NCBI GenBank assembly: GCA_016748015.1
Contig: JAAOMT010000766.1
Span: 13,064 to 77,063, forward strand
DNA: 64,000 nt
From: Geosiphon pyriformis uo1
Taxonomy: Eukaryota; Fungi; Glomeromycota
Reading direction: 5' to 3'
The translations under genes and the position numbers were made by a program. Of this stretch, positions 1 to 64,000 are shown one piece after another. Position 1 is the first letter of the stretch; every line of letters starts with the position of its first letter. The notes under the pieces were generated by a model. It was not told the origin of the DNA. It saw nothing but the letters and a program-made list of their open reading frames with translations, and did not search any database.

Positions 1-288
1 TATTGATTAATTTGGGTGAACTATTCATAATTTCGGCGACTTTCTATAAATTTCGGCGAATTTCTGTAAATTTCGGCGAATTTTTGAATGTTACAAAGTT
101 CAGGGTATTGTGTAATTTGATCATCCTACTTTCTGTTATACTAATTAGATTATTTTAATTGAATTGTGATATGTGATAATTGATTAAATAATAAATGATA
201 ATTTGAAATGATATTAATATACTAATGAATTATAGGAATTATAAGAGTAATTTTATGCTAATTAATAACTAAAATTCTACTGGTAATA
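1..288 (-). mobile_element. 5' (U3) part of a family-A Gypsy LTR, inserted in inverted orientation into the RT of a same-family element; continues beyond the window start
   Basis: Reverse complement of ~3394-3700, including the AAATTCGCCGAAATTT repeats; ends TGGTAATA at 288 (TG end mutated to TA) directly before the RT codons V-Y-L-D-D. Confidence 0.9.
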
Positions 289-2560
289 TTGTCTATCTTG
301 ATGACACTGATATATACTCACCAAGCTTTGAGACTCATCTTATACACCTGCAAGAAGTTTTTCAATGATTACTAAAAGCAGAATTAAAGTTAAATATTGA
401 AAAATGTCACTTTAGAAAAACAAGCTTAATTTTCTTCAGACACATTGTTAGCAAAGATGGAGTCAAACCAAATCCTGGAACAATCAGTGCTGTCAAAAAC
501 TTTCAAACTTCCAGAAATACCACAGAACTATGAAGATTTGTAGAATTAGCCTCTTACTATTGAAAATTTATAAAAGGATTCTCAGAAATTGCCAAACCAC
601 TTAATTATTTTACCAACAAAAATGTACCATACAAATGGACTGAAGAACAACAAAAAGCTTTTGAAACTCTCAAAACAAAATTGACAACAGCCCCAATTCT
701 TGCTTACCCAGACTTCAACAAACAATTCCAATTAGCCACTAATGTTTCACACATAGTATTTGGTGCCATCTTATCACAATTAAATGAAAATGGCCAGAAA
801 CAAGTTATTGCTTATGCCAGCAAAACATTCAAGCCAACAGAACTCAAATATGGCTCAACTGAATTGGAAGCTGCTGCAGTCATTTGGGCTCTCAAATACT
901 TTCAACAATACCTAAAGAATGGAAAAGAATTTGACATAATAACTGACAATATTGGCTTCAAATGGCTTAATAAAAAAAAAAACTGAACAAAGTGCCAAAC
1001 AGTCTCAATAGAATAACTTTCTAGCAGACTACAGATACATTGTACATCACAAACCAGAAAAACTACACACCAATGTTGATAGCTTCTCAAGAATGAGACA
1101 ATATTAATACCAACATCAACACCAACAAAACACCAACAAACTTAACAGTAGAACAAACAACAAAATTAACAACAATAGATCCAGAAAACTACAACAACAT
1201 CAAAAACTATTTGAAGACTCTTACCATGCCAGAAAATTGGTCTCCAAGTGAAAAACATTGATTACAACACCAATCCAAACAATATTTTATACACCACAAC
1301 AAAATCTATTACAAAAATCATAAAAATCCAAACCAACCATTCAGATTAGTATAGGAAAATGAAAAAAAAACAATTCTATACAACATGCACACAGATCTTT
1401 TTTCAGCACACTTGGGAAGAGATGGAACAATTCAAAAAACTTTTGAACATTATTTTTGGTCTCACATGCAAAAAGACATTTGACTATATGTAGAATCTTG
1501 TGATAATTGTCAAAGAAGAGGAGGAACTTGTCCCACAGAACCTTTAAATCCAATCAAAGTTGGACAACCATTTGACAGAGTTGGAATTGATTTAGTCAGA
1601 CCATTACCTATCACAACCCAAGGAAATCATTATATTGCAGTAGCAGTAGATTATCTTACCAAATGGCCTGAAGCTAGAGCCATCCAAAGAGCAGATGCAA
1701 AATCAGTAGCAAATTTCATCTATGAAGACATTATTTGTAGACATAGATGTCCAATTGAACTCTTATCTGATTAAAGAACACATTTTGTGAACAACCCAAT
1801 ACAAGAAATTTGTGAACAATTCAATATCAAAAGATCTCTATTATTGTCTTATCACCCTCAAACAAATGAACGTGTAGAATGGTTCAACAGAACATTGTGT
1901 GAATTGTTGGCCAAAGTCTCAACAGATTTTGACCAGGAATGGGATATTTTTATTCTATCAGTATTACTAGCATACAGAACACTAAAACAAGATACTATGA
2001 AACACACACCATTTGACCTTATTTATGGAAAGACAGCAATATTACCAATTAATTTCACAGTAGAAACATACCTAGTGCAACCAATTAATGAAGAAAACTT
2101 TCAAGAAACACTCCAAAGAAGGTCCTACACTCTTCTCAGTACACTGGAAGGAAAAAAAAAGATAGCAGCAACTCACATTGAACATTCCCAAACTCAACAA
2201 AAAGAAAGACATAACAACAAATTACCACTCATTATCAATGAATTTAAAGTTGGAAATAAAGTTCTCTTACACAGAACTAAGACTGAAAAACAATGGAGTG
2301 GAAAATTTGAAAACAAATGGGATGAACCATTTTATATTTACGAAATTCTAGGCAATGGATCATATAAGTTAAGACTTGATGATAAAATACTAACAAAAGT
2401 TGCACATGGAGACAAATTGAAACACTATCATTCCAGAAACAATTCTGAAACATTAATTCCACAAATTGGTACACATTCCCCTTTAATTAATCCTGAAGAT
2501 ATTCCCCAAAATTTAGAACCAATAATTATAATAAAACAACAACCAAACTTGAACACTTAA
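289..2560 (+). pseudogene. Gypsy pol remnant: RT, RNase H, integrase with GPF/Y-type C-terminus
   Basis: VYLDD at ~291-305; APILAYPDF, VIAYASK, YGSTELE in ORF 681-986; YHPQTN.VE.FNRTL and WSGKF..KWD.PF in ORF 1787-2560; several premature stops. Confidence 0.92.
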
Positions 2561-2705
2561 ATTTTACAATAATTCTTTAATAAAAACACAAAGACAAAAA
2601 ATAGTAAATAATTACAAAAAACACTCAAACCCAAAAACAAATAAAAACTCCATATCCAAAAATAATTTTCTTTATTCTCTCTTTTCATAATTAGTCAATT
2701 TTATC

Positions 2706-3382
2706 ATGATTATTCCCCGAAATATTCAACAAATATCCCAAAAATTAATGTTAGCCTTGAAAACACTTCCTGACTTATCCATAACGATTAATAGAAGTCA
2801 AATTAATTACATTTAGAAAGAAACCACAGCTCCAGTAGTAAATTATTTACAGAACTATTACCTCTATAGAAGAAAAACAAGAAGTCACTCTGAAAATAGG
2901 TTACCAAGACTTTTGAAGCAAACACTAGAAGAAAATCTTTTAATTGCCCCTATTGACATTCCACCAAATGCTACAATACAACAAAAACTTCTACTACTTC
3001 TCAATAAACAGAACAATGAACACACCCCTATCTATAAATACTTTCATATTGAAAAGACACTTTATGAATGAAAACTGGAACTTGAAACAACAAATCTCAT
3101 TTCTAAAGCTATACAAAAACAAATTCATAATGAATTCAAAACAGCAGCTGGATCAACAAACACTCACTACAAACTTAGAGCAGCTTTTAGACTCTATGAT
3201 TTGTTTAATACTTGTGAAAATGTTCTACAAAATCCAATACTGTAACCAATGAAAGTCCAATACATTGGCAAACTCACAGAACTGAAATTTTAACAATTTT
3301 CAGACCAGATTACTTCAATTATTTTGGATCACTATTTCAATATCACAGATAGTGTTTGGACTTCGATGGAGCTCAGTCTTGA
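2706..3382 (+). pseudogene. Accessory ORF3 of family-A Gypsy (unknown function, ~225 codons, interrupted by transition-type stops)
   Basis: Manual translation MIIPRNIQQISQKL...YKYFHIEKTL...LRAAFRLYDLF...VLQNPIL..MKVQYIGKL; homologous to the ORF3 copies at 28.4, 31.5 and 41.5 kb. Confidence 0.72.
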
Positions 3383-3393
3383 GGAGGAGATTA

Positions 3394-4404
3394 TGTTATC
3401 AGTAGAATTTTAGCTATTAATTAACATGAAATTACCCTTATAATTCCTATAATTAATTAGTATATTAATATCATTTCAAATTATCATTTATTATTTAATC
3501 AATTATCACATATCACGATTCAATTAAATAATCTAATTAGTATAACAAAAAGTAGGATGATCAAATTACACAATACCCTGAACTTTGTAACATTCAAAAA
3601 TTCGCCGAAATTTACAGAAATTCGCTGAAATTTATAAGAAATTCGCCGAAATTTATAGAAATTCGCCGAAATTATGAATAGTTCACCCAAAGTAATTAAT
3701 AGTTCAGCGAAATAACTTGTAGTTCATCAAAATGTATCTTTAGTTCACCAAAATTTGAGCAAAGAGAAAAAGTGCAAGTTCATAGATTAGTACTACAACA
3801 AGTTGTATAAAAAAAGAGCTTTTCTCTTCAAAAAAATGTATCTTACTTTAGATTTATCACTTAGAACCATTTCTACACACACAAAAAGAAATAAATATCA
3901 AATAATTTGAAAAACCAAATTCTTTAATTATTGCACTTGGAAATCCCCAAAACCCAACTAATGTTTTAAAATTGATTAGCTACCAATTTCAGTAAAACTG
4001 TTAGTGACTTCAGGCCTGGATAGAAAACGTTTCCCTTGACAGAATTCAATTTTTTTTATATTTTTTTTACATTTCTTTTATTTTCTTATTATAATCATTA
4101 GGGTAGTCTACAAACGAGATTCCTGTAGAAGAGTTGACTTTCACAGCAAAATAACTACACATTTTAGTGAGCTTCCAGATGAGCAATTCCTGGGAAAGAG
4201 TTGACATTTACTACAATGTAATTACATAAAGTAACTGGCAAGGAATTGGTCATTCCACTTATAAGCCCAGCAAGTTCAAATTATAGAAGATAATTTGAAA
4301 ATAAATTCAGTTATTGGAGGTTCAACTACTTCTAGAAAACGTGAATTTGCAACCAACAGACATTTACAACATTCAAGAAAAGAGACCAAAAACCTCTGGT
4401 AACA
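3394..4404 (+). repeat. 3' LTR of family-A Gypsy (~1.01 kb)
   Basis: Starts TG 3 nt after the PPT; inverted ends TGTTA(T/C)CAG / CTGGTAACA; LINE sequence resumes at 4405. Confidence 0.85.
3598..3752 (+). repeat. U3 tandem array: ~19-20 bp AAATTCGCCGAAATTT units, then TAGTTCA(C/G/T) units
   Basis: Four visible TTCG-C-(C/T)GAA units; inverted copy at ~30-85. Confidence 0.85.
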
Positions 4405-7400
4405 CCATATTAAAACTACTACAGAAATTCATACTTATAATGCCATTAACACACCTAGCTTCTTACTTAATGAAATTAACTATATTAAACAAATTTTTAA
4501 TAAAGTAATAAGCATTACCAAAAACAGGTTTGTTTTCAATATTGAAAAAACAACATGACATTATAAGAAGTAAAAACAAATCTGGAGACAACTGTAATAT
4601 TGACATAGAAATTGACATGTTTGTTTTTAACATTGCCAGAATAACTTTTGATTTTTTTCCATGTAATTAAAATTTTTTTTTTGAAATGACTTAATAAATA
4701 TGCTCTTTTTTAATCCAGCATTTATTGCAAAAATCAGGACCAAACACACTATAACTAAAGTTATACATGTCTAACAAAGCTTGGCTGTTTGTAAACAAAG
4801 TAACCAATTTAGAAACAAGAATACATTTCAAAGCAAAAACAATGGCCTACAACTCCATTAAAGTTAAAAACAACAACCCATTTATTCTAATTCCAACACT
4901 AGTGTTCACATTTGGAAAATAGGCAGCAACATCACTATAAACACTCACTAATCCCAAACTTTTAACAAAGCCATCTATGTAAACAGTTACAGAAACTGGA
5001 CCAGAATTCAATAAACATTCACAAATATAATCAAAGTCACAAAAAAGATTGGCAAGAATGAACAGAAGAGATACTGACCTATTATATAACAAACTATCTT
5101 CACCAATAAACTTGACCAAAAAACCAAACTATATGGGAACTGGGCCCTTAGGGTCCAGTTTTTTTCATTTACAAAAAGTATTCCATGTAAAACACATGTC
5201 ATAATATTCCAAAAGCTGGTTTACAAACATAATCTTATATCTTTTAAGAGACTTTACCATGCCCAAATAACAATTTAAGCCCAGCACATTCAGAATTGCA
5301 ATATTATTTTCAGCCCAAAAAACATCAAACAGATTATTACTTAAAAACAGATTGCACAAAGCAAAAGCATGTGTTGTACTAGTCAAAAAACAATTTATTG
5401 GATTAATTAGCAACCTAACCAGAATTTAAAGAGAGTGCTAGAGCATTCAGCTAGTGACTTGTAGATCTATAGCTCTGTGTTTGAATAAATTGCTAAGAAT
5501 TTCATTAGTATTGGTAAAAATAACCAAACCAGCCAACAGATTCTTAGTTAGCACTTGCTCAAAAGTTCTCAAACTGTACAACTCAGGATAATATAATGTC
5601 TTACTCAAAAAGTTCTTGGACAGATTAGCTTTAAACTTTAACTCTTTTCTTAATATTTTGTCTCATTTCTCATACACACTTTTTGAAACACAACTGAATT
5701 GCAACTTATAGTCAACAATAGACTACACAATAACAAAAACCAAATACAAAAACTGTTTCTTAGTAATGGTCTTTCTCAAAACCACATTCAAAAAAAACTG
5801 AACATCCAAATAAGTCTTAACTAAACTTGGTTTAAACAGGCTATTAGTTAAGAAAAAAATTCCCAAATATTAATAAGATTCACATTTTTTAGCTATAAAG
5901 ATATTAGAACCATTAATTAACAGCAAAGAATTCTTGGCTTCTTGGTTAATAGGAATGGTGACCATTTTGTTTGTATTGATTGAAATATTATTTATTAAAA
6001 AAAATTCACTAGTAATATCCAAAATATATTGTATAGCCACCATACAATTTTTAATCCAAATAATATTATTAATAAAGACACTAGCTGCAAAAAAAAAAAA
6101 CTTTGCCATCTCTGAAATCAACCTTATCAGACTTTGTAAAAAACTTTAAATTCAATCTATAACCACACAATTGCTTATGTTTTTTGATTTTACAAAGCAG
6201 AAAATCATAAAAAATTTTCCATAGCAGTGGTAAAAAGATTTTCTTTTAATCCAAACTATCATAAACAGCATATCTACTAGTAAGTTCAAAGTTTGTCATC
6301 ATTTAATTAGTCCAATCATTATGTATACTTTCAAAAAACATTACAAAATGGGAACACATCTTGATCCTAGCCAAGTTATTCTATAAATAAAATCATCTAA
6401 CTAAGTCATAAGCTTTTTGCATATCCTAGAGAACCAGCCACAGCTCCCTGTCTTTTTTTAATGCATTCTCAATTATTGAACCAATAGCAAAAATCAGAGT
6501 TTGAGTGGACATATTCTTTAAAACTAAAAAATTATCATCATAAAAAACATCAAACTTACTGTAAACCAAAGATATCCTGTCTAAAAAAATCTTAGACAAT
6601 ATTTTTTGGGCTGTTTCAATTAATATTATAGGTCTGGTATTTATAAGAGTCTTTTCTTAATCATGGTTTTGATATTATAGACACCCATGTTTGTTTTTAC
6701 TGTGTAGGCACTGTACTTAACACAAGACACACATTAAAAATATTTAACAAACCACTTAAAAACCAGACATCTCTATGCTTTCAAAGTTTGTTCAGAATAC
6801 CAGAAAGTCCAGCAGTTTTACTATTAAACAATTTCTTAACAACCTAAAAAAACTTATCAAATTTGATATCACACATAATATTCAAAAATACATCATTATT
6901 GACATAGTCTAAAGAAACATATTGATTAAATTATTGGGCAAACAGAGCATTAAGAATCTCATGCTTTCTTGTCTATCTTTTTATAATAATGTTAACTATA
7001 GACTTAACTTTATCAGGTGCCAGGATTAAATCATTATCTACAATTAGATAGTCGAGCACTACTTTCTAAAATGATCACTTCAAAACATTGTTGATTATAT
7101 GTTCTTTATTAAAACAAAAGTTTTCCATGTATTTGTTAATTGCTTTTTTAATAAGAATGTTTTTGGCAATCTTAAATTTATAATACTTGGATTTATGGTA
7201 CTTTTTTCTTATTTTTGACAAATAATATAAAATTCTCTCTATGTTTTTGTCATTGCCAACTATAATGTGCACTTTGAAAGCCTCTACTTTGTTAATACTA
7301 AACTATATATTAATAAGATAATCAGCTTTTAACTTTTGACTCAAATCCAAATATTTTACTATCTTGGTTACTAACAACTTTAGCTTAAAGAACCTTGATA

Positions 7401-10285
7401 ATTGTTTATTCTTAGAACATTCAAACTTGTTAAACCAGAATTTAGAAAACATTTTATTGACAGAGCTTACCACCACCTCTTTAAGAATTTTCCACATAGT
7501 ATTCAAATTTTTATCATCCTTTGCATCATAAAATTCATCCAACTTTTTCAAGAATTTGTCCAATAAATGTTTTCTAAAACATGCCTATTTATTGATATTG
7601 GCATCTTTGATTCTAAATTTTTACTTATTTCTATTAGTTTGCTTATAATTACTATTGAGACAAGTATTTAAAAAACCACTTAAACCAACCAAAACCATAA
7701 TAGTTCTGTAATCCATATTAAAGAAACCAGAAATAGAATTAACTCTATGATTGACCATTGCAAATAACAAACTTCTACTTATGAAAATATAATCAATAAC
7801 TTTTTTAGCACTCCTTGAATTGTTCCAAGTAAGAGCTTTACTCAGCAAATGTCTATTAAATAAATTGATCAAATTCAGATCCAAACAGAACTTGAAACTT
7901 GCACTTTTCCTAGATTTATTTTTATTAAAATCTTTACTCAGAATCACAAAAGTGTTGGAGTTAACAGTCTTAGCAATAAAAAAGTTGATTCTTACAGTTT
8001 GACTAAATCTGATTTTAACCAAAGTATCAGTATACAGAACTAAAATTGTGACCAAAAGTTTGCCTTTAAAAAAAAGCCTCACTAAAATAACCTGATCAGG
8101 GCTTCTTTAATCTTAGAAACATAATACATCAGAGAATTGTTCATAATAATGACCACTCCAGCACCAAAAAACTTTTTGTTTAAACCAGATGAAAAAATTT
8201 TTATACTATTAAACTTATTCATAATCTATGGTCTAATATTAGGTCTTAACTTCATTTCTGTAATAATTAAAACCATATTTTCTAAATTTACATGCCAGTA
8301 AATAACATCTTTTTGCTTAGCAAAAACATTGATACTCTAAACATTACATGTAGCAAACTTCTAGATTAAATCACTTATTGAGACAAAGAAGACACCAAAA
8401 AACCTGAGCCAGTACACAATTAATCCAATTTCACCAGAACTAAACTAACAAAAACTTTGAGAGCCACCAATTTCGACTCCAAACTGCCCACCTTGATAGT
8501 CAAAACTTTTGAACTACTTGAATCCAAAGCTAAGACATTAAAGGCAACAAGAAAAAGAGGCAAATACAACAATTTAGAACCATCTAAAACCATATTTAAA
8601 TCCAGATCCAAACCATCAGCCAATAAGATAGCCAAATTGTAAAAGGGAGGAAGAAAAACCAAAGACACTAATTCTATGTTGCTAAGTTTGCACACTAAGC
8701 TAGAAATTTAATCTACTAAAAGCTTCAAAGAGCATTTTAAAGAAGCCAAATAAGCATTTAAAGATGAGTTATCAGCTAAAATAAAAGAAAAATTATCACT
8801 CAAACTTAATGCACCAAAAGGAAGAAAACCAAATTCTGAAGCTGCAAATAAACCATAAAAAAGGGATTCCACTAAGACTACTTGAATCTAAAATTTACCA
8901 CCAAAGGCAGTAAAACAAGAGATAAAAACATTTTTCTTGGCATACAGCTTGGCTAGCTAAAGATAACTCATATCTGATGTAGTTTTTTTAAATAATATTG
9001 AAGACTTAAAAGTAAACACACTTGTTATACTATATTCTAAAGTGAAATGACCAAATTTCTCACACTTTTTATACCAAACCAGATCTATTCTAATCCATAA
9101 GAGTTTTATGTCACCAAAAATTGGCTTCATGTAAAAAACAAACTTTAGCTCTTTGTCAAAATTGAAACCAATCATGACACAGCAAACCCAATTGCCAATA
9201 TTAAGTAAATAATTAATAACACATGTTTTCTCACCTATTTTTTTTTAAAGAGTATTAAGATTATAAACAGTCATTTCTATAGGCAAGATAAACAAAAGTG
9301 CTCTGAACTGATTCTTAAACATTTAAGTACTACAATTTTTCACAGTTATAGTTACACATACTGAGTTTTTTCCAATTAGAAATAACTATTTTGAAACCAA
9401 CTGTTCAGTTTGACCTGATTTAATAAATTCTATCACAGCTTTTTGCCACATACCAATGAATTGAATTTTGATTAACTTAATTTCTCTAAACTTAGATACT
9501 ATAGCAATAATTATTTCTTTAAGCATATTTATAAGAATTTTTTTGATTACTACTGTTCAATCTAAACAGATTTTTTGTCTTTTGAAAAAATATTGGCCCT
9601 CCCAAAACCATTGATTGTTGAGAACAATTTCTTAATAAACTGAGTTTTTGCTGTTGTAGATTTGCTTTCTACCATTGAAATATTAATGTTCAAGACAAAA
9701 GACTTTTTAATTGATACCTCAACTTGAGTTTTTACAATTTTTGGGTTAATTCATTTGTTTTTTAAAAAAATATTAAGAGGAAAAAAGAAAAGTCTATTAT
9801 CTTTATCTATGCCATAATTAATAGAACCCAAAAAAAAACCACACTCCAAACTGATATCTACCCTTCTATTTGTCTTAGAAGTGTTTACTACTAAACCAAG
9901 AAGAGAGCCATTATTGATACCCAAAAACATACCATTATTTTTACTATCACTAGATATATTGTCTTTATCCGAGTATATATCACTGTCAATAATAGGTTTA
10001 ACCAAAAAAATATCTCTTTTATTATCAGAATACTTAATATTACCAACTGAAACTTTTTTTTTCTAAGAAAAAAATCTCTAATAGGGTTTTGCAAAGCACT
10101 CTTAAACATCTTTTTTTTGATATACTACTATTTAAAGCAGCTACCAGATCCACTACAAAAAGATTATTTGCTTGAAAAATGTTATAAGAAACTAACCAAA
10201 AAAAAATAAAAACAAAAAATTTCTTTTTTAAAAAAACACTTTTTAAGAAATTTGGGAAAAAAGAGAGAAAGAAGTTTTATTATTT
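4405..10285 (-). mobile_element. Decayed non-LTR retrotransposon (LINE): 5' UTR, ORF1 (RRM-like + CCHC), ORF2 (APE endonuclease, RT, RNase H); 3' end interrupted by the family-A Gypsy
   Basis: ORF1 start ~10109; knuckle remnant KCEKFGHF..E ~9040-9070; FATCNVR ~8340-8360; KKVIDYIF; RT FVDD degraded to FINN ~6070; RNase H VYIDG..EL.AI in ORF 4847-5119; homologous to the copy at 21.5-27.5 kb. Confidence 0.85.
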
Positions 10286-10299
10286 TTTTAAAATTATTA

Positions 10300-13200
10300 T
10301 ATTATAATTAATTAATTTATATTATTTTAAAATTTTTTACTAAATTTTTAAACTGTAACAATGTGTAATTTTTTTATTAACATAAAACTTAAAAGCTAAT
10401 TTTATTAATAAATTGTTATTAATTAATTTTAAATATTTTTAATATTATTAAAATAAGATTTTTGCAAATTTTAAGTAATTTGTATTTGTAATTTCTAATT
10501 TTGTTACTTTTATTAATAGTTTCTAATAATGTTTTTGTTTTTTATAAATTATATCTTATAAAAAACATTAAATATTATAAGTAATTTATTGAGTTTTTTA
10601 ACTTTTTATAATTTATTATTTGAATATAAAATTTTTTAATATAATAATTTTTATAAAAAATTTTTTAAAGGTATTAATAAATAAATTTTTTATATAATAA
10701 ACAAAAATTTAATATAATAATAGATAATACTCAATATTTAATTTTATTAATATAATAACTGATTTATTTTGGTGTTTTTTGCTTTTTTAATATGTATTTT
10801 TAATTTTTTGGCTATATTTTATATTTTTTTGGTGTTTTTTATCAAACAATCTTTGATATTATAATTTTAATGTTTTTTTTAATTAATTAGTAAATACAAA
10901 ACAAAACAAAACAAAACAAAACAAAATAAAACAAAATATTTTATTAATAGTTATAATTAAGAATTATTGTTTTAATATTATTAATAACATTTAAGTAATA
11001 TTATTAAAATTAATAAAAAGTAATTAAATTTTAATAAAACAAGTATAAATTTATAAAATTTGACTTATAAGAATATAAATAATAATTTTATTTTATAAGT
11101 AATATTATAAATCTATTTAAAAAAAACTGAACTCAATTATATAATTTACAATAAGTTGTAAAACAACAAAAACTAAATATAAAAATTGTTTATTAAAAAT
11201 AGCTTTTTTTGATTTATATTTAATTAAGATTTTTAATTAAATTATATTATTATAATTACACTAATTATTAATTTTTTTTTTGTTATTAATTAATTTTAAT
11301 ATTAATTTTTATAACATATATTAAAAATTTTTACATAAAAAGCTGGTTTTTTATTTATTTATAATAATATTATAATAATTTTTAAAATTTTAAATTATTA
11401 ATTCTTAGACTACAATAAAAATTAAGATAAATTGCTAAAATATTTTACTTTTTTTTTATTTAGTTTTTTTGTAAACTATTTTTGTTAATATTTTTTTATT
11501 CATAACAATAGATTTGGTAAACTTTTTTTTTTAATAATTCAAACATAAAAAACTAATATAATATTTATGTCTTTTATAATATAAACTTATAATATTATTT
11601 TAATTGGCTTAAATAATTAATTACATATAAAAAATACATAAATTATATTTATTTTAAAATCTAGTTTAATTATATTATAGTTGTTAAACCAAATAAATAA
11701 AAAAATTAAATATTATTATATTTAATATTATTTAGTATTAATAAATTAAACAAATTTTTTAAGTATAAATTTAAGTTTTAAATAAAAAATTAATTTATAT
11801 TATTTTGTATTTAAACCAATTAATTTTAAATTTTTAAAATATAAAAAAAATATAAAAAAATATAAAAAAATAATATTAATATTTATTAAAATTTATAATT
11901 TAGCACATATAAGATAAATTTAAAAATATTTAAATAATAATTAAAATACAAAGTATTTAAAATATTAACATAAAAATTATAATCAATTTATATATTAAAA
12001 AAAATAAAAAAGCTGTATTTTTTTATTATTTAAAATAATTGGTAATTTTTTTTATTAATAAAGCACTAATAACTATAAAAACTGTTTAATAATACTTTGT
12101 AAAAATACTTTTTTAAAAAAATAGTAGTTAATTAGTTTTTTATTGTTTTAAACTCATTTTTTTTATTTTTAAACAAAAGTTTTTTTTCAAAATTTCTTTA
12201 AAGTAGTTTATTTAGAATAGTTTTAATATGGTTTTTGTTTTTTTTTAAAAGTCTCAAAATATTTAATAAAAAGCCAATAACCAAATTATTTTTTTTGTTT
12301 TTATTATAGTTGTTTAAATAGCAAAAAACAATGTTAAATATTTTTTTTGCTTTGGTTTTTTTGTTTTTTTTTGGCTTTTTAATTAATTTTGTATTATTAG
12401 TATTAATTATAGTATTTAATATTATTGTAATTATAAATAAAAATATTTTTTATATTTTAAATAACAATAAAAATATGTTAACCAATTTTAATTTAAATTA
12501 GTTTTTAGTTATATTTTTTAATATATTAATTTTTAACCAATTTTTATTGGTTTTAAAAACAAAATAAAACATATTTTTATATATTTTTTTAACCAATTAA
12601 CTTATTAAATTATCTGATTTTAAATATTAGATTAACTAAATAAAAACTGAATTAATTATTTTTTTTTGTTTTTTGGTACTGTTTTTAATAATATTTAAAA
12701 AATAATTACAAATTTTTTGAATAAATAGTTTTTATTTTAGTATTTAATACTATTTTTAAGATTAAACTGGTTTTTGTTAATTTTTTATTAAAGTTACTAT
12801 TTGGTTTTATTAAACTTAAATTTATTTTAAAAGACAATATTAAATTGTTTTATATATATTTTGTTTTTAAAAATTTTTTGGCTATTATTATTAAAATTGT
12901 TATTGATAAATTTGTTTTTTTAATTATATTTGAAATTACAAAGTTTTTTGTAATAATTTTTGCTTTTTTTTTTGTTATAAATGTTTTTTATAATGTTATT
13001 TTAATTAAATTAAAGCTTATAAATTTATAATAATATGTTATTGTTTATTTAAAGACTTTTTTTTTGCTATTGTTATTTTTATTTACTAATCTGTATTAAT
13101 TAAAAAAAACAGCATTAAAATTTTTTTTACTTAATCAAAAAAAGTTATTATTGTAAAAAACAATTTTAAAACCAAATTAATTAATTTTTTTTTGATAATA

Positions 13201-14800
13201 CAATCTTTAAAATTAATAATCTGATTTTTTAGATTAATAATTGTATATTTTTTACTTTTTTGATTTTTATTGTTATTAATGTTTTATTATTGTAATTTTT
13301 AATTCTTTGGAAATCTTAAATTTTATAGTTTTAAAAACTGGTATTTTATATAAGTATTATATTTAATAAAAAACTTTTGTATATTATTATTGTTAAATTA
13401 TTTAGCCATAAATTATAAAGTCTCTTATTTCTTTTTTTTAAGTTTGTTTTTAAATTTATTAATAGCTTTAAATATTTTAATTTATTATTTATTGGTATAA
13501 AATTTATGTTAAAGTTTTTGTCTTTTTAACTTTTTTTATTGTTGTGTCTTAGATTATTTTAACTGTTAATTTTGTAATTAATTTTAAATTAAATTTTTGC
13601 AATTTTAAATCTTTAATTTGGGTGTGTTGATTAAATTTATAATTAAGTTAATTAGTTTTTTGGTTATTTTGGTTAATTTTTTTTTGGCTAAAAATATACA
13701 CAAAAATTTTAAGATAAAAAAAAATTTAATATATTATTAAAAATTTTAATTAAAAGTAGAATTTGGTAATATAAACAATAATAATTAAGTAATATTAAAA
13801 TTTTTTTTAAGTAATACAATTATTGAATATTTAATAATATTATTATAAATATATAATTTTAATATTAAGTATAATATTAAAAAAATTAAATTGTTTTAAA
13901 GTAAATTTGTTTTTAATAGCTAAATTTAAATAGTTTCATAAATAAATTTAATGAATTAAATTTACTTCTAGCTTTTTTTAATTTAATTTAATTTGTATCT
14001 TAATTAATTTAAATAATTAATTAATATAAAAAATACATGATTTATATATAATTTAAAACTTTTAATATTAAATAATAATTAGATTATATTTATTAAAAAA
14101 ATAATATATATTATACTAAAAAACCAAATTAAGATTTTATATAAAAAAATTTTTATAAAGAAAATAAAACAAATTTATATTGTTTTTTTAAATAAAAATT
14201 AGTTATAATTATATATTTAAAATAATTTTTTTTTAAAAACATATTACTTATTAAAATTTAAATTAATACATATAAAATATATTCAAAAATAATTAAACAA
14301 CAGCTAAAATTACATAATATTTAAAATATTAACATAAAAATCTACAATCATTTTATGTTATACCAAAAAATTAAACTAAAATTTTCACAAAATGATTTTT
14401 GTAAAAAAGATAAGACAACTTTGTATTGTTTTTTTAAATAATTTTTATGTAATAATCACATTTAAATACTAAACTCAAACCAGTATGTATAAAGTAGGCC
14501 TAAAATATTTAAATAACAGTATTCAAAATATTAGCATAAAAATTTATATTATGCCAAAAAACTAAATTAAAATTTTTTTATATAAGATGGTTTTTGTCAA
14601 AAAAGGTGAAATTTGTATTGTTTTTCTTAAATAGCTTTTATGTAAAAATTCTTTACAATTACACATCAGATAAAACAAATGTTGAAAAACAAATAACAGT
14701 TTTAATAAACAATAATCTTAAACACACAAGCTATTTAATCAAATGTTTTATATTAATAATAAAAAATAAAATAATGTGCTTTTTATCAAGCATTGAGTAA
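10300..14800. repeat. Extremely AT-rich fossil TE zone, including a ghost of the family-B LTR near 10860-11000
   Basis: TATTTTATTAATAGTTATAATTAAGAATTATTGTTTTAAT (~10937-10976) aligns to the LTR block TATCCTGTCAATAGCCATAATCAAGAGCTATTGTTCCAGT using only C>T/G>A changes, and is preceded by the same A-rich tract. Confidence 0.6.
14110..14650 (+). repeat. About three diverged ~200-bp tandem units
   Basis: Recurring (C/T)AAAAAA.TAAA.TAAAATTTT...TTTTTGT.AAAAA...TTTGTATTGTTTTT..AAATA at ~14115, ~14360 and ~14550; partial related copy at ~11600-12000. Confidence 0.55.
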
Positions 14801-15199
14801 TTTTTGATTGGTTATTATTATGTACATGTATTTAAAAGAGTATTTTAATATCCTTAGAATTCAGAATTATTTGCATAGGCAGAATAGAAAGTCTCGAACT
14901 TGGGACCAGCATGCATATAGAGAGTATGCACTTATAGAGTGCACTTATGAAGGTATCACTGTAATCAAATATTTTTACTTTTAAAAGAAAAAATTATTGT
15001 TTTTTTGGGTGAAAATCTTTTCGAGACATTTTGCAATTAATCTTAGCTTTCGACATGGTCGAAAGATTAACCAAAGCAAGAACCATCTCTGTATCTTTAT
15101 TATTCCGAAACTCCAAAGTTCACCGACAAATTTACGGGAATATTAAATATAATGTGGTTTAAAAAACGCTGTTTTCAATAATTCGCTTCAAAATAATTA

Positions 15200-17952
15200 T
15201 CAAAGAAATTCTTCTAGGGAGAATTCTAATGCAGAACAAGGATACACTAAGGCATAGTTTTCCAAGACTTTAGGATGGAGGATGCCGAAGCTACCGATTT
15301 TACGGTTTATGGTTGATGACTTACGCAAAAAGATATCGGCGGTACGTTTTGGAAAATAGGTGGGATCTAATTAAATAAAATAAAGACAAGTTTAAGTTAT
15401 CTATTCTTTCTAAATAAAAATTTTCTCAAGCATTTGAGGAATTTCCATGGAGTACTTTCCAAACTATAAAACAACAACTTTTACCATGAAAAAGATGGTA
15501 TGTCTGCCTGATTTCCAATTCTTATAATGTGAAACCATGATAAAAAGGTTACTTTTAAGCTTACCTGATGACTCTCTTATAAAATATCCACTCTCATCAC
15601 CGGAAGGATCAACGAGCTTCTCATGAAGCATGTTTAGCAAAAGATTTAAAAGTCCATGAATTACCTATCAAACAAATAAATTACCATCGTAATTTAAAAT
15701 CACACACAGACCCTTAAAAAAAACACAAACCTCAAACCCAGAAGTCTTGTTACAATAAATCGCGCAAACTTTTCTTTCATTCCTGGCCCGTCGTTCTTGT
15801 GAGTCATCTTTATATACAACATCAGAAACTTCGAATAATTTGATAGGCAATGGATGCTTTTTATTTTCTCTCAAGGTCTTTAATACACCTGGTAAAAGAG
15901 AGGTACGAACAACCTGGTATTCAGCAGTTTTTGGATTTGCTAATTTAACAGCAGAGGTTCCGTTGTCCTCCTTATTAAGATATGCAAAATTTTCATCATG
16001 GGAACACTAGTAGATTTGGTAAAATAAATAATAAGATAAAAACTTAAGTTTAATTTGCATTATGGAAGGGTATTATAAAAGAAATCCGTTTTTACCAAAA
16101 TTAACGGTAAAACCTCCGTCCAACCGGCAAGCGCTAATTCTCTTCTCACCAAATCACAGAGTTTATTTATTGGTAAAGCCTTTCCGACTGTTGCACTGCT
16201 TGGGAAGGTCTTTGGAATGTTATTGAAACCATAAGCTATAGCTACGTCTTCCATTATGTCACAAGCATGTAATATGTCAGCTCTTGTAGGTGGAATCTCA
16301 ACTTTAATTTTTTCTTCTTGATCGGATGAAATAATAGCGGAAAGAGACATGCGGTTCAATAGGGAAATTATTTCTTTTCCAGGGAGATTTAATCCAGTAC
16401 AAGCATTGATATAATTAATATTAGCATCCATTACACGTGGTTTAAGGTCTGGATAAACACGTGACGTTCCATCCGGGTATACAACTTGAACTGGTTCAAC
16501 ACTGGATGATAAGAGAATGATACAATTATTGAAAAAGCATTTATGGATTTTCTCTGCGCTTCATTAAAACTTAACTTACGTGAACTTTTCGCTGCAATAC
16601 ACAGAAAACATTGTAACAATTGTATTCAATACAATATTAGCCTTGGTTAAATCTGTTGCGGTACATTCAATTAACACATCCTTGGTGTTCAAAGTAATTT
16701 TTGATCTATCTCCGTTAATTATGGGAGGTAAGGAGCATATGACATGATTTGCATCATAAATCACTGGGTAGACTGGAAAATCACGAATAATGTGAAGGAA
16801 CTTTCCAAGGTGTTTGTCTGTCTATCGTATTGAATAATAAAAGGAAAAATAGGTTATTATTATCACAATGATATGATTTGATCATGATGAGTGTCTCTTA
16901 CTACATTCCTCATAGAGTTTCATTAATTCCTCTCCATTAAAAGATTTTGTTTGATTTAAAGGTGTGAAACAAATTTCCTTGGGTGGTCGTGCTTCATAAG
17001 AAAAGGGTCCCTTTATGGTGGTGAGATCGTGAGTCCCAATCGCAACGAGGGTACGCTTTCTTTGGAAAGACCAAAATTTTTTAATTAATTCAAAAAAAAA
17101 TACATTGATTGTAACCCGAAAAATACCTGCAGATATTATTATGTAATTTTTCTTGCAAATCGATAAAGTTATTGTAAGACCTTTCGGTGAAGCTAATATT
17201 TCTCAAAATAGCCGCGACTACATACGGTCTGATTTGTGCCATCTTTTTTTTAAAAAACAAAATTTCATGTTCAAAAGAAATTTATCGAAAAATTGAGTTA
17301 AATGCCTTATTAATATATTGATTTCGATCATAAATAAGAGATAACGTACCTCCGATCGAATAAAAATTTTTTCCAGTAGTCCATTTTTGGGCTCAACCAC
17401 ATGATACATGGGTGGTTTCGCTTTTTCTTGGAAAATTAATAAGGCACGAGATATCCCTTCTTGACAAAGAAGATCATATCTGGATAAATCATTTTTGAAG
17501 CAATCAACGAAGATGAGTTTCATATCTACAAAATTCTGGATTTCAGGGCGAAACTATTAAACTAACCTATTAGCGGGTATATCAATCTTCAAAATTGCTC
17601 TATCAGAGGTAGACTCGGCTTTGGCGGCGCCGACTTCTTTACTTAAAATTTCTTTTTCAGACGTCTGACTTAGACAAATTGTAGCGAATTATGATTAAAT
17701 TGCTCAAGTTTTGAAGTGGGATTAGGAAATATTTTAACTCACATCTTCCTCTAGTTCTATTCCGAATTCAAAGCATACTTCACGAAATTCTTCTGTAGCT
17801 TATTAAATGAAAGAGAAAAAAGATTGCATAATAGTGATTAAACCAGTCTTTGGAACAATCACCAGACATTTTAACATGAGACCTCGCTTCTTACAATATT
17901 GTTTTCCAAGTGTTTGAAAAAGTACTTCCTTATCAACATTAACAGTGGGCAT
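15200..17952 (-). CDS. FRS1: Phenylalanyl-tRNA synthetase beta subunit (cytosolic), about 11 exons
   Basis: ATG 17952 MPTVNVDKE; [83 protein letters not shown]; TGA at 15200-15202; GT-AG introns (one ambiguous junction, see findings). Confidence 0.96.
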
Positions 17953-18182
17953 GGCTTGCAAAGTTGTGGGTCCTGTATTTACTAATTCGAATCTGTAATT
18001 GATAATTGAACATCTTTAACACTCTTCCTATGATTGGTCAAAGAAATCTTAAAACCTATGAAAAAGTTATAGGCCATTTTTCTTTCTCCCTTTTCTTTAG
18101 TAGTGCTTCTTTGATTTAAGATTTTTTCTTGAGCTCTTTATTTTCATAAGAAATTTAGATCCTTTAGTGATTCCCAGATAAA
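17953..18182. promoter_or_regulatory. Putative bidirectional promoter between FRS1 and RPS22
   Basis: Only 230 bp between divergent ATGs; ATTGG (CCAAT box) at ~18033; pyrimidine tract at ~18077-18098. Confidence 0.6.
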
Positions 18183-19083
18183 ATGGTCAGAGTATCAGTA
18201 TTGGTATGTATATTAGTGGATTGTACCTTTACAAGAAAGACAAAAATGATTTGCTTATTTGGTTTTGTAATCTGTTAATCTGTATATGTTAGAATGACGC
18301 TCTCAATAACATTGTTAATGCCGAGAAGCGAGGCAAGCGTCAAGTACTTATAAGACCCTCCTCGAAGGTAGTCGTCAAGTTTTTACTCGTAATGCAAAAA
18401 CATGGTAACCTATTTTTCATTTATTACATTAAGTAAAAATAAAAAATACAACTTTTGGGATCGAAGTTATAACTGGATGAAAGTCTTTATTCTTTGGTTG
18501 ACTTTTATTTTTTAATGCTTCGATAGATAAAATTATTGCAATGTACTTACACGCCGTGAACTTATTAATTTATGGGCCCGGCGTTTAATATATTGCTACA
18601 CGACGTTCATTTAAACTCAGAAAAAGCCTGATTTAATATTTTTTCTGCCAAATATAGGTTATATTGGCGAATTTGAGGAAATTGATGATCACCGTTCAGG
18701 AAAAATCGTTATTCAACTTAATGGTCGTCTAAATAAGTGTGGTGTCATCTCACCACGATTTAATGTCAAATTGGAAGATGTTGAAAAGTGGGTCAATAAC
18801 TTGTTACCTTCTCGTCAATTTGGATTCTTGGGTTTGTTTTTCCCTTAATTTTATTGAATCCTTTTTTTGGGCAAAATTTTGTTGATAGTCGAGCTCACTG
18901 AATTAATTTCATTGTAATAGTTTTTACCACCAGTTCCGGTATCATTGACCATCACGAAGCCAGAAGAAAACACACCGGCGGAAAAATTCTTGGTGGGTTC
19001 TTGAATACTCCTACCTTTTAAGCTTTACTTTATTTTGCACACCTTTTTAATAATTAACTATATTTATAGGTTATTTCTATTGA
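18183..19083 (+). CDS. RPS22: 40S ribosomal protein uS8 (S22/S15a), 5 coding exons
   Basis: MVRVSVL|[36 protein letters not shown]|[42 protein letters not shown]|..[23 protein letters not shown]|YFY*; all introns GT-AG. Confidence 0.97.
18458..18603 (+). ncRNA. snR44: Intronic box H/ACA snoRNA, snR44 homolog (guides 18S U106 and 25S U1056, yeast numbering)
   Basis: Hairpin 1 ATCGAAG..CTTCGAT with pocket TATAACT/TTTAATG; H box AGATAA 18525-18530; hairpin 2 GCAATGTA..TATATTGC with pocket CTTACA/TTTAA; ACA at 18598-18600. Confidence 0.9.
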
Positions 19084-19240
19084 AAAACACGTTAAATCTA
19101 GCTTGAATTTATATATTCATTAATATTATTAAAGCACTAGAGTACTTAATATTAAATGGAATTATTATCGTGAACCAGCTATAGTTTATTAAAAGGGAGA
19201 ATTTCTTGCCACGGCACTTAGCTAGGAAATATTGCGCAAT

Positions 19241-21039
19241 TCAATGCGTTTGCAAATCTTCCAAATACCCAGGAATTTCCTCAACCCCCATATTAATTAT
19301 ATCTTCCAAGGCTTGCTCGATAATTTTTACACCTTCCAATAACTCATCTTCACTAATACAAAGAGGTGGAGCCAAACGAATGATATTATTATGGGTTGGC
19401 TTAGCCAATAAACCCCTACTTTTGAGCAGCAAGCATAGCTGCCAGGCGGTTTTCTCAAACTTTGTTTCATCAATAACAATTGCGTTTAATAGACCACGTC
19501 CTCGAACAATTTTCAAAAGAGGTGAGTTAATCTGGCTAAGAGCTGAACGAAACCTTTCTCCAAGAAGTGCAGATTTTTCAACAAGTCCCTCGTCCCTAAT
19601 AACCTCTAGCGCTGCAATGGCAACGGCACAACCCAGTGGATTTCCGCCAAATGTTGAGCCATGTTCTCCGGGTTGAATTGATAACATAATTTCCTTATCA
19701 GCCAAAACAGCTGATACTGGATATACACCACCTGATAAAGCCTTGCCGAGTAGAAGGATGTCAGGACGTACATTTTCATGTTCGCAACAGATCATCTTGC
19801 CCGTACGTCCAAGACCAGTTTGAATTTCATCGGCAATGAACAGAACATTATGTTGTTTGCAAAGGTCGTAACATTTTTTTAAATATCCTTCATCTGGGAT
19901 ATTTATGCTATAAACATGAAATTCAACGAATACGATATAAATTATGAAAGAGCTTTGATTGAGCACGAAATATTACTTCATTATAAGAGAAATAGCCTAC
20001 CCTGCCTCCCCTTGAATGGGTTCGATCAAGAATCCGGCCACATGTTTTCCGTGAGCATTCAGAGCATCTTCTAAATCTTTCACAGAATTGTAGTGTAAGG
20101 TGCCACCACCTGCTGGACAAATTGCTCCGGAATTTGGAAGGTAAGGACCGAACCCTCTTCTTGAATCCGGATCAGTGGACAGGGAGATGATGGCGGTGGT
20201 GCGACCATGAAAATTATTGGTACAACAGAGGATAATACCTTGGTTATCGGGAATGCCTTTCTTCAAATACCCCCATTTACGAGCCAATTTGATCCCGGTT
20301 TCCACTGCCTCCGCACCAGTGTTCATTGGCAGAACCATCTCATATCCAAAGCACTAATAAATGGGAATAAAGAACAAACAAGCTTAAAGAGCTATTACAT
20401 AATATTTGATAATATCGTCAACGTTTGAAAATCGAGAAACTACCCCTGCTGTCTCGAATCCAAGTTAACTTTTGATTTTATTGCATTGTATTATACTATA
20501 ATGTTCATTGTAACCAATTTTACAAAATCTTTTTTAGTATTTAATTTGACCTCAAAATTACCCAATTATATAAAAGGTTGAATTTTGATTTCATTTTCCT
20601 TCAAAACTATATTTACTATTTTTTTTGGATAAAACTGTATTTACCTCAGTTATATATTTAGCATACCTCCCAAAAACCTCATTGTGAAAGGCCCTTGAGC
20701 TTATGCAAAGTTTTTGAGCTTGAGCACATAACTCCCTTACGATCTTTGGGTGACAATGCCCCTGATTGAGGCTGGAATAACCCGAAAGAAAGTCAAGATA
20801 TTTATTTCCTTCAGGATCCCATATATGAACGCCTTGACCTTTGGAGAATACCACGGGAAGAGGATGATAACTAATCAAATCAATATATAAATATATATGC
20901 TGTATATTAGTGTCAAATAATAACAAGTATTTGGCACCACGAATAACTATATTAGAAGGTCTTACTTGTGAGCCCCATGTTTCCTATCCAAATTAATGCA
21001 ATCTTGAGAACTCAAGGGCGTATTATTATTCAAAGCCAT
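19241..21039 (-). CDS. CAR2: Ornithine aminotransferase (class III PLP aminotransferase), 4 exons
   Basis: ATG 21039; GAHN|[82 protein letters not shown]; stop at 19241. Confidence 0.97.
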
Positions 21040-21469
21040 TTGTAAATTCGAACCGTCAAATTTTTCTGACAAAAATAACGAAGGGAAAAGAGTGAATATA
21101 GTTTCCTCGTGGGAAATTTATGTCGAGTGAAGTTGCCTATTTTATATATATTTAATTCTTTAATTTCTAAAATTGAATGAATAAATAAATAGATAGTTTA
21201 TCCTATATTTGTTTTTCAAATATTAATATCTTTTTTGGCATAAGTTATGTATGTTAAATGAAATTACATGTATTGTAATTAATAGTGTTATATAATTTAA
21301 AATTGCAACTTATTTTTAAATTGTTAATAATTAAAAAAAGATTATTTATATAAATATTTTCTGTTATTTTATTGATTGTGTTTTTTGTTTATAATAAAAT
21401 ATTTACAATTATTAATTGAAAATAAATTATTTATATTTCAATTTTTTTTGTAGTTTAATAATAATAGTA

Positions 21470-24400
21470 AAAAACTTCTTTTTTTCTTATATTCATATTT
21501 CCCAAAGAGCATACTTTTAAAAAAGAAGTTTTTTGTTTTTATCTTGTTATTTTTTATTATTATTTCTCAACTCAATAATCTGCTTTCAGTGGTAATATAT
21601 CAAAAAAGAAAATGCCCAAAAGGGTTTTCTCTAGTTCTGCTAAAGGGTCTTTTTCTCAGAAGAAAAAAGTTGTTCTTGGTAATATTAAGCACTTTGGTAA
21701 TAAAAAAAATATAGCACTGGTTAAGTTTAGTTCTGATAGTTTATATTTGAATGCTAATAGTAAGTCTAACAGTAATGAAAACAGTAACATAATAGAATAT
21801 GTCAACAATAGATCTATTCTGGATTCAGTAATTACTATTTTCAAAGCCAAAAAAGTAAATACTGGTGTGATTTAAAGCTTTTTTTTGGCTTCCTCAATTT
21901 TGACATAGATAAAGAAGTCTTGTCTTTCTTTGTTTTCATTAATATTTTTCTAAACAATAGATAGATTAATCTCAAGATTGTTAAGACTCAGTTGAAAGTG
22001 GCAGTTAGGAAATTTTTTGCTTTAAACATTGATCTTTTGGCAGTAAAAGACAAATCAACAACAATAAAAATACAAGTAATCAGGAATTTTTTTTCAGTAA
22101 TCAATAGTTTTAAAAGAGCTACTACTTTCTCAAAATTTGAAGAGATTATTAAATTAATATTTACTTTAAAAATAAGCTTAGAAAAGACCATATTATTGAT
22201 CAGAGAAAAAAACATTATTGTAAACAGCAATTTTAAAAAACAAGAAATCAGATCAAATTAAGTTGTGGTTATCAAAAAAATTCTCATAGATATACTAAAA
22301 AATATGATTATTACTACAGTATTTAAGTTTGAACAAATTAAGTTAATTAAAATACAACTAATTAAGATGTGGCAAAAAGCTATGATAGAATTTGCTAAAT
22401 CAGATTAAGCTGTATATTTAGCATTTAAATAGTTATTTTTAATTAGGAAAAATTCAGTACATGTAACTATAGCTATGGAAAATTGTAATACTTAGATGTT
22501 TAAAAATTACTTTAAGACATTTTTGTTTATCTTACTTATAAGAATAATTGTTTATAATCTTTGAATTTTTTTGGAAAAAGCCAATAGAAAAACTTGTATT
22601 ATTAATTGTTCATTGAATACTCACAATAAGGTTTACTGTATTATAATTGGCTTTAAATCTAATAAAGAATTGGAATCTGCTTTTTATATAAAACCAATTT
22701 TTGGTAATGTAAAACTTTTATAAACTAGATTAAATCTGGTTTGGTGTGATTAATGTGGAAAACTTGGTTATTTTGCTTTAAAATATAATACAACAAATGT
22801 ATTTATTCCTAAGCTTTTAAGGCCAATTTAAAAAAACTAATTCAGATACAAGTCATTTTTAGCTAGCCAAGCTATATGCCAAGAAAAATGTTCTTATCTC
22901 TTGTTCTGCTGTCTTTGGTAGTAAAACTTGGATTCAAGTAGTCTTAATAGCATCTGTATTTTATAATTCATTCTCTGGTTTTGGTTTTCCTCTTTCTAGT
23001 GCCTTAAGTTTTAATAAAAAGTATCATTTCACCTTAATTAATAATCTTTTTCTAAATATCCATTTGGCATTTTTGGAATTTTTCTTAGAGCTTTTGGCAA
23101 ATCAAGTGTTTAGCATAGTACATAAGCTTAACAATGTGAATTTGGTGTCTTTAACTTCTTTTTTTTTTTCTCATGTCTTGGCTAGTTTAATAACTGCTAA
23201 TATGAATTTGAATTTAGATATAGTATTAGATAGTTCAAAGTTTGTGCTTCTGTTTTTCTTTTTGGTTATTGCTGAATTTTTAGTTTTAAGTTTAAGTAGT
23301 TTAAAAGTTTTAACTATTAAGATAGACAGTTTAAAATCAAAATTGGTGGCTTTTGAAATTTTTGTCAATTCTGTTTTGGTAAAATTAGATCAGTTGTATA
23401 CTGGCTCAAATTTTCTGGTATATTCTTCATCTTAATAAATAATTTTGTCTGAAAGATTACTATATATAATGTTAAGAATATAAACAATTTGGCCAAATAG
23501 GAAGATATAATTAGGTAGTACAAGAATTCTGGCAATTGGGTTTTTTTTCTTATTAAAACCAAGCTAAAAGATCAATCTAGATCTTGAATTAAAGACAAAT
23601 TTCAGAGTGTAAAAGTTTTTGTTTCTGAATTGAATATTGGCTATATGAATGCTAAAATAACAATAATGTTAAATGAGTCTTTGACTTGTTATTTGTGCAA
23701 AGTTTTTGAGATTTTGAAATGTTTTATTTTGATATATTTGCTGTTTAATAATAAATACTCTGTTATATTGATTGGTTTATATACTGGTACTTTGGCTAAT
23801 ATGCAGTTTATTCAAGCCAATGAGGTAAACTTTTTTATTATTAAGGCAATCAATTCAAGCTTTTATGTTATATTAAGTAATAATTTCAATGAAAATAGGA
23901 AAAGACACAATGCAAGCTTCAAAAAATACTTTAATCTGAGATTGTACAACTCTTTTTTAAGTGGATCAGCTTCCAAATTCTTGATTTGATGCAATTTCTG
24001 GGGTGTAGAGAAGATTATTAACTACATTTTTGTTAATGAACATTTCTTATCTTTAATAATGATCTAATATGTTAATAGTGTGTTTGAATCTTAGTAATTT
24101 AAATACTATGTAAAAGATTTTAAGAAAGGTAATGGCTAATTTAGCAGATAAAATTCTTTTTAGATACTGCTACAATAAATTTAAGTTCAGAAGAAATGGT
24201 TAATTTTCAAGATTTTATAATTTAGAATTACTTATATTAAAAATAGTAAAGAAAGTAAGTGTAAATAGTAAATCTGGTTTTGATTATCTTATGAGAAAAT
24301 GGTCTAATTTAGATAATAGGAAGGCTTTTAATATTGATATTATAATTTGTAACAATAAAAATATAAATAAGGTTCTAAAGCAGCTATTTTTAATTAAAAA

Positions 24401-27400
24401 AAAATACAGGAAATTAAAGTATTATGAGTTAAAAACAGCCAAAAATACAGCTATCAGAAAGACAATTAAGAAGTGGATAGACAATTTCAGTTTGAACAAA
24501 AATAATATGATAAAAAATATTTTGGAGTAGTCTTTTTAAAAGATTGTTTTAAATCACTTGGTTATTAAAAATGAATTGGTTTTGAAGCCAGATAAAATTA
24601 AGCTTAAGGTAAATAAGATTATAATAAATTGGATAAGAAAACATAAAATGTTGTCAGTATTTCCTACTGTGTGGTTTTGTTAATATGTGCTTTGAATTAT
24701 GTTGGCAAAGATATTTTCTTTGATATAATAAGTGAGTAAATTAATTCAGGTTATCAGTGACTTGTTTAATAACAAAGCTGCTAATTTGTCTAGTATATTA
24801 AATGAGCTGTAAAAATATTGTGGTAAAATAATGTTAAGATGTCTATTAGATCTGCTAAACTCTTGTTTATCTCTTGAAATGGTTTTTGTTCTTTAAAAGA
24901 AGACATAAGTCTTAATAATTTCCAAGTTATATGAATAAGATGATGTCTTAACAAATATATGATCTATTGCTCTAATTGAAACAGCTAGGAAAATTATTTC
25001 AAAAATTTTGTTTAACCATATTTCATTTGCTTGTTTAGAATATGATGTCCTTTAAAGTGATAATTTTTTTGTCTTGAAAAGTACTTCAATTTAGTTTTCT
25101 GTATTTGCTATTGGCTAATAGTAAAAAATGTATTAAAAAAGGACCAGAAAGTTTGGTTTATTTTTTAAAATATGCAGAAGACATATAATTTAGTCAAATA
25201 ACACCATTTAAAAGCTAGTTTGAGATGTATTAGAATGTATAAAATTTTTTGTCAATATATATATGAGCAGAGTCAACAGAGTAATAACTAATTTTGGTTT
25301 CTTAGATAGTTATAAAGTGCTAAATAATTTGGATCAAGATGAGATGTTTTTACCACTTTTGTGAAGAATTTTTTATGATTCTCTATTATGTAAAATTAAA
25401 AAGCAAGAACAATTATGTGATTACAGAATTAACTCAAACTTTGTGGCAAAAACAAACAAATTAGAAATTAGTAAGAATAGGTCTTTTTTTACAGTAAGTG
25501 CTTTTGTTGATAATATGATTTGAATGGAGAATAATTAGGCTTCAGCACAGCATATTTTAGACATTATTGGTGAGTTTTTCAAAATAAACAATATTTCTAT
25601 TAACAATAATAAGACAGTTATTATTTCTATTAACCAGAAAATTAAAGTGGTATCTTTATACATTTGTGATTAACCTATTTCTATAGCCAAACATAGTAAG
25701 CATTATAAGTATTTAGATATATATCTGTCAACAGAGAATATGTCTAAACCAAGTCTTATTAAAGTATAGTCTGATGTTAAATTTTTTTTGAATTTGGTTT
25801 TTAGAAAAATTTTGTTAAATAAACAGTTTTTATATCTGGTTTTGGCTATTTTACAGCTTATTATCAGTTATTAAACACAATTTAGCTTTATTTCTAAAAT
25901 GATATGCCAAAGATAAAATGTTGTAATAAGAAGGAGACTAAGATTTAAAGCCAATTTTCTTAAGAATTTTTCCAATAAGGCTTTGCATTATTCATTTTTT
26001 TATAGTTTGAAAACATTCAAGCAATTATAGATTAAGAGTAAGATTGCTACACTTATAGTATTTTTTAATTTGTCTGGAATTTTTGAACAGTTGTTTGAAC
26101 ATTGCTTTTTAGACTTACAGATTTTGGAGTGGATTTTAATAAATTTTTTATAGCATTCTGTTAAATTAATTGTCAGTTTTATAAATAACTTTTTTGTTAG
26201 TATGATAAAAATTTTGAAGGATAATAGGTTCTCTTTGGCCAATTGTTTATCTAGTGTATTTCATGGTTTTAGTTATTTTTCTATGTTAATAATTTTGGGG
26301 AATTTTTTTTATTTCAGCATGGTTTGCTTTCTAAAGCATTTTAGTATTGCCTTTAGGAACAGATTGTTAGATAAGTGTGGCTTATTAATAAAATAAAAGA
26401 CTTTTCATTATTAAAAGAGACTAGATCCTAGAAGTCTAGTTTCATTATGGTTAATAAAAGCTTTGGTTTATTTAAATATTTATTATATTAATTTTAGTAG
26501 AATGGTTTTTGGTTCTGGAAGTTTGGATTTTCTGAGCTTAGATGTCTTTTTAGATATTTAAAAATATTTGTATGAGTTGTGGGTAGATGTTTTTAATATT
26601 TATACAAATAACTTCTTAAGATAGTTGGGTATATTAGAAGCTATTAGAGAAGTGACAGCCTATTTTTCAGATGTTGAAATGAATATGGGTGTTAAGATTT
26701 ATGGGTTGTTATTTTCTACATTAATTAAATTTCAAGCTGTTGTTTTGGCTTTAAAGTGTGTTTTTTTGGCCTGTTCTGTGGCTGTGCACTTGGACAATTA
26801 AACAGCATTAAATACATGTGTTGTAGAGCTTGTGCTTTGTTAGCCAAATTTTCATAATAAATGCTGGATAAAAAGATGTTATATTACAGATTTAGTAAAA
26901 TTTAAGAATATTTTTGTTAAATAAATAAAGATCAAAAATTATTTAGGAGTTGCTAATAATAAAAAAGCTAATGTTTTTGCATGTAAAGTGATGTATTCTG
27001 GTTTGTTTCTTCTTATAGAGATTTATAAAAAATTTATCATTACTAATAATCAGATTGTATCAAGAAATGCTTGTTGTTTTGTTTGAAATATTTATTGGTC
27101 TATATGTTGTGTTTAATAAGAGACTGGTCTTGGTATTGGGTTTACAAATGAGTTGATAATTATAAACATTAATTGGATTAATACTACTGCAATATAGCAT
27201 CCAGATTTGCATATGTTGGCTGAGTTTACAAACAAAGCTTCTGTCACTTTTTGCACTTATTTAATAAAAGCAGTTTATAGGAGACTGCTGATTGCTGTAA
27301 GAAAAAAATTTTATGACAAGAAGTATCTGAACATATTATGCCTGTCTTGTGGCAATATTAAACTGCCCAATCATGTTTTTACTTGTTTAAAGAAAGCTGA

Positions 27401-27464
27401 TATACATGTTAATATTTTGTTGAGTTATATTGTATTATGGAAATCTTTAGTAAATAGTTACTAT
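21470..27464 (+). mobile_element. Decayed LINE of the same lineage as 4405-10285: ORF1 ~21612-23435, ORF2 (APE-RT-RNase H-CCHC) ~23435-27464; 3' end interrupted by Gypsy B1
   Basis: 5' UTR homologous to the left copy; RT AFVD(D>N) at ~25500; RNase H remnants at 26.6-27.0 kb; C-terminal CLSCG..PNHVFTC in ORF 27207-27476. Confidence 0.85.
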
Positions 27465-28401
27465 TGTTATAGGTAATTATTTGGGATCTGAAAACAAATA
27501 ACAAATCCATAACTTGGTGCTTAATAAGTAATATGGTTGGTAATATCCAAAAGTTTTTGTAATCTAAAGGTTTTATATCTGAAAGTTTTGGTGAAGTTTT
27601 TTGTATAATGAACAGAGATTCACTAGTTGTGTTAGTAGTCTCTCAAAATTACAATTCCATTGAATTTTTTTTTTAGCATAATGACTGATTTATTTTAGTA
27701 GTCATGCTCTTCTGGTAAGCTTATTCATAAATTTTTTAAACTCTATACCCTTTCTTTAGAATCTTTTACTAAACTATCTTTAACATCAGTTATTTAATGC
27801 TTAATCTTTTTTTTATTCAGTTAGTAAATTAACAAATAACAAAAATATAAAAAAATATAAAAAAATATAAAAAAAAATAAACAAAATTAAAGAAAAAAAT
27901 AAAATAAAATAAAAATTAGTCTTTTGTCAATAGCCATAATTAAGAGCTATTAATCTAGTATAGTTAAGTATTGGCAATTATCAATATGAATTTTTGATAA
28001 CAAAAAGATAGATTGTGATAATAATAAATATTTTTATTGATATTTGATGTTTCTATTTCAAGTTATAGAATATTATCATATAAAGAAATAAATATGGAAT
28101 TAAAATTAAAGGTTCTAAACTAAGAATTCTGTCTTTTCTGTTTCTAATACTATTGTTATATATACATAAATTTTATTTTACAAAATTCCTTAAATTCCTT
28201 AATTTTTTAATCAAAAATTTTGGAATTCCTTAAAAAGAATTCTGAAATTCTGAGATTTTGCAATTCCTCATACAGAAATTTTATAATTCTGAAATCCTGC
28301 AATTTTTTTAAGAGGAATTCTAAAATTTCATTTTTACTATGTCTTATTCTGATTGATTAACTGATGTACTAATATATAATTTTTATATTCTATAAGTAAT
28401 A
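27465..28401 (-). repeat. 3' LTR of B1
   Basis: TGTTATAGG... to ...TAAGTAATA; family-B LTR blocks; followed by the PPT complement TTATTCTCTCTTTT. Confidence 0.85.
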
Positions 28402-31400
28402 TTATTCTCTCTTTTTTAATATTAAGTTCTGTTGAAATCTCCTATATTTCCTAACTTTTTATCTTTAATTAACTCTTGAACTTTTTTTTCAAGAATTATT
28501 TAGGTTATTTTAATCTGTAATTTTTCAAATTAGGCATTGGTAATTTTACCCAATTGGTTGATGGTAACTGTATTTATTGCTAAATTAAGTAATATTGTTG
28601 GTCAATCTTGAAATCCTGCATATAGTCAATATATGGCTTATGTCTGTGTAAACAGATTGTTCTTTCTTACAAATTGTTCAAGTTGTTATAGTATTGTTGT
28701 ATTGAATAACTATTTTGTTTTATCAATGTACAAGTTTTAAATATTCAGGTTTTGTTCCAAGTAATAATAACAAAAATTTCTTAGAAATTGTTGTATTCAC
28801 TAATTCCAAGTTTTTTTCATTAATTCTTAATATAGTACAGCTGTTTCTGGTATTTCTATTAACAATTTTACTTTTGCCATTATCTTGTTTATAGTGTTTT
28901 TCAGTTTTTTATGTATCTTGTATTGGGGTTTTTTTTTATTATCTTTGTACTGAATGATTTGTTGGTTGATTGTGATTTTCATGTTTTGTTGTTAAATTAG
29001 TTAGAATAGTTGTTATGTAAATGAGTAGATGTCATTGGTAATTTTCATCTTTTATTATTGCTTTTGTTGCATATACTATGTTTTTATATATTTTTCTGTT
29101 TGTTCAATTTGATGTGTTTGTATTAATGATTATGATTGGTTCTAGATCTTGTAAAATCTCATCTGGTTGAACTAGTATTTATTGTACTCCCAGTTGTGGA
29201 ATATTATTGGTAAATAATAATGCTGTATTGTAATATGGTTTTAGTTAATTTTCATGTACTGCTTTAGCTAAGATTTTGTTGTTTTATCTTAGCTTATAAG
29301 CTTCATTTCCTAGAATTTCTTTAATATAGAATGATTCATCCCATTTGGCATTGAATTTTTCACTCCATTGTTTTTTTGCTTTGGTATGATATAAGAGTAC
29401 TTTGTCTTTAATCTTGAATTTAACTGGTTTGTCTGATAATTGGTTATCATGTTATTTTTTTTGTTTTTTTTGTGATTTTTGAATGTTTTTCAACATTTTT
29501 ATTAGTTTATATGTTCTTTTTAACAGTGTTTTTTAGAAATTGGTTTCTGTTATTAGTTCTATTAGATATGTATTGATGTTTATCTTAACTGGTAATGTTA
29601 CTGTTCTACTATAAACAAGTTTAAATGATATTGTTTGTGTGATATTCTGCTTTATTGTTCAATAAGTAAATAGTACTAATAATATAAATGAATTCCATTT
29701 GTTCTGGTTTTTTTGGCTGATTTTTGCTATTATTTTACACAATGTTTTGTTGAATCTTTCCACTAACCTATTTGTTTATGAATAATATAATAATAATAAT
29801 AGTTTTTTGATTCTAAATCTTTGACTTAATTCTGTTAATATTCTGTTTACAAAATAAGTTTTTTAATCTGATAATAATTTTTTCAGACATCCATAACAAC
29901 AAATCAAATTTTAGTGAATAAATTTGACTACAGATTCTGCATCTGCTCTTTGTATTGCTTTTATTTTTGGCCATTTTGTGAGATAGTTCATGGCTACTGC
30001 TATATAATAATTTTTTCTGCTAGTTATTATTAATAATCCAACTAAGTTAATTCTAATTTGATCAAATAATTGTTCTACTTTAATTGGTTTTAGTAGTTTA
30101 CTGGGTCTTGTTCTTTCTTTTTTTTAACAAGCATCACAATTTTGAACATATTAAATAATGTCTAAATACATTAATGGCCAATAGTATCTTTTTCTGGTTC
30201 TTTCCATGATTGTTTTTTTATAAAAATGTCCTGCTGTTGAATCTGAATACATATTGAATAGTTTTGTTTTTTTTTCTGGTTTTGTAATGATTCTGAGTGG
30301 GTAATCTAAATATTTTTTGTTCTTTTGGTATAATATATCTTGGTAAATAATAAAATATTTTAATTGTTGTTTTATGTTGTTTTGTTTTTTTTGAGATGAT
30401 TTTTCCTTAAACTATTGAATATTAATATAATGCTAGAGTTATTGATATTTTTGTGTATTTATTTTTTGTTATATTTTTGGGTTAAAATGTTCTTAGTTTT
30501 GTTTCATTTGTAACAAACTGTCAGCATTTCTATTTTTTTTTTCTTTTTTATAATATACTGTATAATTAAATAACAATAGTTTTATTTTTTATTTTGCATA
30601 GCAGTTATCTCCAGATTTTTGCTCTTAAATTGATGTCAATTCTTTGTAATTAGTGTATACATCAAATTTTTAACTCAAATATTTTTTCTATTTGATAACA
30701 GTTGTTACTGGTAATTATTTGGAATCTCAAATCAAATAATAAAACCTGTAACTTGGTGCTCAGAAGTTATTTGTAATGATAGTGTTGGTAATCTGAAGGT
30801 TTGGGTTAAGTTCTTTGTATAATAGACAGAGATTAGTAGTTGTTTTAGTAGCCTTCCAGAATCACAATTCCATCAAATTTTTTTCTCAGCATAGTGGCCA
30901 ATAATCCTCCTGGTAAGCTATCCTCAAATCTATAAGTGTTCTACCCTTGTTTCATGGGTTTTTTACCAGTTCCTATGATGTCTATAACTTAGCGCTTTAA
31001 TCTTTAATCAATTAGTTAACCAAAAAGAAATACAAAAAAAATAAAAGAAAATAAAAGAAGATAAAGAATTTAAACAAAAGCAATTGCAAGTTAGTATCCT
31101 GTCAATAGCCATAATCAAGAGCTATTGTTCCAGTGTAGTTAAGTATTAATTATTATCAACATGAAGTGTTGATAGTAAAGAATGAATTGAAGATAAAAAA
31201 TAATTATTTATTAATTTTTGTGAATAGAAGATTGCTTAGATCAAATCTAAATTAAGAGGTCTTTAATTGAAAGATTCTGTTTTTTCTATTTCTAGCACTA
31301 CTGTTATATATACATAATTGAAATTCCTTAATTCCTCAATTCTTCCCATTAGAAATCCTGAAATTTCTGAAATCCTGCAATTTCTTTGAGAGGAATTTTG

Positions 31401-31491
31401 GAATTCCACATTTACTGTGCCTACTTCTGATTGGCTAATTTATATGCTAATATACTTTCTATATTCTATAAGTAACATTATTCTTTTCTTT

Positions 31492-32121
31492 TTAATATTG
31501 AGCTCTATCATATTTTCTAACTTTAATTTTCCATCTTTGAGTATTTTTTGAACTTTTTTTTTCAAGTATTATTTGGGTTATCTTGTTCTGTAACTTTTTG
31601 AATTGGGCATTGATTATTTTTCCCATCTGATTAATAGTGATGGTGTTCATTACTGGATTAAGTAAGATTTCTGGTTGGTCTTAAAATCCAGCATGCAATT
31701 GATAGATGGCTCTTGCTTGTGTTGTTAGATTGTTTTTTCCCATAAATTTCTTAAGTTGTTGTAGTATTGTTGTATTGAAGATTCGTTTTGTTTTATCTGT
31801 ATATAAGTTTTGAATATTCAAGTGTTGTTCCAAGTGGAAATAATAAAAGTTTCTTGAAAATTCATGTATCCACCACATCCAAGTTTTTTTAGTCACTTTT
31901 TGATATGTGGTAACACTTGTTGGCTCCTTTATTGCCAATTTTACTTTTAGAATTATTTTATTAACAGTGTTTTCTGTTTTTTTTTGTACTTTGTATTGAG
32001 GTATTTTTCTGGTATCTCTATATCTAATAGTTTGTTAATTGATAATAATTTCCATATTTCATTGTTAGATTAATTGAAAGAGTTGTTGTGCTAGTGAATA
32101 AATATTGTCAGTAATTTACAT
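31492..32121 (-). pseudogene. ORF3 of B2 (homologs: B1 ~28420-29048, C ~41479-42113)
   Basis: ORF 31681-31938 plus flanks: ITDNIYSLAQQLF..MEIIIN..YYFHLEQHL..ARAIYQLH..PEILLNP..ITINQMGKI. Confidence 0.75.
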
Positions 32122-35100
32122 TTTTTTAATGTCTTTTGTCATGTCTATCATGTCTTTTTATATTCTTTTATTTGTTCAATTTGACGTGTTTGATTCAATA
32201 ATTATTATTGGTTTCAGATTTTGTGAAATCTCATCTGGTTGGATTAATATTTGTTGTACTCCTAATTGTAAAATATTACTAATAGATAATAATACTATAT
32301 GGTAATATGGTTTCAGTCAATCACCATGTGCTGCTTTGGTTAAGATTTTGTTGTTTAACCTCAATTTATAAGCTTTATTTCCAAGAATTTCTTCTATGTG
32401 AAATGGTCTGTTCTATTTGGGGTCAAATTTTCCACTTCATTGTTTTTTCACTTTAGTATAGTGTAGAAGTACTTTGTCTCCAATTTTGAATTCAACTGGT
32501 TTCTCTGATAGTTGGTTATCATGTCTTTTTTTTTGTTTTTTTTGTGACTTCTGGATGTTATCAGCTGTTTTTCACTGTGTGTTTTCTAGTGTCTCCATTA
32601 AGTCATATGTTCTTCTTAACCGTATTCTTTGAAAATTCTCTTCTGTTATTGGTTCTGTTAGGTATGTCTTGACTTCTATCTCAACTGGTAATGTTGCTGT
32701 TCTACCATATACTAATTTAAATAGTGTTGCTTGTATAGTGTCTTGCTTTATTGTCTAATAGGCAAATAATACTGATGGTATAATTAAATCTTATTCATCT
32801 TGGTTTTCTTGGCTGATTTTGGCAATGGCTTTACATAGTGTTCTGTTAAATTTTTTCACTAGCTCATTTGTTTGTGAATAGTATGGTGATGATAATGGTC
32901 TTTTAATCCCAAATCTTTGACTCAATTCTGTCAGTGTTTTATTTACAAAATAAGTTTTTTGATCTGATAGTAGTTCTTTTGAACATCTATGTTGACAGAT
33001 TAAGTCTTAATGGACAAATTCGGCAATGGATTCTGCATCTGCTCTTTGAATGGCTTTTGCTTTTGGCCATTTTGTGAGATAATTCATGGCTACTGCAATA
33101 TATCTGTTGTCTCTGCTGATGATTGTTAATGATCTAACTAAGTCAATTCCAATACAATCAAATGGTTGTCCCACTTTTGATTGGTCTTAATAGTTCACTG
33201 GGTTTTGTTTTACCTCTTCTTTAATAAGCATCATAATTTTGAACATATTAAATAATGTCCAGATATATTGATGGCTAATAGTATTTTTTTCTAATTCTTT
33301 TTATAGTTGCTTCTTTGTAAAAATGTTCTGTTGTTGAGTCTGAGTGCATGTTGAATAATATTGTCTTTTTTTCTAGTTTTGTGATTACTCTAATTGGTTG
33401 ATCTGGGTTTCTTTTGTTCTTCTGGTAAAGTATATTTTGATGGTTGATAAAATATTCTGATTGCTGTTTTATGTTGTTTTGTTCTTTTCGAAATAATTTT
33501 TCCTTGAACAATTGGATATTTATATAATGTTGAAGTTGTTGGTATTTTTGTATATTCATGTTTTGTTATATTTTTGGGTTGAAATGTTTTTAGATTTGTT
33601 TCATTTGCAACAATCTATTAGCATTTTTGTTTTTTTTTCCCTTTTTGTAATGAATTGTATAATTAAATAGTGAAAGTTCTATTTTTTATCTGACATGGCA
33701 ATTGTTTCCAAATTCTTGTTTCTGAATTGAAGTCAATCCTTTGTGATTAGTGTACACATCAAACTTTTGACTCAAGTATTCTTTCCATTTGATAACAGCC
33801 CAATAGATAGCTAAGTGTTCCAGTGCTGGAGTTCTATAGTTCTTTTCTGCTGAACTTAAGCTTCTACTGGCATAAGCTACTGGATGTTTTCTTCCATCTG
33901 GTTCTTTCTGGGATAATACTGCTCCCAATGCTTGACTAGATGTGTCAGTTGTAATTATAAATGGCTTGCTATGATCTGGATAGATTAGTACTGGAGCTTG
34001 AATAAGCTTTTTTCTTAATGTATCAAAAGCTTCTTGTTAAGTTTCTGTCCATTCATATTTAGTGTTCTTTGTTTGGAGTTGGTGTAGTAATTGAGCTATT
34101 TTGGAAAATTTTTTGATAAAGTGATGGTAGTATCCAGCAAATTCCAAGAATGTTCTCAATTCTGTGAGATTATTTGGTACTAGAAAGTTCTTAACAATTT
34201 CAATTTTGTCTGAATCTGTTTTAATTCTGTTTTTGCTTATTACATGTTCCAAAAACTTGAGTTCAGTTTTTCCAAAGAAACATTTGGTTGTATTTAGCTT
34301 TAATCCGACTCTTCTTAATCTTTCAAACACTTGTTGGAGATGATGCAAATGATCATCAAATGTTTTTGAGAACACATTGGTGTTATCCAAGTATATGACT
34401 ACTGATTTCCATAGTAGTCCAGTATAAACAATTTCCATTAGCTGTTGAAATGTGACTGGTGCATTCATCAATTCAAATGGCATGACTTCAAACTCAAAAT
34501 TTCTCTTTTTTGTGGTAAATGCCATTTTTTCTTTGTCAGTTGAATCCATAGTTACTTGTCAATAACTACTATCTAAATTTAATGTTAAGAACCATTTATT
34601 TCTACTGAAAGCATCAAATAATTCCTGAATTTATGGAGTTGGATAACTATTATCACGAGTAACACTGTTAAGTTTTCTATAATCTACACAAAAGTGGATC
34701 TTCTTATTTTTCTTTCAAACTAGTACTACTGATAATGACCATGGACTTATTGATGGCTGAATTAGCCCATTGTCAAGCATTTGATTAATTTCTTGACAAA
34801 TAATTTCATGGCTGGCTGGTGGTATTCTGTATGCCCTTTGTTTAATTGGCATTGCATTTCCAGTCTTGATCTGGTGCTGAATAATATTGGTACAGCCGAA
34901 TTTATTTTTGCTAGCAAAGATGTCATTGAAATTTCTAAGTAACATCTTTAGTTGTATCTGTTGGAGTGGGTTTAGATTCCTCATGTTCATCTGTTTCAAT
35001 TGTTTCAGTTGGAGCAGATAACATTTATTTTGTCTGTAAATGATTTGTGATGTAATGTCTACATATCCACAAAGCTGTGGAAAATTTAAAATGTAGTTTG

Positions 35101-35419
35101 GTGGTTGATCCTCAACTTTAATGGTTAAATATCCAATAATAGTTCCTTTTGGTATCTCAATGACATTTCTGGTTGTGTTATAGATAGAAATTTTAATGTT
35201 TTTAGGGCTTTTGATTGATATGTAAAGATTAGTAAGTCTAATTTCTTCTGATTCACAAATGGTGGCTTCTGCTTCAAACAATTGAGCTTGATTCTTTACT
35301 TTTTTTTTTATGGCTAACATATATTGGTCATATGGTGGAATGGAAATTGGTTGATGGGTGGAAATAATTTCTCCCTTGTTAATAATTTTTTCCTCTGCCA
35401 TATTAACTGGTACATCTAT

Positions 35420-35815
35420 TCTACTCATGGATCCAAAACTCTATATCCCTTTAGCAGTAATCCTTAATTTTTCTCTGTTTCTCATTGACACTAACTGAGC
35501 TATTTTCACTAGAAGTAAGAATATTGTCTGTGCTATCTTTTTGTTTGAATTTATAATATATGTCTTTTCTGAGTTATTTTGTAGCATAGTAATAATATTT
35601 CCTATATATCCTGCATCAATTATTCCTTCCCTGATGTTGATTTCCTTTTTGGCTAAGCTACTTCTAAATGTTAATTGCACCATTGTTGTTGCTGGAATTT
35701 TCAATGCTATTTTGAGATCAATACAAGTGTGCAAATGTGGTTCCAATTTGATGGCAACTTTTCCCAGATATTTCAGATCAAATCCTGCATTAGTATCATG
35801 TGTGTGTTTGAGCAT
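35420..35815 (-). pseudogene. dUTPase domain within B2 pol
   Basis: AGFDL, RSSLA, GIIDAGYIG, KIAQ in ORF 35441-35911, then a degraded GFGS motif V. Confidence 0.88.
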
Positions 35816-37723
35816 AATACCTTTATTATTATTGCTGAACCATCTGAGTTTTTGCTCCTTGGAGAGATTAAGAAGCATGATGTATGTTTCAGAATTTGAA
35901 TTGAAGTTCAAATTATTGTTATTTTCATTGCTATATTAAGTGGAGCTGGAACTGTTGTTTTCATTATTATTATTGTCAGAGTTTGGATCAGGATCAAAAT
36001 CTGGTTTTGATTCTGATGTGCAGCTGCTAATTGGTTTTTTCTCTTCTGAAATCATGTAGATTATGCATATTAGTGGATTGTAAATGAGATCACACTTATT
36101 ACAATATTGAAAGTCATATAGAATCAAACAGTAGTCACATAATTGAGTGTTGATTTTTTCTAAATATTGCTCCTGCTCTTCTTTTGTAGGTGCTAGCTCT
36201 TAGTAATGTTCATAGAATTGTTCTGGGTCCAAGAGATTTATGACTGGTTCTAAATCCCAGTTGAGTTTTATGGGTTTTGGTGGGTTATTTTTGATCATCT
36301 TTATTTCTTCTGGTAATGCTTCTTCAATTTTGGCAAGAGCTATTTGCCAAATTTTGTTGTCATTGTGTGGACAACTGTTTAAGCATTTGACTGTTTATCT
36401 CTAGGCAGCATCTATGAGCATTCTTTTTCTTATCCAGTCACTTATAAAAATTGTGTACTGACATAATTTATCACATGTTCCTCCTCTCCCAGGAATATTG
36501 TTCCATATTTCTTTATTGAGGAGAGTTTCTCCACAAGCTAAGCATGGCTTATTATTCTATTTTCCTACTTGTTTTGGTCTTTCAAAGCATTCAACAAGGC
36601 ATGGACAACAGTAAAACTTGGTTGCCATTTGGTATTCCTTATTATTGCCATAGCATGTGCCTATTGACAACAATTTCTTGCTACAATTGATGCACTCTAG
36701 TTTTGGTCAACAATAATTAGACAATTGTTGTTGAGTATATGAACAGTGAGTGGTAGTTGGTGTTGGATTTTTTTCCTTTTTTTTCCCTTTTTTTTCATGA
36801 TTGTTTTCTTTTTACTCCCAAGTTGTTAGTTCATTTTGATTGTTGTTGGTTTTCCAAACTTGGTCAGCATTCCAGATAAGTTCTTCCTTTTGTTTTTTTT
36901 TTCTATTGTCATTTTAAGAGAGTATTGGTGGTAGTTTGTTGTGGTTTTCATCAGCCCAGGACACTTGATAAGCTTTCCAAGTAAGTTTCTCTTTTTTTTT
37001 CTCGAATTTAATAAGTAGGGCTAATGGTATGATAAGGAGTTTGAAGTATCTATACATGGCAGATACCTGTGTGTGTTGGCCATTCTGGCTAAGCTGTAGT
37101 TCTTGTATGTTTCAATCAAGCATGGCATTTGTTTTGACTAGTTAGTCATTACCAACTAGTGTTTGGTATTGTGTAGCCTCCATTACTAAAACTTTGATTG
37201 GAGTAATAATACTATTTACTTTAAAGAGAAAATTATCAATCTTGCCAATAGGAGTCTTGGTTACTCTATCAGTTATTATTATTCTGGTACTGGCAGTGCA
37301 ATCAATTCGGCAACCTAATTGGTTTATGAATTGTTATGTGATAATGCTGCCTGCTGATCTACTATTAAGAATGAGTTTAATAGTATGCCTATCTACTTTG
37401 GTGTCAGTATACATGGTAGTAATTGGTTTTTTCTTGAGTGCAACTTCACTGAACAAAGAAGTTGATGACAGTTCTTCAATTTCAAAGGAAAATATAGCTG
37501 CAAGTAATTCATCTTTTATAATGGTGGCTGGTGGTATATTGCTGATAAGTGATTTCTGGTTTGTCTCCAAGTTGTTGGATAAAGCATCTTCTGGAGTAAC
37601 CAAGAGACTTAAATAGTTCTGAGAACTTGGGTTTTGAGTATATTTGGTTCCTGAACTCTGCTGTTATGATCCTGACAACTGGTTGGATGAACTGGGAATC
37701 AGTTGGTGAACAACCATTGCTAA

Positions 37724-38597
37724 TATTACAGATGATTATTTGGGGTCTTAAATCAAATAACAAATCCGTAACTTGGTGCTCAATATCTTAATAATGCTGA
37801 TAAGACTGGTACATTGGTTGTATCTGAAGGTTTTAGAGTTGAGTTCTTTGTATAATAGACAAAGATTTAATAACAACATAGTTGGTGAATTGTTTTCCCA
37901 ATTTCTGTCTTCAACGTGGTGGCTGGTTTATTCTGGCAGTCGTGTTTTTCTGGTAAGCTATTTGTTAATATATATATTCTACTCTTATCTTTGGGTTTTT
38001 TACCAGACTATCCATGATGTCAATAATTCAGTGCTTTAATTCTCAATCAATTAGTACACAATAATAAGATCACAACAAGAAAGAAAATAAAAATAAAGAA
38101 AAAGATAAAGAAATAAGCAAAAGCAATTGCAAGTTAGTATCTCATTAATAGTTATGATCAAGAGTTATTGTACCAGTGTTTTTAAGTATCAATTGCTATC
38201 AACATGAAGTGTTAATAGTGAAGAGTGGATTGAGATAGTGAATAATTATTTATTTAATATTTGTAAATAGAAAGTTGTTTAGATCAAATCTAAACTGAGA
38301 GGTTTCTAACTAAAGAATTCTGTCTTTTCTACTTCTAGTACTACTGTTATATATACATAATTGAGATTTCTCAATTCCTCAATTTTTCACACCAGGAATC
38401 CTGGAATTCCTGGAATCCTGTAATTCTTTTAAGAGGAATCCTGGAATTCTAGAATCCTGCAATTCCTTGTACAAGAATCTTGAAATTTCTGGAATTCTGC
38501 AATTCCTCTAAGAGGAATTCTGGAATTCCACATTTACTGTGCCTACTTCTGATTGGCTAATTTATGCTAATATCCTTCCTATATTCTATGAGTAACA
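37724..38597 (-). mobile_element. Solo LTR (family B) inserted between gag and protease of B2
   Basis: LTR ends TATTACAG / AGTAACA; flanks CTAA and TCAA both derive from CCAA, as seen in the uninterrupted homolog ATTGCCAATC at ~47721-47730. Confidence 0.88.
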
Positions 38598-41249
38598 TCA
38601 ATCTCCAGTTTTGGATGACTCTTGACCTGGAATTTCTAGATGTTATCTAAGCTGAGTTTGATAGTAGTGTTGAAATTGGTGATTGTTGATATATTACTTG
38701 TGACTGCAGTTGATAAATAACTGGTGCTGCTGGTTGATAGAATAGAGCTTAATATACTGGTGGTTAATAAATTGGTGGCTGCATTACTGGTAGGTAATTC
38801 AATTAATATATTTCTGGATTGGGTTAATATCTTGGAGTTTGAAACCAGCAATCAGAGTTTCAATATTGATTTTCCAATCATTAGTTTTCTATCCTTAATT
38901 TGCAGTCAATTTTTAAATGTCCTTGTTTACCATAGTAGTGGCAAATACATGTCTCTTGTTGCCATTGTTGATTGGTAAAGAATGATGGATGCAATTAATT
39001 TTGGGAACAATTCGCATTTTTTTGATTATTGCATTATTGTGGAAGTTAATAAACTGCTTAATTGTTATCTAAGTATCCCTCTAATTTTTGGTTGATAGAA
39101 TTACTGAATTGTTTCAACTTAGAATCCAATTCAGATGATCTGTTCATTACTAGATTTATGGCTTGAGCATGATTAGCTTTGAGTTCAGCTGCTTCAAAAT
39201 CTCTGGCATTTATAACAGCAGCTTGAAGATCTGCTGAATGCATTGGACATACGCGTTAGAGAATGTTACTGCACAGGCCTCTAATGAATTGATTTAGGAT
39301 TTGTGGCACTGTGAAATAATCAGCCTGTATGGCCTGAATTTAGCACAGATTTCTGTGAAAGCATCCTAAGTAAATAATGACTGCTTTATTTTCTTCTTGT
39401 TTGATGGTGGTGAAAGTGTTTGTCAATCAGTTAATGCTATTATTATTACTGAAATATTGTAGAAATACAAGCTTGAATGCATTGAAATCTTGGAATTTGT
39501 TAACCAAGCTTTGGTACCATGAATTGGCAGTATTCTAGAAAAAATAAGGAATGGCTTGCATGGCTCTAACGTTATCCCATTTATTGGTTGTAATGGCTTT
39601 TTTCATATCATTTAGCCATACTTGGGTGTTATTTTTTTTGCCAGTAAACTTTTTGAGTTTTGCTATTGGAGTGTAAGCCATTTAATTCAAGTTTAGTTGC
39701 TGTGATGGTTGAAATAGTAATTGAATTTGGGGTTGTGACAGTGGCTGTTGTTGTGGAACAACTGGTGATGGGTTGATAATAATTACTGGAAGTAAGTATT
39801 ATTGATTATTAATATTAGGGTTTCGATTGTTTTGATTTTTTTGTTTTTGAAAATTTGGAGTTTCAACTTCCAGATTTTTTAAATTTGGATCTTGCTGAGT
39901 CTGAAAGTTCAGGGTTTCAATGTTTGGATTTTCTGGAATTGGGTTTTGGTAAGTAAATTCTTGATCTTCAGCTTTTTTTTCTTTTTTTTCTTTTGATTCT
40001 GTTACCTCTCATGAATCAGCTGTTCCAAAGTCTGGTTGAAATGGCAGTAATCAGTATCCTAATAGGGTAGTTGATTGTGATTTAAATCCTTCAAAATAAT
40101 TGCCATAGGTCTTTAATAACTCTGCTTTTTTTTGTTTACTTTGAAATAGGAGTTGGCCAAATGTTAATGTCGCATTTGATGTAGACATGCCTATTAATAT
40201 TATGTTGATGATACTTCCAGGTGTATAGTAGTAGGATAGGTTGTTTGGTAACTCAACTTTGGTTTTCTTCCAAGTAGGTGGTTGTATTCTTTGGAATGTG
40301 GCTGCTGGTGTTTGCAGTTTTCCTTTTCCTTTACTGGTATATGTAATTGGGTATCTTTGTTGAGTGTGATATTCAATTTTTTTATTGATTTCTGTGATGA
40401 TGAATGTGAAATTATGGTTTGTTAATAGGCTAGTGTTTTAAATTAATTTGTTGTAAAAGGTTTCTTTTGCTAATTCAATATTTACTGGTGTCTCTAACAG
40501 ATAGACAATTCTCTCATTAACATAGAAATTAAAGGCTGATTCCACTAATATGTGATTGTGGTTTAATTTCAAATGTTGACAGTAGTGTTGAAATAAGGAT
40601 TTCGCAAATTCTAAATGGTGTTATAGGTAATTTCTTGGTTGTTGGAGTAAATAACAAACCCATAACTTGGTGCTTAAGGCTGTTGTCAATGATAGAAATC
40701 TGAAGGTGTGTTTATCTGAAGATGTGTTATCTGAAAGTTTTGTTGTGGAGTTTTTTGTATAATGAACAGAAATTTAGTGGTAATAGTTTTATTTGTAGCT
40801 TCCCAAAATCGCAGTTTCATCAATTTTTTTCTCAGCATGATGGCCAGTGTTTCTTCTGGTAAGCTATCTATTAATATATATAATTCTACCCTTATTTCTG
40901 GGTCTTTTACCAGATGCTATATCCTAATGTCAGTACCCTGCATGTGAATCCTCAATAGAGTTAGTAATAACAACAATTAAGACAAAAAAATCAAAGAAAT
41001 AACATAAAGAAATGAGCCAAGGCAATATGCAAATTAGGATCTGTCAATAGCTGTGATCAAGAGCTATTGTTCCAGTGTAGTTAAGTATTAATTGCTATCA
41101 ACATAGAGTGTTGATAGTGAAGAGTGGATTTAGATGGTAAATAATTTATTTGTTCAATATTTGTGAATGAAAGATTTCTAACTAATAGATTCTGCTTTTT
41201 CTACTTCTAATGCTACCACTATATATACATCATTAATGTTCTACAAGAT

Positions 41250-41402
41250 CGCTCACATTTCCAAGTGATGTGCTATAATTTCTTGAGCAATGCTCACATT
41301 GCTGAGTGATGTGCTCTAATTTTCTAATATTGCTCCACATTGCTGAGCAATGTACCATGTTTTCTGACATTGCTCCACATTGCTGAGCAATATGCTCACA
41401 TG
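41250..41402. repeat. U3 array of element C: ~30-40 bp units built on the palindrome CACATTGCT-G-AGCAATGTG (second copy at ~50325-50515)
   Basis: Directly visible tandem units. Confidence 0.85.
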
Positions 41403-44400
41403 CTAAATACTATTCTCTTATTGGTCTGCTATTTTCTATGTCTGTTTTCTTTTTATAAGTACCATTATCTTCTTCTTTTAATATTGAGCTCCGTCAAAAT
41501 CTTTGTTTTGAATTAATTTTAATATTTTTTTTTCAAGTATTGTTTGTTTGACTCTGTTTTTCACATCTTCTACTTGTGTATTGTTTATTCTTTTCCATTG
41601 GTTAATGGTTATGGTTTCCATGTCAGAGTGTAACAATATTTCTGGATAATTTTGAAATATGTTGTATAGTTAGTATATTGTTTTAACATGTAGTGTTGAA
41701 TTAGTTTTCTTTCCGATAAATTTTTCAATTTGTTGTATTATGTCTTGGTTGAATATTCTCTTGGATTTGTTAATATACAACTTCTGAATATTCAACTTTC
41801 GACCTAACTGATAGTAGCAATATAATATTGGAAGTTGTTCTGTTCATTGCTTCTAATTTTTTTTTGTAAGTTCTTCTGTTGGTGCCATAATAAGTATTTT
41901 CCCAAAAGTGTTCTTCACTTTTTCTATTAAGTTATCTGTCCAGTTTTTATTATTTTTTGGTGGCTGCTAATATGGTGTATTTTTTGTCTTTCTTTTTGTG
42001 TTTCGATAGCAAATTGTTTGATTGTTGATAACAATTTCCATATCTAACTGTTGTTGACTTAATGTCTAGAACAGTTGTTAAGCTATGGTGTGAATGTGAT
42101 CTGGTATTTCCATTTTTCTTGGTTGCTTTTGTCACGTGTATTGTGTTTTTATATCCTCTTTTGGTTGTTCAATTCAATGTGTTTGGTTCAATAACTATGA
42201 TTGGTTCCAAATCTTGTAGAATCTCATCTGGTTGAACTATTATTTTTTGTACTCCCAACTGTGGAATGGTATTGGTAGATGATAATGCTATCTGGTGATA
42301 TGGTTTTAGTCAATCACCATGTGCTGCTTTGGCTAAAATTTTGTTGTCCCATCTTAATTTATAAGCTCCATTTCCTAGAATTTTTTCTATGTGAAATGGT
42401 CCGTCCCATTTGGGGTTAAATTTTCCACTCTATTGTTTTTCTGCTTTGGTACAATGTAATAGTACTTTGTTTCCAATCTTGAATTCCACTAGTTTATTTG
42501 ATAGTTGGTTATCATGTCATTTTTTTTGCTTTTCTTGTGCCTTTTGGATATTATCAGCTGTTTTCTGTCGTCTGTTTTCTAGTGTTTTCATTAAGTCATA
42601 TGTTTTTTTCAACAATGTTTCTTGGAAATTATCTTCTGTTATTGGTTCAGCTGGATATGTATTGATCTCTATCTCAACTGGTAATGTTGCTGTTTTACCA
42701 TATACCAATTCAAATGGTATTGTTTGTGTAGTATCTTGCTTTATTGTTCAATAAGCAAATAATACTGATAGTATAAACAAATCCCATTTGTCCTGATTTT
42801 TTTGGCTGATTTTGGCAATTGTTTTATACAGTGTTCTATTAAATCTTTCAACTAAGCCATTCATTTGTGGATGATATAGTGATGATAATGGTCTTTTTAT
42901 TCCAAATCTCTGGCTTAATTTTGCTAATGTTCTGTTCACAAAGTGAGTTTTTTGATCTGATAGTAGTTTTTTTGGACATCTATGTTGACAAATCAAATCT
43001 TAATGAACGAATTTGGCAATGGATTTTGCATCTGCTCTTTGAATGGCTTTTGCTTCTGGCCATTTTGTGAGATAGTCTATGGCTACTGCAATGTATCTGT
43101 TGTCTCTGCTGGTGATTATTAATGATCTAACTAAGTCAATTCTGATACAGTCAAATGGTTGTTTCACTTTAATTGGTCTTAATGGTTTACTGGGTTTTGT
43201 TTCACCTCTTCTCTAACAAACATCACAATTCTGAACATATTAAATGATATCTGAATACATTGATGACCAATAATATCTTTTTCTTGTTCTTTTCATAGTT
43301 GCTTCTTTATGAAAATGTCCTGCTGTTGGATTTGAATGCATGTTGAATAATATTGTCTCTTTTTTTGGTTCTGTAACAACTCTTATTGGTTAATCTGAAT
43401 TTTTTCTGTTTTTTTAGTAAAATATATCTTTATAATTAATAAAATGTTTTGATTGTTGTTTAATATTATTTCACTCAATTTGTGATAATTTTTCCTTGAA
43501 CTGTTGAGTATTTATATAATGTTGTAATTGTTGATATTTTTGTATGTTCATCTTTTGTTATATTTTTGTGTTGAAATGTTTTAGATTTGTCTCATTCATG
43601 ACAAACCATCAGTATTTCCATTGTCTTTTTTCTTTTTATAATGTATAGTGTAAGTATATGATGATAGTGCCATTTTCTATCTTGATTGTCTTCCATCTCC
43701 AAATTTCTGTTTATGAATTGCTGTTAATCTTTTGTGATCTGTGTATACATCAAACTTCTGGCTCAAGTATTTGCTCCATTTTATGACTGCCCAATAAATT
43801 GCTAAGTGTTCTAATTCTGGTGTTCCATAATTTCTTTCAGCTGGAGTTAAACCTTAGCTGGCATATGTGACTGGATGTTCTCTTCCATCTGGTCCTCTCT
43901 GTGATAGTACTGCTCCCAATGCTTGGCCTGATATATCAGTGGTAATAATGAATAGTTTATTGTAATTTGGATAGATCAGTACTGGAGCTTGTATAAGCTT
44001 TCATCTTAGAATATCAAAAGCTTCTTGTTGTGCTTCTGTCCATTTGTATTTCACATTCTTGATTTGGAGATGATTGAGTGATTGGGCTATCTTGGAAAAG
44101 TTTTTGATGAAGTGTTAATAATAGCCTGCAAATCCCAAGAATGACTTTAACTCTGTCATATTGGTTGGTACTGGAAAGTTCTTGACTATCTCTATCTTTT
44201 CTGGATCTGTTTTAATGCCGTCTTTGCTTACTATGTGCTCTAAAAAGTTTAATTCTGTCTTGCCAAAGAAGCACTTATTGGCATTTAACTTTAGCTTTGC
44301 TTGTCATAGCCTTTCAAACACTTGTTGTAGATGATGCAAATGATCATTGAATGTTTTGGAGAACACATTGGTGTTGTCTAAATAAATGACTACTGATTTC

Positions 44401-45379
44401 CACAACAAGCCAGTATATACTATTTTTATTAGCCATTGGAATGTGACTGGTGCATTTGTTAAGCTGAATGATATTACTTCAAATTCAAAATTTCCTTCCC
44501 ATGTTGTGAATGCAGTCTTTTCTTTGTTCATTGGATTCATGGCTACTTGCCAATAACTATTATCTAAATCCAATATTAAGAACTATTTGTTTCCCCCAAA
44601 AGCATCAAATAATTCCTAAATTCATGGAGTTGGATAGCTGTTTTCATACGTGACTCTATTAAAGCTTCCTGTAGTCCATGCAAAAATGAATTTTCCTATT
44701 CTTTTTCCAGACAAGTACTACTGGTGATGACCATAAGCTTATTGATAACTGAATTAACCTGTTGTCAAGCATCTGGTTGATTTCTTGACAAATGATCTCA
44801 TGGCTAACAGGTGGTATTCTGTATGCTTGTTGTTTTATTGGCATAGCATCTCCAGTTTTGATTTGGTGTTGGATAATATCAGTTCTGCCGAATTCATTCT
44901 CACTGATGAAGATGTCATTGAACTTATTAAGCAACATCTTCAGCTGCATAAATTGGAGTGGGTCTAGATTTCCCATGTTCATTTGTTCTAATTGTTCTGG
45001 TTGAAGCAAATAACATTCATTTTATCTATATATCCATAAAGCTGTGGAAAGTCTGGAACGGGGTTTGGTCTATTTTAGTAGTTGAATGTCCTATGATGGT
45101 TCCTTCTGGTATCTCTATAATCTTTCCAGTGTTGTTGTAAATGGGAATTTTGATGTGGCTATAGTTTTTGGTTGGTATGTGAAGATTAATGAGTTCAATT
45201 TCTCCTAATTCACAACATGCTGCTTCTGCTTCAAAAATCTGGTTCTGATCCTTCACTTTCTTTTCTATGACTACCATATACTGGTCATATGGTGGAATGG
45301 AAATTAGTTGACCAGTGGAAATAATTTCTCTCTTGTCAATAATCTCTTCTTCCACCATATTAACTGGTATATCTACTCT

Positions 45380-45770
45380 ACCCATTGATCCAAATCCCTG
45401 TATCCCTCTAGCTGTGATCCCTAATTCTTCCTTGTTTCTCATTGACACTAACTGAGCTATTTTGACCAGAAACAGGAATATTGCCTGTACTATCTTTTCA
45501 TTTGGCTCTATTACATAGGCCTTTTCTGAATTGTTTTGTAGCATAGCAATGATATTTCTCACATATTCTGCATCAATTATTCTTCCTTTGATGTTGATTC
45601 CTCTTTTTGCTAAACTACTCCTAGATGCTAGTTGAATTATTGTGGTTGCTAAAATTTCCAGTGATATTTTTAAATCAATGCAAATGTGTGAATGTGGTTC
45701 CAATTTAATGGCATTTTTTCCAGAATATCTTAGATCAAACCCTGCATCAGTATCATGCACACACTCTGGC
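45380..45770 (-). pseudogene. dUTPase domain within C pol (best-preserved copy)
   Basis: DAGFDL (I), ASRSSLA (II), IIDAEY (III), KIVQ (IV), RGIQGFGS (V) in ORF 45026-45835. Confidence 0.92.
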
Positions 45771-48700
45771 ATGATACCTTCATTATTGTCACTGTACCAT
45801 TTTAGTTCCTGCTCCTTGGTGAGGTCAGGGAGCACGATATATTGTTCGTAGTTTGAATTGGGGTTTAAATCTGTATTGGAATTATTGTCATTGTTATTGC
45901 TATTTTAAACAGAGCTGAAATCATTATTTTTGTCGTCATCATTATTAGGGTTTGAATCAGGATTGAAAATTGATTCTGATTCTAATGTGCAGCTGCTGAT
46001 TGGTTTTTTTTCTTCTAAGATTGTGTAAATCATGTGGATTGGTGAGTTGTAAATAAGGTCACACTTATTACAATATTGAAAGTTACATGGAATTAAACAG
46101 TGGTTACATAGTCGAGTGTTTAGCTGTACTAGCCACTGCTCCTGCTCTTCTTTTGTGAGTGCCAAGTTTTGGTAATACTCATGGAAGTCTTCTAGATTGG
46201 TTTTTATGTCAAGAAAAATGTCTGGATTTGGAATAAGAATGATGTCAACCTGTTTAGGTGAGTTGTTTTTAATTTCCAGAATTTCACTGGGCATGGCTCT
46301 TTGGACTTTGACATTTGCCATTTGCCAGATCTTGTTCTCATCATGTAGGTAGCCATCCAATCAGTTAATTGCTCTATGTCAAGCTGCTGTTATGAGCATG
46401 TTATGACTCACCCCGTCACTGATGAGAATCATGTACTGGCATGAAGTACCACATATTCCTTCTTGACCAGGAATGTTGTTTCACATCCCTTTATCAAGTA
46501 GCTGTTTGCCACAAGTGAGACATGATTTGTTGTTCCACTTGCCTTGGTGCTTTGGATATCTATAGCATTTGTGATAGCATGGTTTGCAGTAATAATGTGT
46601 TTGCATTCAGTGGTTTTCATCTGGTGTGATCCATGCTCCCATGAATGAGAGTTTCTTTTCACAGTCTTTGTATTTAAGTAAAATAAATGATGGCTGTAAT
46701 AGTGGCTGGCAAACAGAGTATAAATTTGTCTATTCTTTGGTTGTGTTTTCTATTGGTTTGATTTCTTTAGGTACATTTTTTTCTTTTTCCTTCCCTTTCC
46801 CTTTTTCCTTCCAGCTTATTGTTGGTAGCAACTCACTTTGGTTGTTGTCAGTTCAAGCTTTGATGGTGGTTCCCCAAATATGTTCTTCTCTTTGTTTTCT
46901 TTTTTCATTATTATTGTCATCTCAAAAGAGTATTGGCAGTAGTTTGTTGTAGTCATTGTCAGCCCACAAGGCTTGATAGGCTTCTCAGGTAGGTTTTTCC
47001 TCTTCTTCCTCAAACTTGATGAGTGGTGCTGGTGTGTTGATGGTCTTAAAGTGGCCACACATGGCTGGTACACATGTATGTTGGTCATTTTGGCTAAGTT
47101 GGAGCTCTTGCATTGTTCAATCAAGGATGGTGTTTGTCTTAGTGAGCCAGTCATTACCAACTAGTGCTTGGTATTGAGTGGCTTTCATTACCAGAACTTT
47201 GATAGGGACTATGATGTCATTGACTTCAAAAAGAAAGTCGTCAATCTCATCAATAGGAGTTTTGGTTGCTCCATTAGCTGTGATGATTCTTGTGCTGACA
47301 GCTCTGTCAACTCGGTGACCTAATTGATTCATGAGTTATCTGGTGATGATGTTGCCAGCTGATCCACTATTCAGGATTAGTTTGATATACTGACCATCGA
47401 CTTTGGCATCAGTATACATTGTGGTTATTGGTTTGGTGTCCAGAACAGCTCCACTAAATAATAGAACTGATGTAATTTCCTCAAGTTCAAATGGAAATAT
47501 GGCAGCAAGTGATTTGTCTTTGGTGCTGGCAGCTGGTGAAATATTACAAGTAAGTGGTTTCTGGTTGGTTTCCTGTTTGCTAGATGCCATGTCTTTTGGG
47601 ATAACCAAAAGACTTAAGTAGTTTTGGGAACTCAGGTTTTGGTTATATCCAGTTTCTAAACTCTGCTGGCATGATCCTGATGGTTGATTTGTTGAACTGG
47701 GGATTGGTTGGTGAACCACTATTGCCAATCTTCAGTTTTGGGTTACTTTGGATCTGGGGTTTTCGGATGTTATTATAGCTGGGTTTTGTAATAGTATTTG
47801 AATTGATTGTTGTGGTTGATAGACTATTTGTGGCTGTGGTTGATATATTATGGATGGCTGTGGTTGATATATTTGAGGTTGATATACCGATGTTTGATAG
47901 ATTGGTAGTGGCGTCATTGGCAGGTAAGTAGATTGATATTGATTTTGATTTGAATAATGATTCAGAATTAGGAACTGACAATTGGGATTCCAATATTGAT
48001 TTCCTGATCATGAATTACTATAAGCATGGCAATCAGCTCTAAGATAACTTTGTTTACTACAGTTGTGGCAAATTCGTGTTTTTTGTTGTCACAGCTGATT
48101 TGTTGATAATAATAGATGCGATTAACTTTGGAAATGATTCATGTTTCCCTGATTATTAAGTCATTGAGAAGGCTGATAAATTGGGTGATTGTCAGCTAAG
48201 TATCCCTCTAATTTCTGATTAATGAAATCACTAAATTGTTTCAGTTTATAATCCAAATTAGATGATCCATTCATTACTAAATTCACAGCTTGAACATGGT
48301 TGGCTTCTAATTTAGCAGCTTCAAAATCTCTAACATGAGTGACTGCAGTAGGAAGGTCTACTGGATGCATTGAACATACTCATTGGAGTATGCTGCTGCA
48401 TAAGTCTCTGATGAACTGATTTAAGATTTGTGGCACTGTAAAGTAATCAGCTTGAATAGCTTAGATTTAGTGCAGATTTCTGTAAAAGCATCCCAAGTAG
48501 GTGGTGACTGCTTCTGTATTCCCTTGTTTTAGGGTGGTAAAACTACTTGCCAGGCAGTTGATGCTGTTATTATCACTAAAATATCTTAGGAATTCTGTTT
48601 TAAATACATTAAAATTTTGGGGATAATTTGTATTGTTCTTGTATCATTCCAATTGTTTGCAGTAATGGCTTTGGCGACATTATTGATCCATGTCTGGGTG

Positions 48701-50655
48701 TCATTCTCTTCACTGGTAAACTTCTCAAGTTTTGCGATTGGTGCGATCAGTTGCTGTTGTTGTATTGGTGGTTGAAATGGTTGTTGCGGTTGCTGAACTG
48801 GTTGCTAGATAAGTTGCTGTAGTGGTGGCTATTAAAGGGGTATTTGCTGCTGTTGAATTGGTTTGATAATCGGTTCAATTGGTGGCTAATTGATGACAAT
48901 ATTTGGAGGTAAGTTTTGTTGATTAATTAAGTCAGGATTTCGGTCATTCTGATTTGGTAGAGTTTTGATTTCTGGATTTTCTAGATTTTGATCTTGCTAA
49001 GTCTGAAAATTTGGGGTTTCTATATCCAAGTTCTTAGTAATTGGGTTCTGATAAGTGAATTCTTGATCTTCAGATTTTTCTTCCTCTTCTTCTTCTTGTT
49101 TTTTTTCTGATTTAGTTGATTCCCACAGATCAGTAATTCTGAAGTCTGGTTGAGGTAGTAGTGATCAAACTCCTGATGGCATTGGTAATCTCAATTTGAA
49201 TCCTTCGAAGTACACGCCATATAGTCCTAATAGATTTTTTTTTCTTTGTTTACTTTGGAATAGAAATTGTCCAAATATTGATGTTGCATTTAATGTAGAC
49301 ACACCTGCTAATGCAATATTAATGGTGCTTTCAGGAGTATAATGTTATGATGGATTTGTAGGTGATTCAATTCTGTGTTTTTTCCAAGTGGGTGGTTGGA
49401 TCTGTTAAGGTGTTATTGCCAGTGTTTGTAATTTATTTTTGCCTTTACTGGCATAAGTGATTGGGTATCTTTGTTGTGTGTGATGTTCAATTTCTTTATT
49501 AATCTTAGTGATGATAGATGCGAAATTATAATTTGTTAGTAGGCTGGTATTTTGGATTAATTTATGGTAAAAAGTTTCTCTTGCTGATTTAGTGTTTACT
49601 GGTGTTCCTAACAAATAGGCAATTTTTTTATTAACATAGAAATTGAAGACTGATTCTGCTGATATCTGATTGTGGTTCAATCCCAAGTGTTGACAGTAGT
49701 GTTGAAATAAAAATTTCGCAAATCCTAAATGATTTGCTCCTATACTTTTTGATTCTGCCACTGTTGATGATAGAAATCTGAAGGTGTGTTTATCTGAAGA
49801 TGTGTTATCTGAAGGTTTTGTTGTGGAGTTTTTTGTATAATGGACAGAGATTCAGTGGTAATAGTTTTATCCATAGCTTCCCAAAACCACAGTTTCATTA
49901 ATTTTTTTCTCAGCGTAATGGCCAGTGTTTCTCCTGGTAAGCTATCCATTAATATATATAATTCTACCCTTATTTCTGGGTCTTTTACCAGTGCTATATC
50001 CTGATGTCAGTACCCCGTGCATGAATCCTCAATAGAGTTAGTAATAACAACAATTAAGACAAGAAAATTAAAAAAATAACATAAAAAAATGAGCCAAGGC
50101 AATGTGCAAGTTAGGATCCATCAATAGCCATGATCAAGAGATTGTTCCAGTGTGGTTAAGTATCAATTGCTATCAACATAGAGTGTTGATAGTGAAGAGT
50201 GGATTTGGATGGTAAATAATTTATTTATTCAATATTTGTGAATAGAAGATTTTTAACTAATGAATTCTGCTTTTTCTACTTCTAACACTACTGCTATATA
50301 TATATCATTAATGTTTTACAAGATTGCTCATATTTCCGAGTGATGTGCTATAATTTTTTGAGCAATGCTCATATTGCTGAGCAATATGCTCTAATTTTTT
50401 AACATTGCTTCACATTGCTAAACAATATGCCATGTTTTCTGATATTGCTCCACATTGCTAAACAATGTGCCATGATTTCTGACATTGCTCCACATTGTTG
50501 AGCAATGTGCTCACGTGTTAAATACTATTTTCTCATTGGTCTCCTATTTTCTATGTCTGTTTTCTTTTTATGAGTAACAATGGTTTGCTTCTATTCTTTC
50601 TGATTCTGCCACTTTTGGATGGGTGTAATTGGTGCTGGTTTTCTGTAAGATTATA

Positions 50656-50672
50656 CCTCACAGGAAGCACCA
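50656..50672 (-). promoter_or_regulatory. tRNA primer-binding site of B2 (TGGTGCTTCCTGTGAGG); homologous PBS at ~56046-56062 and ~57602-57618
   Basis: 2 nt after the LTR end, starts TGG; complement CCTCACAGGAAGCACCA resembles 3' ends of elongator tRNA-Met or tRNA-Ile(UAU), identity not resolved. Confidence 0.8.
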
Positions 50673-53165
50673 AATGTTATTGGTGATTATTTGGGGTTTT
50701 AAATTAAATAATAAAACCTGTAACTTGGTGCTCAGAAGTTATTTGTAATAATAGTGTTGGTAATTTGAAGGTTGTTTGTATCTGAAGGTTTAGGTTGAGT
50801 TCTTTGTATAATAGACAGAAATTTAATAGTTGTTTCAGTAGTCTCCCGGAATTGCAATTCCATCAAATTTTTTTCTCAGCATGGTGGCTGGTAATCCTCT
50901 TGGTAAGTTATTCTCAAATTTATGAGTGTTCTATCTTTGTTTTATGGGTTTTTTACCAGTCCCTATAATGTCTGTAACTTAGTACTTTAATTCTTAATCA
51001 ATTAGTCAACCAAAAAAAATAAAAAAAAAATAAAAAAAAATAAAAAAAAATAAAGAATTTAAACAAAAGCAATTGTAAGTTAGTATTCTGTCAATAGCTG
51101 TAATCAAGAGCTATTGTTCCAGTGTAGTTAAGTATCAATTACTATTAACATGAAGTGTTGATAGTAGAGAATGAATTGAAGATAAAAAATAATTATTTAT
51201 TGATTTTTGTGAATAGAAGATTGCTTAGAACAAATTTAAACTGAGAGATCTCTAACTGAAAGATTCTGTCTTTTCTACTCCTAGCACTACTGTTATATAT
51301 GCATAATTGAGATTCTTCAATTTCTCAATTCTTCTTATCAGGAATTCTGGAATTCTTGGAATTCTGCAATTTCTTTGAGAGGAATCCTGGAATTCTGGAA
51401 TCCTGCAATTTCTTATATAAGAATCCTGAAATTCCTAGAATCTTGCAATTCTTCTGAAAAAAATTCTGGAATTCCACATCTACTGTGCCTACTTCTGATT
51501 GGCTAATTTATATGCTAATATATTTTCTATATTTTATAAGTAACACAGTCCAATAGATAGCCAAATATTTTAGTGTTAAAGTTCTATAATTCTTTTTAGC
51601 TGGACTTAAGCTTTGACTGGCATATGCTATTAGGTGTTTTCTTCTATCTGGTTTTTTTTGTGATAGTACAGCTTTTAATGCTTAACTAGATGCATTGGTA
51701 ATAATAATGAATAGCTTGCTATGATCTAAATAGATTAGTACTGGTACTTAAATAAGCTTTTTTCTCAAGATGTTAAAAGCTTCTTGTTAATTTTCAGTCT
51801 ATTTATATTTCATATTTTTTGCTTAAAGCTGGTAAAATGATTAAGCCAGTTTGGAAAAATTTTGGATAAAACAGTGATAATATTCAGCAAATTCTAAGAA
51901 TGTTCTTAATTCTGTAAAATTTGTTGATACTAAAAAGTTCTTAACTATCTTAATCTTATCTGGATCTATTTTAATGCCATCTTTGCTTATGACATATTCC
52001 AAAAACTTGAGTTCTGTTTTGTCAAAGAAACATTTGTTTGCATTTAATTTTAATTTGGCTTTCTATAGTCTTTTGAATATTTGTTGAAGATAATAGAGAT
52101 GATCATCAAATGTTTTTAAGAATACATTAATGTTATCTAAGTAAACTACTACTAACTTCCATAGTAATCTAGTATAGAAAATTTCCATAAGCCATTGAAA
52201 GGTAGCTAAAGCATTCATTAAGCCAAATAGCATAACATTAAATTTGAAATTCTCTTTTTTGGTTATAAACACTGTCTTTTCTTTGTCTGCTGAATTTATG
52301 GCTACTTGTCAGTAACTACTGTCTAGATCTAATATTGAAAACCATTTTTTTTCTCCAAATGCATCGAATAGTTCTTGAATTTGTGGAGTTAAATAGCTGT
52401 TCTCATAAGTAACACTGTTAAGTTTTCTGTAATTCACACAAAAATAGATTTTTCTATTCTTCTTTTGAACTAATACTATTGATAATGATTATGAACTTAT
52501 TGATGATTGAATTAACTCATTGTCCAATATTCTGTTGATTTTCTGTTGAATGATTTTATGGCTTATTGGTGGTACTTTGTATGCTTTTTGTTTAATTAAC
52601 ATTGTATTTCCAGTTTTAATTTGGTGTTGGATAATATTAGTTCTGCTAAATTCGTTTTTACTGGTAAATATGTTAGTGAAATTGTTGAAAAACATCTTAA
52701 GTTGCATATATTAAAGTGGGTCTAAGTTTTCCAAGTTCATTTGGTCCAATTATTCTGATTGAAACAAATAATATTCTTTTTAGTCATATATAATTTGTAA
52801 TATAATATCAACATATTTACACAATTATAAAAAATCTGGAATAGTGTTTGGTAATTGGTTTTCAACTTTAGTATTCAAGTATTTGATGATAATTCCACTT
52901 GGTATTTTGATGGTATTTTCAGTTGTGTTATAAATAGAAATTTTGATGTGTTTATAGTTCTTAGCTAATATATATAGATTAATGATTTTAATTTTTCTTG
53001 ATTCACAAATAGTTGGTTTTGCTTTAACAATTTAAGACTGGTCCTTTATTTTTCTTTCTATTATTAACATATACTGGTCATATAATAAAATGAAAACTAA
53101 TTGATGGGTAAAGATAATTTCTCTCTTATTAATTGCTTTTTCTTCTATTATATTGACTAGTACAT

Positions 53166-54071
53166 TGTTATTCATAGAATATAGGAAGTATATTAGCATA
53201 TAAATTAGCCAATCAAAAGTAGCCATAGTAAATATGGAATTCCAGAATTCCTCTCAAAGAAATTGCAGGATTCCAAGAATTTCAAAATTCTCATACAATG
53301 AATTGCAGGATTCCAGAATTCCAGGATTCCTTTCAAAGGAATTGCAGAATTCCAGAATTGCAGAATTCCTTTCAAAGAAATTGCAGGATTCCAAAAATTC
53401 CAGAATCCCTGATGGAAAGAATTAAGGAATTGAGGAATCTCAATTATGTATATATAGCAGTAGTGCTAAAAGTAGAAAAGACAGAATCTTTTAGTTAAAA
53501 ATCTCTCAGTTTAGATTTAATTTAAGTGACCTTCTAATTTACAAATATTAATAAATAATTATTTGATATCTCAATCTATTCTCCACTATTAACACTTCAT
53601 GTTGATAGTAATTGATACTTAACCACACTAAAACAATAGCTTTTGATCATGGCTATTGATGGGATACTAACTTGCAATTGCTTTTACTCATTTTTTTATC
53701 TTCCTTTATTTTCTTTTATTTCTTTTTGTTATTTTTTTTTGTTTTTACTAATTGATTAAGAATTAAGTGCTGAGTTACAGATGTTATAAGAACTGGTAAA
53801 AGACCCATGAAACAAGGGTAAAACACTCATAGATTTGAGAATAGCTTATCAGGAGAATTACTGACCATTATGCTGAAAAAAAATTTGATGGAATTGTGAT
53901 TCTGGAAGGCTACTGAAACAATTATTGAATCTCTGTCCATTATACAAAAAACTTAACAACCAAAACCTTTAGATAAACAACACCTTCAGATATTACCAAC
54001 CAAATTATCAATTAAGCACCAAGTTACAGGTTTGTTATTTGATTTGAGACTCCAAATATTCATCTGTAACA
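53166..54071 (+). mobile_element. Solo LTR (family B), opposite orientation, inserted just downstream of the B1 dUTPase
   Basis: TGTTATTCATAG...CTGTAACA; TSD ACAT at 53162-53165 and 54072-54075. Confidence 0.92.
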
Positions 54072-55036
54072 ACATCTATTTTACCTGTGAATCTGAATTT
54101 ATTTTTCCCTCTGGCTGTAATTCTTAATTTTTTTTTTGTTCTTACTAATATTAATTAAGCTATTTTTATTAGAGGTAAGAATATTGTCTGTGCTATCTTT
54201 TTGTTTGGTTTAATTATATATGGTTTTTTAATTCATTTTGTAGTATTGCAATAATATTTCTTACATATTCTGTGTCAATTATTTCTTTTTTAATGTTAAT
54301 TTTTTTTTCACTAAACTAAATTTAGATGCTAATTGAACTATTGTTGTTGCTAGAATTTCCAGTGCTATTTTCAGATCAATACTAATACATGAATGTGGTT
54401 CTAATTTGATAGCTATTTTTTCTGAATATCTAAGATTAAACCTTATATTAGTATTATGCACATGTTCTGACATAATATCTTTCTTATTATTACTGAACCA
54501 TTTTAGTTTCTGTTCTATTAACAGATTTGGAAGTACAATATATTGTTTGAAGTTATAATCAGAGTTTGAATTATTATTGTCATTATCATAATAAATAGAA
54601 TTAGAACTGTTGTCGTCATTATTATCAGAGTCTAAATTGAAGTTGAATTTCAATTTCAATTCTGTTATGCACTCATTAATTGATTCTTCCTTCTCAGGAA
54701 TTGAATAAATCATGCATGATAGTAAATTGTAGATGAGATTACAATTATTACAATATTCAAAATTACTAGAAATTAAGCAATATTTATACAGTCTTGTGTT
54801 TAGCTGTTCTAAATACTGGTTTTATTCTTTTTTAGTGAATGTTAGGTCTTAATAGTGTTTGTAAAATTGTTTTGAATCACTTAGAATATCAAGAAATGCA
54901 TTTGTATTGGGAATAAGAACAGTTTTAACTGGTTTTAATAGGTTGTTCTTAATTACTAATATTTTACTAAATAAAACATTTTCAATTTTGGCATTTGCTA
55001 TTTACCAGATTTCATTTTTGTTATGTGGATAATTAT

Positions 55037-55318
55037 TGTTATGAGATGGTTTTCTTGGTATATTTAATTGCCAATATTCTGTTTTAATTACAATCAGTCT
55101 CTCATGAGTTTTTCAATTCTATTTGTGTAATAATATTACTGTTATATTGAAGACTTTCTTTTTAATGTTGTAATATAAGTTATTTTTTAATTCTTGATTG
55201 TTGTATGTATTTATATACTTTTTTTCAGAGATTAAACTAAAATTTACCTACTGTTTGGTGTTTTCTCTAAGACTATTCTTGCAATTATCTAATGTGTTTC
55301 TCTAATCTAAAAACACAG
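55037..55318. mobile_element. Probable end of another LTR (family D, possibly related to family-A U5), interrupting B1 and itself interrupted by element E
   Basis: B1 pol stops abruptly at TGTTATGAG; short similarity of TTTCTTTTTAATGTTGTAA to the reverse complement of the family-A LTR end. Confidence 0.45.
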
Positions 55319-56736
55319 TATTATTAATAGAAAAAACATACAAGAAAATAGTAGAAAAAACAGATAAACCAATAAGAGAATAATAGCTAACACGTGAGCA
55401 CATTGCTTAACAATATGAGCATTAAAAACAAAAAAGACAGAATCAATACCAAGATCTTCCAGTTAAAACATCTTAGTTAAAATCATCAATATTAATAAAT
55501 AATTATTCACTATCTAAATTATTTTTTTCACTATTAACACTTTATGTTAATAGTATCTAATACTTGATTACACTGGAACAATAGCTCTTGATTACAGCTA
55601 TTAATGAAGACTAACTTTTATTGTCTTGGCTTAATTTCTTTATTTTCTCTTTATTTATTTTTCTTTAGTTTTGTTTCTTTGTTGTTTACTAATTGATTAA
55701 CATGTAAAGGTATTGATGTTAAGATATAGTACTGGTAAAAGACCCAAGAATAAGGGTAGACACTCGAAATTGAGAATAACTTACCAGAAAATTACTGGCT
55801 ATTAAGCTAAGAAAAAAATTGACAGAATATAAATATTCTGGAAAGTAATGAACAAAACAAGCACACCAACTTGAGAGTTGAGAAAACACTAAGAATATCA
55901 CCAAAAGATACATTTATTGAATCTCTGTCTATTATACAAAGAACTCAACCAAAACTTTTAGATAATACTTATTATATCAGCTATTAAGCACCAAGTTATG
56001 AGTTTTTTATTTGATTTGAGACCCCAAATAATCACCTGTAATATTTGGTGCTTTTTGTGAGGTATAATCCAACAGAAAACCAGCACCAACAGTAACCATC
56101 TGAAATAGTAGCAGAATTAGAAAAAATAAGGACAAATCACTTGGGATTTGTAAAATCCTTATTCCAGTATTACAAAAGACATCTTGGATTGACAAATAAT
56201 AATTGGCCAGCAGAATCAGTTTTCAATTGCTATATTCAATAAAAGAATTGTATATTATTTGGGAGACTAAGGAGATCCAAAATCCACTTTTAATAATTTC
56301 TTCAGTAAACTACTTCAAAGCACTACACTGTCACAAAATTATTTATTTGCACCATTAATTACAGAAATAAACAGAGAAATTGAAAAGTACACTAAACAAA
56401 ATTTCTCATCACTTTTGTTGACAAAAAAAAAAGAAAATTGCAAACATCAGCAAAAATCTCAAAGCAAATACAATTACTTACTTGGAAGAAACAAAGAGTT
56501 GATTCATCAATTAATTCATCATATTATTACATACCTAAAAGTACCATCAATATAATATCAACAAGCATGTTCATAGTAAATGCAACAATCTCATTAAACA
56601 GACTCCCATTCCAAAGTAAACAGAAGAAAACAGAGTTATTAGAAACCTATGACAATTATTTTGAGAGATTTAAATCACAATTCCCAATACCATCAGAATT
56701 TTGATTACTATTACCACAACCAGATTTTAAAGCCGC
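55319..56736 (+). mobile_element. Gypsy E: 5' LTR (55319-56043; C-type U3 with most of the array and TATA deleted), PBS and start of gag; interrupted by B5
   Basis: CCAATAAGAGAATA..GAGCACATTGCT U3 as in C; PBS TTTGGTGCTTTTTGTGAGG; gag remnant in ORF 56438-56704. Confidence 0.85.
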
Positions 56737-59700
56737 TGTTACTCATAGAATATAAGGAGTATATTAGCATATGAATTAGCCAATCAGAAGTAACTGTAGT
56801 AAATGTGGAATTCTAGGATTCCTCTTAAGAGGAATTACAGGATTCCAGGAATTTCAGGATTCTCGTACAAGGAATTGTAAGATTTCAGAATTCCAGAATT
56901 TTTCTCAAAAAGAATTTCAGGATTCTTGGTGTGAAAAATTGAGAAATTGAGGAATCTCAATTTTATATATATAGCAGTAGTATTAGAAGCAGAAAGAAAC
57001 AGAATCTTTTTAGTTAAAGACTTTTCAGTTTAAGATTTAATCTAAGCAACTTTTCAACTCACAAATATCAAATAAATAATTATTCTCACAATTCCAAATC
57101 TACCCTCTACTATCAACACTTTATGTTGATAGTAATTGATACTTAACTACATTGGAACAATAGCTCTTGATCATGGCTATTGACAGGATACTAATATTTA
57201 TTGCCTTGGCTCATTTCTTTTAAATTTTTTTTATTTCTGTTATCTTTTTTGTTTTACTAATCACTTGAAGATTAAGTGCTGAGTTATTGACATCACAGAT
57301 AGCCTGGTAAAAGACCCCAAAAGAAGGGTATAGAAATTGAGAATTTAAGGATAGCTTACCAAAAAGGCATCTCTGCTAAGATTACCAGCCACTATGCTGA
57401 AAAAGAAATTCGATGGAATTGCAATTCTGGGAGACTACTAGAAAAGACAACTATTGAATCTCTGTCCATTATACAAAAGACTCCACAACAAAACCTTCAG
57501 ATAAACAACACCTTCAGATATTACCAACAATACTATCAATTAAGTATCAAGTTACAGATTTGTTATTTAATTTAAGACCCCAAATAATCATCTATAACAT
57601 TTGATGCTCTCTGTAAGGTATAATTCTACAGAAAACCAGCACCAACAACAACTATCCAAAAGTGGCAGAATCAGAAATCATAAGGACAAATCATTTAGGA
57701 TTCACCAAATCTTTATTTCAACAATACAGCCAACAATTGGGCTTAACCAACAACTATTATTCAGCAGAATCTGCTTTCAACTTTTATGTCAATAAAAAGA
57801 TCACAGACTGTCTAAGAGGAACAGTTGACATTGAATCAGCAAGAGAAAACTTCTATACAGAATTATTTCAACATACCAGCTTACCAAAAAATCATAGTTT
57901 CGTATCAACCATCAGGGAAATTAACCAAACCATTGAAAGATACACTCAACAACAATTCTCTATTACCTACACAGACAAAGGCAAAAGAAAGTTACAAACA
58001 CCAGCAATAATGCCTAAAGAAATACAACTATCAACTTGGAAGAAAACAAGAATAGAATCACTAACAAATCCATCATACTACTATACACTAAGAAACACCA
58101 TCAACATCATATTAACAGGTGCATTCACATTAATTATGACATCAACATTCGGACAATTTACATTTCAGAGTAAACAAAGGAAAGAAAATTTTCTAGGACC
58201 ATATGGCATGTATTTTAAAGGATTCAAGTTATGATCACCAACACCATCAGGACTTTAATTCTCACCACTCCAACCAGATTTCAGAACCATGAGTCCTTGG
58301 AAAATAATGAAATTGGAAGGAGAACAAAAAGAAGAGGAAAAAAAATTTAAAGATCAAGAATTTACTTACCAGAACTTGATCTCCAAAAACCCAGAAGTTG
58401 AAACTCCAAGCCTTCAAACTTAGCAACATCTAAACTTAGAAAATCCAGAAATCAAAACTCCGAATATTTAAGCACTGCCAAATTAGGACAATCCAAACTC
58501 TGAGTTAATTATTCAGCAAAACTTATCTTCAGTAATTATTATTGACCAGCCACCAGTTGAACTGATTCAACAACAGCAAATACTATTGCAGCAGCCATTA
58601 CAACAACCACTTCAACTACCACAACAACTAAACACAGATCCAATAGCCTATATTCCAATAGCAAAACTTGAAAAATTTACAGAAGAAGAGAATGACACAC
58701 AAATATGGCTTAATGACATTGAAAAAACCATCACAGCCAACAGATAAAATAACATGAGAGTCCTACAAACCATCTCATATTTCTTACAGGATACTGTTAA
58801 CTTGTGATATCAAAGTTTGGCTGCTAAACTACAAACATTCTAGGAATTTAAAATTGCATTCTTGGGATATTTCAGTAATAATAACAGTATTAATTGCCTA
58901 GCCAACATCTTCACCACCATCAAACAAAAAAAAATGAAGCAGTTACCACTTACTTAGGATGCTTTTATAGAAATCTGTACCAAATTCAGGCCATATAAGC
59001 TGATTATTTTACAGCACCACAAATTCTGAATCAATTTATTAGAGGACTGTGCAGTAGCATCCTCCAATATGTATGCCCAATACATTCAGCAAATTTTCAA
59101 GCCACAGTTACAAATGCTAGAGATTTTGAATTGGCTGAACTCGAAGCAAATTATGTCCAAGCCATAAATCTAGTAATGAATGGATCATCTGAATTGGATT
59201 CTAAATTAAAACAATTCAGTGATTCAATCAATCAGAAATTAGAAGGATACTTAACTGACAATCATGTAATTTATCAATCTCCCCAATGATGCAACAATCA
59301 AGGAAACTCAAATTGTTCCCCAAAATCAATTGCATCCAGCATTGTCAATCAATTAACCATGACAACAAGAAATGCATGTATACTATTATTGTGGTAAACA
59401 AGAACATTTGCAATTTGAATGCCAAAAAAAAATAAGTGACCTAAGATCAGCTAATCAGTATCAAAACTCCAATTATTAACTACAATCACAAAATTATGTT
59501 AGTAACCAATTACTGGAACAATATCAACTGAATTACCTATCTATAATACAACAGCCAATTTATCAACCACCAGTTTATTAGCCAACAACACCTGTAATTT
59601 ATCAATCACAGTTCCAGCCTATCTATCAGCTGCAGCCTTAAATAATCTATTAACTCCAACAAATTCAAACACCACCACAAAACTTACTTCAAAATAGAAC

Positions 59701-62700
59701 CCAAAGGCCAAAACTGATACAACAGAGCTAGAGATCATTAATAGTAGTTCATCAATCAATCCCCAGTTCTTTGACCCAGTCATCAGAATCTCGACAATAA
59801 AATTCGGGCACCAGGTACACCCAAAACCCAAGTCTTCTGGTTACCCCAAAAGATGCCTCACCCAACAACCAGAAATCCAAACAAAAGCAGCCACTTACCA
59901 GCAATATTCTACCAGCAACCATCTCCAACAATGAATTCCTAACAGCTATTTTTCCTTTCAAACTCAAGAAAACCACACCAGTCTCACTATTCAGTAGGGC
60001 TGCTTTTGACACCAAACTAATCACTGTTATGTACACTGACACAAAAGTGGATGGTTATGTCATCAAACTGATCTTAAACAGTAGATCAACTGACAGTATC
60101 ATTACATGACAACTCATGGACCAATTAGGTCGCTGAGTTGATCATGCTGTCAGTGCATACATAATCACTGCTGATAAAGCAACCAAAACTCTAATCAGCA
60201 AGATCAATGATTTTCTAATAAAGGTCAATGGTATCATAGTACCAATTAAAGTATTAGTTATAGAAGCCACCCAATATCAAGCTCTAGTTGGAAATGATTG
60301 GCTGTTTAAAACCAACACAATGCTTGACTGGACCACCCAAGAGTTGCAAATCAGCCAAAATGGCCAACATACGTGAACACCAGCAACGTGTAGTTATTTC
60401 AAGATTACCAATGTGCCAACACCTTTAATAGAACTCGAAAAAGAGATAAGCAAACCTATTTGGGAAGCTTATCAAGTATTGTGAGGTAACAAAGACTACA
60501 ACAAACTATTATCAATACTCTTTTGGAACAACAATGAAAAAAGAACACAAAAGGAAGAACTTACCTGAAATGCAAACCAAATCTGGGAAACTAACAATGG
60601 CTCAGATGAACTGCCAATTTGAAAATAGAAAAAAACCGACAAAGGAAAAAAAAAAAGGAAAAAGGGAGATTTACCCGAAGAAACCACCACCACAGAAGAA
60701 ATAACTAATGGCTGAAAAAAAAAGTACTCATGAGAACCAATAATGGAACCACTATACATACCTCTCAAATGCAAAGACTGTGGAAAAAAACTTTCTTTCA
60801 TGAAAGCTTGGGTTGTGTCAGACAAAAATTACTGAATGTAAACCCACTATTACTGCAAGTCATGCCACAAAAAATGGTATAGCTATCCAAAGTAACAAGA
60901 CAAGTAGGACAATAAACCATGTCTTGCTTGTGGAGAACAGTTGCTCAATGAAGGAATGTGGAACAACATTCCTAGTTAAGGAGGAACATGTGACACTTCG
61001 TGCCAATACACAATCCTCATCAGCAACTGGGTAAATTGTAGAACACCTGTTACTGTCACCTGGCACTGAGCAATCTCACACTTAGACAGTTATTTACATG
61101 ACAAAGATGAGATCTGGCAAATAGTAAATGCTAAAATAGAAGGCATCACGTCCAATAAAATACGAGAAATCAAGAACAACCCTCCAGAACCAGTTAAAAT
61201 TGTATTGGTTCCCAATCCAAATGCTTTTTTGGATCTGAAAACAGGCCCAGAAGAATTCCATAAGCATTATCAAAATTTAGCACTTACTAAAGAAAAACAA
61301 GAGCAGCATTTAAAACAATTGAATACTTGATTATGTCAATATTGCTTAATTCCCTATGACTTTTAATATTGTAATGAGTGTGAACTCATTTACAATTCAC
61401 CAACACGCATGATCTACATGATCCCAGAAGAGGAAGAACCAATCAGCAGCTGCGTATTAGAATTGGAATCAACTTTTAATCCTAATTCAAACTCCAATAA
61501 CAATGATGATAAAAATAATAGTTCCAGTTCCATTCAAAATGGCAATAAAAATTATGATAATTCAGACTCCAATTCAAACCCCGAAACATATATCACACTT
61601 TTTGACCTCTTTAAGGAGCAAGAACTTAAATGGTTCAGTAATAACAATAAAAATATCATGCCAGAATGTGTGCATGATACTGATGCCAGGTTTGATCTAA
61701 GATATCCAGAGTAAGACATCATCAAATTGGAACCACATTTGCACACATGTATTAATCTCAAATTAGCATTAGAAATCTTAGCAACAACAATAGTTTAACT
61801 AGCATCTAGAAGTAGTTTAACAAAAAGGGAAATTAACATTAGAGAAGGAATAATTGATGCAGGATATGTAGGGAATATTATTGCAATGCTACAAAATGAT
61901 TCAAAAAAGACCTATGTTATAGAGCCAAATAAAAAGATAGCACAGGCAATATTCCTGTTTCTGGTGAAAATAGTTCAATTAGTATTAGTGGGAAACAAAG
62001 AAGAATTAGGGATTATGGCTAGAGGAATACAAGGATTTGGATCAACAGATAGAATAGATGTACCAGTTAATATGGCAGAAGAAAAAATTATTAACAAGAG
62101 AGAAATTATCTCCACCCGTCAACCAATTTCCATTCTACCATATGACCAGTACATGGTAGCCATAGAGAGAAAAGTGAAGAATCAGATTCAGATTTTTGAG
62201 GCAGAAGCAACACTTTGTGAATCAGGAGGAATTGGTTTAGTCAACTTATACATACCAGCAAAAAACCACAGTTATATTAAAATCCCCATTTACAACAACA
62301 CAGGAGATATTATCAAGATACCAGCAGAAACCACCATCAGATACTTGACCACAGAAATTGAAGACCAATTTCCAAACACCATTCCAGACTTTTCACAACT
62401 GTGCAAATATGTAGACATTACATTACAAACAATATATGGATGAGAAGAATGTTATCTGCTTTAACCAGAACAGTTGAAACAGATAAACATAGGAAACTTG
62501 GACTCATTTCAACATATTTAGCTCAAGATGTTGTTCAACAACTTTAATGACATCTTTGCCAGCAAAAATGAATTTAGCAGAACTAATATCATCTAACATC
62601 AAATCAAGACTAGAGATACAATGTCAATTAAACAGAGAGCATACAGAGTACCACCAGCTAGCCATGAGATAATTCATTAAAAAATCAATCAGATGCTTGA

Positions 62701-63878
62701 CAATGGGCTAATTCAGCCATTAATAAGCCCATGGTCATTACCAGTAGTACTAGTCCATAAGAAAAATGGAAAAATCCACTTTTATGTAGATTACTAAAAA
62801 CTGAATGGAGTAACAAAAAGAGACAGCTACTCAACTCCAAAGATCCAAGAACTTTTTGATGCTTTTGGAGAAAAGAAATGGTTTTTAACATTAAACTTAG
62901 ATAGTGGTTACTGGCAAGTAGCCATAAACTCAGAAGATAAAAAGAAGACAGCTTTTACAACATGAGAAAAAAATTTTGAATTTGAAGTAATGCCATTTGG
63001 CTTGATGAATGCACCAGCAACATTCCAATGGCTAATAGAAATTGTATATACCAGACTACTATGGAAATCAGTAGTCATATACTTGGATAACACCAATGTG
63101 TTCTCAAAAACATTTGATGATCATCTGCATTATTTCTAACAAGTGTTTGAAAGATTAAAAAGAGTTGGATTAAAGCTAAATACAACCAAATGTTTCTTTG
63201 AAAAAACTGAACTCAAGTTTTTGGAACATGTGGTAAGCAAAAACAGAATCAAAACAGATTCAGACAAGATTGAGATTGTCAAGAACTTTCTAGTACCAAA
63301 TAATCTCACAGAATTGAGAGCATTCTTGAGATTTGCTGGATACTACTGTCACTTCATCAAAGACTTTTCTAAAATAGCTCAACCACTACACCAGCTCCAA
63401 ACAAAAAACACCAAATATGAATGGACAGAAACCCAGCAAAAAGCTTTTAATACATTAAGAAGAAAGCTTATTCAAGCCCCAGTACTAATCTATCTGGATC
63501 ATAGTAAGCCATTTATAATTACAACTGATGCATTTGGTTAAGCATTGGAAGCAGTATTATCTCAGAAAAAACCCAATGGATGAGAACACCCAGTAGCTTA
63601 TGCCAGTAGAAGCTTAAGTCCAGCTGAAAAGAACTATAGAACTCCAGCACTGGAACACTTAGCTATCTATTGGGCTGTCATCAAGTAGAAAGAATACTTG
63701 AATTAAAAGTTTGAAGTGTACACTAATCACAAGAGATTGACTTCAATTCAGAAGCAAGAATTTGAAGACAATCACCATGTCAAATGGAAAATAGAACTTT
63801 TACCATTCAATTATACAGTACATTATAAAAAAGGAAAAGACAATAGAAATGCTGATGGTTTGTTACAAATGAGACAAA

Positions 63879-63880
<2 letters not shown>
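56737..63880 (+). mobile_element. Gypsy B5: 5' LTR 56737-57599, PBS, gag-pol pseudogene (N-terminal extension, capsid, CCHC, PR, Cys-rich domain, dUTPase, RT, RNase H); truncated by an assembly gap
   Basis: ORFs 57662-58234, 61409-61714, 61886-62443 and 63143-63541; PWSLPVVLV, VMPFGLMNAPATFQ, YLD(N), PVAYASR; many transition-type stops. Confidence 0.93.
56800..56960 (+). repeat. Family-B U3 array of GGAATTCC/GGATTCC/GAATTG units, between a CCAAT box (~56780) and a TATATATA box (~56964)
   Basis: Same array, with variable copy number, in the LTRs at 28.2, 31.3, 38.4, 51.3 and 53.2 kb. Confidence 0.8.
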
Positions 63881-63909
<29 letters not shown>

Positions 63910-63964
63910 TAAAACCAAAAAAAAANNNNNNNNNNNNNNNNNNNNAAAAAAAAAATGCTAATGG

Positions 63965-64000
<36 letters not shown>
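63881..64000. other. Low-quality contig end: poly-A runs and N gap
   Basis: N stretch at ~63926-63945; re-read fragment of the preceding sequence (AATGCTAATGGTTTGTT). Confidence 0.9.

What the first reader, a model, noticed from the sequence alone, without database searches (positions are those of the whole stretch)
2706..3382. Conserved third ORF in the env position, shared by two distinct Gypsy families and not Env-like
Seen: family A and elements B1, B2 and C each have a separate ATG-started ~210-225 codon frame between integrase and the PPT. Family A has a different LTR, yet the frames share motifs: N-terminal I..NI...Q.L.....I.IN..I.Y, central YFH(I/L)E..L, C-terminal RA...L...F.....L.NP.......GK....F......IT.IIL. 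They end near a conserved TTYGAYGGAGCTCA block, which reads DFDGAQ in C and degenerately in B1. No signal peptide or transmembrane stretch is evident. Inference: an old, selected accessory protein of unknown function (anti-silencing, RNA export or targeting factor), needing a spliced or internally initiated mRNA.
Basis: partly seen in the sequence, partly recalled or inferred. Interest (0 to 1): 0.8.

Follow-up and report, generated by a model that had tools for sequence, protein, structure and literature searches.

The report
Fungal retrotransposon's non-Env regulatory gene
These decayed fungal jumping genes carry an old, conserved extra gene of no known family just before their terminal repeat; it is not an envelope gene, and it likely encodes a DNA-binding protein that would recognise the element's own promoter repeats and keep it active against host silencing.

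Summary
The third ORF is real, though all four window copies are broken by stops; A spans 2706-3413. A, B1, B2 and C are homologous (z 8-79 against 1000 shuffles; dN/dS 0.15-0.42, dS near saturation). Named database relatives are all Geosiphon pyriformis hypothetical proteins. They form at least six subfamilies, plus two unnamed metagenome proteins; one of these sits in the same gene order. There is no Pfam family, transmembrane segment or Env trait. The predicted core is helical (pLDDT 89) and resembles ParB-type helix-turn-helix domains only at noise level (Z 5.6). New here: ORF3 type tracks family-specific U3 repeat arrays, and A's array keeps 13 of 14 CpGs in otherwise CpG-stripped DNA. 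Best reading (about 0.4): a regulator that binds its own LTR, like VANC or Tas. Binding and expression are untested. Corrections: the TTYGAYGGAGCTCA block is conserved as DNA and read in different frames, and the 'E' of YFH(I/L)E is a decay product of G. Integrase is also a separate ORF.

The parts
2706..3413 (+). ORF3 of element A (type I, reads through the PPT into the LTR); 235 codons, 4 internal stops
   Evidence: 85% identical to open 235-aa database copies
1175..2560 (+). Integrase of element A, a separate decayed ORF behind the RNase H stop at 1105-1107; the start codon is read as decayed to ATA (inferred); C-terminal Tf2-1-like SH3 domain
2561..2705 (+). 145-nt spacer between integrase and ORF3, with a pyrimidine tract and a TAG just upstream of the ATG (possible splice acceptor, untested)
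2712..2723 (+). One-mismatch copy of the A U3 repeat motif at the start of ORF3 (pattern chosen after it was seen)
   Evidence: the only match outside LTRs among 8; 0.06 expected in the window
3362..3375 (+). Conserved DNA block before the PPT, read in different frames in type I and type II ORF3; likely a cis-acting signal
3381..3390 (+). Polypurine tract of element A
3394..4369 (+). 3' LTR of element A (3' end uncertain)
3598..3754 (+). A-type U3 tandem arrays (20-bp and 21-bp periods) upstream of a TATA-like box; 7 of 8 CpG positions kept in the 20-bp array
1..289 (-). Second A-type LTR, inverted and cut by the window start; array at 29-83 with 6 of 6 CpG kept
28420..29048 (-). ORF3 of element B1 (type II), 14 internal stops
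31492..32121 (-). ORF3 of element B2 (type II), 5 internal stops and a late frameshift; a further in-frame ATG at 32151
41478..42113 (-). ORF3 of element C (type II, separate subfamily), 6 internal stops, ends DFDGAQY
31322..31385 (-). B-type U3 repeat array in the 3' LTR of B2; a longer 40-bp-period array of the same type at 38394-38529
41264..41398 (-). C-type U3 array (40-bp period, unrelated to the B type); again at 50325-50511

Best explanation
ORF3 is a selected, element-encoded, soluble accessory protein of about 210-240 residues that likely binds DNA through a predicted helix-turn-helix-like core and would act in trans on the repeat array in its own family's LTR U3, keeping that promoter unmethylated and active. 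Shown: the gene, its position, its homology across subfamilies, purifying selection, the lack of Env traits, family-specific U3 arrays and CpG retention in the A array. Inferred: the fold class, DNA binding, the target and the effect. ORF3, the PPT and U3 are neighbours at the 3' end of the RNA, so a protein and its target would be copied and swapped between lineages as one cassette. The protein would be made either by re-initiation after the separately encoded integrase or from a shorter RNA; this is untested.
For: (1) The core model (pLDDT 89, pTM 0.82) has a three-helix bundle in which helix 52-67, a four-residue G-x-T-N turn and helix 72-86 form the most conserved stretch. The N of the turn is the same in all 8 groups compared; the start of the next helix changes by subfamily while its end (A..RLY..F) is kept, as expected of a recognition helix. 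(2) Among the top structural rows, Spo0J/ParB is the one that spans nearly the whole core (Z 5.6, rmsd 4.8, 95 aligned, model 1-133). ParB 6s6h (Z 4.5, rmsd 2.8, 60 aligned) and sigma F (Z 4.6, rmsd 2.4, 57 aligned) align on the bundle, and KorB appears with the full model (Z 3.4, rmsd 5.1, 96 aligned). Weak DUF1016_N hits fall on the same residues (E 0.003-0.12 in 4 of 7 proteins). (3) B1 and B2 share a U3 type and their ORF3s are 67% identical. C has a U3 unrelated to B's, although its R-U5 is homologous, and its ORF3 is 40-44% identical. Integrase is 67-73% identical among all three. (4) The A array keeps 13 of 14 CpG positions, while the interior of A has 5 CpG where 73 are expected. The LTR pair of C kept 5 of 22 (Fisher p 8e-5). 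(5) Precedent: VANC proteins bind tandem repeats that vary between related elements and evolve faster than the transposase (PMC5735166, abstract and section 9).
Against: The fold match is within noise. No Z reaches 8, and two unrelated proteins rank above Spo0J; Foldseek found nothing at E 0.001. Profile-profile tests failed: DUF1016_N gave probability 4%, score 20.5, which was reached or nearly reached by block shuffles (best 21.8 of 40), and ParB gave 0.2%, while the DUF1016_N against ParB control gave 75%. The ORF3-U3 match rests on three types and follows from physical linkage alone. CpG retention is seen only in the A array. The B and C LTRs hold 0-4 CpG each and the L001 LTR has 4 where 12 are expected. 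The A LTR pair is also younger than the C pair (4% against 8% divergence), the array units are not independent, and a host transcription factor could protect the same sites. The two metagenome proteins are acidic (pI 5.4 and 5.9). Repeats in U3 are common in LTRs (general knowledge).
Confidence: 0.4

Rival explanations
1. ORF3 is an RNA-binding or translation factor. It would bind the element's RNA to export or package it, or let ribosomes restart on the polycistronic Gag-Pol / integrase / ORF3 message, as caulimovirus P6 or retroviral Rev do (both recalled).
For: Integrase is a separate ORF behind a conserved stop in A, B1, B2, C, D and L001, 6 of 6 junctions read, so the RNA needs an unusual expression route. 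The Atlas listed a closterovirus coat-protein cluster at 0.92-0.93 and a phage translation-repressor cluster at 0.89-0.90 for both queries. Type II proteins are basic (pI 8.5-9.9). A DNA block before the PPT is conserved.
Against: The Atlas rows share 150-156 and 118-123 features, under the tool's mark of 170, and recognition (2100, 2184) is under 2300. No Closter_coat Pfam hit and no named coat protein came up among the rows shown. This reading does not explain CpG retention in U3.
Confidence: 0.25
2. ORF3 is an integrase cofactor or targeting factor that tethers the integration complex to chromatin, or helps package the separately made integrase.
For: The integrase tail gave only an SH3 hit in Pfam, no chromodomain. 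Integrase is not part of the polyprotein. An unchecked scan note reports CpG-centred target duplications, and one solo LTR here is flanked by ACAT on both sides. A DNA-binding fold would also fit this role.
Against: ORF3 diverges far more than integrase between the same elements (B2 and C: 44% against 73%), which fits poorly with an obligate integrase partner. ORF3 type follows U3, not integrase.
Confidence: 0.2
3. ORF3 is a degenerate Env or cell-to-cell spread protein.
For: Position only.
Against: Highest 19-residue hydropathy 0.27-1.29, no R-x-K/R-R site and 1-2 cysteines in 9 proteins; no envelope fold or family.
Confidence: 0.02
4. ORF3 is a captured host gene or neutral passenger with no role for the element.
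For: Expression is not shown, and all window copies are dead.
Against: Kept in the same place across subfamilies only 20-30% identical and in an unrelated metagenome contig; dN/dS 0.15-0.42; no host or bacterial relative found.
Confidence: 0.04

Closest known systems
Sense additional ORFs between pol and the 3' LTR (aORF-3S; Vicient and Casacuberta 2020, PMC7264820, parts 1-2 of 3 read)
   Same: Same position and orientation, present across copies, conserved like other element genes.
   Different: The review's sense aORFs are mostly env-like, some with transmembrane segments, in plants and insects. This one is soluble, fungal and of a separate protein family, and it follows a stand-alone integrase.
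VANC anti-silencing proteins of VANDAL DNA transposons (Hosaka et al. 2017, PMC5735166, abstract and section 9 read)
   Same: Fast-evolving accessory protein; related elements carry different tandem repeats; local escape from CpG decay in the A array.
   Different: No DUF1985 or DUF287 hit; a retrotransposon, not a Mutator-like element; protection seems local, not element-wide; binding and demethylation not shown.
Foamy virus Tas/Bel1 transactivator (PMC517496 and PMC4929722, search listing and start of abstracts only)
   Same: Accessory gene near the 3' end (position recalled) whose product binds elements in its own LTR promoter, which is the working model here.
   Different: No sequence family hit; no env; no internal promoter shown.
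ParB/Spo0J/KorB helix-turn-helix domain and DUF1016_N
   Same: Weak structural likeness over the core (Z 3.4-5.6) and a helix-G-x-T-N-helix pattern.
   Different: No significant sequence or profile homology; no ParB catalytic domain; the score is within noise.
Non-Env ORF3s of bdelloid LTR retrotransposons (GDSL esterase, DEDDy exonuclease; PMC5408684, part 1 of 5 read)
   Same: dUTPase-bearing Ty3/gypsy-like elements with a non-Env ORF3.
   Different: Those ORF3s are recognisable enzymes; this one shows no enzyme family.

Membership tests
aORF-3S class | Sense ORF between pol and the 3' LTR | tested here: met
   A, B1, B2, C and L001
aORF-3S class | Present in most copies and conserved under selection | tested here: met
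   4 of 4 window elements whose integrase-to-PPT region lies in the window; dN/dS 0.15-0.42 in 9 of 10 pairs, one saturated; 205 and 92 database relatives
Env / env-like | Transmembrane anchor | tested here: not met
   Highest 19-residue Kyte-Doolittle mean 0.27-1.29 in 9 proteins
Env / env-like | Signal peptide | tested here: inconclusive
   Only a hydropathy scan was run (N-terminal 8-residue maximum 0.8-2.1); the model shows a helix and a beta hairpin there; no signal-peptide predictor was available
Env / env-like | Furin site and cysteine-rich ectodomain | tested here: not met
   No R-x-K/R-R site and 1-2 cysteines
VANC | DUF1985 / DUF287 domains | tested here: not met
   No such Pfam hit at E 1 in 24, 7 and 10 proteins scanned
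VANC | Family-specific tandem-repeat targets in non-coding DNA | tested here: inconclusive
   Family-specific U3 arrays exist; that they are ORF3 targets is not shown
VANC | Sequence-specific binding and demethylation in trans | not testable with these tools
   Only indirect: CpG retention in the A array
ParB-like HTH / DUF1016_N | Profile homology | tested here: not met
   hhalign probability 4% and 0.2%, within block-shuffle range; positive control 75%; Pfam scores 12.9-18.2 bits against a cut-off of 32.8
ParB-like HTH / DUF1016_N | Helix-turn-helix fold | tested here: inconclusive
   Spo0J Z 5.6, rmsd 4.8, 95 aligned; ParB Z 4.5, rmsd 2.8, 60 aligned; all under the noise mark
Foamy virus Tas | Own internal promoter and transactivation of the LTR | not testable with these tools
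   No RNA run was listed
Closterovirus coat protein | Sequence family or capsid fold | tested here: inconclusive
   Atlas 0.92-0.93 with 150-156 shared features; no Pfam hit; not named among fold rows shown

The most novel reading that the evidence does not exclude
A lineage of fungal Ty3/gypsy elements is organised like a complex retrovirus without Env: Gag-dUTPase-Pol, a stand-alone integrase, and a sequence-specific helix-turn-helix protein that co-evolves with repeat arrays in its own LTR and shields them from CpG methylation. It would be a retrotransposon-encoded, swappable anti-silencing cassette, possibly behind the LTR bloom in Geosiphon.
Probability: 0.25. Interest if true: 0.85.

Novelty: new variant of a known kind. 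Interest (0 to 1): 0.55.

Why it matters
Extra ORFs in LTR retrotransposons are common, but their functions remain unresolved (PMC7264820, PMC11728184). This family offers many natural copies, several subfamilies, a confident core model and a named candidate target for each subfamily, so a single cross-binding experiment could test function and specificity. Geosiphon has 41.2% of its genome in LTR sequence (PMC11952901, passage read) and its elements are strongly CpG-depleted here; an element-encoded counter-silencing factor would help explain that expansion. For annotation: the named hits are filed as host 'hypothetical proteins' but are retrotransposon genes.

Tried and rejected
No whole genome is held for this window, so ORF3 and U3 types could not be compared across many elements. 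No RNA holder was listed, which is no evidence on expression; read laying was not run. The homodimer prediction gave no answer (score 0.01, alignment not used) and counts neither way.

Family scans: Pfam gave no family at cut-off for ORF3 itself. The best PHROG was unnamed, E 4e-4 in 7 of 35 related members, and was not followed up. The PDB sequence hit to importin-5 fell from E 0.002 to 0.4 with a wider profile and is treated as chance.

Fold searches: Foldseek found nothing at E 0.001 in PDB or BFVD. The best BFVD core row was an uncharacterised phage protein (probability 0.90, TM 0.39, E 0.1), and a DUF3102 protein ranked 21st. The VIA second look gave Z at most 4.4. The N-terminal 75 residues were not folded alone.

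Relatives outside fungi: none in phage records, IMG/VR or 301 sampled bacterial genomes (no positive control). No DUF3102 sequences were found to build a profile. I recall a similar helical domain in other Glomeromycotina proteins, but no search here returned one, so that stays a lead.

Literature searches that found no description of this ORF. The Geosiphon genome paper was not among the results, and supplements and Repbase were not seen.

Full report
Setting. The window is a stack of decayed Ty3/gypsy elements around a small gene island (aminotransferase and phenylalanyl-tRNA synthetase domains). The elements carry dUTPase, protease, RT, RNase H and an integrase with an SH3 tail. CpG is nearly absent from them (observed/expected 0.08-0.11, against 0.84 in the gene island). 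All 120 listed of 205 relatives of A's ORF3, and 92 of 92 relatives of B2's, are named Geosiphon pyriformis hypothetical proteins. The host is therefore likely that fungus or a close relative (inference). No genome was held.

The observation. Each of A, B1, B2 and C has a sense frame after the integrase stop. All four are broken: 4, 14, 5 (plus a late frameshift) and 6 internal stops. In A, all 17 clear differences from the family majority are C-to-T or G-to-A changes; 203 positions agreed and 14 were ambiguous. Open copies exist elsewhere: 25 of the 120 listed A-type proteins start at the same Met and are 230-246 residues long. Homology is not chance. All 10 pairs among the four window frames and L001 beat 1000 shuffles (z 8.2-78.6), two database copies give E 5e-8, and the two profiles give 92%. 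The second codon position is the most conserved in 10 of 10 pairs, and dN/dS is 0.15-0.42 in 9 pairs, with one saturated. dS is 1.3 or more throughout, so these ratios are rough.

Corrections. A ends at 3413, inside the LTR. The block before the PPT is read in one frame in A and L001 and in another in B and C, so it is a DNA- or RNA-level signal. The motif's E is decayed G.

Range. A profile search of 1.84 billion representatives gave 113 hits. Sixteen were under 48% identical to my reference copies. Twelve of those are named Geosiphon, two were not looked up but begin almost like a Geosiphon one, and two are unnamed metagenome proteins (P0253, P0260). The contig of P0260 (L001) shows RT-RNase H, a stop, integrase with its own ATG, a 316-nt spacer, an open 230-codon ORF3, the same block, the PPT and an LTR. 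A tree of 20 chosen rows splits type I (A subfamilies and the two metagenome proteins, reading into the LTR) from type II (B, C and two further subfamilies; B, C and one of these end just before the PPT). The tool warns that long branches meet. No relative came up outside these fungi in the other collections searched.

Not Env. There is no transmembrane-strength segment, no furin site and only one or two cysteines, and no family at cut-off. The full model (pLDDT 77) has a small N-terminal helix and hairpin, a loose linker and a helical core. The core alone reaches pLDDT 89.

Fold. No match is significant. Spo0J/ParB spans nearly the whole core (Z 5.6, rmsd 4.8, 95 aligned) but ranks third, below a designed protein and PNPase; ParB and sigma F align on the three-helix bundle. 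DUF1016_N gave weak hits on the same residues. My profile-profile test against 37 DUF1016_N and 30 ParB sequences did not confirm homology (4% and 0.2%; control 75%). What remains is a pattern: a helix, a G-x-T-N turn with an invariant N, then a helix whose start varies by subfamily. The helix-turn-helix reading is a lead, not a result.

LTR link. Every LTR type has a repeat array upstream of a TATA-like box, and the arrays differ by family. B and C are unrelated upstream of the TATA-like box but homologous after it. ORF3 follows the same split (B1-B2 67%, B-C 40-44%) while integrase does not (67-73%). ORF3 and U3 therefore seem to have moved together onto a shared backbone, which linkage alone could cause. 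The A array keeps 13 of 14 CpG positions, while the interior of A has 5 CpG against 73 expected. The C LTR pair kept 5 of 22, and only one CpG was kept in both copies across the seven other pairs. An Arg codon early in ORF3 is kept in 4 of the 8 A1-like starts found, a rough 50% baseline. Against this: the A pair is younger, the units are not independent, B and C show no such retention, and a host factor could do the protecting. A one-mismatch copy of the A motif sits at the start of ORF3 (pattern chosen after it was seen).

Expression. RNase H ends in a stop in 6 of 6 junctions read. Integrase restarts at its own ATG in B2, C and L001; the start looks decayed in A and B1, and D runs into a gap. 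I saw this before the scan's notes, which agree. Spacers before ORF3 are 145 nt in A and 24-55 nt in B and C. Re-initiation and a shorter RNA both remain open, and no RNA run was listed.

Mechanism. Most likely (0.4): a DNA-binding regulator of its own U3 array, working like VANC or Tas without belonging to either family. Rivals: an RNA or translation factor (0.25), an integrase cofactor (0.2), a passenger (0.04), Env (0.02); the remainder is unassigned.

Literature seen. PMC7264820, parts 1-2 of 3; PMC5735166, abstract and section 9; PMC5408684, part 1 of 5; passages of PMC11952901, PMC11728184 and bioRxiv 10.1101/2021.03.30.436303; foamy virus papers as a search listing. Searches returned no description of this ORF. 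The library lacks most subscription papers, and supplements were not read.

Verdict. A real, old, apparently undescribed accessory gene family in a known class of position: new variant of a known kind, interest 0.55. The gene is solid, the function is inferred, and the decisive binding test is simple.

Noticed in passing
window 1105-1177, and the matching junctions near 30450, 33590, 43580, 63880; L001 772-801: RT-RNase H ends in a conserved stop and integrase is a separate ORF: stop in 6 of 6 junctions, own ATG clear in B2, C and L001.
   Followed up: partly
window 1-289: A second A-type LTR lies inverted directly against the RT fragment of element A; it differs from the 3' LTR by 12 of 287 bases and one array unit.
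   Followed up: partly
window 40619-41464: This LTR seems to serve as the 3' LTR of C and the 5' LTR of B2, a tandem or recombinant arrangement, although B2's 3' LTR has the other U3 type.
   Followed up: no
window 53166-54071: Solo LTR flanked by ACAT on both sides, which fits a 4-bp target duplication on a decayed CpG.
   Followed up: partly
window 10000-15000: GC falls to 8-16%, probably an extremely decayed repeat next to the gene island.
   Followed up: no
window 5555-10292 and 21454-26024: Two inverted, 65-73% similar decayed repeats flank the gene island; class not determined.
   Followed up: no
window 34718-35935 and 45029-45904: dUTPase upstream of a protease with a weak spumavirus A9 match in the B and C elements.
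   Followed up: no
window 15668-20983: Host genes on the minus strand: phenylalanyl-tRNA synthetase beta and a class III aminotransferase, with normal CpG content.
   Followed up: no
ORF3 of B1, B2 and C: Synonymous divergence in ORF3 (1.3-2.1) is two to four times that in integrase (0.5-0.7) for the same pairs, which suggests exchange of the 3' module.
   Followed up: partly
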